From an uncultured Clostridia bacterium (GTDB taxonomy: Bacteria > Bacillota > Clostridia > TANB77 > CAG-508): a DNA stretch of 64,000 bases. Made by a program: the position numbers and the translations under genes. The notes beneath the pieces were generated by a model. It had not been told where the DNA came from and did no database searches. It worked only from the letters and a program-made list of their open reading frames with translations. Below are positions 1-64,000 of this stretch, in pieces. The stretch covers positions 21,587 to 85,586 of the forward strand of contig CALXXZ010000006.1 of assembly GCA_944392805.1 (NCBI GenBank), written 5' to 3'. How positions within the stretch are numbered: the first letter of the stretch is position 1; every line of letters begins with the position of its first letter.

Positions 1-939
1 AATTTCTGTTCCTTGATATGTAATTTTAGTTGTTCCACATACTTTTATTGCACATCTTTGGAAAATTTCCTCTGTTATGTCCATCATATCATGATAGTTT
101 TGATATGCAGCATAAAATTCTATTGATGTAAATTCTGGATTGTGTCTAATATCCATTCCTTCATTTCTAAATATTCTACCTATTTCATATACTTTATCAT
201 ATCCACCTACTATTAATCTTTTTAAGTTTAATTCAGTTGCTATTCTTAAATACATGTCAATATCTAGTGTGTTATGATGTGTTATAAATGGTCTTGCTGT
301 TGCTCCTCCTGATATTGTGTTTAGTATCGGTGTTTCTACTTCTAAATATCCTTTTTCATTTAATATATTTCTTATTTCATTTATTATTTGACTTCTTTTT
401 ATAAATGTTTCTTTTACTTCTGGATTCATGATTAGGTCGACATATCTTTGTCTATATCTTAAGTCTACATCTTTTAATCCATGGAATTTTTCTGGTAATG
501 GTCTTAATGATTTTGAAAGTAATGTTACTTCTTTTGCATGTACAGAGATTTCTTCTGTTCTTGTTTTAAATACAAATCCTGTTATTCCAATTATGTCTCC
601 AATATCCCATGTTTTAAATGCTTTATATGCTTCTTCTCCTAAGTCATTTATACTTACATAACTTTGGATTTTTTCATCACTATCTAATATTGTACAAAAT
701 GATGCTTTTCCCATTATTCTTTTAGCTATTATTCTTCCTGCTACTGTTACATCTTTTTGTTCAAATTTTTCATAGTTTGCTTTTATTTCTCCTGCTGAAT
801 TTGTTCTATTAAATTTTGTTATTTCATATGGATCTTTTCCTTGTTCTTGTAATTCTTTTAATTTTTCTTTTCTTATTTGTATTAAATGATTTTCATCTAA
901 TTCTACTTCTTGATTTTGATTATTATTATTTTCTTGCAT
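1..939 (-). CDS. lysS: Lysyl-tRNA synthetase, N-terminal ~313 codons; the gene continues past the window start
   Basis: Reverse-strand translation from ATG at 939..937 reads MQENNNN...[24 protein letters not shown]...[15 protein letters not shown]...RIFRNEGMD..., typical class II LysRS OB-fold and catalytic core. AGGAGAG ribosome-binding site sits 10 nt upstream. The ORF is open to position 1. Confidence 0.85.
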
Positions 940-961
940 TTTTCATCTCTCCTTTTCTTTA

Positions 962-1037
962 TGGAGCTTCTAACGGGAATTGAACCCGTGACCTCCACCT
1001 TACCAAGGTGGCACTCTACCTACTGAGCTATAGAAGC
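962..1037 (-). tRNA. tRNA-Thr (anticodon GGT)
   Basis: Reverse complement reads gcttctatagctcagtaggtagagtgccaccttggtaaggtggaggtcacgggttcaattcccgttagaagctcca. It folds as a cloverleaf with anticodon loop ttGGTaa, a T-arm GTTCAATT and a 3' CCA. It lies 22 nt upstream of the lysS start on the same strand. Confidence 0.8.
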
Positions 1038-1105
1038 ATTAACTGACAGTATTATATTATATTTCTACTGGAAAATCAAGACAAAAGCAGAAGTTTTCTC
1101 CTGCT

Positions 1106-1501
1106 TTAAAATATATTTTGTAAATTAAATGAATTTTTGTCTTCTATATGTTCAAGTATGAATTTGCCCTCTTCTAATTCAGCAGAAGCAGAGGAAAAAT
1201 CTTCTGTTTCAAAATAGCTTTTCATATTTACTATAGCAGTATCTACTTTTTCTAGTTCATCATGTTCAATATAATATGCTAATTTATCATGCATATCTTT
1301 CCAGTTTTTATTTAATTCATCTATTTTTTCTTTTGTTTTTTCTTTATTTTCTAATGTCATCTCTTCTTTTATTGATGATAATTCTTTAGTTATTGTTTCA
1401 ACACTCTGTTTTGTATAATTTTGTGTAAATAAATCTAAACAAACTATTGAAATAATAATTATTATACAAATTACTGTTTCTTTAAACATTTTTACCACCA
1501 T
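1106..1501 (-). CDS. Small N-terminally membrane-anchored protein (DUF4363-like), partner of the DUF421 gene
   Basis: 131-aa ORF with an N-terminal hydrophobic segment followed by a charged coiled region. It overlaps the upstream DUF421 gene by 20 nt, the usual YetF/DUF4363 pair arrangement in Firmicutes. A weak hairpin terminator lies 3' at ~1083-1105. Confidence 0.45.
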   Translation of the reverse strand: MVVKMFKETVICIIIIISIVCLDLFTQNYTKQSVETITKELSSIKEEMTLENKEKTKEKIDELNKNWKDMHDKLAYYIEHDELEKVDTAIVNMKSYFETEDFSSASAELEEGKFILEHIEDKNSFNLQNIF

Positions 1502-2171
1502 CCTTTTCTAGTGGTTGGCAAAAAAACTTACCTTCTCCATCTATTGTAATTATTAATGCTTCTTCTGGCTTGATTCCAAATTTTTCAGTCTGTTTTTTTA
1601 ACCATGCATAGTTCTTACCAATTTTTTGTAAATTTTCATACATTACTTTTCCATCAACAACTAAATCATATGGAATTCCTTCATATTTAGGCTCAATATT
1701 AAAATCTTCAGGTGTCGTAGCTCTTTTATTTGGTTTTGGAATTACTGTTACTTGTCCACTTGTCTCTAATATTGCATATTCTACATCTCCTATATTAAAT
1801 ATACTATTGTCTCTTAGTCTTTCTTCTAATTCGTTTATTGTAAATCTTTCTTTTTTTAATACTTTTTGATCAACTTTTCCTCTATATATTAATATTGATG
1901 GTTTTCCACATATTATTTCTCTTGCTCTTGAACTTTTCATATTTATCATTGATATTACTAAATGCATCACCAATAATCCTAATATTGGCATTATTCCATT
2001 TGTTAGCGGTACTCCCGTTTCTGCCATTGGTACTGCTGCTAAGTCTGCTATCATTATAGATATTGCAAGTTCAAATGGTTGTAATTGTCCAATTTCTCTT
2101 TTTCCCATTAATCTCATTACTATTAATACTAATATGTACAAAACTATCGCTCTAAAAAATGTAATTAACAT
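1482..2171 (-). CDS. DUF421 (YetF/YrbG-like) membrane protein
   Basis: 229 aa with N-terminal transmembrane helices (MLITFFRAIVLYILVLIVMRLMGKREIGQLQPFELAISIMIADLAA...) and a C-terminal soluble domain. The architecture matches the DUF421 family. Confidence 0.55.
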   Translation of the reverse strand: MLITFFRAIVLYILVLIVMRLMGKREIGQLQPFELAISIMIADLAAVPMAETGVPLTNGIMPILGLLVMHLVISMINMKSSRAREIICGKPSILIYRGKVDQKVLKKERFTINELEERLRDNSIFNIGDVEYAILETSGQVTVIPKPNKRATTPEDFNIEPKYEGIPYDLVVDGKVMYENLQKIGKNYAWLKKQTEKFGIKPEEALIITIDGEGKFFCQPLEKDGGKNV

Positions 2172-2336
2172 TTAAGTTCTCCTTTTTTCAAATATTTTTA
2201 CATTTATTTTCTACATTTTTTAGTTATTTATACGATTTTTGTATAATTAATTTTTTGTTGTAAATAATATTGATATAACCTTGAAAAAAAATGACGTTTA
2301 ATACGTTTAATAAAAACTGATAAGGAGGTTTTTGAT

Positions 2337-2708
2337 ATGTCAAATACTCAAAGTAATAGTGCTAATGGCACTTCTACAGTTTGGCAAGTTGTTGGTAGAT
2401 TAGTTGCAGCCGCTATCGTTTTAGCAATTACAGCATTTTTTACACCTGGTTTTTCTATTAATAATATTTGGGCTTTAGCTATCGCCGCAATTGTTTTAAC
2501 TATAATGGATTACTTAATTATTAAATTTACAGGTTTACACGCAAGTCCATTTGGAAAAGGTTTTGTTGGATTCGCTCTAGCTGCTATTATTTTATATGCT
2601 ACTCAATTCTTTGTAGCTGGTTATTCAATTTCTTGGATGGCTGCAATAATTGGTGCTTTAATATATGGTGTAGTAGATTATTTTATACCTGGAAATCAAC
2701 AAATGTAA
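2337..2708 (+). CDS. Holin-like four-transmembrane small membrane protein (phage holin family 4 / DUF360-like)
   Basis: 123 aa, four predicted transmembrane helices, Gly/Ala-rich. GGAGG ribosome-binding site 7 nt upstream of ATG. An extended -10 (TGTATAAT) lies at ~2239. There is no prophage context. Confidence 0.45.
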   Translation: MSNTQSNSANGTSTVWQVVGRLVAAAIVLAITAFFTPGFSINNIWALAIAAIVLTIMDYLIIKFTGLHASPFGKGFVGFALAAIILYATQFFVAGYSISWMAAIIGALIYGVVDYFIPGNQQM

Positions 2709-2945
2709 AAAAGGGGACGGTCCTGTTTGGTTCGGGACGGTCCTCTTTTATCCATATCTATATTTTTTATTACAACCGAAAAGTTGATATATTACTATTC
2801 CATAGCCAAAACATATTCTGGGTCTTCGTCGGGGGTCTTGGCTTTATTTCATAGTAATATATCAACTTTTCGGTTTTGTTAAAATAAAAAAGTGCACAAA
2901 AGAGGACCGTCCCGAACCAAACAGGACCGTCCCCAAATTATCAAA
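2709..2945. repeat. MITE-like structured repeat element, copy A: 37-bp terminal inverted repeats around a ~150-bp core with nested palindromes
   Basis: Left arm ggggacggtcctgtttggttcgggacggtcctctttt (2713-2749) and its exact reverse complement at 2900-2936. The core carries a 25-bp perfect inverted repeat (aaccgaaaagttgatatattactat / atagtaatatatcaacttttcggtt) around a 48-nt centre. It is homologous to the element at 14040-14245 in opposite orientation. Confidence 0.6.
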
Positions 2946-3611
2946 TTAAATTTTATCTACTATTTCATTTTTATTTTTATAAACACTATTTTCAGGAACT
3001 ACTCCTCTAACAGAAGATAGTGGATATATATTAGTATTTTTACCAACAACAGTTCCTGGATTCAAAACACTACCACATCCAACTTCAACTCCATCACCTA
3101 TCATTGCTCCAAATTTTTTCAATCCTGTTTCTATTGATTCTGTCTCATTTTTTACAATAACTAATTTTTTATCTGATTTCACATTTGATGTTATTGAACC
3201 TGCTCCCATATGTGATTTATATCCTAATATTGAATCACCTACATAATTATAATGTGGTACTTGTACTTTATTAAATAATATAACATTTTTTAATTCTGTT
3301 GAATTTCCTACAACAGCGCCATTTCCTACAATTACCTTTCCTCTAATAAATGCACAATGTCTTATTTCTGCATTTTCTCCTATAATTGCAGGGCCTTTAA
3401 TATATGCTGTTGGTGTTATTTCCGCTGTTTTTGCAATCCATATATTTTCTTCTTTTTGCTCATAAATTTCTTTATTTAAAGTAGGTCCTATTTTTAAAAT
3501 AAATTCATTTATTTCTGGTAATGCCTCCCATGGATATATATAATTTTCTAATAATTCTTTTGCAATTGTTTCTTCTAGATTATAAAGATTTTTTATTTTA
3601 CATTCTTCCAT
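2946..3611 (-). CDS. Hexapeptide-repeat (left-handed beta-helix) transferase, GlmU C-terminal-domain-like
   Basis: 221 aa with repeated [LIV]G-x-x-x-x hexads (IIGENAEIRHCAFIRGKVIVGNGAVVGNSTELKNVIL...GAMIGDGVEVGCGSVLNPGTVVGKNTNI). It sits directly downstream of a UDPGP-family gene. Confidence 0.6.
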   Translation of the reverse strand: MEECKIKNLYNLEETIAKELLENYIYPWEALPEINEFILKIGPTLNKEIYEQKEENIWIAKTAEITPTAYIKGPAIIGENAEIRHCAFIRGKVIVGNGAVVGNSTELKNVILFNKVQVPHYNYVGDSILGYKSHMGAGSITSNVKSDKKLVIVKNETESIETGLKKFGAMIGDGVEVGCGSVLNPGTVVGKNTNIYPLSSVRGVVPENSVYKNKNEIVDKI

Positions 3612-3625
3612 ATAAAATTTCCTTT

Positions 3626-4873
3626 CTATTGTTGTCTATTCCAAAACTTTTCATATAATTCTTTTGCTGTTTTTGGACTATCAACACCTTCTTTATTTTT
3701 TACTGGTGCAAAATCATCTTCTCTTTTTCCTCTTAATATTGCAATATCATCAAAAAATTCAAATGCATCAAATATAAATGATTCAAATTTATAAGAATTT
3801 GGTTCTTCTGGTATTACTTCTTTTCCATTTTCATCTATATATGAATTTTTCTTGAATGCACAATGATACATCAATGGTTCTTGACTAACTTTTTCTATTG
3901 CATCTATTGTATATAGATTACACATTATATGTGATTCTCCATATTTTAATTGTCCTTTTCTATCAACTTGTTCTGCCATTTTTTCTGGTAATTCTGCATA
4001 TTCTATTACTTTTGGATGTCCATTCATTTTACAGAATACCCCTACTTTTTCATGAGGATTTGCTTTTACAACTGACTTTGATGCTATTTGCACTTTTTTC
4101 TCTTTTGCCATTCCAAGTAATGTTACATCAGCCATTTTTAATAATGCATTATCTACTCCTCCAATAAATACCCATTGTATTCCTCTTTCTTTCATATCAG
4201 CAAGTGCTCCTGATGCTCTTAATGATGAATATGTTCCACCATTTCCATCTGATGCTTCTTTTATTTTAAAATCTTTTCCTATAAGTAGTTTGCCTTCTGT
4301 ATCTATTAATGGTAATTCACTTTGCATAAATATTGTTACATAATCTTTATCATATCCAAAATAATTGTTCTTTTCTAAGAATTTCACTGTTTCTTCATTG
4401 TTTTCTCTACTTGTCATTATATACCATGGTATTGTTGTTTCGTATTTTTGATTTGCTGATTTTAGGTTTTCTGTTAATATTTCAAATAAATATTTTCCTT
4501 TTCCATATACATCTAGTTTAAATGTTCCTTTTGGTCCAGGATGACCTAATCTTGTTCCTTGACCTCCAGCCATTGTTACTACTGCATATTTTCCATTTCT
4601 TATTATTTTTTCTCCTAATTCGTCAAATCTCTTTCTTTGTTTTTCTGTTAAAGTCTCTTTGTCCAAATATTTTATTGGTTCTATTTTACTTTCTTTAAAT
4701 TCTATTTCTTTTTTCGTATTTTCATATAATTCTGCAATCTGATGTAAGTCAATACTTTCTATTTGTTTGATTAATTCCTCTCTTTTATTGTCGTCTAGTT
4801 TTTTTAGCAATTTTATAATATGTTCTTGATTGTATAATTTTAAAATGTCTATTGTATCTTGCATTTTATCCAT
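3626..4873 (-). CDS. UDPGP-family UDP-sugar pyrophosphorylase (UDP-N-acetylglucosamine pyrophosphorylase-like, eukaryotic UAP1 type)
   Basis: 415 aa. It contains the nucleotide-binding signature VVTMAGGQGTRLG and the overall UDPGP fold pattern, and is paired with the hexapeptide transferase. Confidence 0.7.
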   Translation of the reverse strand: MDKMQDTIDILKLYNQEHIIKLLKKLDDNKREELIKQIESIDLHQIAELYENTKKEIEFKESKIEPIKYLDKETLTEKQRKRFDELGEKIIRNGKYAVVTMAGGQGTRLGHPGPKGTFKLDVYGKGKYLFEILTENLKSANQKYETTIPWYIMTSRENNEETVKFLEKNNYFGYDKDYVTIFMQSELPLIDTEGKLLIGKDFKIKEASDGNGGTYSSLRASGALADMKERGIQWVFIGGVDNALLKMADVTLLGMAKEKKVQIASKSVVKANPHEKVGVFCKMNGHPKVIEYAELPEKMAEQVDRKGQLKYGESHIMCNLYTIDAIEKVSQEPLMYHCAFKKNSYIDENGKEVIPEEPNSYKFESFIFDAFEFFDDIAILRGKREDDFAPVKNKEGVDSPKTAKELYEKFWNRQQ

Positions 4874-5050
4874 TTTATCCTTCTCCTTTTGCTCAGTTTC
4901 ACTATATTATATGTTCTTTCGAATTACAATTCTATCATATTTATTTTTATTTTTCAAGTTTTTTTAAAATCGTGGTTATATTCTTAATATTTAAACAATA
5001 TATATTAATAAAAGTTTGTCTTAACTAGAAAATTCAAGGAGGTAGTATAG

Positions 5051-6529
5051 ATGGAAAATGTAGGCTTATATCAAGATATAGCCAAACGAACTGATGGTGA
5101 TATTTATATTGGAGTTGTCGGCCCTGTAAGAACTGGTAAATCTACTTTTATAAAGAAGTTCATGGATTTACTTGTTATTCCTAATATAGATAATGAGTAC
5201 AAAAAAGAAAGGGCTAAAGATGAACTTCCACAAAGTGCTGGAGGACGTACAATTATGACAACAGAACCTAAGTTTGTTCCTAATGAGGCTGTTGAAATTA
5301 CAATAGATAAAAATTTAAAATTAAAGACACGTTTAGTTGATTGTGTTGGATATTTAGTCGATAATGCAATTGGGTATTTGGAAGATGATATGCCTAGGAT
5401 GGTTAAAACTCCATGGTCAGAAGAAGAAATTCCTTTTGAAACAGCTGCAGAAATCGGAACTAAAAAGGTAATTGAAGAACATTCTACTATTGGAATTTTA
5501 ATTACAACTGATGGTACTGTTACTGATATCCCACGTGATGACTATATTAAAGCAGAAGAAAGAGTTGTTAGCGAACTTAGAGCATTAAATAAACCATTTA
5601 TTATATTACTAAATTCAGCTAATCCATCTTCTCCTGAAACAAGAGATTTAGCAACACAATTGTCAGAAAAATATAATACAAATGTTATGCCTATTAATTG
5701 TGAAGAACTTTCAGCAGAAGATATTAATACAATGTTTTCTAATTTGCTTTATGAGTTCCCTGTTGAAGAAATTAAAATTAGTTTTCCTAAATGGATTGAT
5801 GGATTAGATTTTACTCATCCATTAAAAGCTAAATTATTTGACCAAATTAAAAATGCTTTTACTAATATTTCTGCTTTAAAAGATGTTTCAAATTGTGTAT
5901 CTTCAATTGATAGTACTGATATTATCTCTAAAACTTTTGTAAATAATATCATGCTTGGTAATGGAAAAGTTTGTATTTCTGTTAATTTGAAAGATGAACT
6001 ATTTTATGAAGTTTTAACACAAATGACTGGAATGAATATTACAAATGAAGGAGAATTGTTCTCTATTATGAGTGATTTAGCAAGTACTAAGAAAAAATAT
6101 GATAAAATTGCGTATGCACTTGAAGAAGTTAAAACTAAAGGCTATGGTATTGTTACTCCTTCTATTGACGAACTTGTTTTAGAAGAACCTGAAATGGTTA
6201 AACAGGGCTCTCGCTTTGGCGTTAAACTTCGTGCAACTGCCCCTTCTATCCACTTGATTCGTGCTAATATCGAAACTGAGGTTTCTCCTATCGTTGGCTC
6301 TGAAAAACAATCAGAAGAACTTGTTAATTATCTTCTTTCTGGTTTTGAAAATGACCCTACAAGTATTTGGAGTTCTAATATCTTTGGAAAGAGTTTGAAT
6401 GAATTGGTTAATGAAGGTTTACAAACTAAACTTGCTAAAATGCCTGAAGAAGCTCAAATGAAACTTCAAGAAACTCTTGAACGTATTGTTAATGAAGGTA
6501 GTGGCGGATTGATTTGTATTATTTTATAA
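5051..6529 (+). CDS. spoIVA: Stage IV sporulation protein A (spore coat morphogenetic ATPase)
   Basis: 492 aa. N-terminus MENVGLYQDIAKRTDGDIYIGVVGPVRTGKSTFIKKFM is nearly identical to the SpoIVA Walker-A region. A hairpin terminator follows at 6536-6562. Confidence 0.9.
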   Translation: MENVGLYQDIAKRTDGDIYIGVVGPVRTGKSTFIKKFMDLLVIPNIDNEYKKERAKDELPQSAGGRTIMTTEPKFVPNEAVEITIDKNLKLKTRLVDCVGYLVDNAIGYLEDDMPRMVKTPWSEEEIPFETAAEIGTKKVIEEHSTIGILITTDGTVTDIPRDDYIKAEERVVSELRALNKPFIILLNSANPSSPETRDLATQLSEKYNTNVMPINCEELSAEDINTMFSNLLYEFPVEEIKISFPKWIDGLDFTHPLKAKLFDQIKNAFTNISALKDVSNCVSSIDSTDIISKTFVNNIMLGNGKVCISVNLKDELFYEVLTQMTGMNITNEGELFSIMSDLASTKKKYDKIAYALEEVKTKGYGIVTPSIDELVLEEPEMVKQGSRFGVKLRATAPSIHLIRANIETEVSPIVGSEKQSEELVNYLLSGFENDPTSIWSSNIFGKSLNELVNEGLQTKLAKMPEEAQMKLQETLERIVNEGSGGLICIIL

Positions 6530-6535
6530 TTAGTA

Positions 6536-6562
6536 AAGAGGAGCTATTAAAACTCCTCTTTA
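6536..6562 (+). terminator. Rho-independent terminator after spoIVA
   Basis: aaagaggagctattaaaactcctcttt hairpin followed by a T-run. Confidence 0.6.
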
Positions 6563-6664
6563 TTTTTCTTTTATTTCATATTCTCATTTCCTAAACTTAA
6601 TATTTCTGTTGTAAAATCTAATTAATTGTAGTATAATAGAAAAAAATTTAAACATGGAGGATAT

Positions 6665-7345
6665 ATGAAAATACTTAGTATAGATACAGCAAGTAATATA
6701 TGTACAGTTGCATTATTAGAAAATAAAACTTGTATAAAAGAATTAATTGTAAATGACGCAAGAAATCATTCAGAAAAAATTATGCCCTTAATTGAACAAC
6801 TTTTTAACGAAACTCAAACATCTTTAAAAGACATCGATTTAATTGTATGTGATAAAGGTCCTGGTTCATTTACTGGTATACGCATTGGGACAGGTACAGT
6901 TCTAGCCTTCAGAGACAGTCTAAACATAGAATGTATTGGTATTAGCTCACTTGAAGCTTTATCATATAATACTAATTCAGAAGGGCTAATCTGTTCTCTA
7001 ATTGATGCTAAAAACAATAATGTTTATTATGGATTGTTTGAATTAAAAAATGGAGTTTATTCTAAGATTGGCGACTTTAGTTTTAAAAATATTAATGATA
7101 TTGTTCCTTTATTAAATAAATATTCTGAGCCAATTACATTCGTTGGAGATGGTGCTGTTGCATATAAAGAATTCATAACAAACAATTTTAATAATTGTAC
7201 ATTTTGTAAAAAAAATGACTTAAGTAGTTATTCACTTGGATGCGCAGGATATTATAATTACAATAAAGGTGTAAAAAATGATATTATGCCACTATACCTA
7301 AGAAAATCACAAGCGGAGAGAGCCTTAGAAGAGAAAGGTGGATAA
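6665..7345 (+). CDS. tsaB: tRNA threonylcarbamoyladenosine biosynthesis protein TsaB (YeaZ)
   Basis: 226 aa. MKILSIDTASNICTVALLEN...DKGPGSFTGIRIGTGTV is the canonical inactive-Kae1 paralog signature. It overlaps rimI by 8 nt. Confidence 0.85.
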   Translation: MKILSIDTASNICTVALLENKTCIKELIVNDARNHSEKIMPLIEQLFNETQTSLKDIDLIVCDKGPGSFTGIRIGTGTVLAFRDSLNIECIGISSLEALSYNTNSEGLICSLIDAKNNNVYYGLFELKNGVYSKIGDFSFKNINDIVPLLNKYSEPITFVGDGAVAYKEFITNNFNNCTFCKKNDLSSYSLGCAGYYNYNKGVKNDIMPLYLRKSQAERALEEKGG

Positions 7346-7784
7346 AATTATGGAAATTACCGAAATGACTTTAACTGATTTAGAGCAAATGAAAAATACC
7401 TTATATTCCGATTTTGATAATTTTTGGAGTTATAATGTTTTAAAACAAGAACTTGAAAACGAAAACACTACATATATTATAGCAAAAGAAAATAATGAAG
7501 TTGTTGGTTTTGCAGGAATTTCTATTTGTCTTGATGAAGCCACTCTTAATAATATAGTTGTTAAAAAAACTTGTCGTGGTCGCGGAATTGGTGGAGAATT
7601 ATTAGAATCATTATTAGAAATATGTGTGAAATTAAATATGAAATCTCTTACTTTAGAGGTTAATGTTTCTAATACTCCTGCAATTAATTTATATGAAAAG
7701 TTTGGTTTTAAAAATTTAGGAATAAGAAAAAAATATTATAATAATTCACAGGATGCAATTATTATGACTAAATATGATATTTAG
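7338..7784 (+). CDS. rimI: Ribosomal-protein-alanine N-acetyltransferase (GNAT)
   Basis: 148 aa GNAT fold with acetyl-CoA motif NIVVKKTCRGRGIGGELLESL. Gene order is tsaB-rimI. Confidence 0.8.
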   Translation: MDKIMEITEMTLTDLEQMKNTLYSDFDNFWSYNVLKQELENENTTYIIAKENNEVVGFAGISICLDEATLNNIVVKKTCRGRGIGGELLESLLEICVKLNMKSLTLEVNVSNTPAINLYEKFGFKNLGIRKKYYNNSQDAIIMTKYDI

Positions 7785-7785
7785 C

Positions 7786-7850
7786 AAAAAGGGACGGTTC
7801 TGTTTGGAAGGGGACGGTCCTCTTCCAAACAGAACCGTCCCCTTTTTAAA
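7786..7850. repeat. Solo palindromic hairpin of the GGGACGGTYC repeat family; likely bidirectional terminator
   Basis: aaaaagggacggttctgtttggaaggggacggtcctcttccaaacagaaccgtcccctttttaaa has a 17-bp perfect stem. Its arms match the terminal inverted repeats of the 2709-2945 element. It lies between convergent rimI and the ylmH-like gene. Confidence 0.6.
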
Positions 7851-8646
7851 CAAATTTTTCTACTTTTATTATAGTTCTTCCACTTTTAGTTTGTCCTACT
7901 AATTCTTTTATATAAAATCTTCCTTTTCCTCTAATTGTAACAATATCTCCTGGTTTTATCTGTTTAGTTTTTTTAGTTTCATTTTGAAAATTTATAAAAA
8001 CTCTTTCCATATTTATAATCTCTAATGCTTTATTTCTTGAACATCTTGCCAATTCTGAAATAACATTATCTAACCTTAATGATGAAACAATTATATCAAT
8101 TTCTTCCTTTTTTATTTCTACCTTTCTTAAGTTTTCTATTTTTTCTACTGTAATTTTTGATTTAGAAAATCTAGTTAAACTATTCAAATTTTCTAATAAA
8201 AATTTTGTAATATCTTTATCAACTATAATATCTGCTCCATCTTTATCTACAATGATGTCACCAACTTTTTCTCTTTTCACTCCTAATTTTATTACTGCTC
8301 CTAAATAGTCTCTATGTGAATATTTACCTTTCAAATCCTCTGGTAATTCTATTCTAACTATATCTACTATACTACTCAAATTCTTTGATACAACTTCTGT
8401 GTTGAATTTCTCTGGATATATCACATACATTTTTCTTTCTGCTTCTTCAAATCCGCCATAAGCCATATAGTTTGTAATTTTTATCTTATTTATAAATTTT
8501 TGTACCAATTCAATTTGTGACATATCTAAAAAATCAGTATGTTCTATTTTATTTTTGTTTTCTACTGCTTCTACTTTATCTAAAATCTGTGCTAACAAAA
8601 TTTTATCATCTTTGTCTCTATATTCATTTAAAATGTCTCTATTCAT
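7846..8646 (-). CDS. YlmH-like RNA-binding protein with C-terminal S4 domain
   Basis: 266 aa. The C-terminal ...RLDNVISELARCSRNKALEIINMERVFINFQ...IKPGDIVTIRGKGRFYIKEL is an S4-type RNA-binding module. Confidence 0.55.
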   Translation of the reverse strand: MNRDILNEYRDKDDKILLAQILDKVEAVENKNKIEHTDFLDMSQIELVQKFINKIKITNYMAYGGFEEAERKMYVIYPEKFNTEVVSKNLSSIVDIVRIELPEDLKGKYSHRDYLGAVIKLGVKREKVGDIIVDKDGADIIVDKDITKFLLENLNSLTRFSKSKITVEKIENLRKVEIKKEEIDIIVSSLRLDNVISELARCSRNKALEIINMERVFINFQNETKKTKQIKPGDIVTIRGKGRFYIKELVGQTKSGRTIIKVEKFV

Positions 8647-9803
8647 ATATTTCCTCCAAGATAATTTTTTAGTTCTATCAATGCTTTTGCAGAAACTATA
8701 TAATCTTTTACAAAGTTAAATACATAATGTGATAATTTTGATGCTGGTCTGTCTAAATATATATCTTTTACAATGCAAATTCCTAATCCTTTATCAAATA
8801 ATCTATTAAGTCTTTTTCCAATCTGTATAAGGTTTTCTTCTTTCATTTTATTATATATATTTTCTGCACTTGTATGTCTCTCATTTAATTCTTTTATAAA
8901 TTCTTCAAATGTATATTCTCTATATTTATACATTTTATACATCTGTGCTGCATATTCTAATCCATATATTGTTTGTAAATTGAAGTTTTCTAACATTTTC
9001 GCAAATTCTTCTGGTTTGAAATAATACATATGTCCTTGTAATTTATTAAAACTTCTCATTGTGTCTAAATATCCTAATTTCATATTATTTATTATTCTTT
9101 CATGATTGAATTCAAATATTCCACCTAATTCCTCTGTTGGTGTTATTACTTTTACATATACATCTCTATCAAGAGTTTTTCTACTAAATCCTGCTCCTGC
9201 AATGTCTGCTATTATTAGATTTTTATATCCTTTTTCTATTAACATATTTGATGGTGCATTATCATATAATCCTCCATCATAATATTCTTCTTCTCCTATT
9301 TTTTGTGGTTTGAATATTGGGAAACATGAGCTTGCTAATAGATAGTCTACCATTTGCTCTTTTGGTATTTCATTTTTGAATTTCTGCAAAGGTGTTTTGT
9401 TTTTTACTGAATATGCTACTAATCCAAAATCTATTTCTGAATTGTAGATTTTATCTACATCTATATAATGTTCTATCATTTTTCTTAATGGTGTATTATC
9501 TATCCCTTTTTGTTTTGTATAATTTGTTGCTAAGTTTAATATGTTTGACAAATCAAATATATCTTTTTTAGTGTCTACTCCCTCTACATTCATTATGTCT
9601 TTCATTTTTATATTTTCATACATCTTTACTGTTGTGAAGAAATCGTCTTGTAAAAACATTGCTCCATTTAATGCGCCTATTGATGTTCCTACTATTGCTG
9701 TTATTTTTATTCCTAGTTCCTGCAATGCTTTCCATACTCCTACTTGATATGCTCCTCTTGTTCCTCCACCCACTAAAACTAAACCATATTCTTTATTTTC
9801 CAT
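8643..9803 (-). CDS. Patatin-like phospholipase
   Basis: 386 aa. Oxyanion-hole motif GGGTRGAYQVG and nucleophile elbow GTSIG (GxSxG) are present. Confidence 0.8.
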   Translation of the reverse strand: MENKEYGLVLVGGGTRGAYQVGVWKALQELGIKITAIVGTSIGALNGAMFLQDDFFTTVKMYENIKMKDIMNVEGVDTKKDIFDLSNILNLATNYTKQKGIDNTPLRKMIEHYIDVDKIYNSEIDFGLVAYSVKNKTPLQKFKNEIPKEQMVDYLLASSCFPIFKPQKIGEEEYYDGGLYDNAPSNMLIEKGYKNLIIADIAGAGFSRKTLDRDVYVKVITPTEELGGIFEFNHERIINNMKLGYLDTMRSFNKLQGHMYYFKPEEFAKMLENFNLQTIYGLEYAAQMYKMYKYREYTFEEFIKELNERHTSAENIYNKMKEENLIQIGKRLNRLFDKGLGICIVKDIYLDRPASKLSHYVFNFVKDYIVSAKALIELKNYLGGNI

Positions 9804-9943
9804 TTTTCTTCCTTCTTATTTCTTTATTTTATGTACTTATTATAGCATATTTTAATTTGTCTAGTCAATTTATTAATATTTCATTGACTTTTAGGATTTA
9901 ATAAAATATAATCATGTTGAAAAATATCAATGGAGGTGGAAAA

Positions 9944-11026
9944 ATGTCGAAAAATAGTTTAGGCATTTTAGTTCTTGATAACTTTAAAGACTTTGGTCAA
10001 AAAGTGCAAGAACATTTATCAAAAATCAGAAATACAGACGAAAATTTTTTAATCAATTTTACTGCTAGTAGATTTTCAAATGGAGAAGGAAAATTAATTA
10101 TTGAAGATACTGTTCGTGAAAAAAATTTATTTATTCTTTCTGATGTAGGAAATTATGATATAGAATATTTATATCATGGTAGAAAACATTTTATATCACC
10201 TGATGAGCATTTTATGGATATCAAAAGAGCTATTTCAGCGACATGTGGACATACTTCAAAACTTTCAGTTATTATGCCATTATTATATCATTCAAGACAA
10301 CACAGACGAAAAGCAAGAGAATCTTTAGACTGTGCAATTGCACTTCAAGAATTAGAGCGATTAGGCGTTAGTAATATTATTACTTTTGATGCTCACGATC
10401 CTGATGTTTGTAATGCAATTCCAAATTTGTCTTTTGACAACTTTTATCCTACAAATTGTGTTTTGGAACAAATGATTGAAGATGTTCCTAATATCTTTGA
10501 AAATATCTTAGTTATTAGTCCTGATATGGGTGCTATGGAAAGAGCTAGATATCATGCTGAATTAATTGGATGTGATGTAGGTGTTTTTTATAAAAGACGT
10601 GATTTAAGTAAAGTTGTTAATGGTAAAAATCCTGTTGTTGCTCATGTATATATGGGTACTGACGTGAAAGATAAAAATGTTTTGATTGTTGATGATATGA
10701 TTGCTTCTGGAGGTTCTGTTATAGATGTAGCAACAGAATTGCGCCAAAAAGGTGCAAAGAAAATTTATGTTACTTGTACTTTTGCTTTATTTACAGAAGG
10801 CATAGATAAGTTTAAAAAAGCTCATGATGATAATTTATTTGATGAATTGTATACTACTAATTTATCTTATATTCCAAAAGAATATTCTGATTTTGATTGG
10901 TTCAATGTTGTTGACCTATCAGAAATGGTTGCTCAAATCATTGATAGATTAGATAAAAAAGAGTCAGTTAGTAGTTTCTTTAATGGAAAAAGAGCTATTA
11001 TTAATAAAATAAAAAAATTGAATTAA
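9944..11026 (+). CDS. prs: Ribose-phosphate pyrophosphokinase family protein (PRPP synthetase-like, divergent)
   Basis: PRPP-binding loop VLIVDDMIASGGSV and flexible-loop region HSRQHRRKARE. The start was chosen at ATG 9944 (MSKNSLG...), which is preceded by GGAGGTGG; the track's upstream ATG at 9914 lacks a ribosome-binding site. Confidence 0.7.
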   Translation: MSKNSLGILVLDNFKDFGQKVQEHLSKIRNTDENFLINFTASRFSNGEGKLIIEDTVREKNLFILSDVGNYDIEYLYHGRKHFISPDEHFMDIKRAISATCGHTSKLSVIMPLLYHSRQHRRKARESLDCAIALQELERLGVSNIITFDAHDPDVCNAIPNLSFDNFYPTNCVLEQMIEDVPNIFENILVISPDMGAMERARYHAELIGCDVGVFYKRRDLSKVVNGKNPVVAHVYMGTDVKDKNVLIVDDMIASGGSVIDVATELRQKGAKKIYVTCTFALFTEGIDKFKKAHDDNLFDELYTTNLSYIPKEYSDFDWFNVVDLSEMVAQIIDRLDKKESVSSFFNGKRAIINKIKKLN

Positions 11027-11067
11027 CTTTTTTAAAATCGTATTCATAAAATATATTGGTGATTTTT

Positions 11068-11547
11068 ATGAATACGATTTCTTATAATAGAAATTCTGCA
11101 ATTGCTTATGCAAAAAAATGGGCACTTTCTCGAAATCCTAGATATTATAATTTTGACCCAGTTGGCGGTGATTGTACTAGCTTTGTCTCTCAATGTTTAT
11201 TTGCTGGTAGTAATAAAATGAATTATAATTTTGAAAATGGTTGGTATTATAATAATGGCTATGATAAGTCTCCTTCTTGGAGTGGCGTTGAGTTTTTATA
11301 CAAATTTCTAACTACTAATAAAGGTTATGGTCCTCGTGGTATTACTACTACTCAAGAAAATGTTGTACCTGGAGATATTGCTCAACTTTCTTTTTCTGGT
11401 ACAAAGTTTGAACATAGCTTATTTATTATTGATACTTCTAATGGTATTTCTATTGCTACTCATACTTATGATGTTCTTGGTAAAAAACTTGATGCTTATA
11501 CTTTTGCTAGGGTTAGGTTCGTGCATATTCAGGATGTTGGCGTTTAA
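11068..11547 (+). CDS. Putative amidase-domain protein (Cys-His papain-like fold, Firmicute 'putative amidase domain' family)
   Basis: ~160 aa. The conserved GGDCTSFVSQCL motif includes a candidate catalytic Cys, and a downstream His (ATHTYDV) is present. Confidence 0.4.
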   Translation: MNTISYNRNSAIAYAKKWALSRNPRYYNFDPVGGDCTSFVSQCLFAGSNKMNYNFENGWYYNNGYDKSPSWSGVEFLYKFLTTNKGYGPRGITTTQENVVPGDIAQLSFSGTKFEHSLFIIDTSNGISIATHTYDVLGKKLDAYTFARVRFVHIQDVGV

Positions 11548-11586
11548 AAAGTTACTACATAAATTTGTAGTAACTTTTTAGCTTTT

Positions 11587-12612
11587 CTATTGATTTTTTA
11601 TGTTCAATTTACTTATTAGCGCATCTGTATACATTTTTATTTTTTCCTCTGTTTCTCCATTTTTTATCATTTCTTCTTGTAATTCTTTTCTTACTATTTC
11701 TGTCATTTCTTTCCATGCTTGTTCTTTTGCTTCTTCTTCTACTGTACCCCTTAATTCTTTTATGGCTTGTTCTCTTGCTTCTTTTCTTATTGCGTCATTT
11801 TCTCTTTTTAATCTTTCTATTAATGTACTCATTTGATCATTTCCTACCTTTCCACTTATCATTTCTAATAATTCTACTTCTTCACCTTGTAGTATATCTT
11901 TTTGTATAAATATAATATAATTTTTTAATTTCATTAACTGTTTTATATCTTTCGTATTTTCTATTATCTTCTTAATGTTAGTTACCATTTCATCTTTATT
12001 AGTACTTTTTTCTATAAGCATTATGCTTGCTATATATGTTTGTTTAATCAATAACTCTTCTCTAGATATTTGGCTTATATCTATTAATTTATATTTCATA
12101 TCTATTTTGTATTCTTCATATTCTTCTTTAGATAATTCTTGCTTATCAGCAAAGTTCTTTGCCACTGACCATTTTCTTTCTCCTGTATATATTACTATTG
12201 GAACTATTGTTGGATATATTTTCTGATTACTGTTTTCTATTATTTTTCTCATTAATTCCATACAATATCTCAACATCCTATATGGCATGTTCAAATCAAC
12301 TGTTGATTGATGTTCAACAATATAATATATTTCTTCTCCTTCTTTTTTATAAACTATATCTGATAGTCTTACCTCATATTGTTCTGTTATATGTTCGGCT
12401 CCATATATTTTTAGTTTTTTGTCATCAACTTTTATATTCAAAAAATTACTAAGAAAATTTGACATTTCTTCAGGGTCTTCTAAAGCCTTTTTAAATGATT
12501 TATCATGTTTTTGTATAATCTTATTTTCTAATAATTTTTCTTCTATCCCAAAATAGTTTTTTTGTGTCAATAATACATAGTCAGCATATGTGAATTCATA
12601 TTCTCCGATCAT
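11587..12612 (-). CDS. Rpn-family recombination-promoting nuclease / putative transposase (PD-(D/E)XK, YhgA-like), paralog 1
   Basis: 341 aa. The N-terminal domain ...YKKEGEEIYYIVEHQSTVDLNMPYRMLRYC... is typical of the Rpn/Transposase_31 family, followed by a C-terminal charged helical tail. Confidence 0.7.
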   Translation of the reverse strand: MIGEYEFTYADYVLLTQKNYFGIEEKLLENKIIQKHDKSFKKALEDPEEMSNFLSNFLNIKVDDKKLKIYGAEHITEQYEVRLSDIVYKKEGEEIYYIVEHQSTVDLNMPYRMLRYCMELMRKIIENSNQKIYPTIVPIVIYTGERKWSVAKNFADKQELSKEEYEEYKIDMKYKLIDISQISREELLIKQTYIASIMLIEKSTNKDEMVTNIKKIIENTKDIKQLMKLKNYIIFIQKDILQGEEVELLEMISGKVGNDQMSTLIERLKRENDAIRKEAREQAIKELRGTVEEEAKEQAWKEMTEIVRKELQEEMIKNGETEEKIKMYTDALISKLNIKNQ

Positions 12613-12864
12613 TTATCACCTCCCTTACTAAAAATTTCAATTTTTCTTAAAATTCAAGATATAATTTTTTTCGATCTAATTGCTTGAATTAATTTTCTAC
12701 AAAATGTAGAATAAATTGATTTAATAAAATTTTGTCATTCCAAAGTTGTAAATAGTTATTGATTATAACAAAATTATATTACCACATTTTTACAAATATT
12801 TCAATAGTTTTTATATGTTTTTTATAAATAAAAAAATCGCCCAGAAAAAAACTGAGCGAAATTT

Positions 12865-13941
12865 TTATTTTACATATTCATTTAAAGGTTTAACTTTGTA
12901 AGTTAATTCTCCCATTCTTTCAGTTGGAACATATCCAGGTTCTGCATTTATAACATCAGGAATTCTGTTAACAACTGAACCGCAAGTTAATTCAACTGTT
13001 GCTGGTCTTGCTACAACTATTGTTGTATCTGGTTCACCATGAATTGTCCATTCATTTTTATCATAATCATCTTTAGAATAAACTTTTCCTATACATTCAC
13101 TTTCGATTGTAATACCTTCTTTAGTTTCTGTTGTAACTACTGCACTCATTCCTGTAGCATCTCCTGCTTTAACTGTCATATTTAGAGTTGATGAGAATAA
13201 ATCTTCTTTATAGGTTTGTGGTACACATTTTTGTCTTTGAGAAACTGCTGTTAATCCTAGTTTTTCGCATAACCAACCATTTACATTCCACATATATGAA
13301 GGTAAATATTCTCCACTATCTATTATTTTTTGTCTTTCTTCATCACTTATTTTATCAACTGAAGCAACTTCTTTATCAAAATCTTCTAATGTTAGACCTG
13401 CACCATGTGCTTTTGCTAATGCTATACCATATTCTTCTACATTGTAACTTGAACTTCCTGTTATTTTTGTGATTTTTTGTGTAGAACCTGCTATTGATGA
13501 TATTAATTGTCCCCAATATATATCTTGATATCCGCTTCCTGTTATTGTACAATTATTCTTTTTAGCCAATTCATCTATTTTACTTGTTAATACTGGATTA
13601 GAATTTGCTGGGAAGAATGCTTCTTCACATGTTGTAATTGCATTTATTCCTAATTCTGCACATAATAACAATGCATCTGCTGTTTCACTTAATAAACTCA
13701 TTGTTGTTACTATACATATATCTGGTTTTGTTTGTTGTAACATTTCTCTTGCATTTTCTACACTTGTAACAACTATCCCTTTATTTTCTGTTCCCAATAT
13801 TTCTCCAATGTCTTTTCCCACTACTGCTGGATTTACATCGACTGCTCCTACAATTTCTCCGCCTTTTTCATACACATATCTCATTGTGTATACGCTCATT
13901 TTGCCTACTCCATATTGTACAACTTTTACTTTTCTTTCCAT
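12865..13941 (-). CDS. DapB-like NAD(P)-dependent amine dehydrogenase (2,4-diaminopentanoate dehydrogenase-like)
   Basis: 358 aa. N-terminal Rossmann segment MERKVKVVQYGVGKMSVYTMRYVYEKGGEIVGAVDVNPAVVGKDIGEILG resembles Ord/amine dehydrogenase family members. The substrate is not assignable from sequence. Confidence 0.5.
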   Translation of the reverse strand: MERKVKVVQYGVGKMSVYTMRYVYEKGGEIVGAVDVNPAVVGKDIGEILGTENKGIVVTSVENAREMLQQTKPDICIVTTMSLLSETADALLLCAELGINAITTCEEAFFPANSNPVLTSKIDELAKKNNCTITGSGYQDIYWGQLISSIAGSTQKITKITGSSSYNVEEYGIALAKAHGAGLTLEDFDKEVASVDKISDEERQKIIDSGEYLPSYMWNVNGWLCEKLGLTAVSQRQKCVPQTYKEDLFSSTLNMTVKAGDATGMSAVVTTETKEGITIESECIGKVYSKDDYDKNEWTIHGEPDTTIVVARPATVELTCGSVVNRIPDVINAEPGYVPTERMGELTYKVKPLNEYVK

Positions 13942-13967
13942 AGAAAGACCTCCTTTTTACAAATTTT

Positions 13968-13995
13968 AGCAAGCAAATATTTTCTTTTGCTTGCT
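13968..13995 (-). terminator. Hairpin terminator
   Basis: agcaagcaaa-tattttc-tttgcttgct has a 10-bp stem. It lies between the repeat element B and the amine dehydrogenase gene. Confidence 0.5.
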
Positions 13996-14039
13996 TACAT
14001 TTTATCATATTATTTACATTTTTCAAGCTTTTTATTCTA

Positions 14040-14245
14040 AAAGAAACAGTCCTGTTTAGTTCATTTTTTTACTTATAATTATTATAAAAAGTTTATATAT
14101 TACTATGAAATAAAGCAAAGACCCCCGACGAAGACCCAGAATATGGTTTTGCTATTGAATAGTAATATATAAACTTTTCATTAAAAATAAATATAGAAAT
14201 GTACTAAAGGGGACCGTCCCTTTCAGAATAGAACCGTCCCCTTTA
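14040..14245. repeat. MITE-like structured repeat element, copy B (inverted relative to copy A; terminal repeats partly degenerate)
   Basis: It shares the ~90-bp core (tatattactattc.atagc.aaa.catattctgggtcttcgtcgggggtctt.gctttatttcatagtaatatat) with copy A. Substitutions are compensatory in both nested stems. The right arm gggacggttctattctgaaagggacggtcccc provides the last 8 codons and the stop of the nrdD ORF. Confidence 0.6.
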
Positions 14246-15800
14246 GTGTAAATCCTACATTAGTTTCTTTTCTCCATTTTTTTACTCTCTCATTCAAATA
14301 CTTCAATATTTTAGATGAAAACTCATTAGCCTCTGAATCTGTATTTGATACATCCTTCAACATTTTTACAGTTTCATCTAATCCTATATATCCTAAAGTC
14401 AAAGTAGAATTATCGTCATATAAATATTTATCTATTTTTTCACCTTTCTTTAAACGTGCTATTGCTCCATATTGCCAATGAATTGGTGATATATCTGACT
14501 TTGTTCCTAATAGTGCATAATGCCTACACATCAAAGCTTCTTTGCAAATTTCAAGTCTCTCATCTAGTAATTTCCAAAACTCTTCTTCATTTTCTTTTGT
14601 AAGTTCTGCTATTTGTAATAAATTTATACTTACTATACCTTGATTAAATCTTCCTTCATCTTTTATTTTACTAGATTGTATATATTGTAATCCAGAACAT
14701 TTAGAAGCTAATTTTTTTAAATATTCATATTTTTCATCTTCAATATTGTTATTATCATCTAAAACATATACTAGTTTTGGAATTGTCGAAGTTTCATAAA
14801 TCCCTTCCTCATTTTTTATTCCTTGCATAGTCTGTTTCAATAATTCTTCAATTATCTTTGCATTTTCTTCAACATATTCATGTTTTGTCTCTAAATGAAG
14901 TAATAATGTTACTTTTGGTGGTTGTCCATTTATTGTTGTTAGTGTATTTATTTGATATATCAACATCTGCACTCCTGCTGATAATTCTTCTTTTACCCTA
15001 TCATTTATTATTTCTTCTAATATTTCTTTTGGTATTTTTCCTCCATATTTTTCTGTTAAATTTTCTTTATACTTATTATAACTTCTTCTTAAATATTTTC
15101 CTAAATGAATTAAGTCTATTACTTCTTCTCCATATTGATTGCTTCCTACTGCTTGAATTATTCTAGTCAATACACTACATACTACTTGAAAACTTTTTGG
15201 ACTTTCTATCATTTTTCCATTTATTACTGTTCCATTGTCTAGCATATCTTCGATATTTACTATACTACTATTGAATATTGGTTGTATAAAATAATCTGCA
15301 TTGTGAAAATATAATATACCTTCTTCTTGTGCTTTAGATATTTTTTCTGGCAATAAAATTCTTCTTGTTAAATCTCTTGAGACTTCACCTGCTATATAAT
15401 CTCTTTGGTTTGCTGCAGAAAGAACATTTCTTTTTGTCCTTTCTTCTGCAACTTCTTTATCTTGATTTCTTAATAATCCTAATATTGACTCATCTGTTGT
15501 ATTCGATTTTCTTACTAATGTTCTTGTATATCTATATACTATATATTTTTTTGCAAGTTCATATCTGTCATATTCCATTAGCTTTTGTTCTATTATATCT
15601 TGAATATCTTCTACTAGAATTCTCTTTTTTCCTAGTTCTTCTATATATTCTATTATTTCATTAATCTCTTTTTTGGTTGCTTTTTCTTTTTCTTTGACTT
15701 CTCTATTTGCTTTTTGAATTGCAGTTTCAATTTTTGCTCTATCAAATTCAATTGTTCTACCATCTCTTTTTATAACTTTCATTATTTTATTTCCTCCCAA
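14223..15800 (-). pseudogene. nrdD: Anaerobic ribonucleoside-triphosphate reductase (class III RNR), C-terminally truncated; no glycyl-radical domain and no adjacent activase
   Basis: 525 aa with an N-terminal ATP-cone (MKVIKRDGRTIEFDRAKIETAIQKA) and NrdD-like core up to ...TLGYIGLDE...GFTL. The reading frame then runs into repeat element B (KGTVLF-stop is encoded by the element hairpin). No Zn-ribbon, no RxCGY glycyl-radical motif and no nrdG are present nearby. Confidence 0.55.
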
Positions 15801-15903
15801 ATTATCTAGTTTAATTATATAGTTATTTTTATTTTTTTCTGTTGCATATGCAACAATTTTGTGATATATTTTTAGTTAGATTTTTATACTTCAGGAGGTT
15901 ATT

Positions 15904-16533
15904 ATGGATGCTAATTTTGATAAAGAACTTTTTATAGAAAAATTTAAAAATAGTTGTAATAGAATTCAAATTAAAAATTTTAAGAAGAATGAAATTGTTA
16001 CTACTTATATTGAGAAACGTAATCAAATTTGTATTGTCTTGTCTGGCGAAGTTGATTTAATTAGATATGATTCTAATGGAAATAAGACTATTATTGGACA
16101 TTTTGTGGTTTCTGATGTTTTTGGTGAAGTTTTCTACCCAGCTAATACAAATAATGAACTTTTTGTTATAGCTAGAAAAAACTCTGAAGTCCTATTTTTT
16201 ACTTATGATACTCTTTTTAATAAATGTAGGCGTAATTGTGATTTTCATAAAGAACTTACTAGTAATCTGACTGAATTATTTTTAGACCAAATTATTAATT
16301 TGAATTTACGTATAGAACTTCTTACAAAGCGTACTATTAGAGAAAAAATACTTGCTTATTTTGATATACTTTCTAAACGTTCTATTCGCCGTTCTTTTAC
16401 TTTGCCTTTTTCTTATACTGATTTAGCTGATTTTTTGAGCATTGATAGAAGTGCTATGATGAGAGAACTAAAACTTCTTATTGATGAAGGTTTTATTAAA
16501 AAACATGGTAGTAAAATTACTTTGACTTTCTAA
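15904..16533 (+). CDS. Crp/Fnr-family transcriptional regulator
   Basis: 209 aa with a cNMP-binding beta-roll followed by a C-terminal HTH (SYTDLADFLSIDRSAMMRELKLLIDEGFI). GGAGG ribosome-binding site upstream. A terminator follows at 16540-16572 (aaaaatggacttt...agtccatttttt). Confidence 0.8.
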   Translation: MDANFDKELFIEKFKNSCNRIQIKNFKKNEIVTTYIEKRNQICIVLSGEVDLIRYDSNGNKTIIGHFVVSDVFGEVFYPANTNNELFVIARKNSEVLFFTYDTLFNKCRRNCDFHKELTSNLTELFLDQIINLNLRIELLTKRTIREKILAYFDILSKRSIRRSFTLPFSYTDLADFLSIDRSAMMRELKLLIDEGFIKKHGSKITLTF

Positions 16534-16980
16534 AAAATGGACTTTCTATTAAATTAGTCCATTTTTTATTTTTATTTTTGAAATCTCTTGTCAAAATTGG
16601 TAAAAGATGTTAAAATATTTACATATTAGATTTTCATTTAATTTTTTTATTACTTTTTATTTTCAAAAATTTTATATCAAATTTTAAATCAAATTAGAAA
16701 AAATATATCAGCAAGGAGGTGGTTCCCTTTATTTAATATGTCTTTTATTTATTAATAGAAAATTTTTAAAGGAGGAATTTTTATCGAAGAATATGAATTT
16801 ACATATTGGGATTATTTAAAATGTATTGGTAAATATGATGAATTTGTATATCAAGAATCTGAGGAAACTCTTTTATCAGTACATGAAGATATTGAAGAAT
16901 ATCAAGTAGATAATGATATTGTAAAAAATGATAAAAAACATGATAAAATTTTTAAAACATTACTACAAGATAAAAACGAA

Positions 16981-17850
16981 ATGGCAAAGTTTTTAAATCA
17001 TTTTATAGGATTAAATATTAATCCTAATGACTTAGAATTACAAAATCCCAATTTTATAACTAGAAATTACAAATATAATCAAGCTGATATTTTATACAAA
17101 TTAAAGGATAGAAATGTTTATTATTTAATTGAGCAACAAACTTGTGTCGACTACTCAATGGCTTACCGAATATTAAATTATTGTATAGAAACTATTAGAT
17201 TAGCCATTAAAGACGAAAATATAAATAATAAATTTTACAAATTTCCTAAAATTATACCTATTGTTATATATATCGGAAACATAAAATGGACTGCTAGTAC
17301 CTCATTTGCCAATTGTGAGGTAGAATATCCTGATTTTAATTTTAATTCACTTGAGACAAAATTTAAATTGATTGATATAAATAATTTTGAAATTGAAGCT
17401 TTACTAAGGTTAAAAACTATGATTGCAAATACAATGATTTTAGAAAAAAGTAAAAATAATGATGAAGTTGTTGAAAATTTAAAGAAAATCACAAAAAATT
17501 TAACTAGCCAAAAAAGTAAAATGAAAGAATTGAAACGAATTGTTAGTTACTTATATGAAAACATGAAAAATATTAAAGAAATTTTAAATTTAATTGAAGA
17601 AAGTGAGGATGATGCAAATATGAGCACTGTTGCTGAAAGATTAAGAGAAGAATATAAAAATGAAAGATTAATTGGAATTTCCCAAGGAATTTCTCAAGGA
17701 ATTTCTCAGGGTATTGCTCAAGGTCTTTCGCAAATTATAAAAAACATGTTAAATTACAACGTTCCTGAAGAAGATATAATTAGATACACTCATGTGGACA
17801 AAAAACAGTTTGACAAAATAAAAAAAGAATATGAAAATGAATCTAAATAA
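16981..17850 (+). CDS. Rpn-family recombination-promoting nuclease / putative transposase, paralog 2 (as called from the first ATG; the reading frame and homology extend a further 74 codons upstream to ~16759)
   Basis: 289 aa from the ATG. It is homologous to paralog 1 across the PD-(D/E)XK core. The upstream in-frame segment ...GGIFIEEYEFTYWDYLKCIGKYDEF... matches the paralog 1 N-terminus MIGEYEFTYADYVLL, but there is no ATG/GTG/TTG. GGAGG sits 7 nt before an ATC codon at 16783. Confidence 0.6.
   Translation: MAKFLNHFIGLNINPNDLELQNPNFITRNYKYNQADILYKLKDRNVYYLIEQQTCVDYSMAYRILNYCIETIRLAIKDENINNKFYKFPKIIPIVIYIGNIKWTASTSFANCEVEYPDFNFNSLETKFKLIDINNFEIEALLRLKTMIANTMILEKSKNNDEVVENLKKITKNLTSQKSKMKELKRIVSYLYENMKNIKEILNLIEESEDDANMSTVAERLREEYKNERLIGISQGISQGISQGIAQGLSQIIKNMLNYNVPEEDIIRYTHVDKKQFDKIKKEYENESK
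17675..17734 (+). repeat. 12-bp tandem repeat x5 inside the Rpn paralog 2 coding sequence (GISQ peptide repeat)
   Basis: ggaatttcccaa ggaatttctcaa ggaatttctcag ggtattgctcaa ggtctttcgcaa encodes GISQGISQGISQGIAQGLSQ. Confidence 0.7.
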
Positions 17851-17966
17851 TTATAAAAAATACCAATATTAGCTCTTGCCTTTTATTGGTATTTTTTATT
17901 CAAAACAATCTCCAAAAAAGAAATAAATTCATATAATTGAATATATTTAAATATAAGGAGGCTCAC

Positions 17967-18956
17967 ATGAAAAAATATAAATTAGCAATTGTAGGATCTA
18001 CCGGTTTAGTAGGTAGAACTGCTCTAAAGGTATTGGAAGAAAAAAATATCCCAAACATTGAATATACATTATTCTGTTCCTCAAAATCTGCAGGTCAAAA
18101 AATAAACTTTTTAGGCAAAGAATATATAGCAAAAGAATTAAAAGAAGATTCATTTGATGAAGGCTTTGATTTTTCAATATTTTCTGCAGGTGGAGAAACA
18201 TCAAAACACTTTGCACCAATAGCAGTTTCAAAAGGTTGTATAGTAATAGATAATAGTAGTACATTTAGAATGGAAAATGATGTGCCATTAGTAGTTCCAG
18301 AAGTCAATTTTCAAGATGCATTAAACCATAAAGGAATTATTGCAAACCCAAATTGTTCTACAATTCAAGCAGTTGTAGCATTAAAACCCTTAGACGACAA
18401 ATTTAAAATCAAAAGAATAGTTTATTCAACATATCAAGCAGTATCAGGAGCAGGAAAACTCGGTTTAGAAGATTTAAAAAATGTTTCTAAAGATAAGCCA
18501 CTTTTAAAATTCTCTCATCCTATTTATGATAATTGCCTACCACATATTGATTCTTTTCTAATAAATAGATATACTAAAGAAGAAATGAAACTAATTAATG
18601 AAACAAGAAAAATTTTAGGTCATCCATATCTGCCAATTACAGCAACTGCAGTTCGTGTACCAGTTACAAATTGTCATGGAGAATCAATTAATATTGAATT
18701 TGAAAAACCTTTTGAAATTGAAGAAATTATTTCAACTTTGAAAAACTCGCCAGGAATTATTGTCAAAGATGATATAAAAAATAATGTTTATCCAACATCA
18801 GAAATTGCAAATGGACATGACGAAGTTTGTGTTGGTAGAATACGTAAAGATTACAGTATTAAAAATGGACTTAATTTGTGGGTTGTAGCTGACAATCTTA
18901 GAAAAGGAGCTGCAACTAATGCAATTCAAATTATGGAAAAATTAATGGAGGTGTAA
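17967..18956 (+). CDS. asd: Aspartate-semialdehyde dehydrogenase
   Basis: KLAIVGSTGLVGRT Rossmann motif, active-site region GIIANPNCSTIQ, and ...QAVSGAG. The start was chosen at ATG 17967 (MKKYKLAIVG), preceded by AAGGAGG. Confidence 0.9.
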   Translation: MKKYKLAIVGSTGLVGRTALKVLEEKNIPNIEYTLFCSSKSAGQKINFLGKEYIAKELKEDSFDEGFDFSIFSAGGETSKHFAPIAVSKGCIVIDNSSTFRMENDVPLVVPEVNFQDALNHKGIIANPNCSTIQAVVALKPLDDKFKIKRIVYSTYQAVSGAGKLGLEDLKNVSKDKPLLKFSHPIYDNCLPHIDSFLINRYTKEEMKLINETRKILGHPYLPITATAVRVPVTNCHGESINIEFEKPFEIEEIISTLKNSPGIIVKDDIKNNVYPTSEIANGHDEVCVGRIRKDYSIKNGLNLWVVADNLRKGAATNAIQIMEKLMEV

Positions 18957-18957
18957 T

Positions 18958-19827
18958 ATGAAAAAATGTCTATTTACAGGTGTCGCAACTGCACTTGCTA
19001 CTCCTTTTAATGATGAAGGAATTAATATTCCAGAATTTGAAAAGTTCATAAATTTTCAAATAGAATCTGGTGTTGATGCTTTAGTTGTTTGTGGTACTAC
19101 TGGAGAATCTAGTACAATGACTAAAAATGAAAAAATTGAAGCTATTAAATGTGCTGTAAGCATAACTAAAAAAAGAATTCCTGTAATTGCTGGAACTGGT
19201 TCAAATAATACATCTTCTGCTATTGAAATGTCAAAAATCGCAGAAATTCTTGGAGCTGATGGACTTTTAGTTGTTACACCATATTATAACAAAACTACTC
19301 AAAAAGGATTAATCGAGCATTTTAAAGCAATTGCAACTTCCGTTTCAATTCCTATCATTTTATATAATGTTCCTAGTAGGACTGGTATGAATATTCTTCC
19401 AGAAACATGTTTTGAACTTTCTAAAATTGATAATATTGTTGGAATTAAAGAAGCTAGTGGTAACATTTCACAAGTTGCTAAAATTGCACATCTTTGTGGT
19501 GATGATTTTGCTATATATTCTGGTAATGATGACCAAATTTTACCAATACTTTCTTTTGGCGGAAAAGGTGTAATTTCTGTTCTTTCTAATGTTGCTCCAG
19601 AACTCACATGCAGTATCACTAATTCATTTTTTAAAAATGCTATCGCAGAAGCTTGTCATTATCAGTTAGAAGCTCTGCCTTTAATTGAAGCATTATTTGC
19701 TGAAACTAATCCTATTCCTGTTAAAGAGGCAATTAATTTGTTAGGTTTCGATTTTGGTAAGCCTAGACTTCCTTTAGTTGAGTGTTCTTCTGAGCTTAAA
19801 GACATCTTAAAACAACAAATGCACTAA
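18958..19827 (+). CDS. dapA: 4-hydroxy-tetrahydrodipicolinate synthase
   Basis: 289 aa. TPF...GVDALVVCGTTGES and the Schiff-base lysine region (IVGIKEASG) are characteristic. It follows asd immediately. Confidence 0.9.
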   Translation: MKKCLFTGVATALATPFNDEGINIPEFEKFINFQIESGVDALVVCGTTGESSTMTKNEKIEAIKCAVSITKKRIPVIAGTGSNNTSSAIEMSKIAEILGADGLLVVTPYYNKTTQKGLIEHFKAIATSVSIPIILYNVPSRTGMNILPETCFELSKIDNIVGIKEASGNISQVAKIAHLCGDDFAIYSGNDDQILPILSFGGKGVISVLSNVAPELTCSITNSFFKNAIAEACHYQLEALPLIEALFAETNPIPVKEAINLLGFDFGKPRLPLVECSSELKDILKQQMH

Positions 19828-19845
19828 AGGGGACTGTCCCCTTTT
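19826..19845. terminator. Bidirectional hairpin terminator (GGGGAC..GTCCCC type)
   Basis: aaaggggactgtcccctttt lies between convergent dapA and the 19851..20642 gene. Confidence 0.7.
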
Positions 19846-19850
19846 GCGCA

Positions 19851-20642
19851 TTATTTATCATTCTTCTTATATAATTTTTGAAAATTTTGTTTTGAATTAT
19901 CTAATATACCTCTAATTTCAGCTTTTGAGCTATCAATTTTAGCTCTCCATTCATTTTTAGACTCTTCGAACTTCTTTTTTAACTCTTCCCAACTATAAAA
20001 TTTAACATTATCTTTTATTCTAGGGAAGGCATTAACAAGTCTTCTATATAAGCGAGATTTCTTCAAAATAATTTTCTTTACTTTCTCGGAAATCTCATCA
20101 GTATTATCTTTTAGTTCCTTTTTAACCACTTTCAAATTCAAAATGATTTTAAAAGAAACTGCAATATCTGCAATAAATAATACTACAAGAATTCCTAACA
20201 AAATATTCATAACTATATCTGGAACCATATTAATTAAATTTAACAAAAATGGATTTACTATATAAACAATTATACATCCTGCTATTCCAAATGGAATTAA
20301 ATTTTCTAAACACACACGGCCATTTATGTTAAACTTTCTATCACTATAGTCCCACCATCTAGCTTTAAAAATTTTCTCCATCAAATAACTTGTCAAATAT
20401 TCTAGTATTCCACATATAATTAATGACATAAAAAATGTTATTATTACATCATCTGTATATTTTCTTAGGAGTATTGTTATTAGCAATACTCCACATCCAT
20501 ATATTGGACAATATGGTCCAATAAGAAATCCTCTATCTACAAATTTCTTTTCTTTACTTGATACTCTTATTACTTCCATTAGCCATCCAGCAAATGAATA
20601 TATGAAAAATAATGCAATATATTGTTCAATATCTCTTATCAT
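19851..20642 (-). CDS. Polytopic membrane protein (putative ABC-transporter type IV / DUF1113-like) with a C-terminal coiled-coil tail
   Basis: 263 aa with about six transmembrane helices. Motifs GWLMEVI and RWWDYSDRKFNINGRVCLENLIPFG resemble the PF06541 family. Confidence 0.4.
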   Translation of the reverse strand: MIRDIEQYIALFFIYSFAGWLMEVIRVSSKEKKFVDRGFLIGPYCPIYGCGVLLITILLRKYTDDVIITFFMSLIICGILEYLTSYLMEKIFKARWWDYSDRKFNINGRVCLENLIPFGIAGCIIVYIVNPFLLNLINMVPDIVMNILLGILVVLFIADIAVSFKIILNLKVVKKELKDNTDEISEKVKKIILKKSRLYRRLVNAFPRIKDNVKFYSWEELKKKFEESKNEWRAKIDSSKAEIRGILDNSKQNFQKLYKKNDK

Positions 20643-20665
20643 AATTTCTCCTTACCATTAAGCTG

Positions 20666-23600
20666 TTATACTTGTGAAGTTTCTTTTTCTTTATTTTCTT
20701 TTTCTAAAGCTTTTTTCTCTTTTTGTTTCATTTTTAGATTGTCCTTTGCAACAGTCATAAGAAGTTTAATTCTATTTGTTTGATTTGATTCACTTGCACC
20801 TGGGTCATAATCAACAGGTACAATGTTTGCTTCAGGGAATTTATCTCTAATAGTTTTTATTACGCCTTTTCCTACAACATGGTTTGGTAAACATGCAAAT
20901 GGTTGAACACATACTATATTTGGAATATCATTTTCCATATATTCAAGCATTTCTGCAGTTAAGAACCATCCTTCTCCTGTTTGATTTCCTGTTGATAATA
21001 CTGATTTTACGTTATCAGCTAAATGCCATATGTCTGATGGTGGTAAATATCCTTTTTTTGATTTTGCTAAAGCTTTTCGAGAGTCTTTTTCAAAAGCTTC
21101 TATTAATTTTATTGCCATATCAAATATAAATGCTTTTTTGTTGTCATTTTTTAACATTTGATTTGATATTACTTTATTACTTGCTATGAATTTTATAAAT
21201 CCCATAAAGTCTGGTAAAATTACTTCTGCTCCCTCTTTTTCTAGTAAGTTTGCTACAAAGTTATTTCCAAATGGATGATATTTTATTAAAATTTCTCCTA
21301 CTATTCCTACTTTTGGTTTTTCTTTACTTGTATCTAGTTTGATTTTTTCGAAATCTTTTACTATTTGATAAATACTTTGAGAAAATTCTTTTGATTTGCT
21401 TTTTACTGCAAGTTTTTTTGCTTTTTCCATCCATTCATCAAATAATTTCTGTGTTTCACCTTTGTTTACTTCATATGGTCTATTTTTATATAGCATTTTT
21501 TGTAATAAATCACCATATATCATTGCTTTTAAAAGTTTTTCTACTAATGGTAATGTTAGTTTAAATCCTGGATTTTTTTCCATTCCTACAACATTAAATG
21601 ATATTACTGGTACTTGCTCAAATCCTGCATCTTTTAATGCTTTACGTATAAATCCTATGTAATTTGTTGCTCTACATCCTCCACCTGTTTGAGACATTAT
21701 TAATGCTGTTTTATTTACATCATATTCTCCTGACTCAAGTGCCTCAAGCATTTGACCTGTTGTTATTATTGATGGATAACATGCATCATTATTTACATAT
21801 TTTAATCCTGTTTCTATTGTATGTTGTGTACATTCTCTTAATAATTTTGCTTTATATCCTTCACTTTGTAATATAGGTTCAATAAATTCAAAATGTATTG
21901 GTGCCATCTGTGGTATTAAAATTGTATAATCTTTTTTCATTTCTTCTGTAAATGCTATTCTGTTTAAATGATAATCTCCACTTGGCTTTTCTGTTATTTT
22001 TGCATTTAAACGTTTATTTATACTTGCAAGTAATGAACGTAAACGTATTCTTACTGCTCCTAAGTTGTTTACTTCATCTATTTTAATTAGTGTATACATT
22101 TTTCCGAAACTTGTTAAAATTTCTTCTACTTGGTCTGTTGTTACTGCATCAACACCACAACCAAATGAATTTATTTGAACTAGCTCTAAATTATCATGTC
22201 TTCCTACAAAGTCTGCAGCTGCATATAGTCTTGAATGGAATACCCATTGGTCAACTACACGAAGTGGTCTTTCTGGAAGTGTTTTATCTGAAACACTATC
22301 TTCTGTTAGTACACACATTCCTAAGCTTGTTATTAATGTATCTATTCCATGATTTATTTCTGGGTCTACATGATATGGTCTACCTGCTAGTACTATTCCT
22401 TTTAAATTATTTTTCTCAATATATTCAAGTGTTTCTTTTCCTTTATTATGAATATCTTGTCTACATTTTTGATATTCTTCTTCAGCTTTTGCTATAGCTT
22501 GTTTTAATTCTTTTTTAGTAAAGTGATATTCCTTAAATTCATCTAATTCTAACATTCTTTCCATTAATTGTTTTTGTTCAAATGGTAAAAATGGATTTAT
22601 GAATTTTACATCTTCTGCTTTTAACTCTTCTATATTATTTTTTAATACCTCAGAATATGATATTACTATTGGACAATTATATCTGTTATTACTATCCTTA
22701 AATTCCTTTCTTGAGTATGGCATACATGGATAAAATATTGTTTTTATTCCTTTTTGTAATAAACTCATTACATGTCCATGTGAAAGTTTTGCTGGATAAC
22801 ATACTGATTCTGATGGCATTGATTCCATACCTTTTTCATATATTTTTCTTGTACTTTTTTCTGAAATTATTACTCTAAATCCTAAGTTTGTAAATAATGT
22901 GAACCAGAATGGATAATCTTCATACATATTTAATACTCTTGGTATTCCTATTGTTCCTCTTGGTGCATCTTTTTCTTCTAATGGTGTATATCCAAATATT
23001 CTTTCATATTTATATTTTACAAGGTTTGGAAGTTCTTTTTCATTACTTATTATTCCTTCTCCTTTTTCACACCTATTTCCTGATATATGTCTTTTTCCAT
23101 TACTGAATTTGTTTATTGTTAATTGACAATGATTTTCACATCCATTACATCTTGTATGACTTACTTTTATATCTAATTTATTAATTTGTTCTATTGTAGA
23201 TATTGTAGATTTATATTCCATATCCATATTTGCTTCATATTGTTCACATGCTAAAAGAGCAATTCCATATGCACCCATTAATCCTGCAATATCTGGTCTT
23301 ATTACATTTCTTCCAACTATTAATTCAAATGCTCTTAATACTGCTTCATTATAAAATGTTCCACCTTGTACAACTATGTGGCTTCCTAATTTTTTTACAT
23401 CTCTTATTTTCATTACTTTTTGTATTGCATTTTTTATTACTGAATATGATAGTCCTGCTGAAATATCACCTACTGAATATCCTTCTTTTTGTGCTTGTTT
23501 TATTTTTGAATTCATAAATACAGTACATCTTGAGCCTAAGTCTACTGGATTTATTGCACTTAATGCTTCATTTACAAATTCTTCAATACTTAAATTTAAG

Positions 23601-24976
23601 CTTTTTGCAAATGTTTCTATAAATGAACCACAACCTGATGAACATGCTTCATTTAACATGATATTGTCTATTGTGTTATTTTTTAGTTTTATGTATTTCA
23701 TGTCTTGTCCACCAATATCAACTATACTTGTTACTTTTGGTTCAAATTTTTTGGCTGCAGTATAATGTGCTATTGTTTCTATTTCGTTTAAGTCTACATT
23801 TAATGCTGTTTGTATTAATTTTTCTCCATATCCTGTTACTCCACTATATCTTATGATTGCTTCTTTTGGTAATACAGCATATAGTTCTTTTAACATTTCA
23901 ATTATACTGTCTAATGGTTTTCCTTCATTACTTTTATATGATGAATAAAGTAGTGTTCCATCTCTATCAGTTACTACAAGTTTTGAAGTTGTTGAACCAG
24001 CGTCTATTCCTATGAAACAATCTCCTTTATGTTCAGCTAATGGTTTTTTTGGAACTTGTGCTTTTGCATGTCTTTCTTTAAATTCTTGATATTCTACATT
24101 TGTTGTAAATAATGGTTTTAATGGTTGTGTAGTCATATCTTTTGAAACTTTTAATACTTGTATTTTACTTTTTAATTTTTCTACACTTATAGGCTCCATA
24201 TCTTTTGCATCTAGACATGCTCCTTTTGCAACTAACAAGTGTGCTTCTTCTGGTACTATTGTTTGTTCAGGTGTTAAATGCAATGTTTCTACAAATCTTT
24301 TTCTTAATTCTGGTAAATATGTTAATGGTCCTCCTAAAAATGCTACATTTCCTCTAATTGGTCTACCACAAGCTAATCCTGATATAGTTTGATTTACAAC
24401 TGCTTGTAAAATAGATACAGCTATATCTTCTTTTGCTGCACCTTCATTTAATAATGGTTGTACATCTGTTTTTGCAAATACTCCACAACGTGATGCTATT
24501 GGATATATTGTTTGATATCCTTTTGCTAATTCATTTAATCCTGCTGTATCTGTATTTAATAATGATGCCATTTGGTCTAGAAATGCTCCTGTTCCTCCTG
24601 CACATGTTCCATTCATACGTTGTTCAATTGACCTTCCAAAATAAATTATTTTAGCATCTTCTCCACCTAATTCTATTACTACATCTGTTTTTGGTATATA
24701 TTTTTCTACTGCTCTTTTACATGCTACTACTTCTTGGATAAATGGTACGTCTAAGAATTGAGCTGTACTCATTGCTCCTGAACCTGTTAGTGCTATTGTA
24801 AAATCATTGTTTTTGTATTTTTCTACTAATTCTTCTAATACTTTACAAACTGTATTTTTTGTATCTGAATAATGTCTTTCATAAGATGTATATATTTCTT
24901 CTAGCTTTTCATTCATTACTGCTATTTTTACTGTGGTTGAACCCACATCCATTCCTATATGTATTACCTTATTCAT
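20666..24976 (-). CDS. Giant fusion protein: two BadF/BadG/BcrA/BcrD-type (HgdC-like) CoA-enzyme activase ATPase domains fused to a 2-hydroxyacyl-CoA dehydratase-like (DUF2229) domain
   Basis: 1436 aa. N-terminus MNKVIHIGMDVGSTTVKIAVM..., and a second copy near residue 320 (CFIGIDAGSTTSKLVV) carries the acetate/sugar-kinase-like phosphate-1 motif of the activase family. Cys-rich segments (CNGCENHCQL...) are present. The C-terminal ~600 aa is dehydratase-like. Confidence 0.65.
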   Translation of the reverse strand: MNKVIHIGMDVGSTTVKIAVMNEKLEEIYTSYERHYSDTKNTVCKVLEELVEKYKNNDFTIALTGSGAMSTAQFLDVPFIQEVVACKRAVEKYIPKTDVVIELGGEDAKIIYFGRSIEQRMNGTCAGGTGAFLDQMASLLNTDTAGLNELAKGYQTIYPIASRCGVFAKTDVQPLLNEGAAKEDIAVSILQAVVNQTISGLACGRPIRGNVAFLGGPLTYLPELRKRFVETLHLTPEQTIVPEEAHLLVAKGACLDAKDMEPISVEKLKSKIQVLKVSKDMTTQPLKPLFTTNVEYQEFKERHAKAQVPKKPLAEHKGDCFIGIDAGSTTSKLVVTDRDGTLLYSSYKSNEGKPLDSIIEMLKELYAVLPKEAIIRYSGVTGYGEKLIQTALNVDLNEIETIAHYTAAKKFEPKVTSIVDIGGQDMKYIKLKNNTIDNIMLNEACSSGCGSFIETFAKSLNLSIEEFVNEALSAINPVDLGSRCTVFMNSKIKQAQKEGYSVGDISAGLSYSVIKNAIQKVMKIRDVKKLGSHIVVQGGTFYNEAVLRAFELIVGRNVIRPDIAGLMGAYGIALLACEQYEANMDMEYKSTISTIEQINKLDIKVSHTRCNGCENHCQLTINKFSNGKRHISGNRCEKGEGIISNEKELPNLVKYKYERIFGYTPLEEKDAPRGTIGIPRVLNMYEDYPFWFTLFTNLGFRVIISEKSTRKIYEKGMESMPSESVCYPAKLSHGHVMSLLQKGIKTIFYPCMPYSRKEFKDSNNRYNCPIVISYSEVLKNNIEELKAEDVKFINPFLPFEQKQLMERMLELDEFKEYHFTKKELKQAIAKAEEEYQKCRQDIHNKGKETLEYIEKNNLKGIVLAGRPYHVDPEINHGIDTLITSLGMCVLTEDSVSDKTLPERPLRVVDQWVFHSRLYAAADFVGRHDNLELVQINSFGCGVDAVTTDQVEEILTSFGKMYTLIKIDEVNNLGAVRIRLRSLLASINKRLNAKITEKPSGDYHLNRIAFTEEMKKDYTILIPQMAPIHFEFIEPILQSEGYKAKLLRECTQHTIETGLKYVNNDACYPSIITTGQMLEALESGEYDVNKTALIMSQTGGGCRATNYIGFIRKALKDAGFEQVPVISFNVVGMEKNPGFKLTLPLVEKLLKAMIYGDLLQKMLYKNRPYEVNKGETQKLFDEWMEKAKKLAVKSKSKEFSQSIYQIVKDFEKIKLDTSKEKPKVGIVGEILIKYHPFGNNFVANLLEKEGAEVILPDFMGFIKFIASNKVISNQMLKNDNKKAFIFDMAIKLIEAFEKDSRKALAKSKKGYLPPSDIWHLADNVKSVLSTGNQTGEGWFLTAEMLEYMENDIPNIVCVQPFACLPNHVVGKGVIKTIRDKFPEANIVPVDYDPGASESNQTNRIKLLMTVAKDNLKMKQKEKKALEKENKEKETSQV

Positions 24977-25179
24977 ATAACCTCTCCTATTATAAATTCA
25001 TTCATAATGGCTAATATATCATATATGCAATTTTTTTTCAAGTTATGCCATTCGATTTTTTTCGACATTTTTTATTATACAATACTTTTGTGAATTTAGT
25101 GTGAATTTTTTTACCAGAGTGGCACTCCTTTTTTATCTAAAAAATACCAAAGGAAATAAGTTCCCTCTGGTAAATCTTC

Positions 25180-27783
25180 TTATTCAGTTCTTAGAGCTTC
25201 AACCGGGTCACGTTTTGCTGCAAATCTTGCTGGAATTAAACCTGCAACCATAGTCAAAATAACACTAATAGCAACTAAAATTATTGCTCCAACTACTGGC
25301 AATTTTGCAATATTTGAAATTCCAAACATTGAATTAATTACTAGGTTAATTGGTATATCTATTAATAATGTCACACCTATTCCAAGTAAACCTGCAACAA
25401 GACCTACAATTAAAGTTTCTGCATTAAATACTCTTGAAACATCTTTTTTAGATGCTCCTATACTACGAAGAATTCCTATTTCTTTAGTTCTTTCAAGAAC
25501 TGAAATATATGTTATAATTCCTATCATTATAGAAGATACTACTAAAGAAATTCCAACAAATGCTATTAATACATAACTAATTACATCTATAATTGTTGAT
25601 ATCGAATCCATCATAATTCCTACAACATCAGTATAACTTATAATATTTTCATCTTTTCCTTCTTCTGTTTGTCTATTATTATAATCTGTTATAATATTTG
25701 AAATATTATCTTTTGCATCAAAATCTTTAGGATAGATATTTATTGCACTTGGTTTATTTAAGTCAACTACACCTAGTTTTGTTAAATTTGAATCATATGT
25801 TGCTTGCGCATTTTCTGTATATGTTTGTAAAAGTTCTGCTAATTCTTCTTCTGAAAGAGAAGCCATATATGCTCTTTGTTCATCTGTTAATTGTGAATAA
25901 TCAAATGTGCCATTAGTATCTTCTGGAAATGCTGTACCTGTAAATACATTTATTTCTGGGTTTGCTTTTTGTTCTTTTACAATTTCTGCTTCATTAATTT
26001 TGTTTATAACATATTCTTTTAGTTGTTTATTATATCCAACAAGTCCTGCTCCTGAAGATGATACTGTTTCTCCATTTGGTTTTATTATTCCAACAATTTT
26101 TATTTCTTCTGCATTTTTTACAAGTTCTTTCATATATTCTTTGTTATCTGACATGTCTTGCCATGTATTACCTACTTTTTTATAATAGTCTGTGTTTAAT
26201 AAAACTTTAAATTTATGATTTAAAATTTCATCATAAGTAAAACTTTCTTCTCCTTCACTTGTTTTTACTTCTTCTCCATTTTGTATCTTTTCCATTGCAT
26301 TACTTAATTCATTTACATCTTTTAATCCTAAAGAATATAATGTGTAATCACTTATCTCATTATTTTCATCTACAATTAATACAACTTCATTATAATTTTG
26401 GGGCCATTGACCTGCTAATACATCATATTGTGATTCAAGTAGTTGTTGATTATCTAACATTTCTGTCCATACATCAGTTTCTGTCATCATCATTCCACCT
26501 GACATCATTGAACTTGATTCTTGTTGAGCTTGAACCATATCTCCAAACCCTAATTTATCGAATACAATACTTGGATTTACTTGTTGTATGTTTCCTTCAT
26601 TATCTTGTGTATATATGTTTAAATCTAAATTATAACTATATTGTATTGAATTGATATTTTCTTGCATTCCTGCATCATTTTCTATGAATTTTTTAAATTC
26701 TTCTAAGTTATTAGTCTGTATTTTTGTTGATACAGTTTCTAATATATTATTTACTATTTCTCTAGAGTAAATTTTTCCTTCTTCATGATTAATTTCTTCG
26801 CCATTTCCCATCATCGATTCCATTAAACTTGACATATCTATTGTTGATTCTTGAATTGTGATTGGATATGATGATAATGTATCTTCTTCTACTCTATTTA
26901 TATAGCTTTGCATTCCATGTGATAATGATAGTATTAATGCAATTCCTATTATTCCTATACTTCCTGCAAATGATGTTAAAAATGTTCTTCCTTTTTTAGT
27001 CATTAAATTATTTAGACTTAAATGTATTGCTGTTTTGAATTTCATTGAAGCTTTTCCTGCTTTTTCTTTTTTAGTACGTGCTCTATCTAAGTCCTTTTTA
27101 GTTGCTTTATATGGATCTGAATCATCAGTTACTTTTCCATCTAATAATTTTATTATTCTTGTTGAATATTTTTCTGCAAGTTCTGGATTATGTGTTACCA
27201 TTATTATTAATTTATCTTTCGAAATTTCTTTTAAGATTTCCATTACTTGCACACTTGTAGATGAATCTAATGCTCCTGTTGGCTCATCTGCTAAAAGTAT
27301 ATCAGGGTCATTTACTAATGCTCTTGCAATCGCAACTCTTTGCATCTGTCCACCTGACATTTGGTTAGGCTTTTTATTTATTTGGTCTCCTAATCCTACT
27401 TTTTCTAGTGCTTCTATTGCTCTTTTTCTTCTTTCTTCTTTACTTACTCCTGATATTGTTAGTGCTAATTCTACATTTGACAATACTGTTTGATGTGGTA
27501 TTAGATTATAACTTTGAAATACAAAACCTATTGAATGATTTCTATATGTATCCCAATCTTTATCTTTAAATTCCTTAGTTGATTTTCCATTTATTATTAA
27601 ATCTCCTGTTGTATATCTATCTAATCCTCCAATTATATTTAATAATGTAGTTTTTCCACAACCACTTTGACCTAGTATTGAGACAAATTCACTCTCTCTA
27701 AACTCTAAGTCTATTCCTTTTAATGCCTTTACTTCATTTTCTCCTGATAAGTAATTTTTCGTTATATTTTTTAATTGTAACAT
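25180..27783 (-). CDS. ABC transporter with fused ATP-binding domain and FtsX-type permease (MacB-like)
   Basis: 867 aa. Walker A GQSGCGKTT, signature MSGGQMQRVAIARAL and Walker B ILLADEPTGALD are at the N-terminus. A large extracytoplasmic domain and a C-terminal FtsX four-transmembrane bundle follow. Confidence 0.8.
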   Translation of the reverse strand: MLQLKNITKNYLSGENEVKALKGIDLEFRESEFVSILGQSGCGKTTLLNIIGGLDRYTTGDLIINGKSTKEFKDKDWDTYRNHSIGFVFQSYNLIPHQTVLSNVELALTISGVSKEERRKRAIEALEKVGLGDQINKKPNQMSGGQMQRVAIARALVNDPDILLADEPTGALDSSTSVQVMEILKEISKDKLIIMVTHNPELAEKYSTRIIKLLDGKVTDDSDPYKATKKDLDRARTKKEKAGKASMKFKTAIHLSLNNLMTKKGRTFLTSFAGSIGIIGIALILSLSHGMQSYINRVEEDTLSSYPITIQESTIDMSSLMESMMGNGEEINHEEGKIYSREIVNNILETVSTKIQTNNLEEFKKFIENDAGMQENINSIQYSYNLDLNIYTQDNEGNIQQVNPSIVFDKLGFGDMVQAQQESSSMMSGGMMMTETDVWTEMLDNQQLLESQYDVLAGQWPQNYNEVVLIVDENNEISDYTLYSLGLKDVNELSNAMEKIQNGEEVKTSEGEESFTYDEILNHKFKVLLNTDYYKKVGNTWQDMSDNKEYMKELVKNAEEIKIVGIIKPNGETVSSSGAGLVGYNKQLKEYVINKINEAEIVKEQKANPEINVFTGTAFPEDTNGTFDYSQLTDEQRAYMASLSEEELAELLQTYTENAQATYDSNLTKLGVVDLNKPSAINIYPKDFDAKDNISNIITDYNNRQTEEGKDENIISYTDVVGIMMDSISTIIDVISYVLIAFVGISLVVSSIMIGIITYISVLERTKEIGILRSIGASKKDVSRVFNAETLIVGLVAGLLGIGVTLLIDIPINLVINSMFGISNIAKLPVVGAIILVAISVILTMVAGLIPARFAAKRDPVEALRTE

Positions 27784-27955
27784 TTTTTCCTCCCTAATTA
27801 AGAATCTTTTGTATTTTATTATATTTTTGTGAACTTTATGTGAAATTTTTATTAATTTTACGTTTATTTTAAAAGATAATACACTTATTTTAAATATTTA
27901 ATTTTTCATGTTTTTTTCTAATTCTTATTGTATAATGATATAAAGGGGGTAACAG

Positions 27956-28423
27956 ATGAAAATTAATATAAATACCAATATAAATAGTAATTTAAAAGAT
28001 GATGAAATTGAAATTATTATAAATGCTTCTAATAATTCTGAATATCTTAATAAAATAATTCAAAATATTCAATCCATTTCTGATAATATAGATACAATTG
28101 TTGGCTCTAAAGATAATAGTTTATCTATTTTGAATGTTCAAGATATTATATGTTTTTATAGTCGAGAGCAAAATAATTATTGTAAAACTAAAAATGGCGA
28201 GTTTCGCATAAAGAAAAAATTGTATGAACTTGAAGAAAGTTTGCCTCAAAAATCTTTTATTAGAATTTCTAATTCTTGTATTGCTAATGTGAATCATATA
28301 GAAAGTTTTGACTTAAGTAAAATAGGAAATATTATTATTAAATTTGTTGATGGCTCTAGTGAATATGTTTCTAAAAGAAAAATTTCAAGCATTATGAAGT
28401 TCTTAAGAGAAAGGGGGAATTAA
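27956..28423 (+). CDS. LytTR-domain DNA-binding protein
   Basis: 155 aa. The C-terminal LytTR motif (IICFYSREQNNYCKTKNGEFRIKKKLYELEESLPQKSFIRISNSCIANVNHIESFD) is present. It is translationally coupled to the next ORF. Confidence 0.7.
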   Translation: MKININTNINSNLKDDEIEIIINASNNSEYLNKIIQNIQSISDNIDTIVGSKDNSLSILNVQDIICFYSREQNNYCKTKNGEFRIKKKLYELEESLPQKSFIRISNSCIANVNHIESFDLSKIGNIIIKFVDGSSEYVSKRKISSIMKFLRERGN

Positions 28424-28424
28424 C

Positions 28425-29600
28425 ATGAAAAATACTTTAAAAAATATTGTTGTTTCTATTTCTATAATCTTTCTTGTTTTGACTTTAAGTTATACTCTCA
28501 TGTACAAGTCTTATAGAATAGAACTTATTAAAATTTTTGAAGAAAACTCTGATTTATATATTTCAAATGATACTATATCTTCTGAAGAATATCATACAAC
28601 CTTAAATAATAATATATTCTATATTTTAAATACTTACATAAATTTATTTATAATTTCTACATGTATTGGTACTTTGATTGGTCTATTTCGTTCAGTTAAA
28701 GAACTTTCCATTGTAAAATATATACTTTTCTTTATATTTGGATATTTATTATATAGTACTATTTGGACAGAATTTGTAGTTATTGTGAATAAATGTGTTG
28801 GAAATACATATTTTGATAGATTCGACCTTTTTATGAGTGTAGCTCTTATAATATCAGTTTCTTTTATATTAATATATAGTACAATTGTTGCTGGTATTAT
28901 ATTTCATAATAAACATCAAGTAAAAGAGCTAAATGAAAATTTAAAACAACCTAAACCTGTAAAAGATAGTTTTTGGAAAAAGTTTCATTTAAAAAAGATT
29001 TTAATTTTTACATTAATTATAACTATACTTGTTTTTGTATTTGTAATTGCCAGAAGAACTATTATTTTAATTAATTACTCAAAGAAAATGAATGAGTTGT
29101 ATAATTGTGAAAATTATTATTATAAAGAAACTCAAACATCTTCAAATTATACTAGTAGTTCAGAAAGATGGCGTAAAGATGGTATTATTTTATATAAAAC
29201 TGATACTCTTATTGATTACTTTGATTTAAATAATAAAGAAGGTTTTGCATACTATTTAAAAGATAATACTGTTTCTAAATTTAGTGGTGAAGATTTTAAA
29301 TTTTCTATTGGTCACAATCCTTTTATTAATTTTACTAATCAATTCTTTTATGATACAACTGTAACTTTTTGGAGAACATTTTTCTTATCATTTGATGTTA
29401 GTATTGATGAAGATATATATAGTGGAACCAAATGTTATGTTATTAAACGTGATTTTACCCAACTTTATTTAGATAAAAATACTTATCTACCATTACAAAA
29501 AGTTTATCAGGATAATTTTGGTAATAAAGATATTGAAAATTATTATTATGAATTTGGTAATGTTACCGATTCTGATGTTTCTAAACCTATTTTTGATTAG
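28425..29600 (+). CDS. Membrane protein of unknown function (5-6 transmembrane helices plus extracytoplasmic C-terminal domain), partner of the LytTR gene
   Basis: 391 aa. Its ATG overlaps the LytTR stop (ATGA). Confidence 0.35.
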   Translation: MKNTLKNIVVSISIIFLVLTLSYTLMYKSYRIELIKIFEENSDLYISNDTISSEEYHTTLNNNIFYILNTYINLFIISTCIGTLIGLFRSVKELSIVKYILFFIFGYLLYSTIWTEFVVIVNKCVGNTYFDRFDLFMSVALIISVSFILIYSTIVAGIIFHNKHQVKELNENLKQPKPVKDSFWKKFHLKKILIFTLIITILVFVFVIARRTIILINYSKKMNELYNCENYYYKETQTSSNYTSSSERWRKDGIILYKTDTLIDYFDLNNKEGFAYYLKDNTVSKFSGEDFKFSIGHNPFINFTNQFFYDTTVTFWRTFFLSFDVSIDEDIYSGTKCYVIKRDFTQLYLDKNTYLPLQKVYQDNFGNKDIENYYYEFGNVTDSDVSKPIFD

Positions 29601-29602
29601 CA

Positions 29603-29629
29603 AAAGGAGGCTGCAATGTAGCCTCCTTT
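29603..29629. terminator. Bidirectional hairpin terminator
   Basis: aaaggaggctgcaatgtagcctccttt lies between convergent genes. Confidence 0.6.
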
Positions 29630-29640
29630 GTAGTATATTT

Positions 29641-30270
29641 TTACATACCCTTCAAATCAAACTCTTCTTTTAGAATTGAACCTTCTCTTAGAATATGAGG
29701 TTTTCCATCAATTACTTGTACAATAGTTGAAGCAACACCTATTTTACTCTTTCCTCCATCTATAAAGTAATCAACATTTTCTTTAAAATCTTTCATTATT
29801 ATTTCTAAATCTGTCCCACTTGGTTTTCCAGAAATATTTGCACTTGGTGTTGCTATTGGAACTCCTGCATATTCTATTAATTTTAATGCTGTTTTATTCT
29901 CAGGCATACGAATTCCAACAGTATCTCCATTTGCTGTAAGTATATTAGGTATAATGTCTTTTTTCTTTAATATAATTGTAAATGGACCTGGCATAAATTT
30001 TTTTATTAATTTATATTCTAATTCTGAAATGTTTTGAGTAATCTGTTCTATCATTTCTATACTATTTACTAATAAACTAATTGGTTTATTTAATGGTCTT
30101 TGTTTTACTTCATACAATCTTTTTATTGAATTTTCATTTAATCCATTTGTTCCAATTCCATATACTGTTTCTGTTGGAAACACCACAATTCCACCATTTC
30201 TTATTATTTGAGCAGGCTCTTTTAATTTTGAATAATCTGTTTCATTTCTAAAATCTAAATATTTATTCAT
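29641..30270 (-). CDS. tsaC: L-threonylcarbamoyladenylate synthase (YrdC/Sua5 family)
   Basis: 209 aa. GGIVVFPTETVYGIGTNGLNE is the YrdC signature. It overlaps the upstream ABC-F gene by 8 nt. Confidence 0.8.
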   Translation of the reverse strand: MNKYLDFRNETDYSKLKEPAQIIRNGGIVVFPTETVYGIGTNGLNENSIKRLYEVKQRPLNKPISLLVNSIEMIEQITQNISELEYKLIKKFMPGPFTIILKKKDIIPNILTANGDTVGIRMPENKTALKLIEYAGVPIATPSANISGKPSGTDLEIIMKDFKENVDYFIDGGKSKIGVASTIVQVIDGKPHILREGSILKEEFDLKGM

Positions 30271-32173
30271 TGCTACTTTCCTCTATTTTTTTATTTAATT
30301 CGTCCCATTGGATCATCTGTGTTTCAATTTCTTTATTTAAATTTTGTATTTTATCTTGCAATTCTTTTAATTTTATATAATCTGTACTATTTTCTTCCTT
30401 TAACATTTCTTGCTCAAGCATTTTTATTTCATTTTCTTTTTGTTCAATTTCATTTTCAATTTTATTTACTTTATTTTTCATTTTATTAATTTCTTTATTA
30501 ATAAAATATGAATTATTAACTTTTTTATCTTTTACTTTATTTTCTGTGTTTATTTCTTCAAAAGTACTTTCTTCTCTTTTTTGAAGATATTCTTCATAAG
30601 TTCCATTAAAATATGTAACCTGATTAGGTTCAAATATTAATAATGAATCTGCTATTTTGTTTACAAAATATCTATCATGTGATACAAAAATTATTGTTCC
30701 TTCATATTCTTTAAGTATATTTTCTAAACTTTCTTTTCCTACAATATCCATATGATTTGTCGGTTCGTCTAATAAAAGTAAATTAGGTGTTTTTTTCAAT
30801 ATTTTGCATAATTGAAGTCTACCTTTTTCTCCTCCAGAAAGTACATTTATTTTTTTGAATACATCTTCTCCTGTAAAAAGAAATGTTCCTAAAATTGTTC
30901 TTACTTGTGTTGTTGTAAGCTCAGGAAATTCACTAGCAAATTCATCAAACACAGTATTCTCTGGGTTTGAAAATTCCATCTGTTGGTCAAAATATCCTCT
31001 TTTTACATGATATCCATATTCAAGCTCTCCTCCTAATTTTGGAATATCTCCATTCAATGTTTTTAATAATGTAGATTTTCCTATTCCATTTTCCCCAATT
31101 ATGCCTAATTTTTGACCTTTATATAATTCAAATGATATTTTTTGAATTGGTTGATTATAACCTATTTCTAAATTCTTTACTGATAATACAGTTTTTCCGC
31201 TTTCTGTTTCAATTTTAAAGTTTGCATGAAATGTTTTTAAATCATATTTATTTGGTTCTTCTATAATTGTCATCTGCTCTATTTTCTTTAATTTTGATAA
31301 TGCCATTTTAGCTTTTGTTGGCTTATATCTAAATCTATCTGCAATTGATTTTAATCTTTTTATTTCTGCTTGTTGATATTCATAATCTTTTAATTGTTTT
31401 TCATAGTTTGCCTTTTTTTGTTTTTCAAATTCTGCATAATTTCCTGAATATTCTGTTAATCTTGCATATTCGATTTCATATACTTTATTTACTATTCTGT
31501 CCAAAAACATTCTATCATGCGATACTATTACTACTGCTTTTGGATAATTTCTTAAATAAGTCTCTAACCATTCTATTGCTGAAATATCTAAATGGTTTGT
31601 TGGTTCATCTAATAAAAGAAGTTCCGGCTTACTTAAAAGTAGTTTTAAAAATGCTATTTTAGTTCTTTGGCCTCCAGAGAATTCATTTATTTTTTTATGC
31701 TTGTCTTTTTCAGAAAAACCGAATTTTTTGATGGCTATTTCATATTCTTTTTTATATGTATATCCATCAAGCATTTCAAATCTTTCCATAGAGTTGGTAT
31801 ATTCTTTTATAATTTCTTCACTTGAATCTGTTTGTAATTTTTCTGCTAATCTTGAAATTTTTTCTTCGAGTTTTATTATTGGTTCATATACTTTTAATAT
31901 TTCTTCTAACATTGTGTTGTCTGAATTTTCAAAGTTTATTTGTTTTAAAAATCCAATTTCAATGTTTCCTTGTTTGATTATATTGAATTTTTCTTCACCA
32001 ATTCCTTCTTCTAACATTGAATTGTCTACTAATGAATTTAATAATGTAGTTTTTCCGCTTCCATTTCTCCCTACAATTGCAATTTTATCTTTTTCTTTTA
32101 TTTCAAAATTTATTTCTTCTATTATTGTTTCTGCTCCAAATGTAATTGAGCCATTTGTTATTTTATAATTCAT
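30263..32173 (-). CDS. ABC-F family ATPase (tandem ABC domains, no transmembrane segment; ribosome-associated translation factor class)
   Basis: 636 aa. Two sets of Walker A (GRNGSGKTT / GENGIGKST), signature (FSGGQRTK / LSGGEKGR) and Walker B (LLLLDEPTNHLD x2) are present, with an inter-domain linker and a C-terminal coiled-coil. Confidence 0.8.
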   Translation of the reverse strand: MNYKITNGSITFGAETIIEEINFEIKEKDKIAIVGRNGSGKTTLLNSLVDNSMLEEGIGEEKFNIIKQGNIEIGFLKQINFENSDNTMLEEILKVYEPIIKLEEKISRLAEKLQTDSSEEIIKEYTNSMERFEMLDGYTYKKEYEIAIKKFGFSEKDKHKKINEFSGGQRTKIAFLKLLLSKPELLLLDEPTNHLDISAIEWLETYLRNYPKAVVIVSHDRMFLDRIVNKVYEIEYARLTEYSGNYAEFEKQKKANYEKQLKDYEYQQAEIKRLKSIADRFRYKPTKAKMALSKLKKIEQMTIIEEPNKYDLKTFHANFKIETESGKTVLSVKNLEIGYNQPIQKISFELYKGQKLGIIGENGIGKSTLLKTLNGDIPKLGGELEYGYHVKRGYFDQQMEFSNPENTVFDEFASEFPELTTTQVRTILGTFLFTGEDVFKKINVLSGGEKGRLQLCKILKKTPNLLLLDEPTNHMDIVGKESLENILKEYEGTIIFVSHDRYFVNKIADSLLIFEPNQVTYFNGTYEEYLQKREESTFEEINTENKVKDKKVNNSYFINKEINKMKNKVNKIENEIEQKENEIKMLEQEMLKEENSTDYIKLKELQDKIQNLNKEIETQMIQWDELNKKIEESSNE

Positions 32174-32237
32174 TAAAATCCCCTCATTTGCTATTAGATT
32201 TTAACACAAATAAAGGGATTTTTCAATATAAATGTAT

Positions 32238-32642
32238 TTATTGTTTTCTATCCATGTTCATACATGTTCCATCATTCATGTAGAATTTCTTTTCTGCTAA
32301 TTTGTCTTGTACTCCTCTTAATGCTTCTCCAAATCTTTGAAAATGTACTATTTCTCTTTCTCTTAAGAATCTTAATGGATCTATTACATCTGGGTTGTCT
32401 CTACACAAATCTATTAATTTTTCATAAGTTGCTCTTGCTTTTTGCTCTGCTGCTAAGTCTTCTTGTAAGTTTGCTATTGCATCACCTTTACATGCTATAT
32501 ATGCTGCTGTAAATGGCATTCCTGCTGCTGATTGTGGATATACATCAACACCATGGTCTGTATAATATGGTCCTAATCCTGCTGCTTCTATTTCTTCTAT
32601 TGATGCTCCTTTTGTCAATTGATGAACTATTGCCCCAATCAT
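32238..32642 (-). pseudogene. cotJC: Spore coat protein CotJC (Mn-catalase family), C-terminal fragment (attB-distal half of a split gene)
   Basis: 134 aa from an internal Met. The in-frame upstream codons GTKELAHLE continue the CotJC sequence. ...LAHLEMIGAIVHQLTKGAS...AAGLGPYYTDHG...AAEQKARATYEKLIDL...LRFLREREIVHFQRF matches the CotJC/Mn-catalase C-terminal half. A stop lies immediately upstream at the insertion junction. Confidence 0.8.
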
Positions 32643-32678
32643 TTCTAAGTGAGCTAATTCTTTAGTACCATGTTCTTA

Positions 32679-34577
32679 TCAATCAATTTCAATAGCACCA
32701 GTATATAATCCATAATAAGTACCTTTTTTAGCAATTAATTCATTATGATTTCCTCTTTCAATAATTCTACCGTGGTCTAAAACCATAATTAAATCTGAAT
32801 TTCTAATAGTAGACAATCTATGTGCTATAACAAAAACAGTTCTTCCTTTCATTAATTTATCCATTCCTTCTTGAACTATTTTTTCTGTTCTTGTATCAAT
32901 ACTTGATGTAGCCTCATCTAATATTAAAACTGGTGGATTATTTAGTGCTGCTCTTGCAATAGATAATAGCTGTCTTTGTCCTTGAGATAAGCCTTCCCCA
33001 TTTCCTGTAATCATAGTATCATAACCTTGTGGTAAGTTTTTAATGAATTTATCTGCATTAGAAAGTTTTGCTGCTTCATAAACTTCTTCATCTGTTGCAT
33101 CTAATTTTCCATATCTGATGTTATCTTTTATAGTTCCTGTAAATAAACTAGTATCTTGTAAAACCATTCCTAAAGATCTTCTTAAGTCATCTTTTTTGAT
33201 TTTTCTGATATTGATTCTATCATAACGTATTTTTCCTTCTTGAATATCATAGAAACGATTTATTAAATTTGTAATTGTAGTCTTACCTGCCCCTGTTGCT
33301 CCAACAAATGAAACCTTTTGCCCCTCTTTTGCTGATAAAGTGATATCATGTAATATTCTTTTATTTTCTTCATAGCCAAATTGAACATTTTCAAATTCAA
33401 CTTGACCACGCAATCTTGTATATGTAATTCTTCCATCTTGATGTGGATGTTTCCAAGCCCATATTCCTGTTCTTTCTTTTGACTCTACGATTTTTCCATT
33501 TTCCATTTTAGCATTTACTAATGTAACATATCCTTCATCAATTTCTACTTCTTCGTCTATTAAGTCAAATATTCTTTCTGCTCCCGCTAATGCCATAACT
33601 ATGAAATTCATTTGTTGTGACACTTGACCTAATGGGTTTGTAAATGCTTTTACAAATTGTAAAAATGCTGCTATACTTCCTATTGTTAATATTCCATTAA
33701 CTGATAGCATTCCTCCTATTACTGCTACTAATACATATCCTAAATTACCAATATTCATTATACATGGCATTAAGATATTAGCATACATATTTGCTTTTGC
33801 ATTACTATCACATAAGTTTTCATTTAATTCATCAAATTTATTTTTAGATTGTTCTTCATAATTAAATACTTTAACAACTTTTTGACCTTCCATCATTTCT
33901 TCTATATATCCATCCATTTTCCCCAGGTCTTCTTGTTGTTTTACGAAATATCTTGAACTGTTTCCACCTAAATATTTAGATACAAATATCATTATAATCA
34001 TCATTGCAACAACTACTAATGTTAAATATATATTTGTAGTAAACATAGATATTAAAATTGTTACCATAGATACAATTGCTGAAAATACTTGTGGTATACT
34101 TTGGCTAAGCATTTCTCTTAAGCTATCTACATCATTTGTATAAATACTCATTATTTCCCCATGTGGTCTACTATCAAAATATATAATAGGTAATTTTTGC
34201 ATATGATTGAATAATTGTTTACGTATTTTATTTAATATTCCTTGAGATATGTTTATCATTAATCTATTATAAATGTATGTAGCTATTACTCCAACTAAAT
34301 ATATTAATGCCATTGTCATTATAACATTAAATAATGCTGTATAATCAGGATTTTGACTTCCTAGAAGTGGAGTAATAAAATCATCTATTAAATATTTAAT
34401 AAATTCAATACCAGCTACTCCTACTAATGAACTTATAATAATACTTATTAAAACAATAGCTAATTGTAATTTATAAGTTGTAAATACATATCCCAAAAGT
34501 CTTTTTATTGTAGCCCATTTTGTTCTTTTCTTTTTATTCTCCATCTTCTTCGTCATCTCCTTTCTTTTGAGATTCAT
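32679..34577 (-). CDS. ABC exporter, fused permease/ATPase (type I exporter, heterodimer partner B)
   Basis: 632 aa. An N-terminal six-transmembrane domain and a C-terminal NBD carry GATGAGKTT, LSQGQRQLLSIARA and ILDEATSSID. Confidence 0.8.
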   Translation of the reverse strand: MNLKRKEMTKKMENKKKRTKWATIKRLLGYVFTTYKLQLAIVLISIIISSLVGVAGIEFIKYLIDDFITPLLGSQNPDYTALFNVIMTMALIYLVGVIATYIYNRLMINISQGILNKIRKQLFNHMQKLPIIYFDSRPHGEIMSIYTNDVDSLREMLSQSIPQVFSAIVSMVTILISMFTTNIYLTLVVVAMMIIMIFVSKYLGGNSSRYFVKQQEDLGKMDGYIEEMMEGQKVVKVFNYEEQSKNKFDELNENLCDSNAKANMYANILMPCIMNIGNLGYVLVAVIGGMLSVNGILTIGSIAAFLQFVKAFTNPLGQVSQQMNFIVMALAGAERIFDLIDEEVEIDEGYVTLVNAKMENGKIVESKERTGIWAWKHPHQDGRITYTRLRGQVEFENVQFGYEENKRILHDITLSAKEGQKVSFVGATGAGKTTITNLINRFYDIQEGKIRYDRINIRKIKKDDLRRSLGMVLQDTSLFTGTIKDNIRYGKLDATDEEVYEAAKLSNADKFIKNLPQGYDTMITGNGEGLSQGQRQLLSIARAALNNPPVLILDEATSSIDTRTEKIVQEGMDKLMKGRTVFVIAHRLSTIRNSDLIMVLDHGRIIERGNHNELIAKKGTYYGLYTGAIEID

Positions 34578-36315
34578 ATACTTCTTTATAAATTTCGTTT
34601 GTCTTTAATAATTCTTCTGATGTTCCTATTCCATCAATTTCTCCATCATTTAATACAATAATTCTATCTGCATCTTCTATTGATGTTACTCTTTGTGCAA
34701 TTATTATTTTTGTTGTGTTTGGTATTTCTTCTCTAAATGCTTTTCTAATTAAACTATCTGTTTTTGTGTCTACTGCACTTGTAGAGTCATCTAATATTAG
34801 GATTTTTGGTTTTTTTAGTATTGCTCTTGCAATACATATTCTTTGTTTTTGACCTCCTGATACATTTGTTCCACCTTGATCTAAAACTGTTTCATATTTT
34901 GAAGGAAATTCTTGTATAAATCCATCTGCTTGTGCTAATTTACATGCATTTTCTAGTTCTTCTAGGTCTGCATTTTTCTTTCCCCAACGTAGATTTTCTG
35001 CAATTGTTCCAGAAAATAATACATTTTTCTGTAATACCATTGCTACTGAATCTCTTAATGCATGTATATCATAATCTTTTACATTAACTCCTCCTACTTG
35101 AATTTCACCTTTTGTTGCATCATAAAGTCTTGGTATTAATTGTACTAATGTTGATTTTGAACTTCCTGTTCCTCCTATTATTCCTATTGTTTCTCCTTCT
35201 TTTATTTCTAAATCGATATTTTTTAATGCAAATTTATTTTTATCTTCTTCATCACTATAACAGAAACTAACATTTTTAAATGTTATTGAACCATTTTTTA
35301 CTTCTTTAACAGGGTTTTCTGGATTTTTCAAACTTGGTTCTTCTTCTATTACTTCCATTATTCTTTCTGCTGATGATTGTGAAATGATAATCATTACAAA
35401 TACCATTGAAAGCATCATTAAACTTGATAATATTTGCCATGCATATGTAATTATACTTGATAGTTGCCCTGTTTGCATGCTTCCTCCAACTATTAGTTTT
35501 GAACCGAACCATGATATTAATAAAATACATGTATAAATTGTTAATTGCATTACAGGACTATTAAATGCTACTATTTTTTGAGCTTTTATGAAGTTTTTAT
35601 ATACTTCATCATTTACTTCTTTGAATTTTGCTTCTTCTGTGTCTTCACGCACATATGCTTTTACAACTCTTATTGCGTTTAGATTTTCTTGTACTACTCT
35701 ATTTAATTTGTCATATTTTTTGAATACTTTTTCGAAAATAGGATGTGCTTTTGTTGCTATTAAAAATAAAATAACTCCTAAGAATGGAATTGCAACTAAA
35801 AAGATTAAAGATAATTTACCACTAATTGATAATACCATTAAAAGTGCAAATATCATCATTATAGGTCCTCTTACTAATATACGTATTATCATTTGAAATG
35901 CCATTTGTACATTTGTTACATCTGTTGTCATTCTTGTTACTAAACTTGATGTTGAGAATTTATCTATATTTTCAAATGCATAATCTTGTACTTTATGAAA
36001 CATTTCTTTTCTTAGATTTTTAGCATATCCTGCTGAAGCTATTGCTGCAAATCTTCCTGATAACATTCCAAAAATTAATGACATTATTGCTGATATTATT
36101 AATAATATTCCCATCTTCAAAATGTAGTCAATATCACTGTTTTGAATTCCGACATCTATTATTCTTGCCATAAGAAGTGGTATAATAACTTCCATTATAA
36201 CTTCTAATACAACAAATATAGGTGTAAGTATTGCTTGTTTTTTGTACTCTTTAACATAACTTGCTAGTTTTTTTATCATTTTTTCTCCTTCCTTTCTTTT
36301 TAACATTAGTCTCAA
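34534..36315 (-). CDS. ABC exporter, fused permease/ATPase (heterodimer partner A)
   Basis: 593 aa. NBD motifs GGTGSSKST, VSGGQKQRICIARA and ILDDSTSAVD are present. It overlaps its partner gene by 44 nt. Confidence 0.8.
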   Translation of the reverse strand: MRLMLKRKEGEKMIKKLASYVKEYKKQAILTPIFVVLEVIMEVIIPLLMARIIDVGIQNSDIDYILKMGILLIISAIMSLIFGMLSGRFAAIASAGYAKNLRKEMFHKVQDYAFENIDKFSTSSLVTRMTTDVTNVQMAFQMIIRILVRGPIMMIFALLMVLSISGKLSLIFLVAIPFLGVILFLIATKAHPIFEKVFKKYDKLNRVVQENLNAIRVVKAYVREDTEEAKFKEVNDEVYKNFIKAQKIVAFNSPVMQLTIYTCILLISWFGSKLIVGGSMQTGQLSSIITYAWQILSSLMMLSMVFVMIIISQSSAERIMEVIEEEPSLKNPENPVKEVKNGSITFKNVSFCYSDEEDKNKFALKNIDLEIKEGETIGIIGGTGSSKSTLVQLIPRLYDATKGEIQVGGVNVKDYDIHALRDSVAMVLQKNVLFSGTIAENLRWGKKNADLEELENACKLAQADGFIQEFPSKYETVLDQGGTNVSGGQKQRICIARAILKKPKILILDDSTSAVDTKTDSLIRKAFREEIPNTTKIIIAQRVTSIEDADRIIVLNDGEIDGIGTSEELLKTNEIYKEVYESQKKGDDEEDGE

Positions 36316-36357
36316 AGCATTATTTTAAGATAAATTTTTTTATTTGTCAAGAAAAAT

Positions 36358-36388
36358 AATTATCCCCCAGTATAACTGGGGGATAATT
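36358..36388. promoter_or_regulatory. Perfect 14-bp-arm palindrome in a divergent promoter region (candidate operator)
   Basis: aattatcccccagt-ata-actgggggataatt lies between the ABC exporter operon (minus) and the surface-protein/sortase operon (plus). Both genes point away from it, so it is not a terminator for either. Confidence 0.4.
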
Positions 36389-36498
36389 ATGCAAATTCAC
36401 CTTTTATCAAATAAAAATTTTTGGAAAAAATTTTTAATGATTTTTGTAAATATTTAAAATTAAAAAGGAGACAATAATTTTTGATGGAGGTGAAAAAA

Positions 36499-37623
36499 AT
36501 GAATAAAACAATAAAATTCATTTTATTTTTTATAATAACAGCTATTTTTGCAATTATACTACCTAATTATAGTAATGCTGCAACAACAGCTCATGATGAA
36601 GAATCTTTAAATAGTGTAATTTCAAGTGCGGATCCAGGAGCAACAATAACATTACAAAATGATATTACAGTAACAAAACCAATTGTAATTGCTAAAGAAT
36701 TAACAATTGATGGTAATGGTCATAATGTAGTTGGTTCTAATGATTGGACATCAACATCAGGAAATCAAACAATGTTTACAGCTCAATTTTCTGCAGCTAA
36801 ACTTACATTAAGAAATATTCAATTAAAAAATGGTCCAAAATATGGTGTACAATCTTATGATGGTGCAACTGTAATTTTAGATAATGTTTCAATTTCAGGA
36901 TTTAAATTCGGTGGTGTTCTTGCAAATGGTGGTAATGTTGAAGTTAAAAGATTACATTTAGGAAAAAATGGTACTAACGAAAATAATGGTATAGAAATTG
37001 ACAAAGGTTCTGCCGCTACTAATAACCCAAGCTTAGTCATGAATGGTGTTTTAACAACTGATTCAAATCAAAATGTAATTCGTCCAGCTGAAAATGGTCA
37101 TTTAACAGATTTTACTATTACAAATACACCTGCTACTACAAACAAAGTTGTTTTATCAGGAAATAAAGTTGTTTTAACTGACTCAAAAAATAATGTTATT
37201 TCAGAAACAACTATACCAAGTAATGCTAAACCAAATGTAGATGTAAAACAACTTATTGTTACTATTTTTGCTAAGGATGTGACTTATAAAATCACAGTAA
37301 ATTCAGGTGAAAAAATTACAGCTGATTTATTAAAATCTCATATTAAACTAGAAAATAATCAAGTTGTTGATGGATTCTATACAGATGCAAATTTTGCTAA
37401 TGCTTTTGATTTTAATACTTCTATAACTACTGATACTACTGTCTATGCAAAAATATCAAAAGTTGAACCAACTGTACCAGAAACTCCACCACAAGTAAAT
37501 AATGGAGTAAAAGATGAAACACCAAAAACTGGTGCTCAAAATTATTTAGGAATAGCTGTATTAACTATATTATTCTCAATAGTAGCAATTGTAACTATTA
37601 ACAAGAAAAATATAAAAGGATAG
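36499..37623 (+). CDS. Cell-wall-anchored surface protein (beta-helix-like repeats) with C-terminal sortase-B-type sorting signal TPKTG
   Basis: Signal peptide MNKTIKFILFFIITAIFAIILPNYSNA, and a C-terminal ...ETPKTGAQNYLGIAVLTILFSIVAIVTINKKNIKG (motif, hydrophobic helix, basic tail). The start was chosen at 36499 after GGAGGTG. Confidence 0.6.
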   Translation: MNKTIKFILFFIITAIFAIILPNYSNAATTAHDEESLNSVISSADPGATITLQNDITVTKPIVIAKELTIDGNGHNVVGSNDWTSTSGNQTMFTAQFSAAKLTLRNIQLKNGPKYGVQSYDGATVILDNVSISGFKFGGVLANGGNVEVKRLHLGKNGTNENNGIEIDKGSAATNNPSLVMNGVLTTDSNQNVIRPAENGHLTDFTITNTPATTNKVVLSGNKVVLTDSKNNVISETTIPSNAKPNVDVKQLIVTIFAKDVTYKITVNSGEKITADLLKSHIKLENNQVVDGFYTDANFANAFDFNTSITTDTTVYAKISKVEPTVPETPPQVNNGVKDETPKTGAQNYLGIAVLTILFSIVAIVTINKKNIKG

Positions 37624-37665
37624 TCTTTAAGGTCTATCCTTATATAATATATTTTTGGAGTTAAC

Positions 37666-38481
37666 ATGGAAAAAACTAAAAGATTTTATGTTTTTATATA
37701 TTTTGTTTTAGTTTTATTAATTTTTTTATCAGTTATATACATCACATATTCTATGTTATTAAAAAAAGAAGCTATTGAAGAAAGTAACTTATTGAATAAT
37801 ATTAGTGATGATAAAATTGTTAGTAATGTTATAAGAAAAAATACAATTTCAAATACTACAGAATCTCCAGTTGAAACAACACCTAAAGAAACAGACAGAA
37901 TGCTTAAGGTAAAAGAACTTAAAAATCAAAATTCTGATATTGTAGGTTGGTTAGAAATACCCAATACTAGTATTAATTATCCAGTTTTACAAGGTTCTGA
38001 TAATCAATATTATATGAATCACAATTATAAAAAACAAAAGTCTAAAAATGGTTCTATTTTTTTAACAAAGGATTATAATTGGGAAATTCCAAGTAGTAAT
38101 TTTTTAATATACGGTCATAATTTGAATAATGGCACAATGTTTCAAGAATTATTAAAATATTCTAGTAAATCTTTTTATGAACAACATCCTAAAATTCGTT
38201 TTACAACTGTGAAAGATGATTCAGAATATGAAATTATTGCTGTTTTTAAATCAAGAGTATATTATCAATCAGAAAAAAATGTTTTTAGATATTATTTTTT
38301 TGTGAATGCTGAAACAGAACAAGAATATAATGATTTTATACAAAATGCGAAAAATGCATCTTTATATAATATTGATGCTACGGCAAAATATGGAGATCAA
38401 TTAATTACCTTATCTACTTGTTCTTATCATGTCAAAGATGGAAGATTTGCTGTGGTTGGAAGAAAAATTGAAAAATTATAA
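37666..38481 (+). CDS. srtB: Class B sortase
   Basis: 271 aa. N-terminal membrane anchor, then catalytic His (LIYGHN) and the TLSTC active-site Cys motif with a downstream Arg (FAVVGRK). A strong hairpin terminator follows at 38484-38515. Confidence 0.8.
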   Translation: MEKTKRFYVFIYFVLVLLIFLSVIYITYSMLLKKEAIEESNLLNNISDDKIVSNVIRKNTISNTTESPVETTPKETDRMLKVKELKNQNSDIVGWLEIPNTSINYPVLQGSDNQYYMNHNYKKQKSKNGSIFLTKDYNWEIPSSNFLIYGHNLNNGTMFQELLKYSSKSFYEQHPKIRFTTVKDDSEYEIIAVFKSRVYYQSEKNVFRYYFFVNAETEQEYNDFIQNAKNASLYNIDATAKYGDQLITLSTCSYHVKDGRFAVVGRKIEKL

Positions 38482-38753
38482 CAGTCATACAATTACAAAA
38501 TAATTGTATGACTGCCCTATTCTTTCATATCTATTTTATCAATTTTCGGATATCAATATTAGGTATTTTTTTATTCCGTGCTCATAAATTTTATAGAGGC
38601 GATTTTTATGATATTAGAAGAATATACCCTAGAAAATACAAAAATAAAATTTTACGATGATTATATAGTTAAGAATATTGATACTCAAAAAGAATATATA
38701 AATAATGTTATTATAAATTTGATAAGAAAATCCTTTTCATGAAAGGAGAAATT

Positions 38754-40301
38754 ATGCAAGATGGCACATATGCAATATATCTAAGAAAATCTAGAGAAGA
38801 TATTGAAGCTGAAAAATATGGTGAAGGCGAAACTTTAGCAAGACATGAAAAAATTTTAACTACTTTAGCCGAAAAGCGAAATCTACCCATTTCAAGAATT
38901 TATAAAGAAGTTGTAAGTGGCGAAACAATCAGTGAAAGAAAAGAAATGCAAAAACTTTTAAAAGATGTTGAAAATGAGAAATGGACTGGTATTTTAGTTG
39001 TTGAAGTAGAAAGACTTGCTCGTGGCGATACTGCTGATCAAGGTATAGTTGCAAAAGCCTTCAAATATTCACATACAAAAATTATCACTCCTATGAAAAT
39101 ATATGACCCTGACAATGAATTTGATGAAGAATATTTTGAATTTGGTCTATTTATGTCTAGAAGAGAATATAAAACTATAAATAGACGTTTACAAAGAGGA
39201 CGTGAACTCTCAGTTCAAGAAGGTAAATTTGTTGGAAATATTGCTCCATTTGGCTATGATAGATTAAAACTAAAAGATTCAAAAGGATATACCCTATCTA
39301 TAAATCAAGATGAAGCACTTATAGTTAAAGAAATTTTTAGATTATATGCTTTTGAAAATGCGACTTTAAATTCAGTTGCACAACAGCTAAATGATCTAAA
39401 TTTGAAACCTAGAATTGCAAATGAATGGACAATTTCTTCTGTTAAAGATATTCTTTCTAATCCTACCTATATTGGTAAAATTGCATGGAATAGAAGAAAA
39501 CAAAAAAAGAAAACCAAAAATGGAAATATTATCATTACTAGACCTCGTAACACAGAGTTTTTAATTTATGATGGATTACATGAACCTATTATTGATAATA
39601 AAACTTGGATTATAGTTCAGGAAAAAAGAAAACAAAATACTCCTAAAATAAAACATAGCAATACTATTCAAAATCCATTAGTAGGACTCGTTTTTTGTGA
39701 AAAATGTGGCAAGCTAATGCAAAGGCGACCTTATTCAAAAGATGGTAAGCCTGCAACTTTAATTTGTTCTAATCCAAAGTGTGATAATGTAAGTTCTAAA
39801 CTTTATATTGTTGAAAATAAAATTATCGAATCATTAAAAATATGGCTTAAAAATTTTAAAATAAATTATGATTTTAAAAATAACTCAAGTTTCAATAATG
39901 AAATAATTGAAAAATCTATTGTTTCAACTCAAAAAGAACTAAAAAAAGAAAATTTGAAGCTTGATAAAGTTTATGTGTTTTTAGAAAATGGATTGTATAA
40001 TAGTGATGAGTTTATTAATCGTTCAAAAATTATAAAAAATAATATTGAAAGTTTAGAAATTAAATTAAATAAATATAATTCTTTATTACAACAAAATTTA
40101 GAAGATCAAAAAAATACTACAATACCAAGTTTAGAAAATGTTATGGATTTATATTATAAACTAGAGACTGCTGGAGATAAAAATGCTTTTCTAAAGTGTT
40201 TACTTTCAAAAGTTACATATTTGAAAACAAAAAAGTCTATAAAAAAGGATTCTGACCCAACTAATTTTGAATTACATTTATATCCTAAAATATTAATCTA
40301 A
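38754..40301 (+). CDS. Large serine recombinase (resolvase/invertase catalytic domain + recombinase domain + zinc ribbon + coiled-coil)
   Basis: N-terminus MQDGTYAIYLRKSRED carries the catalytic Ser, and ...VVEVERLARGD is resolvase-like. Zn ribbon CEKCG...CSNPKC and a C-terminal coiled-coil follow. AAAGGAG lies 6 nt before ATG 38754. Confidence 0.85.
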   Translation: MQDGTYAIYLRKSREDIEAEKYGEGETLARHEKILTTLAEKRNLPISRIYKEVVSGETISERKEMQKLLKDVENEKWTGILVVEVERLARGDTADQGIVAKAFKYSHTKIITPMKIYDPDNEFDEEYFEFGLFMSRREYKTINRRLQRGRELSVQEGKFVGNIAPFGYDRLKLKDSKGYTLSINQDEALIVKEIFRLYAFENATLNSVAQQLNDLNLKPRIANEWTISSVKDILSNPTYIGKIAWNRRKQKKKTKNGNIIITRPRNTEFLIYDGLHEPIIDNKTWIIVQEKRKQNTPKIKHSNTIQNPLVGLVFCEKCGKLMQRRPYSKDGKPATLICSNPKCDNVSSKLYIVENKIIESLKIWLKNFKINYDFKNNSSFNNEIIEKSIVSTQKELKKENLKLDKVYVFLENGLYNSDEFINRSKIIKNNIESLEIKLNKYNSLLQQNLEDQKNTTIPSLENVMDLYYKLETAGDKNAFLKCLLSKVTYLKTKKSIKKDSDPTNFELHLYPKILI

Positions 40302-40400
40302 TCACATAAAAATACTACTTTAACAACAATTGTGAAAGAATAAATATGTGCATTTTTAAGCATATTTATTCTTTTGAATATTCTCCCAAATGAAGAGTAT

Positions 40401-40883
40401 TTAATTTTTATCTTTTAATAAAACATTTCTCATTTCAACTATATCATAAAAAGGAATATGTATTCCTTCTTCTGCTAATCTTACTACTCTTAATGCAATA
40501 GTTATAATCTCATCTTTAACTACTTTTGGAATTTCTACATCTATATTTGAATTTATATACTTTTCTGCTATGTATTTTTCAGTAGTTGGAAAAATATTTT
40601 GTATCAAGAATACAGCTTTTTTTCCTAACACATTTCCAAAAACAAAATTATATACCGGTCGATTTCCAATTTTTAATTTTTTATTATCATAGATTTTTTT
40701 GTATTTATCATATTTAGTTGATATAGGAACAAACCATATTATTTCTTTATCTTTTCTATCTCTAAAACAAAAATAGCAAGGTCTTTTATTTCCAGATTCT
40801 TTATTTTTCATTAATTTATATTTTTTAAATATATCAAAAAACTCATCTTTTATAAAATAAAATTTTCCATCTTCTATTACCAT
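40401..40883 (-). CDS. ToxN/AbiQ-like endoribonuclease toxin candidate (type III toxin-antitoxin / abortive infection)
   Basis: 160 aa. The N-terminus KFYFIKDEFFDIFKKY...NKRPCYFCF...VPISTKY...FLIQNIFPTTEKY matches the ToxN/AbiQ pattern (KFY.I..Y...L..FD.KV...RP/NP....PL[ST]S.K; ...MIPI.E). It is immediately preceded by tandem repeats and a terminator in the type III toxin-antitoxin arrangement. Confidence 0.5.
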   Translation of the reverse strand: MVIEDGKFYFIKDEFFDIFKKYKLMKNKESGNKRPCYFCFRDRKDKEIIWFVPISTKYDKYKKIYDNKKLKIGNRPVYNFVFGNVLGKKAVFLIQNIFPTTEKYIAEKYINSNIDVEIPKVVKDEIITIALRVVRLAEEGIHIPFYDIVEMRNVLLKDKN

Positions 40884-40953
40884 TCTTTATCTCCTTTTAT
40901 GAAAATATGGGATCTAACTTAACTTTATAGACCCCATATTTTTACTATACTTA

Positions 40954-41060
40954 ACATTTTTTCACCTGCACATTTATATCTCGCAAGCAGGGTTGCGGTT
41001 CACATTTTTTCACCTATCCATTTATTCGACGCAAATAGGGTTGCGACTCACATTTTTAAT
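40954..41060 (-). ncRNA. Candidate type III antitoxin RNA: 2.2 tandem 48-nt repeats upstream of the ToxN-like gene
   Basis: R1 acattttttcacctgcacatttatatctcgcaagcagggttgcggttc and R2 acattttttcacctatccatttattcgacgcaaatagggttgcgactc are ~75% identical. Each has a conserved cgcaa-N6-ttgcg stem. A partial third repeat follows. A hairpin (aaatatgggatctaac...agaccccatattt, ~40905-40945) separates the repeats from the toxin gene. Confidence 0.5.
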
Positions 41061-41201
41061 TATAGTAGATATAAAATATCTACTACTATTATATTCATTA
41101 TACACACTTTTTATTAATATTTCAAGATTTATTTACAAATTAATTGAAAAAATTTTGGAAATTCACTAAATATGTTTTAATGTCTCTAGCTATTGACAAC
41201 A

Positions 41202-41408
41202 TCATGATACCCATTCTTCAGTACCAATATCATTTAATATAGCTTTTGCATTTTGGTCAGGCATACCAAATCTTTGAGACAAATATCTTAAAGAAGCCGC
41301 AAGTTCACCATCAGGACCTCCATATTGAGAAATTATTACTTTTGCAAGACGAGGGTCTGTGCATTTAATATTAACCGGATATTGTAGCATTTTATTATAA
41401 GTCCACAT
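41202..41408 (-). pseudogene. cotJC: Spore coat protein CotJC, N-terminal fragment (65 native codons + 3 element-encoded codons), with native ribosome-binding site
   Basis: MWTYNKMLQYPVNIKCTDPRLAKVIISQYGGPDGELAASLRYLSQRFGMPDQNAKAILNDIGTEE matches the CotJC N-terminus (B. subtilis MWVYEKKLQYPVKVS...LLTDIGTEE). It is followed by WVS-stop from the insertion. AAGGGGGAA lies 8 nt upstream of the ATG. Confidence 0.8.
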
Positions 41409-41472
41409 TTAAAAATTCCCCCTTTCCCAAGGCCACCCTTGGTTCAATATGGAGGAATTTTTTATAATTGTT

Positions 41473-43057
41473 TCATGCAGAAATATCAAATTTATACTTT
41501 ATATTGACATTTCTATCATCTATAACAATTCTATCAATTAACTTAAAAGCTAAACTTACATTTTCATCATTCAATTCATTAAGGTCTAAAATTTCTTTTA
41601 TTAAATCTCTATTATTTTTTCTTACATTAGCACTCTCTATTTTCTTTATTTCATATCTTTTTATCTCAATTTCTAATTGTTGTTTTTGACTTTCATATTT
41701 TTTTATAAGGTTTGAAAAAGTATCTTGTGAGATTATTTTAGCTATTTTATCTTCATATAAGTTACTTATTAATTTATTAACTTCTCGTTTTTTATTTTGA
41801 ATATTCATAATATCATTTTCATCATTTTCTTTATTTTGGATACCGTTTAAATTGCAAATCTGAAATATTTAAGAATTTTTGTATATTATTTTTTAATGAC
41901 CTTCTAACGATTTCTATTAATTCATCTTCTCTTATGTGGACACCTTCGCAAAAGTTTTTTCCATATTTTTTATAATTTGAACACACACATCTAAAATATC
42001 TGCCATGATTTTTATTATATGTAATTTTACTACCACATTTACAATAAACTAAGCCTGTTAATAAATGTCTTTTTCTATTAGAATAATTCCATTCATTTGT
42101 CTGTTTTTCTAGCATTTCTTGTACAGTATTATAAACTGCTCTACTTATTATAGCAGGATAATTATTTTCTACTATCACTTGTTTATCTGGAGATACTTTT
42201 TCAGTTTTTTGTATCTTATAATTTATTTTTTTAGATTTCAGTTGAATTAAATCTCCCACATAGCTTCTATCTCTCAATATCTTATTAATAATTGTAGAAT
42301 TCCATTTATATGTACAATTCTGTTTTGCATTTGGATTATAATAATTTGTTGTGTCTTGCTTATGTTGTAATGGTGTTTTTATTCCCCACTCATTAAACTT
42401 ATTTGCAATTTGTGTTTTTGAATTTCCTGACATATATAAATCAAAAATCTTTCTTACATTATCAGCAACTTCTTCATCTATTAATATATTATTTTTATTG
42501 TGTATATCTTTTTTCAAGCCATATGGTAAAAATGGTTTTATACATTCTCCTGCATTTGCTTTTGTAGTAATTACTGTTCTTACTTTATTTGAAATATCTT
42601 TTGCATACATATCATTAAATACTGCTTTAAACGGTGTTATATCGCTACTAAAATTATTTATATCAAATGTATCTATATTATCATTGACTGCGATATATCT
42701 TACTCTTTTTTCTGGAAAGTATTTCTCTAAAAATCGTCCTGTTTCTATGTAATCCCTTCCTAATCTTGATAAGTCTTTTGTAATAACTAAATTGATTATT
42801 CCATTTTCTATGTCTTTTATCATTCTCTGAAAAGCTGGTCTATTAAAATTTGTTCCAGTATAGCCATCGTCTGAATAAATGTCTATTAAATTCCATTTCA
42901 TTTTTAATACGACATTTTTTAAGAATTTAATCTGATTTTCAATACTTTCTGATTGACTTTTATATTTTGCTTCTTTCTCATCTTCTCTTGATAGCCTTAC
43001 ATATATGGCCACTTTCCATGTACCTTCTTCTACTAAATAGTTATCTGACTCATACAT
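41473..43057 (-). pseudogene. Second large serine recombinase, interrupted by a stop plus +1 frameshift (408-aa + 111-aa ORFs); probably inactivated
   Basis: 43057..41831 encodes the catalytic domain (AIYVRLSREDEKEAKY...), the recombinase domain and a zinc ribbon (CKCGSK...CVCSNYKKYGKNFC). 41808..41473 encodes the C-terminal coiled-coil expected in the same protein. The two are out of frame and 22 nt apart. The gene ends 64 bp from the cotJC ATG. Confidence 0.65.
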
Positions 43058-43457
43058 ACTTCCCTCCTATCTTGAGTCTATAACTACTTTTCTATTGTTC
43101 TTGAAATAAAAAAATAATTATTTTCATCAATCCAACTTTGAATTAAGTCCAATAATTTCTTCCCATCTTTTGTATATGTTTCTGTTATATTTTCATTCAA
43201 TGTAATCACCTCAATACAGTATATGCATTGGCAGTAAAAAATAGTTAAGAAATGGTTTCTTAGCTATTTTTTTGAATTGAATATAATATTTATGAATATA
43301 TTTTATATTAATTTTTTGATTATGTCTACTCTATTTTTTTACCTTTTTTTATCTTTATGTTATTTTCTGCCAAAATTTCCTATAATATTCAAGGTTGAAT
43401 TTTTAGTTTTTTATTGATACAATTCCAAAAAATAAAATTTTTAAAGGAGATATTGTT

Positions 43458-44003
43458 TTGGAAGAACTAATAAAAAATACATTGAATGGTGATAAGCATT
43501 CTTTTGAAGTTTTAATTGATTCTGTAGAAAGCGACTTATATCGTGTTGCACAAGCTAAACTTAGTAATATTGATGATATAAATGATGCTATTCAAGAAAC
43601 AATTACTAAAGCTTATTCTAAACTACATACTTTAAAGAAATCGAAATATTTTAGAACTTGGATTATAAAAATTTTGATTAATGAATGTAATGTTATTTAC
43701 AGAAAGAAGTATAAGCAAGCTAAAATTTTTAATAAATTATCTATTTCTAAAATTACTGATGAGGTTACTAATCCTTTTAATATTGTGGAAGATAAAATTG
43801 ATTTTGATATTTTACTTAAACATTTAAACGAAAAAGAACAATTAATTTTAGCTTTATATTTTAATAGTAAATTTATTCCTGATGAAATATCTGATATTTT
43901 GGGCATTAATGTAAATACTGTTAAAAGTATAATTTATAGAGCTAAAGAAAAACTTAAAAAATTTGTGGAAAAGGAGGAATTAGATAATGAATCAAGAAAA
44001 TAA
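43458..44003 (+). CDS. ECF-type sigma-70 family RNA polymerase sigma factor (paralog 1 of 3)
   Basis: 181 aa. Region 2 (DDINDAIQETITKAYSKL...WIIKILINECN) and region 4 (ISDILGINVNTVKSIIYRAKEKL) are present. TTG start with AAAGGAGA ribosome-binding site. Confidence 0.7.
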   Translation: MEELIKNTLNGDKHSFEVLIDSVESDLYRVAQAKLSNIDDINDAIQETITKAYSKLHTLKKSKYFRTWIIKILINECNVIYRKKYKQAKIFNKLSISKITDEVTNPFNIVEDKIDFDILLKHLNEKEQLILALYFNSKFIPDEISDILGINVNTVKSIIYRAKEKLKKFVEKEELDNESRK

Positions 44004-45045
44004 TGATAACTTAGATAAATTTTTATTTGATGCATATGAAAAAAATAAAGATATTCCTCTTTCTACTCAGAATATTATTGATAATACTATTGATAATTTA
44101 TTTGCTGAGAAAAATGTTAAACATAAAAAATCTTTTAATTTTGTACTAAAAAGAGTTGCTGTTTTGGTAATTTCACTTAGTGTCGTTACAGCTTCTACCG
44201 TTTTTGCTAAGGATATTATTAATTTCTTTACTTCGATTTTTACTAATAGCAATAAAGGCGTAGATACTGCTGTTGAAAATGGCTATGTGCAAAATGTGGA
44301 TATGGATTTTATTGAAGATAATAATTTGGGTGTTAAAGTTGATTATGTGCTTATGGATGACCACAATCTTAATATTTCATTTGTATATAAATACTTGGGT
44401 GATGATGTTTCTCAAATTACTGGGTTGAATTATATGGATTTAACTATTAAGGATGAAAATGAGAATGTTTTATATAGGTCTTCTAAAGATAATCAAAATG
44501 ATAATATGGTAAGTAATATTACAAAATACACAAACAATCAACAAATTATAGATAACACTACAATTAGAAGTTCTTTATTAGCTGCTTCTAATAATTTTCC
44601 AAAATCGGAAATGTTGTATATTTCAATAAATAATATATCTTTAAATAGTAATGATGAACTTATAAATGTTAATGGTAATTGGAATTTCTCAATAAATTTA
44701 GCTGATAAATTTATATATAGAACTAGTTATAAATATAATTGTAGTGATAATAAATATATTAACAATATAGAAACTTTACTTACAGACACTTCTTTAAAGA
44801 TCACTTTACAATTAAATACACCTTTTAATAAAAATATGATTTATTTGTACAATTCTATTATTTTAAAAGACGTTGATAATAAAGTATATTCTTATACTGA
44901 AATGTCAAGTAAAAATACCTCTGATTCAACTAGTTCAATTACATTATTTTATCCAATTACAATTTATGATACAAATATTGATAAATTATTTTTACATATT
45001 GATTTAGATACAGATAAAAGTATTGATATAGAATTATTAAAATGA
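43987..45045 (+). CDS. Putative anti-sigma factor: short cytoplasmic N-terminus, single transmembrane helix, large Asn/Ser-rich extracytoplasmic domain
   Basis: 352 aa. It overlaps the sigma gene by 17 nt. Transmembrane helix RVAVLVISLSVVTASTVFA. A terminator follows at 45050-45075 (gaggcatcaccaagatgcctctttt). Confidence 0.45.
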   Translation: MNQENNDNLDKFLFDAYEKNKDIPLSTQNIIDNTIDNLFAEKNVKHKKSFNFVLKRVAVLVISLSVVTASTVFAKDIINFFTSIFTNSNKGVDTAVENGYVQNVDMDFIEDNNLGVKVDYVLMDDHNLNISFVYKYLGDDVSQITGLNYMDLTIKDENENVLYRSSKDNQNDNMVSNITKYTNNQQIIDNTTIRSSLLAASNNFPKSEMLYISINNISLNSNDELINVNGNWNFSINLADKFIYRTSYKYNCSDNKYINNIETLLTDTSLKITLQLNTPFNKNMIYLYNSIILKDVDNKVYSYTEMSSKNTSDSTSSITLFYPITIYDTNIDKLFLHIDLDTDKSIDIELLK

Positions 45046-45134
45046 GAGGCATCACCAAGATGCCTCTTTTACAAGAAAATGATTCAATCAAATTAAATTA
45101 TTTACAGCTTCTCATTTAAATCTTTAGACGCATT

Positions 45135-45671
45135 TCAGCCCCATGTATCGAAATACATACATACTCTTAAATTAGAACTGCTACCAGTTACAAGGTAATA
45201 CTTGAAATAATATGTCCTATTAGGGACAATCTTTACATTAGGTACTGTTATTGCAGTACCATCCGCTGTTGCTGTAGCAATAACTAAACAATTATTATTG
45301 TAATCCCACAGCTCCGCAGAAACTTGTTTATTTGGATAGGAATTTCCATCCGCTCCAATTACCTCAAGGGTAAAATTGAGATAATTGCCACTATATTTTC
45401 TATCAGCACCACGGTAGTAGTTTCCTTTCATCGTAAAACATGACTGTATTAAATAGGTTCCTACACCATTTTCATCGACACTTTCCGGTGTCAACTCCAT
45501 TTCGTACGTTGTCCGTGTCTTTCCATTATCCAGTTTTTCGACTGAAACAATTTTTCCATTTGGATTTTCATTGTCAGCCTCGGCTGCAAGAGATACCATA
45601 GAAAAATTAGAAAAGCCCATCAACATAGCCATTACAAAAGCAACAATCCGATTTCTTTTTTTGGTCAACAT
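45135..45671 (-). CDS. Secreted protein of unknown function with clearly higher GC than its surroundings (likely horizontally acquired)
   Basis: 178 aa. Signal peptide MLTKKRNRIVAFVMAMLMGFSNFSMVSLAAEA. The coding sequence is roughly 38-40% GC against a ~25% background, with codon usage using C/G third positions. Confidence 0.5.
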   Translation of the reverse strand: MLTKKRNRIVAFVMAMLMGFSNFSMVSLAAEADNENPNGKIVSVEKLDNGKTRTTYEMELTPESVDENGVGTYLIQSCFTMKGNYYRGADRKYSGNYLNFTLEVIGADGNSYPNKQVSAELWDYNNNCLVIATATADGTAITVPNVKIVPNRTYYFKYYLVTGSSSNLRVCMYFDTWG

Positions 45672-45948
45672 ACATTTTCCTCCTTATTCTAGACCCAATT
45701 AAATCATTTTCCTGCTAAACCAATAAGTTACAGTTTGAAATTTATCTTAAACTTAACTATTGATTTCAAGTTATTACTTGTTTTGTACAGTTTCGTACAT
45801 TTCTTGGTAATTTTAGCACAAAAAGTTACAAAAAATAAAAAAAGGTAAAAAAAGATAAATATTTTTTACTTTTTTTCGACATTTTTTTAATATTTTGCAT
45901 TCGAATATCATTTTTTCGCATCTAATGTTTGGGAGATGGAAGGAAAAA

Positions 45949-46668
45949 ATGTTAAATTTACTTATTATTGATAAAGATGTTAATCATTCTATGAAATTAC
46001 TTAATGAATTTTCAAAAAATGCTGAAATTAAAGTATATAATGTTACTAGCACATTATTAGATGGAATTAAACTTTTAAATACTGGTATTATAGACATAAC
46101 TATAATAAATCTTAATTGTACAATTGATGAAATTACTAATGCTTTTAAACTAATTTCGAAATCATATATTGAAAAATACAACAAATCTATGATTGTATTG
46201 TCTAGTAAGGTTAGCAAATTGACTTCAAATGATTTTGTATACAGTTTTATTGATGATACTGAAGATATTTCAAAAATTTATATTAAAACTTGTGAAATAG
46301 TTGAAAACAAGTTTTATAAAATAAATAAAATTGATTTACTTACTAAGATAAATAAAGAATTAGAATATATTGGTTACAATATGTCCTATAATGGAACAAA
46401 ATACTTATCTGAATGTATTGCGCTAATTTATAGTAGTCATGATTATAGTGAAAATTTGAACAAAAACATTTATCCTGTTATTGCTAAAAAATATAATAAA
46501 ACTATCAATAATGTTAAGTGTAGTATCACTTGTGCAACTACTTCTATGTTTTATGATTGTGATGAAACTAGATTAAAAAATTATTTTAATTTTTATACTG
46601 TTATTAAGCCAAAACCTAAAGTCGTTATTTATACGATATTGAATAAAATTTATAATATAAAGTGCTAG
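45949..46668 (+). CDS. Spo0A-like protein: degenerate receiver domain (phospho-acceptor Asp replaced by Asn) + Spo0A C-terminal DNA-binding domain
   Basis: The C-terminal ...NIYPVIAKKYNKTINNVKCSITCATTSMF aligns to the Spo0A_C helix-turn-helix region ([26 protein letters not shown]). The N-terminal ~110 aa have a receiver-like pattern (IIDKD...ITIINLN...MIVLSS) but Asn sits at the Asp56 position. The start was chosen at 45949 after GGAAGGA. Confidence 0.5.
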   Translation: MLNLLIIDKDVNHSMKLLNEFSKNAEIKVYNVTSTLLDGIKLLNTGIIDITIINLNCTIDEITNAFKLISKSYIEKYNKSMIVLSSKVSKLTSNDFVYSFIDDTEDISKIYIKTCEIVENKFYKINKIDLLTKINKELEYIGYNMSYNGTKYLSECIALIYSSHDYSENLNKNIYPVIAKKYNKTINNVKCSITCATTSMFYDCDETRLKNYFNFYTVIKPKPKVVIYTILNKIYNIKC

Positions 46669-46747
46669 TACAAAAAATAGAAGAATATCAATAGTTAGAA
46701 AAAACTATTGATATTCTTCTTTAATAATCATGGATAATTGTATAAAT

Positions 46748-47755
46748 TTAAAAATAAAATCCAACACACAAATTTTCTTTAAATTCATTACTTAATTCTA
46801 TTTGATTTAGTTTTACATTCATGTTATATGATGATATTTCCATATTTGAATATGTATTATAAATATAATCTTGTACTTTTTCATTATTACATCTAGTTTG
46901 GTCTAAATAAACCCTATATTCATTTTCTATATATTGTATATCAAAAATACTCATTGAATAATCTATTTTATCTTGTACTCTAACAATTCTAATAAAATCT
47001 TCTTTATTATTTTTTGTATTTTCTACAAATTGTTCTATTCTAAATTTATTATCAGAAATCACTTCCGAATTATAAATTACAACACAATTATCTAAAACGG
47101 CTTGTTCTTTTGAATAATCTTTTGGAAGTTCCTCTAATGGTACATAACCATCTGATTTAGGTATTTTTTTTGCTCTATCAACATGAATCTCATCTCTATC
47201 TAATGTATTACTAATTTTTACTGACAAAATTTCTTTTTGGCTCTCATTTTCATTATCTCTATCTATTTCTACATATAATATTTTGTCATCAGTTTCTATA
47301 TTAGAAACATAAATACCAGGCATATATGGACTTGTTGATATTATAATTAGCAAAAAGTTATCTTTAAAATCTTCTTCTGTCATTTCAATTAAATTACTCA
47401 TGTTTTCTTTATATTTTAAATAATCATTAAAATTAGTTATTTTCTTATAATAAAATCTATTCATATATTCCATATCTTCTTTATAATCATAACTATAATT
47501 TGATACTGCAGTTTTTTGCGTAAAATATTCATATGCTGTTGTAAGTCCATATACTAATCCTGAAGTCCCTAAAAGTACTAATATTATTGTGATAGTACTT
47601 GTTAATAATTTTCTTATTTTATAATTGATTTCATTCTTTTGCTTTGTCTTTAATGTATAATCAATCCTATGTTCAATCTGTTGTGGTATTATAGTGTCTT
47701 TTTTACTTAAATCTTTTAATACTTCTTCAATTTCTTTCATACAATTCACCTCCAT
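46748..47755 (-). CDS. Putative anti-sigma factor (single transmembrane helix, extracytoplasmic domain), partner of sigma paralog 2
   Basis: 335 aa. Transmembrane helix LLTSTITIILVLLGTSGLVYGL. It overlaps the sigma gene by 29 nt. Confidence 0.4.
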   Translation of the reverse strand: MEVNCMKEIEEVLKDLSKKDTIIPQQIEHRIDYTLKTKQKNEINYKIRKLLTSTITIILVLLGTSGLVYGLTTAYEYFTQKTAVSNYSYDYKEDMEYMNRFYYKKITNFNDYLKYKENMSNLIEMTEEDFKDNFLLIIISTSPYMPGIYVSNIETDDKILYVEIDRDNENESQKEILSVKISNTLDRDEIHVDRAKKIPKSDGYVPLEELPKDYSKEQAVLDNCVVIYNSEVISDNKFRIEQFVENTKNNKEDFIRIVRVQDKIDYSMSIFDIQYIENEYRVYLDQTRCNNEKVQDYIYNTYSNMEISSYNMNVKLNQIELSNEFKENLCVGFYF

Positions 47756-48275
47756 ATTCTTGTCTTAATTTATCTTTCGCCCTTCTTATTTTAGTTTTGA
47801 TAGTATTTTCATTTTTCCTCATAATATGACCTATCTCTTTTGTTGTATATCCTGAATAATAGTATAAAGTTAAAATTGTTTGTTCATCAGGTGATAAATT
47901 TTTTATAAACATTTCAAAGTCTATTTTTTCTAAATTATCTTCTACTTCAATATACTTGTCCATTTCATTTTCTTCAATTGAAATATTGTATTTTTTCTTT
48001 TTATTATAAATATTATTGCATTTACTTATTAGTATTTTTATTAACCATGGTTTAAATACTTTATCATTTTTTAGTTTTCGGATATTTTTATAACAAGTTA
48101 ATATTGTATCTTGTATTGCATCTGCTATATCATCCATATCATTAAGTCTTGTCCTTGCTATACAGTACAAGTCACTTTTTATAGAATTTATTAATTCATC
48201 AAATGCTTCATCATCTTCTTTGGCTTTTTTCACTAATTCTTCCAATTTTAGTTCCTCCATTTTTAATATGTACAT
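47727..48275 (-). CDS. ECF-type sigma-70 family sigma factor (paralog 2 of 3)
   Basis: 182 aa. It shares DDI.DAIQ.T...WLIKILI.KCN and region-4 motifs with the other two paralogs. It begins 8 bp after the cotJB stop. Confidence 0.7.
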   Translation of the reverse strand: MYILKMEELKLEELVKKAKEDDEAFDELINSIKSDLYCIARTRLNDMDDIADAIQDTILTCYKNIRKLKNDKVFKPWLIKILISKCNNIYNKKKKYNISIEENEMDKYIEVEDNLEKIDFEMFIKNLSPDEQTILTLYYYSGYTTKEIGHIMRKNENTIKTKIRRAKDKLRQEYGGELYERN

Positions 48276-48283
48276 ATTTATAC

Positions 48284-48676
48284 TTATAAGACCGCCAATA
48301 GGTTATTATTAGTTTCAAAAATATCAAATTTTACATCTAAACAAAACGAACCCCATGGTTCTTCAAGCCATCTCCATTTATTACATGGAAATTGAATAGT
48401 CAATGGTCCATAAACTTTTTGATATTTATCTGTTAATTCTCTGTATTCTTTACTATATTTTCTATGCAAGCATAAAGCTTTTTCATCTTCAGGATGAGTG
48501 TCTAGATATAAAGCCAATTCGGTAATAGCAAAATTCAAGCATTTTATTCTTTCCATCATTTCTTCTCTAGTTTGATCATAATTGCAATCATTATTTGGCA
48601 TAGGATTATTAGTCATATACATTGAATAATTATTATTCATCATACAATTGCAATTTCTATTATCCATTTCGTTCAT
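48284..48676 (-). CDS. cotJB: Spore coat protein CotJB
   Basis: 130 aa. FAITELALYLDTHPEDEKALCLHRKYSKEYRELTDKYQKVYGPLT matches the CotJB domain (..L.LYLDTHP.D..AL..Y.....EL...Y...YGPL). An Asn/Met-rich N-terminal extension is present. Confidence 0.75.
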   Translation of the reverse strand: MNEMDNRNCNCMMNNNYSMYMTNNPMPNNDCNYDQTREEMMERIKCLNFAITELALYLDTHPEDEKALCLHRKYSKEYRELTDKYQKVYGPLTIQFPCNKWRWLEEPWGSFCLDVKFDIFETNNNLLAVL

Positions 48677-49035
48677 TATCTATTACACCCCTCTCCTATT
48701 TTATTTGTTGCCGCTATGAATTCATTAGTTCTCATAGATTGACATGGTTCATATGGACTGACTAATTCTGGGAAAATCGTTCCCATTTTTAATCCAACAC
48801 ATGGTTTAAATGTTTTATCCATATATTGCATTGGTACATAACTTTGTGCTAACATTGGATTTTCTGGGAATACACTCATTTCGTATTCTTCGTCAAATCC
48901 ACATTCACATTTGTCGTTATTACATTCTTCATATGCACATGGACATACATTATCACACTTATCTTCAATTAAATTCATATTTGAATTTTGTGTATTATTC
49001 ATGCAATAGCATTTTTTGTATCTGCGTCTTAACAT
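48676..49035 (-). CDS. cotJA: Spore coat-associated protein CotJA
   Basis: 119 aa. The C-terminal MLAQSYVPMQYMDKTFKPCVGLKMGTIFPELVSPYEP matches the CotJA signature (LA.AYVPWQ....Y....AL..GT.FPEL..PY). A possible sigma-E/K-type promoter (AC-N17-CATATAAT) lies ~30 nt upstream of the ribosome-binding site. Confidence 0.65.
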   Translation of the reverse strand: MLRRRYKKCYCMNNTQNSNMNLIEDKCDNVCPCAYEECNNDKCECGFDEEYEMSVFPENPMLAQSYVPMQYMDKTFKPCVGLKMGTIFPELVSPYEPCQSMRTNEFIAATNKIGEGCNR

Positions 49036-49128
49036 TTTTGTTCCTCCTTTTTTTATTTTACTACATTATATGACAGAATTATTAAAAGAGTTAACATTTT
49101 CAAACGCTAACTCTTTTTAAGTAAATAT

Positions 49129-49425
49129 TTATTTAAATCTTTCTATTATTAAATTAAAACTATTAACCATTAATCTATATAAATTATAAAATAACCATAT
49201 AGTAAAAATTCCTAAAACTATTTTTAAAATTATATTTAGAACATCTGCAAAATCTAATTTTTTCTTTTTATCATTTTTTGTTTTTTCATTAAGTTCTTCT
49301 AAATTTTTGGTTATATCTCTTCCTTTATATCTTTCTAATCTTTTATCATCTGCTTCTTTTACATATCTTTCGATTTCTTCCCATTCTTCTTTATTTCCCA
49401 TTTGTATCTCCCCTTTTAGTAACAT
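49129..49425 (-). CDS. Small protein with charged coiled N-terminal region and C-terminal transmembrane helix, unknown function
   Basis: 98-aa ORF. Hydrophobic segment ILKIVLGIFTIWLFYNLY. No recognised motif. Confidence 0.3.
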   Translation of the reverse strand: MLLKGEIQMGNKEEWEEIERYVKEADDKRLERYKGRDITKNLEELNEKTKNDKKKKLDFADVLNIILKIVLGIFTIWLFYNLYRLMVNSFNLIIERFK

Positions 49426-49487
49426 TTATATCATATTTTTCAAAAAAAAGAAAGCTTAAATTTTTACATTTAAACTTTCTTTTTAAT

Positions 49488-51044
49488 TTATTTTAAATTA
49501 ATAATTAATGGGTCCATTTCATAATATATTTCTCCCCCAGTATCTTCTTGACCTTCAATCGGATTTCTAACTGTTTCTATTGGTACTATTTTTATATAAT
49601 CTGTATCAGTATTTTCTATAAGTAAATATTCTATAGTTTCCCATATGGCATTATTATATTTTTTATTAGGCAAATCATGTATATCATAATCTTCTCTTGT
49701 TCCGTCACTATATATTAGTGTTTTCTTGTTACTTGTACCAAAACAAGATAATTCTTTACCATTTGCATCATATACCTTATATTGTCTTGTTATTGGCAAA
49801 TGTTCTACATTAGGGTCTGCATATCTATTTGCAAAAGCATTAGATGATTGCTTACTTGCTGAATGATTTATCTTTACAATTGTCTGTATTGGTGAAATTA
49901 CAACCTTTTCTACTTTTTGTGTTATATTTCTAAATTCTGATTTTATTTCTGGATCTTCTATTACTTTACTGTCATTTAAAACTAAATCCTTAGATACATT
50001 TACTTCAAAATCTAATGGTAAATCTTTTACGTACTTTTCAGGTAAATACATATTGCTACTATCCTCTCTTGCAAACCACTGACAATCACTTAACCAATTA
50101 TCGCCTAAACCTTGCCATGCTGGCATATTTATCAATTTATTATTTTTTAATGTAATTTTAAAGTTTTCTTTACCTTTTAATTCATCATCTGTTAATGAAT
50201 ACATATTATAAATTTTATATTCGTAATCACTTATTTTTTCGACTTTTTGCCAATTTCTAACATAAAATGGTTCATCATCTATGTATATGCTTGCATACCA
50301 AGTAGTGTTTGGGTTAAATTTGTCATAATTATATACTCCACCTTTTTGCTCTGTGTTTAGTGCTAGACCTATTCTAAATCCGGTGCTTTTCCTTTCTTCT
50401 AATTGCTTATCATACATTTTTATTTTTTCTAAATATTCTTGATAATATTTAGAATTTTTTATTTCTTCTTCTGTTACTTCTATCTGGTCTAATATATTAT
50501 TTATTTCTTCATCAGTTTCATTTGTGAAATATCTTCCATATTTATCTGATTGAATCCTTTTTATCATTTTTTGTTTAGCTTTTTCCTTATCCTCTTGAAT
50601 TTGGTTATAAAATTCTTCTGTGTAAGCAGTTTCTCCAAGTCTTAGATTATTATAATCTTCTTGACTTAGTTTGACATTAAATTCTAAAATTGTTATTCCT
50701 TCACTACACATTGTAGAGGTTAATTCTACACTCGTATCTCCAAATGCAACAACTTGATTTTCTACTGGTTGTTTATATTCTATATATTTATCTGAAAATT
50801 TTATACCTAGCCAATCCATAGCAGGAATGCCCTCAATTTTCCCACCTGATACTGCATATACACTAAAAGTTCCTATTAATGTTGTTATAGTTGATATTAT
50901 GACTATAATAGCTTGTTTTATATAATTTTTTAACTTATGCTTTTTATTTATATATAAAGCTTTTTTTATGGTTCTTTCATAAGTATATGGCTCTTCTATT
51001 TCTTTAGATAACGCACTTTTTATCATTTTATCTAATACATCCAT
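49488..51044 (-). CDS. Putative anti-sigma factor / membrane-anchored extracytoplasmic protein, partner of sigma paralog 3
   Basis: 518 aa. N-terminal short cytoplasmic segment, transmembrane helix AIIVIISTITTLIGTFSVYAV, and a large outside domain. Its start lies 2 nt after the sigma gene stop. Confidence 0.4.
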   Translation of the reverse strand: MDVLDKMIKSALSKEIEEPYTYERTIKKALYINKKHKLKNYIKQAIIVIISTITTLIGTFSVYAVSGGKIEGIPAMDWLGIKFSDKYIEYKQPVENQVVAFGDTSVELTSTMCSEGITILEFNVKLSQEDYNNLRLGETAYTEEFYNQIQEDKEKAKQKMIKRIQSDKYGRYFTNETDEEINNILDQIEVTEEEIKNSKYYQEYLEKIKMYDKQLEERKSTGFRIGLALNTEQKGGVYNYDKFNPNTTWYASIYIDDEPFYVRNWQKVEKISDYEYKIYNMYSLTDDELKGKENFKITLKNNKLINMPAWQGLGDNWLSDCQWFAREDSSNMYLPEKYVKDLPLDFEVNVSKDLVLNDSKVIEDPEIKSEFRNITQKVEKVVISPIQTIVKINHSASKQSSNAFANRYADPNVEHLPITRQYKVYDANGKELSCFGTSNKKTLIYSDGTREDYDIHDLPNKKYNNAIWETIEYLLIENTDTDYIKIVPIETVRNPIEGQEDTGGEIYYEMDPLIINLK

Positions 51045-51045
51045 A

Positions 51046-51567
51046 TTATTGATTTCCTTTCAAATATTTATTTTTTATTTTATCTTTGCCTCGTTTTAAT
51101 CTTGTTTTTATGGTGTTTTCATTTGTTTTTAATATTTTTGATATTTCTTTTATTGAATAATCTTCTAAGTAAAATAATGTTATTGCTATTCTTTCATCAT
51201 AATTCAAGTCTCTTAAAATTAGATAAAAATCGACATTATCTAATTCTTCATAATTTTCATTTTGAGAATATATATTCTCTAGTTCAGTATCTTCAAAAGA
51301 AATATTCCTTTTTTTATTTTTATTAAAAATTTGATTGCATTTATTTATTAATATTTTTATAATCCATTTTTTATAGGATTCACTTTTGTTTAGTTTTCTT
51401 ATATTTTTAAATGCAATTATCATTGTCTCCTGAACAGCATCTTCTATGTCGTCTTCACAAGATAAACGGCATCTGGCTATTTTATATAAATCTTGTCTTA
51501 TTTCATATATTAATTCTGTAAATGCTTCTTTATCACCTTTTTGGGCTTTTATGACTAGTTCTTCCAT
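51046..51567 (-). CDS. ECF-type sigma-70 family sigma factor (paralog 3 of 3)
   Basis: 173 aa. MEELVIKAQKGDKEAFTELI...EDDIEDAVQETMIIAFKNI...WIIKILINKCN...ISKILKTNENTIKTRLKRGKDKI. GGAGGA ribosome-binding site. Confidence 0.7.
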   Translation of the reverse strand: MEELVIKAQKGDKEAFTELIYEIRQDLYKIARCRLSCEDDIEDAVQETMIIAFKNIRKLNKSESYKKWIIKILINKCNQIFNKNKKRNISFEDTELENIYSQNENYEELDNVDFYLILRDLNYDERIAITLFYLEDYSIKEISKILKTNENTIKTRLKRGKDKIKNKYLKGNQ

Positions 51568-51960
51568 ATTTTCCTCCGTATAATATGCACATATCTTACA
51601 CTTATAAGAGTATAGATATTATTAAAAAAGTTTCATTTATAAAAAAATATGATGTAGATTATGATATTTTAAAATATTTAAAATTATGTTTGATTCATGA
51701 ATTTAGCGAAGTTTATGCTAGTGATATTACATCTAAAGATAATATTTTAAAATAAGAAAAACATTTGTTAGAAGAATCTGCTATAAAGAAATTATTAAAA
51801 TAAACTAATTAAAATGCCATAAAAAATAATACTCAATGCAAAAAATACATTGAATACTATTTTTTATCCTGTTATAATTCTTAAATCTCCAACTTCTAAT
51901 TTTCCTCTTAATTTATTATTTTTCTTAAATATTGTATAACATTATTACAATAAATTCATA

Positions 51961-52500
51961 TTATTTTACAATATACTCCCATCCTGGTTGCCATGATTTT
52001 GTTTTTCTCCAATCATGTTCTATAACATATTCCCAACTTTTGTTTTCAGTTATGACCTGAAATGCTAATTGAGGAGCTTTGTGTGCAACTATTGCAATAT
52101 GTTTTCCATCATAGTTTTGTAATAAAGATTCACAGAAACTTCTAATTCTATTTTCAACATCGATTAGACTTTCTCCATTTGGAAATTTTTCTTGTATATG
52201 TTCTTCATATTTTACTAATGATGACTCTAGTCCATTTAAATCTCCATAATTACATTCTCGTAATCTACTATCTTTTATTATTTCTTTATTATTTTCAAAT
52301 ATATTTTTAGTTGAGTCAATCGCTCTTTTTAAATCTGAACAAAATACTATATCAAATTCATTTATATTTATTTGCTCTTTTAATGCAATACTTTGTTCAA
52401 TTCCTTTTTGTGATAATTCTCCTGGTAACCATCCTGTTGATTTGTGTTCTAAATTATCTATTGTTGTTCCATGCACAAAATATGTTATTTTTACTGCCAT
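51961..52500 (-). CDS. Histidine-phosphatase superfamily protein (PGM-like); the catalytic-loop Arg is replaced (VHG instead of RHG)
   Basis: 179 aa. KITYFVHGTT at the position of the RHG motif. ...LKRAIDST... Last gene of the nine-gene operon. Confidence 0.6.
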   Translation of the reverse strand: MAVKITYFVHGTTIDNLEHKSTGWLPGELSQKGIEQSIALKEQININEFDIVFCSDLKRAIDSTKNIFENNKEIIKDSRLRECNYGDLNGLESSLVKYEEHIQEKFPNGESLIDVENRIRSFCESLLQNYDGKHIAIVAHKAPQLAFQVITENKSWEYVIEHDWRKTKSWQPGWEYIVK

Positions 52501-52517
52501 TTTTAATTCCCTACTTT

Positions 52518-53411
52518 CTAAAATTTATCTACTGGATATACTGTAACATATTCTTCAGTTGCATTTTCTTGATAATATATCCAATCAGAACAATCCTTGC
52601 ATGCTCCTTTATATATATGGTTTCGCAAATCAGAAATTAATTGATCTAATTTTCCATTTTCAACTAGTTTTTTTACAGAATAGTCATAATCTCTTAAATT
52701 TCCTAAAGAATTTCTGGCTAGAAAATCACAACAACAAGTTACAACTTCACAATTACTAAGAATTATTATATTACGTTTTAATCCTTTACACTCTCCTCTT
52801 TCATATGTACTAAGGTCTCTATTTTTAGGATTTATATCCATCTCAATGCTATGTGCTCTATTAGTAAAATTATGAAAAGCAACATTAATACCAAGATTGT
52901 GAAAATATTTGATAAACTCATTTCTATCTAAATTAGCCCCTGTATCTATCATAACAGCTTGAAGTTCAGTTTTAGCATGTGTTTTATCAACATACTTTTT
53001 CAAATTATTCAAATTATTTAAAACATTAGATAAATTGTCTACTCCTCTTATTTGTTTATATACTGTTGGATTTAAAGTTCCAACTGATACAACAATATAA
53101 TTCATACCTGAATCTACAATTTTTTCAATATTTTCTTCATTGAGTAATGCACCATTGGTTGAGATTCTAGTCTTAAGTCCTTTACTATGCATGTATTTTA
53201 CTCTATCGAAAAAGTAAGGATCTACTAGTGGCTCTCCATTAAGATCAAGCCAAATTGGCTTTTTGTGAAATAAATCAATATTTCTATCAACTATTTTATA
53301 AAACTCCTCCATATCCATATGACAATTTCTTGTTCTTTTAACACATATTGGACAAGAATAATTACATTTACTTGTAGTTTCTATATATTTTATAACTATT
53401 TCTTCACTCAT
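52518..53411 (-). CDS. Radical SAM enzyme with C-terminal Cys-rich auxiliary-cluster (twitch/SPASM-like) domain
   Basis: 297 aa. CNYSCPIC (CX3CX2C), the LDLNGEPLV glycine-rich SAM motif, and C-terminal CEVVTCCCDF...GACKDCSDW. Confidence 0.8.
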   Translation of the reverse strand: MSEEIVIKYIETTSKCNYSCPICVKRTRNCHMDMEEFYKIVDRNIDLFHKKPIWLDLNGEPLVDPYFFDRVKYMHSKGLKTRISTNGALLNEENIEKIVDSGMNYIVVSVGTLNPTVYKQIRGVDNLSNVLNNLNNLKKYVDKTHAKTELQAVMIDTGANLDRNEFIKYFHNLGINVAFHNFTNRAHSIEMDINPKNRDLSTYERGECKGLKRNIIILSNCEVVTCCCDFLARNSLGNLRDYDYSVKKLVENGKLDQLISDLRNHIYKGACKDCSDWIYYQENATEEYVTVYPVDKF

Positions 53412-53414
53412 TCT

Positions 53415-54107
53415 TTACTCCTTTATTAAGATATTTATATAATTTATTATTTCATTTATTGCATCTTTTCTACCTTCTTTTAATTTATTACGATCTGTAT
53501 CTGATAATTCCCAAAAATTAATTTTTTTTGGAATATCTGATATTAACAATAATGATACAAATCTATTATTGTTTTCTATTGCTGTTTTTGCACAATAAGT
53601 AGTTTCCATATCCACAACGTCGCAATTTTCTTTTCTTGCAAATTCACAATATTTCTTTTCAATTTTACCAAGTAAACATGGAGAATAACCACATTTTACT
53701 CTCTCTCTTTTTCCTGTCGTATTAATCTTTGTAATTTCACCATACTCATCCTCAGCTAATTCAACTTCTACCAAACTTCCAATTGTATATCTATTGTTTA
53801 AACTTCCAGCTAAACCAAAAAATAAAATATCAGTATTAGTGAATAATTCTATTATATCTTTTGCTGAAATTCCTTGTGGAGATAAGATTAACATTCCTCT
53901 TTTATTTTCTTTATGTAATTTAAAAATACAATTTTCAAAAAAACCATTATCATGTTCTTCTTCAATATCTAAAATTTCACTTAATTTATAAAATGTTGAT
54001 GGCAATGGTGTAATAACTATTATAGCTATATTAATAGGATTATGTCCCAACATAATTCTTCTAATTTCATTTATTTTATCTTTCATTTTAATATTTCTCA
54101 ACTCCAT
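53415..54107 (-). CDS. PNP/UDP-phosphorylase-family nucleosidase (MTA/SAH nucleosidase- or futalosine hydrolase-like)
   Basis: 230 aa. MLILSPQGISAKD...LFFGLAGSL and VVDMETTYCAKTA...VSLLLISDIP align with Pfs motifs (SAGG...AVEMEA...VVRAISD). Confidence 0.55.
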   Translation of the reverse strand: MELRNIKMKDKINEIRRIMLGHNPINIAIIVITPLPSTFYKLSEILDIEEEHDNGFFENCIFKLHKENKRGMLILSPQGISAKDIIELFTNTDILFFGLAGSLNNRYTIGSLVEVELAEDEYGEITKINTTGKRERVKCGYSPCLLGKIEKKYCEFARKENCDVVDMETTYCAKTAIENNNRFVSLLLISDIPKKINFWELSDTDRNKLKEGRKDAINEIINYINILIKE

Positions 54108-55285
54108 AATAATTTATTGATTATGTCAGGTTCTATTAGTCCATTTGGAACGCTGATTTCCTGATTTTTAAATTTCTCAACCACATTATTTATAGCCATC
54201 TTTACAAGTGGAGGTGTAATAATACATTCTCTTTTATCAGTTAAACAATTAAATCTTTTCATTCCATCAAAAGGACATCCTCCACCACAACATGCTAATG
54301 CTATGCATTTTGAACAATCAGATTTAGTGTCTTTTGCCAATTCTATTGGTGAATTTTTATCAAGTAGTTCATTGGTAACACGTAATTTTAAATCATCTTT
54401 TTCATTATCAATTTTTGAACATCTTATAATTGATTTATCAGGTAAAATTGTTGTCTGCGTGGTATGTAATCCACATGAGAATTTTTTAACTTTTCCTTCA
54501 CACAATGGGTTTAATCTCCATTTTAATTGAGGGATTTCTGCTTTTATTCTTTTTCGGTTTTTGTAAAGGTCTAACAATACATCTCTAAATTCTTCTGCTA
54601 ACCCATTATTTTTATAACCTGGTGTCCAATGTGGAAGATTATATCCAATTCTTATTGGTGAATATTTTTCATCTAATTTAAAAATCATATCTGCTGCTCT
54701 ATTAACTGTTTCTGGAGTGGCAACCATAAAAATACCAAATTTAACATTATATTCTTTCAATAAATTTATTCCTTTTATAATATCTGGATACATAAATTCT
54801 TTATTTGTATATACCCTATTAACATTATCTTCAAATTCTGGGCCATCCAGCGAAATATATACTTTAACATTCGATTCTGAAAACTTTTTAGCCATTTCTT
54901 TTGTTATTAATGTTCCATTTGTTGAAAAACTAATTTTTCCATTAAAATTATCTATTATGTAAGATATTTCATCAAAGTGAAGTAAAGGTTCTCCTCCAAT
55001 AATAAAAATCTTCTTTATATTCTTAAACCACTCTTGACTGACAAGATATTTCCAAAATTCTTTAACATCCAGAATTTCTGCTTTTTCTACATTATTTCCA
55101 TATACTAAACAATATTTACATCTTCCGTTACATAAATGAGAGATTTCTAATCTTAATTTTACTAATGAATCACTATAATAATCAGCTATTATTTCAGGGT
55201 TAGAATCATTAAAAGAAAATCTATTATACTCTGGAAAAAAATAAAGTTTATTCTTTCCGTCTAAATCATATTCCACTTTTTTCAT
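54098..55285 (-). CDS. Radical SAM / SPASM-domain enzyme (anSME / peptide- or cyclitol-modifying maturase class)
   Basis: 395 aa. CNGRCKYC radical-SAM cluster motif, IIGGEPLL, and a full SPASM motif CSKCIALACCGGGCP plus upstream Cys pairs. Confidence 0.85.
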   Translation of the reverse strand: MKKVEYDLDGKNKLYFFPEYNRFSFNDSNPEIIADYYSDSLVKLRLEISHLCNGRCKYCLVYGNNVEKAEILDVKEFWKYLVSQEWFKNIKKIFIIGGEPLLHFDEISYIIDNFNGKISFSTNGTLITKEMAKKFSESNVKVYISLDGPEFEDNVNRVYTNKEFMYPDIIKGINLLKEYNVKFGIFMVATPETVNRAADMIFKLDEKYSPIRIGYNLPHWTPGYKNNGLAEEFRDVLLDLYKNRKRIKAEIPQLKWRLNPLCEGKVKKFSCGLHTTQTTILPDKSIIRCSKIDNEKDDLKLRVTNELLDKNSPIELAKDTKSDCSKCIALACCGGGCPFDGMKRFNCLTDKRECIITPPLVKMAINNVVEKFKNQEISVPNGLIEPDIINKLLWS

Positions 55286-56033
55286 TACAATTCCTTCCTT
55301 TCTTTTTATTTACATCTAAGACAACTCCGCTATCCATAAGAATTGTTTGGCCTGTAATCTTATTATCTTCTTCTATTAGATATTTAACTAATTTATATAC
55401 ATCATATGGATTAATAATGCCAAATGGCATATTTTTATCTGTGGTTTCCATCATTTTTTTTATAACATTTTCATCTTTTTTGTATCTTTTTAAAAAATTA
55501 GTTTTTACAGATGCTAAAGCTATAGTATTAACTCTAACCTTTGAATCCATAAGTTCAAGTGCTAGAATTTTAGAAAACATTTCTATAGCAGCTTTAGTAA
55601 CTGCATATGGTGCACTTTTTATTTGAGGTAAAACAACTTGTTCAGAACTCAAATTAATAATATTACCGTTTGATGATTTTTTTAATAATGGTATTGAATA
55701 CTTTGTTATCAAAAATGTTCCTGTTAAATTTACATCAATAACGTTCTGCCATTCTGTTTTTGAAAGATTTTCTATTAAATTTCTTTCACTATAACAAAAT
55801 ATTCCCGCTGAATTTACTAAACAATCAATATGACCTGCTTTTTCATTTATTTTGTTAAATATCTCTATTATTTTTTCTTCATTTCTAACATCACATTGAA
55901 AAAAATCTATTTCATTATTTTTTGTTTTTTCCTCATCTATTCCAAAAACATGTATATTATCTTTTATAAAATTTTTTGCTATGCACTCTCCTATTCCAGA
56001 AGATACACCAGTTATTATCGCATACTTTTCCAT
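55266..56033 (-). CDS. Short-chain dehydrogenase/reductase (SDR) family oxidoreductase
   Basis: 255 aa. TGVSSGIG cofactor motif, NSAG, catalytic YAVTKAA (YxxxK). Confidence 0.85.
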   Translation of the reverse strand: MEKYAIITGVSSGIGECIAKNFIKDNIHVFGIDEEKTKNNEIDFFQCDVRNEEKIIEIFNKINEKAGHIDCLVNSAGIFCYSERNLIENLSKTEWQNVIDVNLTGTFLITKYSIPLLKKSSNGNIINLSSEQVVLPQIKSAPYAVTKAAIEMFSKILALELMDSKVRVNTIALASVKTNFLKRYKKDENVIKKMMETTDKNMPFGIINPYDVYKLVKYLIEEDNKITGQTILMDSGVVLDVNKKKGRNCNEKSGI

Positions 56034-56036
56034 AAT

Positions 56037-57038
56037 CTACCTTCTACTTTCTCTTAAAAAATCATTTAATGGGTCTTCTGATAAGAAGCTACCATTATAT
56101 ATATTAGCTAATGCAATACATCCACAATAGCCAAATTTATCTTTTCTATTTTTTTTACAATTATCAAAATCTTTAAATTTTTTTATACATTCACTAATAT
56201 TATTTTCAGGCCAATATGATGAAAATTCATTTTTCGTATCTATTTTAGCTATCCAAGAACATGGTGATACTTTTCCATTGACATCAATATGTATTAAATT
56301 CTTTCCACCAGGACAATCTAAGCTATTTTTATCTAATATATCAGTTCTTCTAAATCTTATTTCAAAGTCATCTTTTGCATATTTACTTATTAATTTTTCC
56401 ATTTTATCAAATATTTCTCCATGTCTATTAGCAGACACTTTAATTGTATCATCTGATTTTGCTCTTCCTTCAGGTATTAAGAATGCAAAATTAATTTTTG
56501 AAACTCCACAAGATTTTGCTAAGATAATCATATCTTCCAATTCTTCTACATTTTCTTTCCATATCATTGCACTTATTTTAGTTTTTACATTATTTTCTTT
56601 TAATAACTTAAAAACTTTTATACAATTATCATATGCTCCTTGAACACCTCTAAATTTATCATGAGTTTCTCCAATTCCATCAAGACTAATAGAAACCAAT
56701 TGAACTCCTTTTTTTATTGCATCTATATGTTTTGGAATTTCTAATCCATTAGTTGCAAGTGTCACTTTCATCCCCAAAGAATTAGCATACAAAATCACTT
56801 CATCTATATATGGATATAATAAAGGCTCACCTCCAGAAATATAAATTTTCTCTGTTTTATTTTCGTGAAGTTCTTCTATTAATTTTAATATATCCTCTCT
56901 TGAGAAACCTTTGTTAATATCTTTATCCTTAGATTTATTCATACAATGTTTACATTTCATATTGCAACAATTCGTTATTTCTATAAATGTTAAAAAATCC
57001 TCACTTTTCCTTTGTTTAAATACACATGGTGATACCAT
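56037..57038 (-). CDS. Radical SAM / SPASM-like enzyme
   Basis: CNMKCKHC cluster motif, ISGGEPLL, and C-terminal Cys-rich CPGG...GKVSPC...C.......C...GYCGC. The start was set at ATG 57038 (MVSPCVF) after GAAAGGAG. The track's longer ORF to 57089 overlaps the HAD gene and has no ribosome-binding site. Confidence 0.75.
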   Translation of the reverse strand: MVSPCVFKQRKSEDFLTFIEITNCCNMKCKHCMNKSKDKDINKGFSREDILKLIEELHENKTEKIYISGGEPLLYPYIDEVILYANSLGMKVTLATNGLEIPKHIDAIKKGVQLVSISLDGIGETHDKFRGVQGAYDNCIKVFKLLKENNVKTKISAMIWKENVEELEDMIILAKSCGVSKINFAFLIPEGRAKSDDTIKVSANRHGEIFDKMEKLISKYAKDDFEIRFRRTDILDKNSLDCPGGKNLIHIDVNGKVSPCSWIAKIDTKNEFSSYWPENNISECIKKFKDFDNCKKNRKDKFGYCGCIALANIYNGSFLSEDPLNDFLRESRR

Positions 57039-57039
57039 T

Positions 57040-57777
57040 TTAAATCTCCTTTCTTCTTTTATCTTTAAACAAGGTAAATAATTCTTCAAAGTCTTTCACA
57101 TTATAATCTGCAATTTCGTTTATTTTTTCTCTATCTTTATCAGAATATTTGTCGTAAATTGCTATAACATTAAGTTTTGCTCTTTTGGCTGCAACAACTC
57201 CCGATAGCGAATCTTCAATTACTAGACATTTCGACAAATCTTTAATATTAAATTTATTAATTATTTTATTGTAGACTTCTGGATTTGGTTTTTTTTGAAT
57301 AACATCATCTTTAGTAACAATTAAATCAAAATATTTTTGTAAATCACATTTTTTTCTTATGTTTTCATTTTCATAAAAATAAATATTTAATGATTGCCTA
57401 CTAGAAACTGTAGCTAATGCTAATTTTATTTTTTGTTCTTTTATCAATTTTATTATTATATCAGCACCTGGTTTATATTTTACATTCTTCAAAAATTTTC
57501 TTGATATCTTTCTACGAATTTCAAGTATTTCCTCTGCTAACAAATCTAAATTATATTTTTCTTTTAAATATTGACAATAATTGACATATATATCTCCATT
57601 TGTCTTAGTTTTTAAAATGTAATCTCTTTCTTGTATAATTTCATCTGCATTTTTCTTTTCTTTAAAAAAGCGAACCAATTCAATATCTATTTCATTATTT
57701 ACTCCATTGGAATCTATCAATGTTCCATCGAGATCAAAAATAATTAAATCCAAATCTTTTATTTTCTCTAAAAACAT
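57040..57777 (-). CDS. HAD-superfamily hydrolase (subfamily IA, phosphatase/beta-phosphoglucomutase-like)
   Basis: 245 aa. Motif I IIFDLDGTLIDS. Motif III/IV is K...ALATVSS...VIEDSLSGVVAAKRA. Confidence 0.8.
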   Translation of the reverse strand: MFLEKIKDLDLIIFDLDGTLIDSNGVNNEIDIELVRFFKEKKNADEIIQERDYILKTKTNGDIYVNYCQYLKEKYNLDLLAEEILEIRRKISRKFLKNVKYKPGADIIIKLIKEQKIKLALATVSSRQSLNIYFYENENIRKKCDLQKYFDLIVTKDDVIQKKPNPEVYNKIINKFNIKDLSKCLVIEDSLSGVVAAKRAKLNVIAIYDKYSDKDREKINEIADYNVKDFEELFTLFKDKRRKEI

Positions 57778-57808
57778 AATTTCATCCTCCTATAATACTT
57801 TGATTTCA

Positions 57809-59164
57809 TTATGCCTCCTTTAATCTTTTTTTAGGAGTATACATAGATTTGAATACATATGTAATTAACAATAATATACTATTTACTGAAAACATAACTA
57901 TTGAAATGGCTGAAAAGTTTTCTGGTAGACAACCTGTCCCATATGCAAGACTAATCATTAGCATAACAGCTGTATTATATGGTATTAAAGTCGATGTAGC
58001 ACATGATAGTCCATCAAATATATTTGCTTTTTCTATTTGTGTCTTATTTTTAAAGCATTTGTCTATGAACTTACTAATTAAAGACATCGCAGCAGTATTA
58101 TTAGATATTAACAATACTGATGAAATTATAGTTAATGCAGCTAGTCCGTTAGTTCTAGCTGGACTTTTACTACTTTTTACTTTTTTATCAATATATTCCT
58201 CCAACATATCTACAGGTATAAATTCTGTTAGAATAAATAAGAAAATCCAAAATACAATAACTCCAAAAACACCTTCTATGCCAGAAATTATAGGACTATT
58301 TGCACTAAACATATCTCCAAAAGTTACAAATCCGAATGCCATGGCTAGAATAATTGCAAACACATCACATATTAATAAAACTGAAATTAAGTCATTCTTT
58401 TTTAGTAATAAGAACATCATTAATATAAAAACAACTAACATAAATAGTGGCATCAACGAATCACTTGCATAAACTTCAATATTATCTGTTGGATTTGTGA
58501 TTAACAAATGACCTAAAATTATAAAGATAACTGTTGAAAATACTGCACAACCCAAAGATATTTTTACTCTTTCCTTTAATGTATCTAGCAAATTAACTTT
58601 CATTGTATTTACGGAAATTATTGTAGTATCTGATATAGGTGATAAATTATCACCAAAACCACCACCACACATAATGGCTCCTAATGCTAGCGCAGGATTA
58701 CAATTTAATGATACTGCAATTGGTAGAAAAATGGGTACCACTATAGAATATGTACCAGTATTTGTCCCAATAAAAGTTGATATTAGACAACATATAATGA
58801 ACATTATAGCAGGTATAAATTCTGGTCCAACACCAGTATTTATAAAAATCGTTAAAAGCGCATTTGAAACACCTGTTACTTTTAATATACTGGATAATAT
58901 TCCTGCTAAAATAAAGATAAGAACATATGTCAATAAAGTATTACTTTTTAAATTCTCAATACATTTATTTCCAAACTCCTTTTTATTTTTTGATAATAAA
59001 TAAGTTAAAAATATAGCAAAAAATCCAATTATCCAAAAAGTTTTTAGAGAAGCTCTTTTCAATATAACTAAAGTTATTATACTAATAATCAAAAAAACAA
59101 TTGGGATAAAAATAGCTTTTCTTCCTAAATAAAATTCATTATTCGTTTCGTTTTTATTTTCCAT
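57809..59164 (-). CDS. NhaC-family membrane transporter (Na+/H+ antiporter NhaC-like; substrate unknown)
   Basis: 451 aa, about 11-12 transmembrane helices. ...GGGFGDNLSPISDTTI... is typical of NhaC family proteins. Confidence 0.7.
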   Translation of the reverse strand: MENKNETNNEFYLGRKAIFIPIVFLIISIITLVILKRASLKTFWIIGFFAIFLTYLLSKNKKEFGNKCIENLKSNTLLTYVLIFILAGILSSILKVTGVSNALLTIFINTGVGPEFIPAIMFIICCLISTFIGTNTGTYSIVVPIFLPIAVSLNCNPALALGAIMCGGGFGDNLSPISDTTIISVNTMKVNLLDTLKERVKISLGCAVFSTVIFIILGHLLITNPTDNIEVYASDSLMPLFMLVVFILMMFLLLKKNDLISVLLICDVFAIILAMAFGFVTFGDMFSANSPIISGIEGVFGVIVFWIFLFILTEFIPVDMLEEYIDKKVKSSKSPARTNGLAALTIISSVLLISNNTAAMSLISKFIDKCFKNKTQIEKANIFDGLSCATSTLIPYNTAVMLMISLAYGTGCLPENFSAISIVMFSVNSILLLITYVFKSMYTPKKRLKEA

Positions 59165-59204
59165 TTTTTCATTTCCCCTCTTAGTTCATTTAATAAATTA
59201 ATTT

Positions 59205-60230
59205 TTAAATTATTTTTTGTAATATATTTTTTTGTTTTTCGTTTAATTCTTCAGTTGGTATTTTTCTTAAGTCTTCTATTTTTGTAATAAAATATTCACA
59301 TAGTATACCTTTTAGTATTTTTTTATCTTCTGATGAGATATCTTTAAATTTTGAAACAATTATGTCATACTCCGTTTTATCTTTTAACTGTTTCTGTTGT
59401 ACATTCCAATTTTTATATTCATATTCTATATATTCTTCGGCAGACTTAAACAAGCCTTCTTCAAATACTTTATTTTCTATTTCCTTAGTTATTGAAAGCA
59501 TTTCTTTTCTTCTTCTTAATACATCTTCTTCTGAAACTTCATTCACTACAAAACAATTTTCAATTCTTTTCTCTATATTATTAGGACAGAAGTCAAGAGT
59601 ACCCAATAGAGATATTTTCCATTTTGCAGCAGGTGGAAATTTTTTGTCATATACAAAAAGAAGATCAGTTACATAGTTTAATCCTTGATTCAATAAATCC
59701 ATTGCATTAAAAATCAACCCTCTTTTTACTGCATTTAAAGGATTAACTTCTACCATCCAGTAAATTCTTGATAATAGATGAGATAGTAATAGTTTTCTAT
59801 ATTCTTCTGTAAATACTGTTTTTTCTTTAATCAATTTTTCTATTTTTCCGTTTCTGTCAAAAATAATCTCACAAGCATATTTATAAAACTCTTTTTTATA
59901 ATCATGCCAATTTGAATTTTTCTCTTCATTATAAATTTTTTGATGAAAATTTACTTCCATTGTCTTATCTATACCATTTGGATCTGTTATAACAATATAA
60001 AATGAAAAAGGTGGCAACCAATCAGGTAAGTGTTCTCTGTCAACATTGAGAAAAATTCCAATATCAATATCTGAGTATTCATCAATAAAATCTTTGTATT
60101 CAGTGTTTGCAAGTCCACTTAAATAGACTATTCCTTCAACTTCTGGATATTCTTTTAATTTCTGTATCAATTTATCCATTCTTTTTCTGACTATTGGCTT
60201 TATGTTTTTAGTCTTTATTCCTTTTATCAT
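59205..60230 (-). CDS. Nucleotidyltransferase-fold protein (Lnu/ANT-like minimal NTase + helical domain)
   Basis: 341 aa. GIVYLSGLANTEYKDFIDEYSDIDIGIFL matches the GS-x9-13-D-x-D/E NTase motif, as in lincosamide/aminoglycoside nucleotidyltransferases. First gene of the operon. Confidence 0.5.
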   Translation of the reverse strand: MIKGIKTKNIKPIVRKRMDKLIQKLKEYPEVEGIVYLSGLANTEYKDFIDEYSDIDIGIFLNVDREHLPDWLPPFSFYIVITDPNGIDKTMEVNFHQKIYNEEKNSNWHDYKKEFYKYACEIIFDRNGKIEKLIKEKTVFTEEYRKLLLSHLLSRIYWMVEVNPLNAVKRGLIFNAMDLLNQGLNYVTDLLFVYDKKFPPAAKWKISLLGTLDFCPNNIEKRIENCFVVNEVSEEDVLRRRKEMLSITKEIENKVFEEGLFKSAEEYIEYEYKNWNVQQKQLKDKTEYDIIVSKFKDISSEDKKILKGILCEYFITKIEDLRKIPTEELNEKQKNILQKII

Positions 60231-60434
60231 AATATTCCTCCTATATTCATTAATATTTATTTTTTATAAAACAAAAAGCCAAAGAAAAAAATCCTTTGAC
60301 TTTTATTTTTAAAATTTAGACACAAAAATAGAATAGTTAATTTTATTACATTTATTCTTTTTAAATGATTTTGTATTATTAATCATCTTAATTATCATTT
60401 TATTACTCCTAACATTATATAAAAAATTGCAAAA

Positions 60435-60472
60435 TCCGAGATTATTATACCATTTCTTTTATCTTTTGTCAA
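60435..60472 (-). promoter_or_regulatory. Candidate sigma-A promoter for the nine-gene radical-SAM operon
   Basis: On the minus strand TTGACA-17 nt-TATAAT (plus-strand tgtcaa at ~60467-60472 and attata at ~60438-60443). It gives a ~190-nt AT-rich leader before the NTase gene. Confidence 0.4.
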
Positions 60473-60534
60473 TTTTTTTGTCGCATATACAAAAAAATAA
60501 AAGAATTGACAAATTCTTTATTTTTTACTTTTTT

Positions 60535-60609
60535 TGGAGGCGTTGGACGGATTCGAACCGACGAATCAGAGTTTTGCAGACTCATGCCTTACCACTTGGC
60601 TACAACGCC
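60535..60609 (-). tRNA. tRNA-Cys (anticodon GCA)
   Basis: Reverse complement reads ggcgttgtagccaagtggtaaggcatgagtctgcaaaactctgattcgtcggttcgaatccgtccaacgcctcca. Anticodon loop ctGCAaa, T-arm GGTTCGAAT, 3' CCA. It lies directly downstream of cysS. Confidence 0.85.
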
Positions 60610-60678
60610 ATATTTATAATATCGATTAGACTGGAGAAAATATCCCCAAATCTAATCGATAGACCTACTTTATAACTT

Positions 60679-62154
60679 TTATTGGTTAAAATTATAAAGT
60701 GCTTTTAAGTCCCAGACAGTGCCTTCCCTTGTATCCTTTACAAGAATACCTTTTTCTTCAAGCTCATTTCTGATTGCATCAGCTTTTTCAAAGTCTTTAC
60801 TTTTTTTAGCCTCTGCCCTCTTAGAAATCTGGACTTCAACATCTTCTACATCGATGTTAAGCTTTTTAAGGTACTTCTCCTTCATTTCTGAAAGGAATTT
60901 CTCTGGTTCCTGCTCGAAAAATCCTAAAATTTTGTAAACACTTTTTAGATCTTTCAAAACCTTTGCCAAAGTGTTAGCTACTATCTGTTTGTTCGCCTTC
61001 TTAGCCGATTTCATCACGTTATTCACATACTTGAAAATTGTATGTAAATTGGCTATTGCCAATGCTGAGTTAAAATCATCATCCATCACCTCAATAAATC
61101 TGGAAATGATGGTATTAGGAATTTCATCTTTCAAAATTTCTGATGTAGCGTCTCCTCCATTACTAGAAATAAATTCTTCCATTGCCTTAATTGTACTATA
61201 GAAATAATACATATGCCCTTCTGAAAGTTGGAAATCACTATCATGAAGATCAATGTCTGATGTATAATGCTTAGAAAGTATAGTATGTTTAATCACTTCA
61301 TAGTTGTACTTTTCTAAAGCATCCCTTATCGTTAGAGAATTGCCTAACGATTTCCCCATCTTTTGTCCATTAATCTTTATGAGACCACAATGAGTCCAAT
61401 AATTTGCAAACGTCTTTCCTGTTAAAGATTCACTTTGTGCAATCTCATTTTCATGATGTGGGAATACTAAATCTTTTCCACCACCATGAATATCAATTGT
61501 TTCTCCTAGGGTATCCAAAGCCATTGCTGAGCACTCAATGTGCCAACCAGGTCTTCCATTTCCCCAAGGTGATTTCCAAGAAATCTCTCCAGGCTTTGCG
61601 GCTTTCCAAAGTGCAAAATCAACTGGATCTTCTTTTTCTTCATCGAGTTCGATGCGAACGCCGTTTCTTAGTTCTTCGACTTTTCTATGAGATAACTTCC
61701 CATAGTCTTTGTCAGTCTTTACTGAAAAATAAACATCTCCATTCTTTGTAACATATGCATGGCCTTTTTCGATAAGTCCTTCCACAAATTTTATAATTTG
61801 TGGAATGTACTCAGATGCCTTGGTCATGATATCCGCATTCTTAACATGTAGAGCTGCCATATCTTTTTCAGTTTCGAGAATCTGCTCTCTAGAAAATTCC
61901 AAAGCATTTTTTCCCAATTCATTAGCTCTATTGATGATCTTGTCATCAACATCAGTGTAGTTACGTACGTATGTCACGTGGTATCCTCTATATCTGAGAT
62001 ATTCCGTAATCATATCATAGTCAATTGCTTGCCTAGCATGACCAATATGACTCAAGTCATATACAGTAATACCGCAAGCATACATTTTTACTTCGCCTTG
62101 TTTTAAAGGTACAAATTCTTCTTTCTTCCCATTCATAGAGTTTGTGATTTTCAT
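60679..62154 (-). CDS. cysS: Cysteinyl-tRNA synthetase
   Basis: 491 aa. HIGH motif (LSHIGHARQ), KMSKS (KMGKSLGN), and Zn-binding Cys/His. A perfect 10-bp inverted repeat (atcgattaga...tctaatcgat) lies between cysS and tRNA-Cys. Confidence 0.9.
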
Positions 62155-62421
62155 TGCTAATGACCTCCTTAAAATTTGCTTTTTTCAAGTTTCTTACAAA
62201 CAGATAGCATTACCTTAGAAAGTTTAAACGATGTATTTAATTCATCGCCTAAAATTTTTCAGGCAATTACTATATGATTGAATACCAGTATTATATCATA
62301 ATAATTGCTATTTTTCAAGTTTTTGAGTTAAATACTCATAATATTATGCATTCTCTTATATTTTAATTTTATTATTATTATTATATCATTATTACAAAAT
62401 TATCAAATAATTTACTTTATG

Positions 62422-63387
62422 CTATTCTTCATGGCTTAATAATTCAACTTTATTGGAAATAAATTCTTTATTATTATCGATATCTCTAAACAAATCTGTA
62501 GATAAATATTTCTTATTATCATCTGCAAATACTGTAACTACATTATCTTCTATTTCATCCGCAAGTAATATGCTACCAATCAAATTTGCTCCCGATGAAA
62601 TTCCAACTCCAATTCCTAATTGTTTAGATAATTTTCTAGACATATTAATTGCATCCTCATCATTTATTTGTATAATTTTATCAATTTTATTTTTATCCAC
62701 TAATTCTGGAATAAAATCATCTCCAATCCCCTCTATTTTGTGTTGTCCTATCACTTTTCCCCCAGATAGAATTGGCATTTTGGCTGGTTCTATAGCAGTT
62801 ATACATATATCATTATATTTCTCTTTTAACTTATCTCCTATTCCCATCAAAGTTCCTCCTGTACCTATGCCAGATACAAATCCTCCTATTTTTTCTGGGA
62901 TTTGATTTAATATTTCTTCTCCCGTTGTTTCATAATGAGCTAGATAATTATCTTTATTTGCAAATTGATTAGCACAAAAACCATTTAACTCTTTAGCTAA
63001 TTTTTTTGCTTCATTTACACACCTTATAAATCCACCTTCTTCTTTTGAAAATAAAAATACTTTAGCGCCATACCCTTCCATTAATTTAATCCTTTCTTTG
63101 CTTACCCAATCAGGCATGAAAATATATACTGGATGTTTATAAAAAGTTCCTAATGCTGACAGTGCAATACCTGTATTTCCACTTGTTGCCTCAACTATTG
63201 GCATTCCATCTTTCAGTATTCCTCTTTTTTTAGCATTATTAATTATATAAAAAGCTACTCTATCTTTAATACTTCCTGTTAAGTTAAAATATTCTAGTTT
63301 AACAAATATTTTTTTTATCTTTCCATTATATTTATAAATTATTTTTGTCATTGGTGTATTCCCTATAATTTCATTTTTTTTATACAT
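62422..63387 (-). CDS. cysK: Cysteine synthase (O-acetylserine sulfhydrylase family, PLP-dependent)
   Basis: 321 aa. PLP-lysine motif LTGSIKDRVA, glycine-rich loop GIGTGGTLMG, and ...EATSGNTGIALS. Confidence 0.8.
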   Translation of the reverse strand: MYKKNEIIGNTPMTKIIYKYNGKIKKIFVKLEYFNLTGSIKDRVAFYIINNAKKRGILKDGMPIVEATSGNTGIALSALGTFYKHPVYIFMPDWVSKERIKLMEGYGAKVFLFSKEEGGFIRCVNEAKKLAKELNGFCANQFANKDNYLAHYETTGEEILNQIPEKIGGFVSGIGTGGTLMGIGDKLKEKYNDICITAIEPAKMPILSGGKVIGQHKIEGIGDDFIPELVDKNKIDKIIQINDEDAINMSRKLSKQLGIGVGISSGANLIGSILLADEIEDNVVTVFADDNKKYLSTDLFRDIDNNKEFISNKVELLSHEE

Positions 63388-63731
63388 TCTGAATTCCTCC
63401 TTAAAACTTTTAATGTTATATACAACAAAAAAACTATGTGTAATATTAAAATGCCCACATAGTCTTATAATTTATTTTATAAAATATAATCTTTCTGTAG
63501 GCATGAATTTTAATACTCATGTCTACAATAGACAGAGTATTACTTCATACAACAACAGCAATTAGAGATTATATTTATTAGTATCATTTATATCTTTCCC
63601 TTCTTTATTAATTTATTTTATTATATGTTTTTTAATCATTTTTGTCAATAACATTTTAAATTTTTTTAAGAATTTTGAAATGGGTGTCCTAATAGGACTC
63701 CCATTATGAAGTTCAGTTTTTACATTGCATC

Positions 63732-64000
63732 TTACTTTACAATAATTTTCATTATTGTATCATCCATAGTTTTTGAGGTTTCACTTTCCAATATAGATAC
63801 ATTTTTTATTGTATCTATAAGAGTTTCTCGAGCAATTCCGACTTTTTGCATAATCTTACTATTACTTGACATTGCCATATTAGCTGCATAAACAGCCATT
63901 ATACAACATACTAAGACTTTCATAGCACAAGTGCTTTTAGCTCCATCGCAGAACATTCCAGTAACAGAAGCTAAAACATTTTTTACCGCATATTCTGCAT
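63732..64000 (-). CDS. L-cysteine desulfidase-like (UPF0597 / serine-dehydratase-like) protein, C-terminal part; the gene continues beyond the window end
   Basis: The reverse-strand frame is open to position 64000 (...AEYAVKNVLASVTGMFCDGAKSTCAMKVLVCCIMAVYAANMAM...). The CDGAKSTCAMK motif is recalled from the CdsB/YhaM family. An imperfect terminator hairpin follows at ~63685-63705. Confidence 0.45.
   Translation of the reverse strand, partial: AEYAVKNVLASVTGMFCDGAKSTCAMKVLVCCIMAVYAANMAMSSNSKIMQKVGIARETLIDTIKNVSILESETSKTMDDTIMKIIVK

What the first reader, a model, noticed from the sequence alone, without database searches (positions are those of the whole stretch)
2709..2945. MITE-like ~240-bp repeat with 37-bp terminal inverted repeats and a doubly nested palindromic core; substitutions between copies are compensatory in both stems
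Copy A (2709-2945) and copy B (14040-14245, inverted) share a ~90-bp core. Copy A has an outer 25-bp perfect inverted repeat (aaaagttgatatat...atatatcaactttt) and an inner stem (agccaa...ttggct) around gggtcttcgtcggggg. In copy B both stems are changed on both arms (aaaagtttatatat...atatataaactttt; agcaaa...tttgct), so pairing is preserved. This covariation indicates selection on a folded RNA or on a single-stranded DNA hairpin, as with IS200/IS605-type PATEs or REP/RAYT substrates. The terminal arms carry the GGGACGGTCC motif that also forms this genome's terminator hairpins (7786-7850, 19826-19845). The element seems to sit inside the loop of such hairpins. In both copies the same element strand is co-directional with the upstream gene, so it would be transcribed as a 3' UTR.
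Basis: seen in the sequence. Interest (0 to 1): 0.7.

Follow-up and report, generated by a model that had tools for sequence, protein, structure and literature searches.

The report
Nested palindromic repeat in terminator hairpins
This is a real, previously undescribed family of short hairpin-forming DNA repeats scattered between the genes of some uncultured gut Clostridia, often sitting exactly in the middle of transcription-terminator hairpins; it is a new example of a known kind of bacterial "junk-like" repeat rather than a new RNA gene.

Summary
Copy A (2709-2937) and copy B (about 14037-14253, inverted) share a 92-nt core hairpin. Both stems differ by compensated changes.

The core is a repeat family. 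There are 33 exact-apex copies in five species-representative MAGs, 25 of them in one MAG 92% identical to this window. All copies are intergenic. A long form of about 180-225 bp, with GGGACGGTCC-type arms, is shared by at least 17 loci.

Orthologous loci in relatives lack the element. They show that the insert lies at the dyad of a GGGAC-N-GTCCC terminator palindrome, in two independent cases.

The RNA reading is not supported:
- Core stems are 98.8% Watson-Crick, and G-U pairs are as rare as A-C.
- The asymmetric centre is inverted in 3 of 5 orthologous pairs.
- No Rfam family matches.

No IS200-type (Y1), RAYT or parent IS was seen in the annotated part of the window or as matching terminal repeats in the held DNA.

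Best reading: a new REP/BIME-, ERIC- or MITE-like palindromic DNA repeat. Pairing is selected at the DNA-hairpin level and kept by template switching or arm-to-arm conversion. The mobilising enzyme is unknown. Interest is moderate.

The parts
2709..2937 (+). Copy A, the whole nested palindrome (long form) between convergent genes 2337-2708(+) and 2946-3611(-)
   Evidence: (I3, I16)
2713..2749 (+). Copy A left arm: GGGGAC | GGTCC-TGTTTGGTTC-GGGAC | GGTCCTCTTTT (two GGGACGGTCC units, P-x-P)
2898..2934 (+). Copy A right arm, the reverse complement of the left arm (central base of each P unit is complementary, not identical)
2719..2928 (+). DNA present in the window and in L010 but absent from the orthologous site of relatives L046-48, which have only AAAAAAGGGGAC-T-GTCCCCTTTTT
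2779..2870 (+). Copy A core hairpin (92 nt): 20-bp outer stem, 3x3 pyrimidine mismatch loop, 2 bp, TT bulge, 6-bp inner stem, 28-nt asymmetric apex
   Evidence: 114.7 bits
2810..2837 (+). Asymmetric apex AACATATTCTGGGTCTTCGTCGGGGGTC. The 22-mer CTGGGTCTTCGTCGGGGGTCTT (2818-2839) was the search key
2799..2801 (+). Left half (TCC) of the conserved unpaired 3x3 loop. The right half is TTC at 2848-2850. Both arms read TATTYCATAG on the same strand (a direct repeat)
14087..14178 (-). Copy B core hairpin
   Evidence: 110.6 bits
14049..14215 (-). DNA present in the window but absent from the orthologous site in relatives L055 and L056. On the element strand it begins GTCC..TTTAGTNCATTT and ends AAATGNACTAAA..GGAC, at the dyad of GGAC-N-GTC
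14197..14253 (-). Copy B intact arm, which is the P-x-P terminator palindrome at the 3' end of nrdD. The nrdD stop codon (14223-14225) and its last codons lie inside it
14037..14066 (-). Copy B degenerate far arm (CTAAAAGAAACAGTCCTGTTTAGTTCATTT)
7786..7847 (.). P-x-P-x'-P palindrome without a core, between convergent genes 7338-7784(+) and 7846-8646(-). It is the same arm modules with an unfilled centre
   Evidence: (I25)
19808..19843 (.). Simple terminator palindrome AAATGCACTAAAGGGGAC-T-GTCCCCTTTTGCGCATT. The orthologous site in L029 carries a core with unrelated arms
   Evidence: (D3)

Best explanation
It is a lineage-specific family of non-coding palindromic interspersed DNA repeats. It is comparable to REP/BIME, ERIC and bacterial MITEs, and it has two tiers.
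- **Core:** a 92-bp hairpin with a conserved asymmetric centre (mismatch loop, TATTYCATAG boxes, 28-nt apex).
- **Long form:** in the window's lineage, about 180-225 bp. The core plus AT-rich spacers is flanked by inverted arms GGGACGGTCCTTTTTRGTGCATTT, with or without an extra GGGACGGTTCTGTTTGG module.

**Shown:**
- The family is multi-copy and always intergenic.
- It is present or absent at orthologous sites.
- Where it is present, the extra DNA lies at the dyad of a pre-existing GGGAC-N-GTCCC terminator palindrome. It starts with GTCC and ends with GGAC, so it rebuilds that palindrome on both sides and nests hairpin within hairpin.
- The core stems stay almost perfectly Watson-Crick.
- The asymmetric centre flips between related genomes.

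**Inferred:**
- Pairing is selected at the level of a DNA hairpin (single-stranded DNA or cruciform) needed for copying or insertion.
- The double changes and the flips are produced by replication template switching or arm-to-arm gene conversion.
- The conserved unpaired features are the recognition site of an unidentified trans-acting protein.
- When transcribed, the element probably adds to bidirectional termination or 3'-end stability as a side effect.
For: **Copy number and distribution.** There are 31 loci with 33 exact-apex copies in 5 MAGs, 25 of them in BRZ_EF__bin101. That MAG is 92% identical to window 1-6559. A covariance model and nhmmer add 3 variant copies in the held loci, and an apex-free metagenome scan adds 12 more loci, including a second apex type.

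**Location.** No copy lies inside an ORF. 11-12 of about 34 loci lie between convergent genes, against about 8-9 of 59 intergenic regions in the window.

**Pairing.**
- 93% of cells are paired, 21 of 31 pairs change on both sides, and no pair changes on one side only.
- Core stems are 856/866 Watson-Crick, with G-U 3 and A-C 2.
- Spacers and arms are only about 74% paired.

**Empty versus filled sites.**
- Copy A locus versus L046-48 and L049-54.
- Copy B locus versus L055 and L056.
- L009 filled versus L016/L022 empty.

**Inversions at orthologous loci.**
- Window A versus L010.
- L016 versus L022, where the whole interior between the outer repeats is inverted.
- L035 versus L044.

**Arms.** 17 long-form copies share the arm consensus. 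Private arm variants are shared by the two arms of a single locus.

**Wider palindromes.** 20 of 45 scored copies (orthologous duplicates included) are centred in larger flanking inverted repeats, some of unrelated sequence.

**Mechanism in the literature.** Template switching homogenises inverted-repeat arms, inverts spacers and makes compensated double changes (PMC8794818, PMC8604942).
Against: - No mobilising gene was identified, and no clear target-site duplication was seen.
- Insertion cannot be told from precise deletion for copy A, where one relative is empty and two lineages are filled.
- Orientation relative to co-directional genes is skewed: about 14 sense to 4-5 antisense. A purely DNA-level, freely flipping element does not predict this.
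- The apex and boxes are conserved across species. L016 and L022 cores are virtually identical (at most one difference at the outer end) while their flanks differ by 9%. This calls for a sequence-specific function that is not identified here.
- Three apex variants each allow a short apical stem. That stem is G-U-rich only on the + strand in the canonical form, a weak hint of strand-specific folding.
- Most copies were found by an exact apex search, so apex invariance is partly due to how they were found.
Confidence: 0.55

Rival explanations
1. It is a structured cis-acting RNA: a 3'-UTR, intercistronic stabiliser or terminator, or a small RNA. Its hairpin is selected in the transcript and its conserved apex binds a protein or another RNA.
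For: - Very stable predicted folds.
- Strong compensated variation.
- All copies lie in intergenic regions that are probably transcribed, often just after stop codons.
- Sense orientation is favoured about 14 to 4-5 in co-directional contexts.
- Variant apices (L006b, L017b, type 2) keep a short apical stem that is G-U-rich in the canonical form.
- A-run and T-run flanks make it terminator-like.
Against: - G-U pairs are as rare as A-C in the core stems (3 versus 2 of 866), and both strands fold equally well.
- The asymmetric centre is inverted at 3 of 5 orthologous loci with unchanged gene context.
- About a third of copies lie between convergent genes, where both strands would be transcribed.
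- No Rfam family matches, even at E up to 10.
- The registers of the apical stems differ between variants.
Confidence: 0.2
2. It is not autonomously mobile. It is a palindromic cassette that spreads only by short-homology recombination or gene conversion between related terminator palindromes (shared GGGAC/GTCCC and AAATGCACTAAAG ends), and it grows outward by template switching.
For: - The insert ends are the half-sites of the terminator palindrome itself.
- Flanking inverted repeats of locus-specific, unrelated sequence occur around some cores: L012, L029, L016/L022.
- At one orthologous site the whole terminator region was replaced rather than cleanly interrupted (window 19808-19843 versus L029).
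- No transposase was found.
- Two Rpn/YhgA-like (Transposase_31) genes lie in the window. In E. coli this family is reported to promote RecA-independent recombination (from my own knowledge, not checked here).
Against: - Solo cores occur in genomes and sites without P-type palindromes or any flanking repeat: L003, L007, L017, L024, L026, L028, L035. These cannot have arrived through terminator homology.
- The Rpn-like genes are not linked to elements in the held loci.
Confidence: 0.15
3. It is a host-used DNA site: a binding site or structural site for a nucleoid, recombination or replication protein that recognises the TATTYCATAG boxes and the apex in duplex or cruciform DNA, as gyrase and IHF bind BIMEs.
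For: - The boxes, inner-stem junction and apex are conserved in sequence across species, more than the flanks are.
- The boxes are direct repeats on both arms and are never 'corrected' to a perfect palindrome.
- Both orientations are tolerated at a given locus.
Against: - Presence varies at orthologous loci.
- No candidate protein was identified.
- The family is rare outside one lineage: 12 metagenome loci and 5 representative genomes.
Confidence: 0.1

Closest known systems
REP / BIME (repetitive extragenic palindromes and their mosaic arrangements, Enterobacteria and Pseudomonas)
   Same: - Extragenic palindromic units at gene 3' ends and between convergent genes.
- Mosaic combinations of palindromic units in alternating orientation with short linker motifs. 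Here these are the P units GGGACNGTCC, the x linker TGTTTGG.. and the AAATGCACTAAAG ends.
- Terminator-like behaviour is expected.
   Different: - The core is 92 nt, with a conserved asymmetric centre and an AT-rich stem.
- There is no GTAG-type 5' tetranucleotide.
- No RAYT gene was seen in the part examined.
- The host is a Firmicute.
- The elements are nested inside one another rather than arranged side by side.
ERIC / IRU (about 127-bp imperfect palindromes of Enterobacteria)
   Same: - A long imperfect palindrome found only in intergenic regions.
- It occurs in either orientation.
- It is present or absent at orthologous sites.
- Sequence is conserved across species.
- Compensated stem changes occur.
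- The means of spread is unknown.

The ERIC properties listed here are from my own knowledge.
   Different: - The sequence is unrelated and the phylum is different.
- This element sits at the dyad of terminator palindromes.
- A separate long form with its own arms exists.
Bacterial MITEs (Correia/NEMIS, RUP, bcr1 and others)
   Same: - Small and non-coding.
- Terminal inverted repeats.
- Tens of copies per genome.
- Intergenic.
- Nested or composite forms exist.
- Stop codons of neighbouring genes can lie in the element's ends.
   Different: - The termini are the variable part and the centre is the conserved part, the reverse of a transposase-bound terminal-repeat element.
- No target-site duplication was recognised. 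The flanking P units are inverted, not direct.
- No parent IS with the same ends was found.
Hairpin recombination substrates read as folded single-stranded DNA (integron attC, IS200/IS605 ends)
   Same: - Stem pairing is conserved while stem sequence varies.
- Conserved unpaired bases and an asymmetric terminal loop could tell the two strands apart.
   Different: - There are no cassette arrays.
- No IntI or Y1 transposase gene was seen.
- The base of the stem reads 5' ..GTT / AAC.. 3', the opposite of the attC R boxes (compared by eye with the attC consensus as I recall it).
- It is one long hairpin, not separate left-end and right-end hairpins.
Template-switch mutation at inverted repeats (a mutational process, not an element)
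   Same: It explains in one step the compensated double changes, the homogenised arms, the outward growth of complementarity and the inversion of the spacer (PMC8794818, PMC8604942).
   Different: It does not explain dispersal to many loci. It also does not explain why the mismatch loop and apex stay asymmetric and conserved.

Membership tests
MITE (non-autonomous DDE-type transposon) | Terminal inverted repeats shared by all copies | tested here: inconclusive
   Long-form copies share arms GGGACGGTCCTTTTTRGTGCATTT. In the core family, however, the outermost 10 bp of the stem differ between copies while the centre is conserved.
MITE (non-autonomous DDE-type transposon) | Direct target-site duplication | tested here: not met
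   The flanking P units have complementary, not identical, central bases in the loci inspected by eye (window A G/C twice, L010 T/A, L027 G/C). Solo cores show no clear direct repeat in AT-rich palindromic flanks.
MITE (non-autonomous DDE-type transposon) | A parent IS with the same ends and a transposase | tested here: inconclusive
   No other occurrence of the end sequences bracketing an ORF in the 444 kb held. Pfam annotation of window ORFs 1-46668 gave no matching IS. Whole genomes were not available.
MITE (non-autonomous DDE-type transposon) | Small, non-coding, multi-copy, with insertion polymorphism | tested here: met
   92-225 bp, at least 25 copies in one MAG, empty and filled orthologous sites.
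REP/RAYT | 20-40-nt GC-rich imperfect palindrome with a conserved 5' GTAG-type tetranucleotide | tested here: not met
   The core is 92 nt and AT-rich. The P unit GGGACNGTCC is 10-11 nt without such a tetranucleotide.
REP/RAYT | A RAYT (Y1 HUH, PF01797) gene in the genome, often flanked by REPs | tested here: inconclusive
   None among window ORFs 1-46668. ORFs 46748-63998 and the rest of the genome were not examined.
IS200/IS605 PATE | Distinct left-end and right-end subterminal hairpins, with strand-specific insertion 3' of a 4-5-nt target | tested here: not met
   It is one continuous hairpin. The insertion lies at a palindrome dyad. The two window copies are in opposite orientation within one stretch of uniform GC skew.
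Rfam structured RNA families | Match to a curated covariance model | tested here: not met
   Only two tRNAs at gathering score in the window. At E up to 10 there were only generic long-hairpin (plant miRNA precursor) models, far below their thresholds.
Structured functional RNA (generic) | Strand-specific structure: wobble pairs tolerated, one orientation relative to transcription | tested here: not met
   G-U 3 versus A-C 2 of 866 stem cells. Flips at 3 of 5 orthologous pairs. There is only a moderate sense bias, about 14 to 4-5.
Integron attC | R''/R' boxes (RYYYAAC...GTTRRRY), cassette arrays, IntI | tested here: not met
   By eye, the base of the stem has the opposite polarity (AAAAGTT...AACTTTT). 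Copies are dispersed and carry no cassettes. No integrase gene lies next to them.
Inverton (phase-variable invertible promoter) | Inverted repeats flanking an invertible segment with a promoter, a nearby invertase, and both orientations within a population | tested here: inconclusive
   The segment does invert between species. However, nine metagenome contigs of one species all have the same orientation, the consensus scan found no promoter in copy A, and no invertase is adjacent. The serine recombinases at 38.7-43 kb are distant. Read-level data were not available.
ERIC-like long intergenic palindrome | A long imperfect palindrome, intergenic only, in either orientation, variably present at orthologous loci, conserved in sequence across species | tested here: met
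   This is membership by analogy only, because there is no sequence similarity to ERIC.

The most novel reading that the evidence does not exclude
The core could be a structure-specific mobile hairpin. It would be copied or inserted as folded single-stranded DNA by an unidentified recombinase that reads the conserved mismatch loop, the TATTYCATAG boxes and the asymmetric apex, much as integrases read attC. It would insert into the exposed tip of other hairpins, namely the dyad of intrinsic-terminator palindromes. Because each insert rebuilds the GGGAC-N-GTCCC target on both sides, and the arm module carries one at its own centre, repeated insertion would give self-similar nested terminators.
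Probability: 0.2. Interest if true: 0.7.

Novelty: new member of a known kind. Interest (0 to 1): 0.42.

Why it matters
- **A caution about covariation.** This is a clean case where textbook-looking compensatory covariation does not indicate an RNA gene. Perfect Watson-Crick symmetry, no wobble pairs and recurrent flipping of the loop point to DNA-level palindrome dynamics. That matters for RNA-motif discovery in metagenomes.
- **Terminator turnover.** Intrinsic terminators in one gut Clostridia lineage are built from, and invaded by, repeated palindromic modules. These modules supply stop codons and terminators to neighbouring genes.
- **Assembly breaks.** The element breaks short-read assemblies. 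Public contigs end inside it.
- **A possible new enzyme.** If a dedicated enzyme that targets hairpin tips exists, it would be a new tool-like activity. Nothing here shows that it does.

Tried and rejected
- **Known RNA family:** rejected. Rfam gave nothing at gathering score or at E up to 10.
- **Phage or plasmid origin:** no match in viral contigs, phage records or plasmid records.
- **Sigma-70 promoter in the core:** by eye, the TTGACC/TTGACT subfamilies have a -35-like hexamer 16 nt upstream of TATAAA/TATTAT, and several solo copies sit 21-75 nt upstream of start codons. However, the -35 lies in the covarying inner stem and is not conserved, the scan found no promoter in copy A, and copy B is followed by a separate canonical promoter.
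- **Sporulation-sigma promoter (AC-N16-CATANNNT):** the canonical copy fits by eye, but the variant apices do not keep the last positions, and the downstream genes are not sporulation genes. Dropped.
- **Xer/dif-like site:** there is a by-eye resemblance of the outer stem to the XerD arm of Firmicute dif. It is AT-rich and was not tested. Not pursued.
- **Rpn/YhgA-like (Transposase_31) genes as the mobiliser:** two lie in the window, but they are not linked to elements in other loci.
- **Parent IS:** a search for the end sequences elsewhere found only chance AT-rich hits.
- **Target-site duplication:** none recognised.
- **Apical stem covariation:** three variants each allow a stem, but in different registers. 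Inconclusive.
- **Exact-protein look-ups for strain-level variants:** they returned only contigs broken at the element.
- **Published gut RNA motif catalogue:** the apex is not in the first 200 of 408 supplementary files of PMC8040213. The apex string occurs in no held paper.

Full report
**1.

Copy A is a 229-bp nested palindrome at 2709-2937.
- Its arms 2713-2766 and 2881-2934 are 89% complementary. The next layer, 2765-2798 and 2851-2884, is 91% complementary.
- The inner stem AGCCAA/TTGGCT encloses a 28-nt non-palindromic apex at 2810-2837.
- Both strands fold far better than shuffles: -127.8 and -134.9 kcal/mol, z about -18 and -20.

Copy B is the same unit inverted (I1).
- Its core is at 14087-14178.
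- One arm is intact (14197-14253) and the other has decayed (14037-14066).

The two copies differ in both stems by compensated changes. GGGACGGTCC with up to one mismatch occurs 12 times against 0.03 expected, only at the two copies and at 7786-7847 and 19826-19845.

**2. It is a repeat family**

An exact search for the apex 22-mer in one genome per species found 31 loci with 33 copies in five uncultured Clostridia MAGs. 25 of them are in BRZ_EF__bin101. That MAG is 92% identical to window 1-6559, so it is a sister species.

Profile and covariance-model searches of the held DNA added three variant copies and found no further copy in the window. An apex-free pattern scan of metagenome contigs gave 12 loci:
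- two near-canonical copies;
- ten copies with a second apex type (CATAGCTAGGGTCATACCTACAGGTCTT), all at one locus upstream of a HIT-family gene (identified by eye from its start, M-x-E-x-C-x-F-C-K-I-I-K-G-E-I-P; not checked against Pfam). The canonical copy L028 sits at the same locus.

There is no match in viral contigs, phage records or plasmid records, and none in Rfam.

**3. Anatomy**

The conserved unit is a 92-nt core. It has, from the outside in:
- a 20-bp AT-rich outer stem;
- a 3x3 pyrimidine-pyrimidine mismatch loop (TCC/TTC);
- two base pairs and a TT bulge;
- a 6-bp inner stem;
- a 28-nt asymmetric apex.

Both arms read TATTYCATAG on the same strand, so the mismatch loop is really a direct repeat.

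The outermost roughly 10 bp of the stem differ completely between copies yet stay complementary. The centre is conserved in sequence. This is the reverse of a classical transposon with terminal inverted repeats.

In the window's lineage, at least 17 copies carry a long form. On both sides there is an arm, GGGACGGTCCTTTTTRGTGCATTT, followed by about 20 nt of AT-rich spacer. Often a further GGGACGGTTCTGTTTGGnnn module lies outside that.

Other MAGs carry the core only. Of 45 scored copies (orthologous duplicates included), 20 are centred in a larger flanking inverted repeat. A few of these repeats are unrelated, locus-specific sequence: L012, L029, L016/L022.

**4. Where it sits**

All copies are intergenic. 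11-12 of about 34 independent loci lie between convergent genes, against about 14% of intergenic regions in the window.

Orthologous loci without the element were recovered through homologues of the flanking proteins.

*Copy A locus.*
- The closest relatives (flank protein 92% identical) have only AAAAAAGGGGAC-T-GTCCCCTTTTT.
- More distant relatives (87%) have an unrelated hairpin.
- The window reads ...AAAAGGGGAC[GGTCC...GGACC]GTCCCC....

*Copy B locus.*
- Two relatives (nrdD 86% and 79% identical) have ...GGGGACAGTTCTGTTTTGAAAAGGAC-A-GTCTCTTTTAGAAT... or a degenerate version of it.
- The window has about 167 extra bp exactly at that GGAC-N-GTC dyad. The extra DNA begins GTCC..TTTAGTNCATTT and ends AAATGNACTAAA..GGAC.

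- For copy B, two successive empty outgroups favour insertion.
- For copy A, a precise deletion cannot be excluded.

The site 7786-7847 carries the arm modules with an unfilled centre.

At a third locus the terminator region was replaced, not cleanly interrupted (window 19808-19843 versus L029).

**5. RNA or DNA?**

Covariation is strong. 21 of 31 pairs have changes on both sides, none changes on one side only, and 0 of 500 shuffles reach the observed values. But several results point away from RNA.

- **No wobble tolerance.** Core stems are 856/866 Watson-Crick, with 3 G-U, 2 A-C and 5 other mismatches. Wobble pairs are no better tolerated than mismatches, and neither strand is favoured.
- **Recurrent inversion.** The asymmetric centre is inverted relative to unchanged flanking genes in 3 of 5 orthologous pairs:
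  - window A versus L010;
  - L016 versus L022, where the whole interior between the outer 17-bp repeats, spacers included, is inverted;
  - L035 versus L044.
- **Not a fast switch.** Nine contigs of one species from different samples share one orientation.
- **Concerted arm evolution.** Private arm variants are shared by the two arms of a single locus.

These features match what template switching at inverted repeats produces: homogenised arms, compensated double changes and spacer inversion (PMC8794818, PMC8604942).

Mechanics alone is not enough, though. Spacers and arms are only about 74% paired, against 98.8% in the core stems. The mismatch loop and apex are never 'corrected'. The L016 and L022 cores are virtually identical (at most one difference at the outer end) while their flanks differ by 9%. 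So pairing in the core, and the sequence of the centre, are under selection. The target of that selection is most simply a DNA hairpin and a protein recognition site.

Two observations keep an RNA-level role alive:
- a sense bias of about 14 to 4-5 in co-directional contexts;
- a possible short apical stem that is G-U-rich in the canonical form.

**6. Who moves it?**

This is unknown.
- Pfam annotation of window ORFs up to 46.7 kb found no Y1/IS200 or RAYT gene.
- It did find two Transposase_31 (YhgA/Rpn-like) genes and two large serine recombinases. The Rpn-like genes are not linked to elements at other loci.
- No parent IS with the same ends occurs in the 444 kb held.
- No target-site duplication was recognised. 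The flanking P units are inverted copies, with complementary central bases.

**7. Classification**

It works like REP/BIME, ERIC and bacterial MITEs. It is a selfish or near-neutral palindromic intergenic repeat, mosaic and nested, and it supplies terminators and even stop codons.

It fails the tests for membership of REP/RAYT, IS200/IS605 PATEs, attC and any Rfam family. It lacks the target-site duplication and conserved termini of a classical MITE.

I file it as a new member of a known kind. The family is new, as is its habit of occupying the dyad of terminator palindromes. Interest is moderate. The main value is the caution about reading covariation as RNA structure, and the picture of terminator turnover in an uncultured gut lineage.

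Noticed in passing
window 14223-15800 (-): The nrdD gene (anaerobic ribonucleotide reductase) is truncated at its 3' end. It is 519-525 aa against 708 aa in typical homologues, and it lacks the glycyl-radical domain. Its last codons (K-G-T-V-L-F-stop) are encoded by the terminator palindrome. Relatives at 86% and 79% identity are truncated at the same point, and no C-terminal piece lies elsewhere in the window.
   Followed up: partly
window 11587-12612 (-) and 16981-17850 (+): Two paralogous Transposase_31 (YhgA/Rpn-like) ORFs, 37% identical to each other, lie on either side of copy B a few kb away. tblastn suggests the second may extend upstream to about 16780. They are not linked to elements in other loci.
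   Followed up: partly
window 38739-43057: Two large serine recombinase genes, 38739-40301 (+) and 41831-43057 (-), bracket a gene-poor stretch with two tandem 48-nt direct repeats at 40951-41046. No Rfam family matches there. This may be an integrated element or a sporulation-type excision element (D13, 52, 75, 76).
   Followed up: partly
L032 and L033 (public metagenome contigs matching window 2122-2707 and 2754-6611): Short-read assemblies end at or inside the element, so this palindrome breaks contigs.
   Followed up: yes
window 19808-19843; also 2700-2712: Stop codons of neighbouring genes lie inside the conserved AAATGCAC-TAA-AG end of the terminator palindrome. An example is the DHDPS-family gene 18958-19827. 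The repeat therefore supplies gene 3' ends (D3, 7, 49).
   Followed up: partly
L031 4033-4350 (MAG CALXQP01, E14__bin256): Three tandem copies of the core with a 108-nt period. The first is truncated at the end of the upstream gene.
   Followed up: no
window 5051-6529 and 45895-46668: SpoIVA and a Spo0A-like regulator are present. The host is therefore a spore-forming, low-GC (about 27%) Clostridia lineage known only from gut metagenomes.
   Followed up: no

Follow-up and report, generated by a model that had tools for sequence, protein, structure and literature searches.

A spore-coat gene, cotJC, split by a compact recombinase-bearing element in uncultured gut Clostridia: a candidate for developmental excision

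An uncultured gut Clostridium whose genome encodes an intact SpoIVA, and which is therefore a spore former, carries the coat gene cotJC in two pieces on either side of an insertion of 8,556 bp. This raises the question whether the gene has been lost to the insertion or is rebuilt from its pieces during sporulation. In the 64-kb stretch of DNA analyzed here (the window), the insertion, referred to as element A (32657..41212), interrupts cotJC after codon 65 of 204, within the metal-binding motif GTEE/LAHLE (...NDIGTEE/LAHLEMI..., the slash marking the break). The initial annotation had described cotJC as split by a recombinase-bearing insertion, which is borne out by both fragments, by the attachment (att) site architecture and by the same layout in other assemblies; its coordinates for the N-terminal fragment (41408..41214) were exact, while the position given for the C-terminal fragment (32656) was one base off, the correct one being 32657. 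The features of the locus are listed in Table 1.

Table 1. Features of the interrupted cotJ operon and its two elements (positions in the window; LSR, large serine recombinase; RDF, recombination directionality factor; RBS, ribosome-binding site).
Feature	Position	Strand	Basis or remark
cotJC C-terminal fragment, codons 66-204 plus stop	32238..32657	-	frame open from L66 (32657) to stop
attR: inverted arm ATTGATAAGAACATGGTAC overlapping core GGTACTAAAGAAT	32657..32683	-	3 mismatches to consensus arm
Two ABC exporter genes (membrane domain fused to ATPase)	32679..36315	-	Pfam; L009 element orthologues 96% identical
Secreted 380-aa protein, TPKTG sorting signal followed by membrane anchor	36481..37623	+	translation; L009 orthologue 90% identical
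Class B sortase	37666..38481	+	TIGR03064, 163 bits
Block GGTATTTTTTTAT-N8-CATAAAT-RBS before small ORF	38562..38607	+	conserved; possible promoter, putative function
Conserved 44-aa ORF upstream of LSR-A, candidate RDF	38608..38742	+	conservation, coding signature
LSR-A, 515 aa, SprA-like large serine recombinase	38754..40301	+	convergent with cotJC 5' fragment
CptIN-family type III toxin	40401..40883	-	NCBIfam NF047359, 155 bits (cutoff 90)
48-nt x 2.2 tandem repeat, candidate cptI antitoxin RNA	40954..41057	-	directly upstream of toxin gene
P' inverted arm GTATCATGATGTTGTCAAT, element end beside attL	41192..41210	-	1 mismatch to family consensus GTACCATGATGTTGTCAAT
attL core GGTACTGAAGAAT	41213..41225	-	direct-repeat copy adjoining 5' cotJC fragment
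cotJC N-terminal fragment, codons 1-65	41214..41408	-	then WVS and stop; RBS upstream
cotJB 3' tail (PWERGNF plus stop), directly before cotJC ATG	41409..41432	-	junction sequences
Element B, 6,920 bp, in cotJB 3' end, core TGG	41433..48352		junction sequences, relatives
LSR-B, 408 aa + 111 aa in different frames	41473..43057	-	Pfam domains on 408-aa part
cotJB 5' part, codons 1-108, ends ...EEPW, runs into element B	48353..48676	-	Pfam CotJB, E 2e-23
cotJA, first operon gene	48676..49035	-	Pfam CotJA assigned to exact protein on other contigs

When the two cotJC pieces are joined conceptually, they form an in-frame protein of 204 aa with a Pfam Mn_catalase match over residues 1-184 (E 2e-54), and it is only in this joined form that a full-length Mn_catalase fold with EExxH follows cotJA and cotJB. 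The EELAHLE ligand motif, which is the break site, aligns with EEFSHLEM in the solved Mn-catalase 6j42, in agreement with the earlier placement of the break inside a conserved segment of this fold. Over its full length, the joined protein shares 90-94% identity with intact CotJC proteins of relatives (93% with P0005, encoded in the cotJABC operon of locus L081), so that the fragments do align contiguously to one CotJC, as had been proposed. A second, intact cotJC copy was looked for within the 64-kb window and none was found. By sequence, the joined gene is a normal CotJC. A collection of 15 billion proteins does not contain this species' joined CotJC in identical form, and neither it nor the exact LSR-A and joined CotJB have an identical record in public protein collections.

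Element A is a precise insertion and excision unit, whose module consists of the recombinase and a 44-aa ORF. An imperfect direct repeat of 13 bp marks its two ends, together with inverted arms of 19 bp, and the stop codon of an ABC exporter gene falls within the attR arm. The cotJC target sequence is GGTACnGAAGAAT, with the crossover assigned inside GAAGAA. The attB predicted after excision is AATGATATTGGTACTGAAGAATTAGCTCACTTAGAAATG (junction AATGATATTGGTACTGAAGAATTAGCTCAC), and the predicted attP is GATAAGAACATGGTACTAAAGAATGGGTATCATGATGTTGTC. A search of 2.9 million viral contigs gave no match to the reconstructed attP, and a metagenome scan returned a single contig from a more distant relative (L142), in which an unintegrated attP palindrome lies beside a related LSR. 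The earlier description of an LSR-bearing element that splits cotJC is borne out: the interruption is precise and the att architecture proper. Within-species alleles with an empty attB agree base for base with the predicted join; L148, for instance, is an element-A-free allele of the sister species L009 with the exact attB. Four further loci (L149-L152) have an intact cotJ operon, and the DNA of L149 is 98-99% identical to that of the element-bearing L043 in most flanking segments. Conceptual excision yields proteins that are exactly present in public assemblies for 4 of the 10 species tested. The idea that an assembly chimera or mis-join created the apparent split gene can be given practically no weight: nothing was found in its favor, L147, a separate assembly of this species, has an identical layout, and 67 further loci from many studies share the architecture.

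The insertion contains, as initially proposed, an intact full-length large serine recombinase. LSR-A carries the Pfam domains Resolvase (PF00239), Recombinase (PF07508) and Zn_ribbon_recom (PF13408), and its residues 9-507 align with SprA/YokA of SPbeta (9dxh, E 7e-47), the catalytic motif YLRKSRED being aligned to YLRRSRQD of SprA with matching serines. Among solved structures, SprA, the recombinase behind the rebuilding of spsM, is the closest relative of LSR-A over the full length, and the assignment to the enzyme class of SPbeta/spsM also stands. LSR-A is intact and under purifying selection, with a pN/pS of 0.18 across species. The recombinase family occurs in the genomes of about 190 species among the uncultured gut Clostridia, and in 67 of 80 loci examined, from different species, a cotJC 5' fragment broken at the same codon adjoins the recombinase. 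The split gene is therefore not a one-off instance, the more so as four prophage-type viral contigs (33-45 kb), with LSRs 42-46% identical, also carry cotJC fragments broken at this codon. The elements of the family range from 3.2 to 11.1 kb, the minimal 3.2-kb ones encoding just the LSR and the small ORF. Only these two genes are conserved across the family; the cargo varies and includes type III toxins, RhuM and, in the window, the ABC exporter/sortase B/CptIN set.

The small ORF is found in 42 of 42 complete elements, in 41 of them upstream of the LSR on the same strand. It has a pN/pS of 0.36 with third-position bias, and its family comprises 245 protein clusters, none of them annotated. 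Searches against Pfam, PHROGs, NCBIfam and PADLOC gave no match, and a PDB profile search gave chance hits only, with no significant similarity to known RDFs. The predicted fold is a beta-hairpin plus helix, for which the best match, at a non-significant E of 3.4, is 9dxd_D, the 57-residue RDF chain of the SPbeta integrase-RDF-DNA complex. The 44-aa ORF is a candidate RDF.

Upstream of this ORF, at a distance of 25 nt, lies a CATAAAT box, which resembles the clade's cotJA -10 box CATAwwAT but has a different -35 region; cotJA itself is preceded by the clade-conserved box CATATAAT. The resemblance provides a weak argument for a possible sporulation-type control of LSR-A and the 44-aa ORF. Most relatives have a sigma-A-like promoter (TTGAnn-17-TAnAAT) upstream of the small ORF and LSR, and such a promoter would fit a reversible switch in growing cells, in the style of active lysogeny, in which a non-replicating circle excises and re-integrates and toggles cotJC or the cargo independently of the mother cell. 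Excised circles of yin, an element of C. botulinum, are seen in all growth phases, which lends this idea some further substance. However, a terminator-like hairpin lies shortly upstream of the small ORF, at the promoter region, in 47 of 69 loci; the promoter itself is missing in the window and in L009; no replication genes for maintenance of a circle are present; and, if B. subtilis is a guide, only sporulating cells would have a need for cotJ. A switch of this kind is accordingly considered very improbable. A riboswitch or small RNA reading of the sigma-A-like promoter and hairpin was also considered and rejected: the leader is too short, there is no Rfam match, and the structure is absent from the window.

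The cargo of element A is as first described, with an ABC exporter pair, a class B sortase with a TPKTG-bearing substrate and a type III toxin-antitoxin module, assigned through Pfam, TIGR03064, NF047359 and translation. Type III toxin-antitoxin systems typically have a tandem repeat ahead of the toxin gene, and element A has both parts of a CptIN system, a CptN-type toxin and preceding tandem repeats; toxin homologues are encoded in at least eight related elements. An Rfam search of 31000..50000 recovered no RNA family, the candidate antitoxin RNA included, and PADLOC recognized none of seven element proteins apart from one marginal match. Phage structural, lysis and replication genes were not found, the integrase alone, of the element proteins compared with PHROGs, matched a family of known function, and the remaining cargo has non-phage assignments. 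A phage origin of element A is nonetheless plausible, because the related 33-45-kb viral contigs use the same cotJC site.

Element A is not the only insertion in the operon: the initial annotation had overlooked element B, 220 bp upstream in the 3' end of cotJB. In intact relatives the CotJB C-terminus reads ...EEPWPWEGGNF. The cargo of element B comprises two ECF sigma factors, each with a candidate anti-sigma gene as its neighbor (for a DUF4179 protein in one case), a Spo0A_C-domain protein and the element's own LSR. Its site and inverted-repeat ends recur in 10 of 62 loci, and the site is empty in L149. LSR-B has a frameshift near 41831-41846 that is common to L009 and L147, and is a single ORF in L062 and L045; programmed frameshifting was considered for LSR-B and set aside, there being no convincing slippery site common to the window and L009. 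With the operon cut twice, the excision of element A alone would not restore it, and a full cotJABC transcript would need two excisions.

The fate of the split gene can also be read from its evolution. Across species, dN/dS is about 0.1 on both cotJC fragments, and nearly all fragments are free of stop codons. The window and its sister species L009 have orthologous elements with the same cargo (84-96% identity) and the same LSR-B frameshift; between the two, cotJC has accumulated 11 nonsynonymous changes beside 29 synonymous ones, which departs from neutrality with P = 3e-12 and amounts to a constraint equal to that on cotJA. In element carriers, cotJC thus remains under selection. Vertical co-divergence of LSR and CotJC was rejected (Mantel r = -0.17), and the synonymous divergence of the LSR differs from that of the host. 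Given these uncorrelated divergences and the variation of the elements within species, genetic exchange with intact alleles could account for some of the apparent purifying selection. These observations can be accommodated if element A is no more than an integrative island of the ordinary kind, or a degenerate prophage remnant, with a conserved cotJC sequence as its attB, cotJC inactivated but dispensable, excision sporadic and unconnected with sporulation, and the fragments kept healthy by recency and by recombination with intact alleles. Such a reading gains from the within-species variation, from the uncoupled divergence of LSR and host, from the prophage contigs at the same site and from the disrupted N-fragments of a few loci (L004, L049, L059, and L073), as well as from the observation that B. 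subtilis mutants without CotJC in the spore coat have no apparent defect (2025 paper on the C. difficile phage phi027). However, it does not sit easily with the constraint retained by cotJC since the window and L009 diverged. Likewise, no fewer than four distinct LSR systems have cotJB or cotJC as their target within the clade, and the fragments that they leave are in every case precise, in frame and rejoinable; the 3.2-kb elements hold what excision needs, not what transfer competence needs. We regard the island or remnant as an unlikely alternative.

Element A is instead probably a small, non-phage intervening element of the skin/SPbeta/gin class, integrated into cotJC by its LSR and excised in the mother cell to restore the gene. 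The recombinase would have inserted an attP with two 19-bp inverted arms into the cotJC target, crossing over within the shared GAAGAA, and this integration would have cut the gene at its di-manganese ligand motif. During sporulation, the small ORF may act as RDF and turn the recombinase towards excision, so that the two proteins would recombine attL with attR in the terminally differentiated mother cell, release an 8.6-kb circle and restore an in-frame cotJC, while the forespore, or germ-line, copy would retain the element and its cargo. Two points suggest that excision may be developmental, that is, confined to the mother cell and dependent on sigma-E/K, namely the analogy with known systems and the weak promoter resemblance. 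Weighing against the model are the absence of the exact joined CotJC from the protein collection, the uncoupled divergence of LSR and CotJC, the differing -35 regions, the small ORF's lack of significant similarity to known RDFs, the three mismatches in the attR arm, the frameshift in LSR-B and the B. subtilis mutants that do without CotJC.

The closest likeness is with gin in gerE of Bacillus cereus ATCC 10987, which is also small, free of phage genes, flanked by a short direct repeat at each junction, and splits a mother-cell sporulation gene (PMC5595907). As gin is excised by the LSR GirC and the 42-aa RDF GirX, so element A pairs an LSR with a tiny unannotated candidate partner. Element A differs from gin in its target (cotJC, not gerE), in its host, an uncultured gut Clostridium, in its cargo of defense/toxin-antitoxin, surface-protein and exporter genes, and in its candidate RDF, which lies directly upstream of the LSR in an apparent operon; also, its excision is predicted from sequence. 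With SPbeta in spsM of B. subtilis, which depends on SprA/SprB (PMC4191935; PMC5499854), it shares the YLRxSRxD motif of LSR-A and the proposed logic that excision by an integrase, which needs a small RDF for it, makes a spore-envelope gene whole again in the mother cell. In contrast to that 134-kb active phage, it measures 8.6 kb and has no phage genes, and its small ORF lacks detectable sequence similarity to SprB. Like skin in sigK (B. subtilis SpoIVCA; C. difficile CD1231 with RDF CD1234), it interrupts a sporulation gene and relies on an LSR. The skin of C. difficile owes its mother-cell specificity to a sigma-E promoter of the small acidic RDF, with a transcription start 14 bp before the start codon (PMC5025042), and the promoter-like box of element A is similarly close to its small ORF. 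Unlike in skin, the interrupted gene codes for a coat enzyme rather than a sigma factor, so that the developmental program would not depend on excision, and LSR-A shares only some 40% identity with phage integrases that target sigK, PhiS63 for example.

The choice of cotJC as target, earlier described as not a commonly cited one, is not unprecedented. A preprint already names it as an integration target of phages or transposons, attributing this to Abe et al. (2013, Mol Microbiol); the passage concerned speaks in general terms and takes its examples from species that lie outside the B. subtilis clade (bioRxiv 10.1101/2021.11.22.469490). In the searchable literature, with Abe et al. (2013) known through citation, no description was found of the element family, its att sites, the small ORF or the spread in gut Clostridia. 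A broader view, which we hold tentatively and rate somewhat short of an even chance, is that four or more unrelated LSR elements use the cotJ operon of this whole clade as a landing pad with several sites, at the cotJB 3' end and at about codons 65, 101, and 135 of cotJC, with three present together in some genomes. As many as four pieces of the operon would then have to be put together by separate programmed rearrangements in the mother cell, the operon offering a germ-line-safe niche for anti-phage and toxin cargo, and the small ORF would represent a new RDF family.

If excision is not developmental, element A would be an ordinary integrative element with a favored attB in cotJC. If it is, the few sporulation genes that are restored through programmed DNA rearrangement would be joined by one for a coat enzyme, and the known range of such rearrangement would extend to the abundant uncultured gut Clostridia. 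The SprA-related recombinase, its 44-aa partner and att sites of about 50 bp would form a compact system that may be of use as a genome-engineering tool. The interruption of the operon by two elements, and elsewhere by three, would raise the question of how independent excisions are coordinated. Finally, it would mean that tiny non-phage elements with defense or toxin-antitoxin genes can persist inside genes that are needed only by a dying cell.

The initial annotation had described cotJC as one gene split in two. The joined pieces bear this out: they encode a 204-aa protein that has a Pfam Mn_catalase match spanning residues 1-184 (E 2e-54) and aligns contiguously and at full length with many intact CotJC proteins (90-94% identity). 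The break point, GTEE/LAHLEMI, lies in the conserved segment, as had been proposed, and aligns with EEFSHLEM in the solved structure of the Anabaena Mn-catalase (6j42). The start of the 5' part at 41408 stands, and that of the 3' part moves by one base, from 32656 to 32657. The search for an intact cotJC elsewhere covered the 64-kb window, and no further copy was found there. The genome encodes an intact SpoIVA, which makes a spore-forming organism very likely.

Features of the cotJ region and other genes of the window
Feature	Position	Strand	Description
SpoIVA	5051..6529		Coat-morphogenesis ATPase, intact, all three Pfam domains
YhgA-like transposase (PF04754)	11587..12612		Listed with SpoIVA
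1436-aa and 867-aa genes	20666..27783		BcrAD/DUF2229-type and ABC/FtsX; downstream of cotJC
cotJC 3' fragment	32657..32238	minus	In frame from L66 to stop
Element A	32657..41212		8,556-bp insertion after cotJC codon 65
Small ORF	38608..38742	plus	44 aa, upstream of LSR-A
LSR-A	38754..40301		515 aa; Resolvase, Recombinase and Zn_ribbon_recom domains
CptIN toxin and repeat	40401..41057		48-nt x 2.2 repeat
cotJC 5' fragment	start 41408	minus	Good RBS; 65 residues (...AILNDIGTEE), then WVS and stop
cotJB tail	41432..41409		PWERGNF and stop, directly ahead of the cotJC ATG
Element B	41433..48352		Core TGG, inverted-repeat ends, own LSR; splits cotJB 3' end
LSR-B	41473..43057		Two frames, 408 + 111 aa
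Element B cargo	43458..48275		Two ECF sigma factors, candidate anti-sigma gene beside each
Element B 257-aa protein	45895..46668		Spo0A C-terminal DNA-binding domain (Spo0A_C)
cotJB 5' part	48353..48676		Ends ...EEPW, then foreign sequence
cotJA	48676..49035		With cotJB, 6.9 kb upstream of cotJC
ECF sigma factor gene and 518-aa partner gene	49488..51567		Shortly upstream of cotJA
Radical-SAM cluster	52518..57777		Three radical-SAM enzymes, SDR, PNP/UDP-phosphorylase-like, HAD hydrolase, histidine phosphatase

The junctions of element A are built as those of a large serine recombinase (LSR) should be. GGTACT(G/A)AAGAAT is present at both (41225..41213 and 32669..32657), and the inner ends of the element are inverted repeats, GTATCATGATGTTGTCAAT beside attL, the junction at the 5' fragment, and ATTGATAAGAACATGGTAC beside attR, the junction at the 3' fragment. 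Among relatives the consensus is ...AATGATATTGGTACAGAAGAAT/GnGTACCATGATGTTGTCAAT for attL and ATTGACAACATCATGGTACAGAAGAAT/TAGCTCAC... for attR, which often carries AAAGAA, or a differing GGnACn, against GAAGAA in attL of the same locus; on the attR side the base following GAAGAA matches the host. That attL and attR differ within loci and that this base follows the host place the crossover within (G)AAGAA, in the middle of the reconstructed palindrome of attP, the element's own joined ends. The stop codon of the ABC exporter falls within the inverted arm of attR (32657..32690), and the cotJC 3' fragment shares the exporter gene's frame with only TGA TAA between them, which is probably a coincidence.

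The recombinase LSR-A is full length, as had been claimed, and its nearest PDB sequence is SprA (YokA) of SPbeta (residues 9-507 aligned, YLRKSREDIEAEK against YLRRSRQDMEREK). Its best GenBank phage relatives belong to Paenibacillus phage phiIBB_P123 (47%) and Clostridium phage PhiS63 (40%), the latter of which integrates in sigK. No phage genes were found in element A of the window. The gene families named earlier for its cargo are confirmed, namely an ABC exporter pair, a TPKTG surface protein with sortase B, and a type III toxin-antitoxin module with 48-nt repeats, the toxin being CptIN. The last is wedged between LSR-A and attL, where most relatives instead have a short arm-sequence hairpin (GTCAATAGCTAA...TTAGCTATTGAC).

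In a scan of one genome per species, 197 stretches encode relatives of LSR-A. Eighty of these loci were fetched (recombinase identity 74-82%), all from MAGs of uncultured gut Clostridia, sampled from human, mouse, rabbit and chicken. In 67 of the 80, the recombinase gene is followed directly beyond its 3' end by the cotJC 5' fragment (residues 1-65), the two being convergent; the 3' fragment begins at residue 62 in 51, and both are visible in 41. Split gene, recombinase and att sites are genuine, and they recur from species to species. The elements measure 3.2-11.1 kb, and when the ORFs of all of them are clustered, conservation is limited to two genes, namely that of the recombinase and, about 60 bp upstream on the same strand, an ORF of 45-47 aa (the small ORF of the window). 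The variable cargo includes RhuM (14/42 elements), CptIN and ToxN type III toxins, PBECR2 nuclease, AAA_14 ATPase and radical-SAM genes.

Gene callers predict the small ORF in 245 protein clusters, invariably with a length of 45-47 aa, and it has neither an annotation nor a Pfam family in any of them. It has 12 invariant residues and a pN/pS of 0.36, with variation greatest at third codon positions. In its AlphaFold model (pLDDT 72) a beta-hairpin leads into a long helix, and Foldseek returned no significant match to this model in the PDB; the top-ranked chain, 9dxd_D (E 3.4, TM 0.45), is the 57-residue recombination directionality factor (RDF) of the SPbeta integrase-RDF-attL complex, and may be taken as a hint only. 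Position, size and strict co-occurrence make the small ORF the leading candidate for the RDF, and it can be compared with GirX of gin (42 aa; PMC5595907) and CD1234 of the C. difficile skin element (72 aa; PMC5025042).

The most conserved non-coding stretch is the 46 nt before the small ORF, GGTATTTTTTTAT-N8-CATAAAT and then an RBS, the C of CATAAA standing 25 nt ahead of the ATG in 43/69 loci. A (T)CATATAATGTA box, in some cases CATAAAAT, is common to the cotJA promoters of the clade; AAC or GTC stands 16-17 nt ahead of it, and these promoters look like mother-cell sigma-E/K promoters. The -10-like boxes of small ORF and cotJA are alike, whereas the -35 regions are unlike. The RDF gene of C. 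difficile is transcribed from a sigma-E promoter, starting 14 bp before the start codon (PMC5025042), and is therefore a precedent for a very short leader. Between about 60 and 190 nt ahead of the small ORF (L001-L080), a sigma-A-like TTGAnn-17-TAnAAT promoter precedes the 46-nt block in 41/69 relatives, and a hairpin (CTCAAGACAAG/CTTGTCTTGGG) with a T-run separates cargo from the small-ORF/LSR pair in 47/69; neither is present in the window (38482..38561) or in the sister species L009. Insulation, attenuation or a small RNA are possible explanations of this arrangement.

Viral contigs 33-45 kb long encode LSRs of 39-47% identity. Four viral loci have cotJC fragments starting or ending at the codon of the element A break, in three of them directly after the LSR gene, and the flanking arms are homologous to those of the element A family. 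Related phages, probably intact, thus use the empty cotJC site (attB), and the small elements are plausibly their reduced descendants. Metagenome contig L142, on which a 53%-identical LSR is followed by an uninterrupted palindromic attP and cotJC is absent, matches the unintegrated configuration predicted from the junctions. When fragments were joined in silico for ten species and the exact protein sought among 15 billion predicted proteins, four of the ten joined CotJC sequences were on record. The species of L043 has 22-42-kb contigs with an uninterrupted cotJA-cotJB-cotJC operon. One of these, L149, compared at the DNA level, equals at both sites exactly the left of attL plus the right of attR of L043, most flanking segments being 98-99% identical and that downstream of cotJC 93.6%. 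In the L009 species, the 1.4-kb contig L148 carries the exact element A attB with the right end of element B still upstream. As these empty-site alleles occur in the same species, insertion and loss are precise and recent. This is the behaviour of an active recombination module.

Across species, cotJC dN/dS is 0.09 in the 5' fragment (62 sequences) and 0.12 in the 3' fragment (26 sequences), with a stop codon in one fragment and a disrupted frame in three, but these low values could reflect history before insertion because the elements move. The distances of LSR and CotJC show no correlation (Mantel r = -0.17), and at synonymous sites the LSR has diverged less than the host. A sharper test is given by the window and L009, whose elements are orthologous (ABC genes 96% identical, TPKTG protein 90%, sortase 84%), and have the element B cargo and LSR-B frameshift in common. 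Since their divergence, 29 synonymous and 11 nonsynonymous changes have arisen in cotJC (0/8 nonsynonymous in the 5' fragment; pN/pS 0.135 in the 3' fragment; binomial P = 3e-12 against neutrality for both pooled), matching the pN/pS of 0.11 in cotJA, with the caveat of gene flow with element-free alleles. The recombination module itself (38608..40301 against 9866..11563 of L009) is only 81% identical in the recombinase and 70% in the small ORF, and LSR synonymous divergence, 0.39, is above the ~0.22 of host genes. Because the cargo is far more conserved, this suggests that the module was swapped between elements.

The cotJ operon is interrupted twice in this genome. The second insertion, element B, was absent from the initial annotation and lies 220 bp upstream of element A. 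One of its candidate anti-sigma genes encodes a DUF4179 protein. Its site is occupied in 10/62 loci, by two LSR subfamilies. A frameshift near 41831..41846 splits the recombinase LSR-B in the window, and likewise in L147, assembled independently from the same species, and in L009; LSR-B is a single ORF in L062 and L045. Yet pN/pS of the 408-aa part is 0.19 between window and L009. LSR-B may have become a pseudogene recently, may be recoded, or may work as an enzyme in two parts. Further LSR elements sit at cotJC codon ~101 (host CATGGnGT; L012, L015, L019, L020, L026, L036, L002, L074) and codon ~135 (L018, L025, L051, L059), and another element abuts the element A core in L015 and L002. Each of these has its own inverted-repeat ends and a recombinase ~33% identical to LSR-B. 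L012 and L019 carry three elements within cotJB-cotJC. In this clade the cotJ operon is a hotspot of LSR insertion.

Outside both elements, the third ECF sigma factor gene and its partner are similar in kind to the element B pairs. The radical-SAM cluster, kept in the same-species contig L146, probably represents a small-molecule or modified-nucleoside pathway. Genes of the sizes of the 1436-aa and 867-aa genes lie upstream of cotJA in element-free L081 (332..8590); if this homology, which is taken from near-identical sizes only, is real, the surroundings of the operon have been locally rearranged.

The nearest systems that have been characterised are gin, a non-phage element in gerE with GirC and the 42-aa GirX (PMC5595907), SPbeta in spsM (PMC4191935, PMC5499854), skin in sigK (PMC5025042) and yin in yabG. 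Phage phi027 of C. difficile adjoins a CotJC-like gene and is not inside it. Full-text literature searches returned no description of a cotJC-intervening element; the target gene itself has been mentioned before, in a passage of one preprint (bioRxiv 10.1101/2021.11.22.469490) that names it in passing as an integration target, citing Abe et al. 2013. Element A is a functional, precise integration and excision unit of the gene-intervening class, and we infer that sporulation-linked excision, a likely reading, explains it best. If element B cannot excise, a rebuilt cotJC would depend on transcription from inside it. The Spo0A-like regulator on this mobile element could interfere with the decision to sporulate. 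What is new is the spread throughout the clade, the use of several sites and the conserved partner of 45 aa.

Follow-up and report, generated by a model that had tools for sequence, protein, structure and literature searches.

Among the described elements that interrupt sporulation genes, those closest to the one analysed here are skinCd, gin and SPβ. The skinCd element of Clostridioides difficile is inserted in sigK and has the recombinase CD1231 and a directionality factor of 72 aa, CD1234; its attL and attR sites share a 12-bp motif, which is the site of recombination and lies between 22-bp imperfect inverted repeats (PMC5025042). The gene for CD1234 is controlled by σE/SpoIIID, with a transcription start that lies 14 bp upstream from its start codon (PMC5025042). 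In Bacillus cereus ATCC 10987, gerE is interrupted by gin, a non-prophage intervening element with the proteins GirC and GirX, whose att sites combine a consensus of 9 bp with an imperfect inverted repeat of 27 bp; the predicted cleavage is at the centre of the attP-like site, and GirX, the directionality factor, has 42 aa and no conserved motif (PMC5595907). In Bacillus subtilis, the SprA/SprB system of SPβ acts in spsM, a spore-envelope gene that is rebuilt during sporulation (PMC4191935, PMC5499854). In this literature, the experimentally characterized split genes are sigK, spsM, spoVFB, spoVR, gerE and yabG, whereas the coat gene cotJC appears only in lists: as an insertion site in Abe et al. 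2013, as cited in bioRxiv 10.1101/2021.11.22.469490, and as the site of a skin-like element in Laceyella sacchari (bioRxiv 10.1101/2022.02.25.481979).

The stretch of DNA analysed here, referred to as the window, comprises 64,000 nucleotides from an uncultured Clostridia bacterium and holds cotJC on the minus strand, in two parts. At the two ends of the DNA that separates these parts, the initial annotation had recognized imperfect 14-bp direct repeats and had proposed them as att cores. Both copies are there, ATTCTTTAGTACCA at 32657-32670 and ATTCTTCAGTACCA at 41213-41226 on the plus strand, spaced by 8,556 bp, and the bases that follow them differ as described (catg on the left and caat on the right, i.e., cca/tg and cca/at at the repeat boundary). 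When the 64-kb window was searched for ATTCTTYAGTACCA with at most one mismatch, two matches were found, both of them the 14-mers, against a chance expectation of 0.07; shuffled sequence never gave two. Very probably, the repeats represent attL and attR cores that belong to a non-phage element of 8,556 bp (E1) that was inserted by a large serine recombinase (LSR1) in codon 65 of cotJC, an assignment supported by the junctions at base level, by the conservation of the repeat in 34/34 loci and by the architecture of attP, each of which is described below.

The 5′ part of cotJC is a 68-codon open reading frame (41408..41202) that covers positions 1-66 of the Mn_catalase profile, with the translation ...NDIGTEEWVS*, and the 3′ part, an open reading frame at 32642..32238 whose frame is open upstream to 32670, covers profile positions 72-197 and reads ...HGTKELAHLEMIGA.... 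Intact cotJABC loci of related metagenomic genomes (L002, L004 and L005), with CotJC 93-94% identical, served as the reference for the junctions. Alignment to these loci gave the boundaries at single-base resolution: the 5′ part ceases to be homologous after TGGTACTGAAGAAT and the 3′ part is homologous from TGGTACTAAAGAAT onward, so that the repeat is the overlap of the two cotJC fragments and is present as a single copy in intact genes. The 5′ part thus consists of codons 1 to 65 (first base) at 41216..41408 on the minus strand, and the 3′ part runs from inside codon 65 to the stop at 32238..32659, also on the minus strand. The repeat copy at 41213..41226 (minus strand; TGGTACTGAAGAAT on the gene strand) forms the junction between the 5′ part and the element, the attL core, and the copy at 32657..32670 (minus strand; TGGTACTAAAGAAT on the gene strand) forms the junction between the element and the 3′ part, the attR core in gene orientation.

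Relatives of LSR1 are numerous, and the best 120 protein clusters listed are all 79-97% identical to it. From a one-genome-per-species collection, 197 stretches were confirmed by tblastn, placing the family in at least 197 species-level genomes, with variable cargo. The best 80 of these 197 loci were kept, all from uncultured Clostridia genomes assembled from metagenomes, with record names that suggest samples from mice, rabbits, chickens and Hadza humans. In the contexts examined, the recombinase lies beside a cotJC 5′ fragment of 65-68 residues, followed by cotJB and cotJA; LSR1 adjoins the 5′-part junction in every locus examined, with a CptIN module intervening in the window. The 5′-part junction was found in 70 of the fetched loci, the 3′-part junction in 47 and both in 39, and the split point, at codons G62-T-E-E65, is common to all of them. 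The elements range from 3.2 to 11.1 kb and differ in cargo. For the comparison of att sites, a set of 34 non-redundant species-level loci with both junctions readable was used, and far from being absent from related genomes that carry the element, the repeat, GG(T/A)AC(N)GAAGAAT on the gene strand, flanks the related elements in all 34, which belong to different species.

The circle junction, attP, was reconstructed by joining the element-side sequences of both junctions. It is 48 bp long and consists of 24-bp inverted arms, with the consensus TTGACAACATCATGGAACAGAAG followed by AATGAGTACCATGATGTTGTCAA. Its best dyad centre lies between repeat positions 10 and 11, the same point in all 34 non-redundant loci; around this centre a mean of 17.6 of 24 positions are complementary (16 of 24 in the window), any other centre gives 9.3 or fewer, and beyond 24 bp on either side the complementarity is lost. 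In none of the 34 loci are the central G and A self-complementary, i.e., the centre is non-palindromic. An attP with a 48-bp dyad around a non-palindromic centre is the standard design for a large serine recombinase, and the weak symmetry of the reconstructed attB is usual for these enzymes. In the window, the element-side arms are located at 32660..32683 (the left half of attP in gene orientation, overlapping the stop codon of an ABC transporter gene) and at 41192..41215 (the right half, an inverted repeat of 32660-32683). The imperfect inverted repeats that the initial annotation had suggested looking for at the junctions were not found inside either of them to any notable extent, since one arm lies at each end of the element and the two pair only in attP. 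Likewise, the GTAC that had been noticed in the core as a dyad exists in the sequence, but it belongs to the inverted arms of attP (GGTAC...GTACC) and is not the crossover dyad. In most loci of the family (e.g., L006, L008 and L011), the outer part of the right arm of attP, TCAATAGCTAAAG, also pairs with CTTAGCTATTGA about 15 nt inward, forming a hairpin just inside the junction, between the recombinase gene and the 5′-part junction of cotJC; the window is without this CTTAGCTATTGA partner and has the CptIN module in its place.

The variation between attL and attR in the 34 non-redundant loci narrows the position of the crossover. The two sites vary at positions 3, 6, 7 and 13 of the repeat and agree at the five positions of AAGAA (8-12) in 34, 33, 34, 34 and 34 of 34 loci; GAA at positions 10-12 is identical in every one of the 34 attL/attR pairs, and in one locus (L086) the shared run is GAAT alone. 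Position 7 is G in all 34 copies at the 5′ part and A in six copies at the 3′ part, that of the window included, so the A is element-derived. At position 13 of the 3′-part copy, a change from T to C occurs together with a change of the Leu codon from TTA to CTT, and this co-variation marks the C as gene-derived. The origins of positions 7 and 13 together place the crossover within G10-A11-A12, and the dyad centre selects GA, so that the crossover dinucleotide is inferred to be GA on the gene strand, 3′ of the mismatch. In the window, the predicted GA (TC on the plus strand) corresponds to the first two bases of the Glu65 codon at 32659..32660 and to 41215..41216 at the other junction, on the minus strand in both cases. 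Recombination anywhere inside the repeat, as initially suggested, is thereby replaced by a single 2-bp site within AAGAA, as a large serine recombinase uses one such site. The predicted joints are GATATTGGTACTGAAGAATTAGCTCACTTAG for attB and GAACATGGTACTAAAGAATGGGTATCATGATG for attP, and a joint reading ...ACTAAAGAATTAGC... (Lys) would place the crossover 5′ of the mismatch. The existence of the repeat itself is explained by the resemblance of attP to cotJC over about 10 bp left of the crossover and 2-3 bp right of it.

The element between the repeats carries genes for a pair of ABC exporters, a surface protein of the beta-helix type, a class B sortase, a 44-aa protein, LSR1 and a CptIN toxin. 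None of its genes is for phage structure, packaging or lysis, so that E1 does not qualify as a prophage, and it contains no transposase. The recombinase LSR1 is encoded on the plus strand at 38754..40301 (515 aa), from an ATG that has AAGGAG in front of it; translation from another ATG, at 38739, would give 520 aa. Three domains score above the gathering threshold, PF00239 (Resolvase, residues 12-163), PF07508 (Recombinase, 191-300) and PF13408 (Zn_ribbon_recom, 313-366), and the protein matches the integrase family phrog_95 with 3.9e-92. Its closest solved structure is SprA (YokA) of SPβ (E = 8e-47), aligned over residues 14-512, and its dN/dS against the family is 0.18. Apart from the frame for the 44-aa protein, the remaining genes are cargo: the two ABC exporter genes on the minus strand (32679-34577 and 34534-36315, together 32679..36315), the beta-helix surface protein gene (36481-37623) and the sortase gene (37666-38481) on the plus strand, and on the minus strand a type III toxin gene of the CptIN family at 40401-40883 (NF047359, 155 bits against a cutoff of 90). 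Upstream of the toxin gene, a 48-nt unit is repeated 2.2 times in tandem (40954-41057, minus strand), presumably as the antitoxin RNA of the toxin; the toxin-associated repeats have no match in Rfam, and the module as a whole has none in Rfam or PADLOC.

Excision at the predicted crossover would remove 8,556 bp and yield ...DIGTEELAHLEM..., with E rather than K, because a crossover at GA, 3′ of the mismatch, gives GTEE and not GTKE. Of the two products initially allowed, GTEE and GTKE, the first is predicted and the second is not, since the A of the Lys codon belongs to the element-derived copy in attP. The sequence DIGTEELAHLE is present in 118 of 120 intact homologues, and D(I/V)GTEELAHLE spans the junction in the 22 reconstituted reading frames that were aligned, most of which have DIGTEELAHLEM. 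Joined in silico, the CotJC of the window has 204 aa and shares 93-94% identity with intact homologues, the alignments covering 99-100% of it; the in-frame reconstitution foreseen in the initial annotation is thus supported by colinearity across the junction both with intact homologues and with Mn catalases. A conserved E-x-x-H, which would be rebuilt at the junction, aligns with the metal-binding motif of Mn catalases. In that family this motif, just 3′ of the crossover, supplies metal ligands, and neither fragment of cotJC should therefore be active alone.

Both halves of the split gene are under purifying selection, with dN/dS values across element-carrying species of 0.09 (5′ part) and 0.15 (3′ part), dS being ~1, although some of this selection could date from before the insertion or reflect recent insertions instead of long-term reconstitution. 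The divergence of LSR1 is uncorrelated with that of the host cotJ genes (Spearman -0.015), which implies that the elements move between species and makes the argument that cotJC was long maintained while split weaker than dN/dS alone suggests. In B. subtilis, cotJ is expressed in the mother cell.

A conserved open reading frame of 44 aa lies directly upstream of LSR1 (38608..38742, plus strand) and is the candidate for a recombination directionality factor. Such a frame, of 44-47 aa, precedes the recombinase in 74 of 76 loci, and the family alignment has 13 invariant columns; matches were found neither in Pfam, NCBIfam, PHROGs and PADLOC nor among PDB sequences, including the SprA-SprB (YotN) fusion chain. 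About 25 nt upstream of it, the family-conserved box CATAAATT is located at 38583..38590 on the plus strand, the TCATAAATTT box ahead of the start codon being fully conserved in the family, and a terminator-like hairpin (38482-38514) precedes the box. It resembles the CATA-type -10 element of mother-cell sigma factors, as in the B. subtilis consensus, and CATAAATT, a short motif, is possibly such an element. If skinCd, SPβ and gin are taken as a guide, the 44-aa protein is probably the directionality factor needed for excision, and excision of E1 probably takes place in the sporulating mother cell. The proposed sequence of events would be that dimers of LSR1 bind the arms of attP and cut at the central non-palindromic GA; in the sporulating cell, the 44-aa protein, made specifically in the mother cell, would switch LSR1 to recombination of attL with attR. 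Recombination at GA would then release E1 as a circle and rebuild ...DIGTEELAHLEM... in cotJC, bringing back E-x-x-H.

The cotJ operon of the window is interrupted a second time. The element E2, about 6,920 bp (41434..48354, minus strand), is inserted in the 3′ end of cotJB, 7 codons ahead of the stop, with TGG core copies at 41433-41435 and 48353-48355. The operon consists of cotJA (48676-49035), cotJB (48284-48676) and cotJC, all on the minus strand and belonging to PF11007, PF12652 and PF05067, and the 3′ end of cotJB is replaced by element sequence, so that the intact C-terminus ...EEPWPWEGGNF* reads ...EEPWGSFCLD... in the window. Because E2 parts cotJC from cotJB and cotJA, excising E1 alone would give an intact cotJC frame and not an intact operon. 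The recombinase of E2, LSR2 (41473-43057), is frameshifted after about residue 405, a defect seen in three independent assemblies. A mismatch of CC versus GG in the core of E2, considered as a sign of decay, was rejected on finding the same arm combination in four species, and a gene call in L011 (12128-13993) that fuses LSR2 with the 5′ part of cotJC in a 621-aa protein proved to be an annotation artefact, as a TGA stop lies between the two. The cargo of E2 includes a sigma-70-family gene with a DUF4179 partner (within 43458-48275), a protein of 257 aa that has the C-terminal DNA-binding domain of Spo0A (45895-46668), and an ECF-type sigma gene (47727-48275) whose partner, of 335 aa, is unannotated (46748-47755), i.e., regulators that are carried on a mobile element within a sporulation operon. 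It was also observed that the cotJ operon of the window is oriented oppositely to that of the intact loci L002, L003 and L005 relative to conserved neighbouring genes, which encode a BcrAD/BadFG-domain protein of 1,436 aa and an ABC/FtsX protein of 867 aa (20666-32173 in the window, 1-5200 in L002/L005), and that L011 and L005 differ in cotJ orientation relative to pyruvate kinase.

Such multiple occupancy extends to the relatives. The cotJB site of E2 is occupied in 12 of the 64 loci in which the end of cotJB and the start of cotJC could be read, and cotJC is broken at no fewer than two further points, codons ~97-102 in eight loci (L013, L023, L026, L030, L031, L037, L047 and L085) and codons ~133-137 in five (L029, L036, L051, L062 and L070). 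The recombinases at these further breaks, where their DNA is available, are separate ones, about 33% identical to LSR2, and L023 and L030 have three recombinase elements in one cotJ operon. A tentative extension of these observations would be that, in this low-GC lineage of uncultured gut Clostridia, the cotJ operon is a developmental switch with several locks, all elements being removed in the mother cell so that CotJB and CotJC can be made. Such a switch would involve at least four unrelated serine-recombinase families at the 3′ end of cotJB and at cotJC codons 62-65, ~100 and ~135, with up to three elements per operon; in the window, E2 would have lost its key, so that either a recombinase acts in trans or the switch has been caught failing.

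Whether the copy of E1 in the window still excises is a question to which the observations speak on both sides. The predicted attP junction was absent from JGI metagenome contigs (searched with two patterns), from IMG/VR and from the 91 fetched loci, and the exact reconstituted CotJC, in its E and K versions, was absent from a collection of 15 billion proteins, which records for this species the split CotJC fragments alone, on 2-4 contigs. Four positions that are near-invariant in the family (-9, -6, -4 and +19) are changed in the attP arms of the window, of which the arm at 32660..32683 has three changed from the family consensus, so that this copy of E1 could be impaired. The window is 99.8% identical over 13.3 kb to a second contig (L001), and 20 of the 26 differences between them cluster in the 3′ third of LSR1 (39750-40300), giving 14 amino-acid changes, all in residues 342-513, with a local dN/dS of about 0.74; this cluster may be a recombination patch, a region of relaxed constraint or the product of strain mixing in a low-coverage assembly.

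From these data, a system in decay can be constructed, with att sites that are real, an E1 that no longer excises or does so pointlessly and a cotJ operon on its way to becoming a pseudogene. It would account for the frameshift in LSR2, seen in all three assemblies, which leaves cotJB truncated and cotJC separated from its partners by 6.9 kb, for the arm substitutions at positions with 88-97% conservation among family members, for the confined changes in LSR1 with their raised dN/dS and for the failure to find an empty site or an excision product of this species in the protein look-up. It is nevertheless unlikely, because LSR1 and the small frame are full length, the reading frames are intact in both cotJC fragments, in cotJA and in most of cotJB, and the two copies do not differ in AAGAA, at the crossover; some arm variants, TTGATAAC among them, are also seen in further loci whose sites are normal in other respects, and E2 could be excised in trans by a recombinase encoded at another place in the genome.

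A different consideration is that E1 is a horizontally mobile cargo island which lands in the conserved cotJC, excises for transfer and whose host tolerates the loss of CotJC. The uncorrelated divergence of LSR1 and cotJ, the stronger conservation of LSR1 than of the host coat proteins, the variable cargo with toxin-antitoxin and defence-like genes, and the fact that the nearest named relatives of LSR1 are integrases of temperate phages, at about 46% identity, would all be expected of such an island. We regard it as rather improbable, since at least four recombinase families occupy four points of one sporulation operon, which argues for selection of the operon rather than chance, and since strong purifying selection acts on the two halves of split cotJC. 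Moreover, the recombinase module keeps the small frame behind a terminator and with its own conserved upstream box, and the studied elements of such design all excise during sporulation (PMC5025042, PMC5595907, PMC4191935). The identity of the att cores is the same under either reading. That the repeats are a transposase target-site duplication, as a cut-and-paste transposon with its short direct repeats would leave, or a chance match, is vanishingly improbable and is refuted by the junctions, the 34-locus conservation and the attP dyad: E1 lacks a transposase, the repeat is not a perfect one, it is conserved in sequence and position across 34 species and does not vary with the target, intact genes hold one copy's worth, and the element ends form a 48-bp palindromic attP of the recombinase type.

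The assignment of the repeats as att cores of an excisable E1 provides base-level predictions for a widespread and experimentally unstudied recombinase family, namely its attB, its 48-bp attP, the GA crossover and a candidate 44-aa factor. Developmentally excised elements that interrupt genes, so far described in a few cultured Bacilli and Clostridia, would thereby be extended to a large group of uncultured spore formers of the gut and to a coat gene that published lists merely mention. In such genomes, a split cotJC or cotJB should be checked for att sites before it is called a pseudogene. Well-defined pairs of large serine recombinases and their att sites are also raw material for genome-engineering tools.

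Compared with the described systems, E1 resembles skinCd in that an element with a large serine recombinase splits a sporulation gene, presumably also one of the mother cell, with a short motif shared by the att sites and a small element-encoded protein, in E1 a candidate directionality factor; it differs in its target, cotJC instead of sigK, and in its small frame, which has 44-47 aa, lies directly upstream of the recombinase and shows no detected similarity to known factors. The likeness to gin is one of design, as the smallest members of the E1 family (3.2 kb) contain little beyond the recombinase and the small frame, whereas the host lineage and the target gene are others, and the E1 family spans at least 197 species-level genomes with variable cargo. 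SPβ provides, in SprA, the closest solved structure to LSR1, but it is a full and active prophage, while E1 is without phage genes and its small frame shows no similarity to SprB (YotN). The listed interruptions of cotJC share the target gene and concern phage- or transposon-related elements in spore formers; they are catalogue-level mentions from Bacilli, whereas the E1 family is found in Clostridia, and no account of att sites, a recombinase family, the Clostridia lineage or multi-site occupancy was found for them. More distantly, the heterocyst elements of Anabaena (fdxN with XisF) are excised developmentally in a terminally differentiating cell and offer an analogy with E1 and E2, in another phylum and another developmental program; the scores of LSR1 (about 90 bits) and LSR2 (about 86 bits) against the XisF model are far below its threshold of 375. 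In Anabaena, several excision elements can interrupt different genes of one developmental program. In every testable feature, E1 fits the known intervening elements of sporulation genes, and what is new here is the target site, a recombinase family that is very widespread and whose att sites are defined, and a lineage that has been hit repeatedly in one operon.

Follow-up and report, generated by a model that had tools for sequence, protein, structure and literature searches.

The type III toxin-antitoxin family cptIN was defined in 2012 by Blower et al., who list repeats of 40-48 nt (mean 44.8), 1.9-3.4 repeat copies and toxins of 45-213 aa (PMC3401426, Table 2), and in whose survey a promoter 5′ of the repeats was preferred but not strictly required. 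The family has one characterised representative, CptIN of E. rectale (CptIN_Er; PDB 4RMO; Rao et al. 2015, PMC4627078). Its 45-nt CptI unit, recovered here from the primer given in Table 2 of that paper, reads AAGUUUACCACUGACCGAUAUGUGGUAUAUAAAUGGUCGGGUUGA. Loop 1 is a single nucleotide (G13), loop 2 is AUAUAAAUG (A27-G35) and the 3′ end is U43-G44-A45, where G44 stacks on Tyr104 and A45 carries a 2′,3′-cyclic phosphate; A29U and delta-U30 are the CptI_Er mutants that were assayed for antitoxicity. In E. coli, CptIN_Er increased plasmid retention from ~50% to 100% and gave no protection against >200 coliphages. The same study reports that CptN and ToxN have a common fold and active-site cage at <15% sequence identity (PMC4627078). 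Toxin-antitoxin modules have been discussed in general terms as cargo affecting mobile-element stability (Suzuki et al. 2020, PMC6957869), and an element interrupting cotJC has already been noted in Laceyella sacchari (Galperin et al. 2022 preprint, 10.1101/2022.02.25.481979). In the literature searched, we found no report linking type III toxin-antitoxin modules with sporulation-gene intervening elements.

Here we describe a cptIN locus in a 64,000-nt stretch of DNA from an uncultured Clostridia bacterium (hereafter the window). The 160-aa minus-strand ORF that a sequence-only reading of this DNA had reported is present at 40401..40883 with an ATG start, and its product is predicted to be an endoribonuclease toxin of the CptN family. 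It scores 155.1 bits (cutoff 90) against the NCBIfam equivalog NF047359, ‘type III toxin-antitoxin system CptIN family toxin’, in an alignment that runs end to end (profile positions 1-149 of 150). Residues 7-141 match PDB 4RMO_A, CptN of E. rectale, with an E-value of 7e-17 and ~33% identity as counted from the alignment. A profile built from 31 relatives, each 31-52% identical to the window protein, matches 4RMO_A at E 7e-47 with full length covered, and the next best match of this profile is MazF at a non-significant E of 0.16. At 160 aa the protein is full length, its relatives being 155-165 aa long, and the family as a whole comprises 901 clusters at 50% identity (E <= 1e-3). Among plasmid records we found 6 homologues alone, all distant (30-42% identity). 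There were no homologues among 50,697 phage records and a PADLOC run gave no match for the module, nulls that have no bearing on a defence role. An AlphaFold2 model from a shallow alignment of 12 sequences (pLDDT 45, pTM 0.34) was too poor for fold searching.

Within the 31 relatives, S55, W50, Q95 and P99 are invariant, and the window toxin keeps all of the family-invariant residues. S55 sits in a P-I-S-T-K motif, where P53-I-S55-T56-K57 aligns with P49-L-S51-S52-R53 of CptN_Er; by this motif we would place the RNase triad on S55-T56-K57. Moreover, Y109 aligns with Y104 of CptN_Er. In CptN_Er the scissile adenine is read by Asp81 and Ser85; their counterparts in the alignment are V85 and A90, and the pair is therefore not conserved, which fits the co-evolution of each CptN with its own RNA reported previously (PMC4627078). 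The RNA specificity of the window toxin may accordingly differ from that of CptN_Er.

The tandem repeats were recovered by Tandem Repeats Finder at 40954..41057 (period 48, 2.2 copies, 82% matches, score 136), as the sequence-only reading had described them. On the minus strand, repeat 1 (R1; 41010..41057, 48 nt) reads AAAAAUGUGAGU-CGCAA-C-CCUAU-UUGCG-UCGAAUAAAUGG-AUAGG-UGA and repeat 2 (R2; 40962..41009, 48 nt) reads AAAAAUGUGAAC-CGCAA-C-CCUGC-UUGCG-AGAUAUAAAUGU-GCAGG-UGA. They are followed by a 12-nt partial third repeat on the same strand, AAAAAUGUUAAG (40950..40961, its end being approximate at ~40950), a sequence retained as AAAAAUGUUAAUUAUAGU at most of the related loci. If it works as in other type III arrays, the partial repeat may provide the 3′ cleavage context for repeat 2. 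A search of positions 40000-42000 against Rfam (E <= 10) gave chance matches alone and no ToxI-like family.

A putative promoter of the sigma-70/sigma-A type (TTGAAA-17 nt-TATAAT; 41097..41125, minus strand) precedes the array. It matches 11/12 consensus positions and is the top-scoring site of the region, and TTGAnn-17-TATAAT is found at the equivalent position in nearly all related loci. By folding, the stretch from the -10 box to repeat 1 contains a 5′ leader hairpin (41057..41091, minus strand, core stem 41086..41062; -12.1 kcal/mol, z = -3.9). A hairpin is predicted at this position in 39/40 distinct leaders, and in five divergent loci (L041, L050, L051, L073 and L077) the leader stems are unrelated in sequence; the hairpin may stabilise the transcript. 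The gap between cptI and cptN contains a hairpin resembling an intrinsic terminator, followed by UUUUC (40902..40942, minus strand). Its folding energy of -18.4 kcal/mol (z = -5.6) was attained by 0/200 shuffles, which bears out the earlier suggestion that a terminator separates the repeats from the ORF. A simple consensus terminator scan found nothing at this gap because the loop is longer than the scan permits. In four divergent loci (L050, L071, L073 and L076) the equivalent position holds hairpins whose sequences are unrelated. A candidate ribosome-binding site, AAGGAG (40891..40896, minus strand), lies 7 nt 5′ of the cptN ATG. The order of promoter, leader hairpin, two repeats, partial repeat, terminator and toxin recurs in ~75/80 related loci of other genomes, and therefore the array is no chance repeat.

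Covariation was used for the structure of the repeat RNA, since minimum free energy (MFE) folding cannot represent pseudoknots; by that method the z-scores of single units were non-significant. We fetched 80 related loci, all from metagenome-assembled genomes of uncultured gut Clostridia. Repeat units were pulled out with a sequence-only HMM, which recovered exactly two full units in 75 loci, and the 59 distinct units were aligned with MAFFT, blind to structure. The cptI units fold as an H-type pseudoknot in which stem 1 (S1) pairs positions 13-17 with 24-28 and stem 2 (S2) pairs 19-23 with 41-45, with C18 as loop 1 (L1) and positions 29-40 (12 nt) as loop 2 (L2). Across the 59 distinct units, 98.3% of cells are paired, and both-side changes occur at 7/10 pairs (e.g. 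CGCCA/UGGCG, CGGAG/CUCCG, CCAGU/ACUGG, CCGGU/ACCGG). None of 500 shuffles attained the observed values, and sliding the 3′ partners by 1-3 columns reduced pairing to 25-50%. The pseudoknot check on the repeat RNA that had been proposed for this locus thus gave a positive result.

Both window units pair perfectly. The stem CGCAA-N6-TTGCG, which the sequence-only reading had picked out as conserved, is indeed found in R1 and R2; the ‘divergent loops’ it described are instead the 5′ arm of the second, covarying stem, S2, which pairs as CCUAU/AUAGG in R1 and as CCUGC/GCAGG in R2 with its 3′ arm ~20 nt downstream. R1 and R2 therefore have the same fold, with two S2 pairs swapped compensatorily. The idea that this S2 difference blocks pairing between the repeats was weakly supported and was set aside, as 4/5 pairs still form in trans. 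Outside the stems, L1 C18, U46 and G47 are invariant across units, and the best-conserved run of the unit is A33-U34-A35-A36-A37-U38 (AUAAAU) in L2. Moreover, L2 of R2 carries AUAUAAAUG, identical to A27-G35 of CptI_Er. By position, the L2 AUAAAU (A33-U38) corresponds to A29-U34 of CptI_Er, and U46-G47 to U43-G44. A repeat profile scored 1.7 bits against the CptI_Er unit (nhmmer), in the L2 motif alone and not significantly, and therefore homology of the two RNAs cannot be claimed from this comparison by itself: the window cptI and CptI_Er have a common architecture and key motifs, not demonstrable RNA sequence homology.

The module lies at the edge of an element that splits cotJC. The first 65 codons of cotJC end at 41211 (5′ fragment, 41408..41211) and the rest begins at 32669 on the same strand (3′ fragment, 32669..32238), with cotJA and cotJB upstream. 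The two fragments match positions 1-66 and 63-197 of the Mn_catalase profile, and tblastn with B. subtilis CotJC (an approximate query sequence) matched residues 1-65 and 61-189. A 13-nt core is present at both junctions: the left core (attL), GGTACTGAAGAAT, lies at 41213..41225 at the end of the 5′ fragment and the right core (attR), GGTACTAAAGAAT, at 32657..32669 at the start of the 3′ fragment, both on the minus strand. When the cores are joined the gene reads in frame across NDIGTEE and LAHLEM. Besides a recombinase gene and cptIN, the 8.5-kb element holds two ABC exporter genes and genes for a sortase and for a 380-aa protein that matched no family. The recombinase is a large serine recombinase of 520 aa with Resolvase, Recombinase and Zn_ribbon_recom domains (38739..40301, plus strand), and its gene is convergent with cptN. 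The cptI promoter starts ~90 nt inside the left junction, in line with the earlier placement of the module at the end of the cotJC-interrupting element. Inspection by eye 5′ of the recombinase gene revealed no convincing sigma-E or sigma-K promoter. A search for a remnant of the P-arm motif TWCAGYCAAYAG 3′ of cptN in the window gave chance-level matches alone, and these lay elsewhere. In being a mother-cell gene split by a large-serine-recombinase element, the arrangement resembles skin, SPbeta and the cotJC element of L. sacchari, and as in skin-type elements short identical cores stand at the junctions and joining restores the frame. This likeness concerns the context of cptIN and not the module itself.

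The same association recurs among the 80 related loci, where cptIN lies directly against a cotJC junction in 16 other species-representative genomes. In one of these (L001) the module adjoins the cotJC 5′ fragment, as in the window; at the others it adjoins the 3′ fragment, and in eleven of the latter a recombinase gene, 85-91% identical, diverges upstream. The two types have junction arms that are inverted copies of one another (GACATCATCATGG running into the core in one, the core running into GGGTATCATGATGTTGTC in the other), as is expected for the two halves of one attP. A large serine recombinase lies <=3 kb away in about half of the 80 loci, and in ~20 more loci the gene directly 3′ of cptN encodes a different large serine recombinase. 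Close relatives with no recombinase in the stretch read are found in a truB-cysS gap, next to dprA, and beside yabG/veg, where TnpV and a SpoIIID-like gene also occur; the module is thus not confined to excising elements, which speaks against a retention role. The cptIN clade of the window is thus mobile cargo with a marked, not exclusive, serine-recombinase association.

We consider it very probable that the locus is an intact CptIN-family type III toxin-antitoxin module with the mechanism that follows. Transcription from the sigma-A-type promoter would give an RNA of ~190 nt comprising the 5′ hairpin, two 48-nt units, the 12-nt partial unit and the terminator hairpin. If the ToxIN paradigm holds, a minority of transcripts would read through the terminator and allow translation of CptN. 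The toxin would then process the precursor at every unit boundary by cleaving 3′ of the final A in ...GGUGA, between GGUGA and AAAAAUG, as CptI_Er is cleaved at A45, the scissile residue of its ...GUUGA. Each released 48-nt unit would fold into the H-type pseudoknot, with S1 CGCAA/UUGCG, L1 C, S2 CCUAU/AUAGG or CCUGC/GCAGG and the A-rich L2. On rebinding CptN, the units would occlude its active site, probably in a ring of 2 protein : 2 RNA as in 4RMO. Should the supply of cptI stop, the RNA would decay and free CptN would cleave cellular RNA and arrest growth.

Identity and architecture are established by the data; the biological role is an inference. Once excised, the element would be a circle unable to replicate, and the likeliest outcome at this locus would therefore be arrest after excision. 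A vegetative cell that had lost the element would stop growing and the module would act as a retention device, whereas a terminal mother cell would come to no harm from excision. We favour retention as the local role tentatively, at somewhat less than even odds. A broader proposal, which we regard as rather unlikely, is that CptIN is the retention device of sporulation-gene intervening and related serine-recombinase elements, travelling with the recombinase and attP beside the att site; or else that the two non-identical pseudoknots of each transcript form an obligate mixed 2:2 complex.

The closest rival for the role, a little less probable than retention and compatible with it, is that the module serves mainly as abortive-infection cargo: a phage shuts off host transcription, CptI drops and freed CptN kills the cell, so that the location is incidental. 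ToxIN and TenpIN families do abort phage infection (PMC3401426), and this cptIN clade occupies varied chromosomal spots beside unannotated genes, as defence cargo often does. CptIN of E. rectale, however, protected against none of the coliphages tried, though in E. coli only (PMC4627078), and the absence of a PADLOC match and of phage-record homologues has also been set against defence. Moreover, since about half of the related loci adjoin large serine recombinases, element maintenance fits at least equally well. Decay is a far less probable account. Several of the cptIN loci listed by Blower et al. have truncated toxins (PMC3401426), and four of our related loci (L061, L070, L072 and L080) are truncated, which would suit a non-functional remnant; but the window ORF is full length with every family-invariant residue, both pseudoknots pair perfectly, and the promoter, terminator and ribosome-binding site appear intact, making a decayed module improbable here.

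The identity of the module could be disputed on two further grounds. The sequence-only reading had assigned the toxin to ToxN/AbiQ (PF13958) and had suggested that a 48-nt unit might mark a distinct subfamily with longer repeats. The locus grammar is the same, CptN shares its fold and active-site cage with ToxN (PMC4627078), and 3/31 distant CptN relatives match PF13958 weakly (best E 3.6e-5), which fits the published distant structural kinship of CptN and ToxN. Nevertheless, the window toxin matches neither PF13958 nor any other Pfam family even at E <= 1, and no ToxN or AbiQ chain in the PDB was matched by it or by the 31-relative profile, which finds CptN at E 7e-47; the toxin is CptN instead (NF047359, 4RMO_A). 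The subfamily proposal is likewise contradicted by the published cptIN range, which already extends to 48 nt (PMC3401426). Membership of ToxIN/AbiQ, or of a new longer-repeat branch of it, is thus slightly less credible still than decay. What does hold is the type III organisation itself, in the form of a CptIN equivalog with pseudoknot repeats, a terminator and a toxin. Least plausible of all, and to our minds scarcely tenable, is that the repeats are not antitoxin RNA but coding low-complexity sequence, recombinase binding sites or a cis-regulatory leader. The array does lie ~150 nt from the attL core, and antisense frames are often open through it. However, no reading frame conserved across the repeats was found when the related arrays were compared: nearly every array has closed frames on the sense strand, just 14-28 of 41 distinct arrays have open antisense frames, and unit lengths of 46 to 49 nt shift the frames. 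The partial openness of the antisense frames is due to T-rich composition. Compensatory changes track the pseudoknot and not a codon pattern, the array accompanies cptN into loci with no att site or recombinase, and it matches no Rfam family, so that the earlier view of the repeats as non-coding stands. A 58-aa antisense ORF at 40993..41169 was taken as spurious, its frames not being conserved and the unit length varying.

The locus adds to the family a well-supported clade of ~75 loci with a covariation-backed pseudoknot, and it identifies RNA positions under constraint across that clade, namely the loop 1 C, the loop 2 AUAAAU and the 3′ UG(A). In sporulation biology, the locus offers a concrete, testable reason for the persistence of small non-phage intervening elements, and it indicates that such elements can carry a type of module known to stabilise non-partitioning DNA in E. 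coli. Should the retention role prove true, programmed DNA excision and post-segregational killing would be connected.

Lastly, we compared the locus with the described systems. ToxIN of Pectobacterium atrosepticum and Bacillus thuringiensis and AbiQ/AntiQ work on the principle proposed here for the window module, whereby an endoribonuclease cuts its own tandem-repeat pseudoknot RNA, is inhibited by the processed RNA, and is expressed at an RNA-to-toxin ratio set by a terminator. They have no detectable sequence match to the window module, however, and their units are shorter and in more copies (36, 34 and 35 nt, against 48 nt in 2.2 copies). The ToxIN complex is a 3:3 triangle, whereas we liken CptIN to the 2:2 ring of 4RMO, and ToxIN/AbiQ have a proven abortive-infection role. 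CptIN_Er is much the closer system. The toxins belong to one family; about two tandem repeats are followed by a terminator and then the toxin gene; each RNA unit forms an H-type pseudoknot whose loop 1 has one nucleotide and whose A-rich loop 2 contains AUAUAAAUG/AUAAAU; the unit closes in 3′ ...UGA, as both window units do; and both modules are chromosomal in gut Clostridia hosts.

The two differ in detail. The window unit is 48 nt, at the top of the known range, compared with 45 nt in CptI_Er; its 5′ single-stranded tail is 12 nt rather than 6, 0 rather than 3 nucleotides separate the S2 5′ arm from the S1 3′ arm, and loop 2 is 12 nt rather than 9. Judged from the motif, the triad would be Ser-Thr-Lys in the window as against Ser-Ser-Arg in CptN_Er, and the equivalents of CptN_Er Asp81 and Ser85 are not conserved. 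Unlike CptIN_Er, the window clade has two repeats that are consistently non-identical and a conserved 5′ leader hairpin; this hairpin and the persistent difference between the repeats are clade details of modest interest. Repeat length, copy number and toxin length all lie inside the published cptIN ranges, and the locus is thus a typical cptIN member with a repeat length at the upper limit of the range and does not define a new subfamily. What sets it apart from CptIN_Er is that it lies at the junction of a sporulation-gene intervening element; otherwise ordinary for its family, it is unusual in lying just inside one end of a mobile element that interrupts a spore-coat gene.

In the window and in L001, a related locus from another uncultured gut Clostridia genome, the type III toxin-antitoxin module cptIN adjoins the 5′ fragment of the interrupted cotJC gene. 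Members of the same cptIN clade are found at the other cotJC junction, beside the 3′ fragment, in L003-L012, L017, L023, L070 and L079, and in eleven of these loci a recombinase (85-91% identical) lies upstream of cptIN. Moreover, downstream of the toxin gene cptN, L001 carries sequence resembling the P-arm, the attP junction arm, of the 3′-fragment type (TTTCACAGTCAATAGCCTTAAATTTT). Taken together, the use of both junctions and the P-arm-like sequence in L001 suggest rearranged or tandem elements and a lasting linkage between cptIN and attP. In further clade members (about 20 loci of L020-L069, plus L087-L092), cptIN is found directly 5′ of a different large serine recombinase, 25-27% identical to the recombinases of the window, often with yabG and veg nearby; an alternative setting is for cptIN to lie upstream of a small HTH gene of the SpoIIID family with TnpV.

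As cargo, the cotJC element (32679..38481) carries two genes for half-size ABC exporters (632 aa and 593 aa), a sortase gene and a gene whose 380-aa product matches nothing in Pfam; this cargo may be a cassette for surface proteins or peptide export. A second insertion of ~6.9 kb (41409..48283) lies in the minus-strand cotJ operon, between cotJB (48284..48676) and the intact start of cotJC at 41408. Besides two genes of the sigma-70/ECF type, it encodes a DUF4179 protein and one that has the C-terminal domain of Spo0A. It also holds a second large serine recombinase, which appears in the sequence as two ORFs, one of 408 aa (41831..43057) and the other of 111 aa (41473..41808). Since cotJA, cotJB and cotJC are contiguous in L001, the cotJ operon of the window organism appears to have been interrupted twice.

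Within cptIN, a hairpin between the -10 box and repeat 1 (41057..41091, minus strand, in the window) is predicted in 39 of the 40 distinct leaders from the window and L001-L080. Its stems are unrelated in sequence in divergent loci, and therefore it is the structure of the leader that is kept and not its sequence. In the CptIN descriptions of PMC4627078 and PMC3401426 we found no such leader hairpin. One possible role for it is stabilisation of the precursor RNA at its 5′ end. A 58-aa ORF with a TTG start (40993..41169, plus strand) runs antisense to the repeats and promoter. However, no reading frame through the repeats is kept across loci, and antisense frames are open solely because that strand is T-rich; we therefore regard this ORF as spurious.

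The two repeats, R1 and R2 (together 40962..41057, minus strand, in the window), are identical in none of the loci in our alignment of repeat units (A2). There are 28 variants of R1 and 31 of R2, the two sets have no sequence in common, and identity between the repeats of one locus averages 0.79. Each has its own S2, the second pseudoknot helix, and its own loop 2, the long loop, kept across many genomes. All intact loci contain exactly two full repeat units, in agreement with the 2:2 complex in the crystal structure of Eubacterium rectale CptIN (4RMO).
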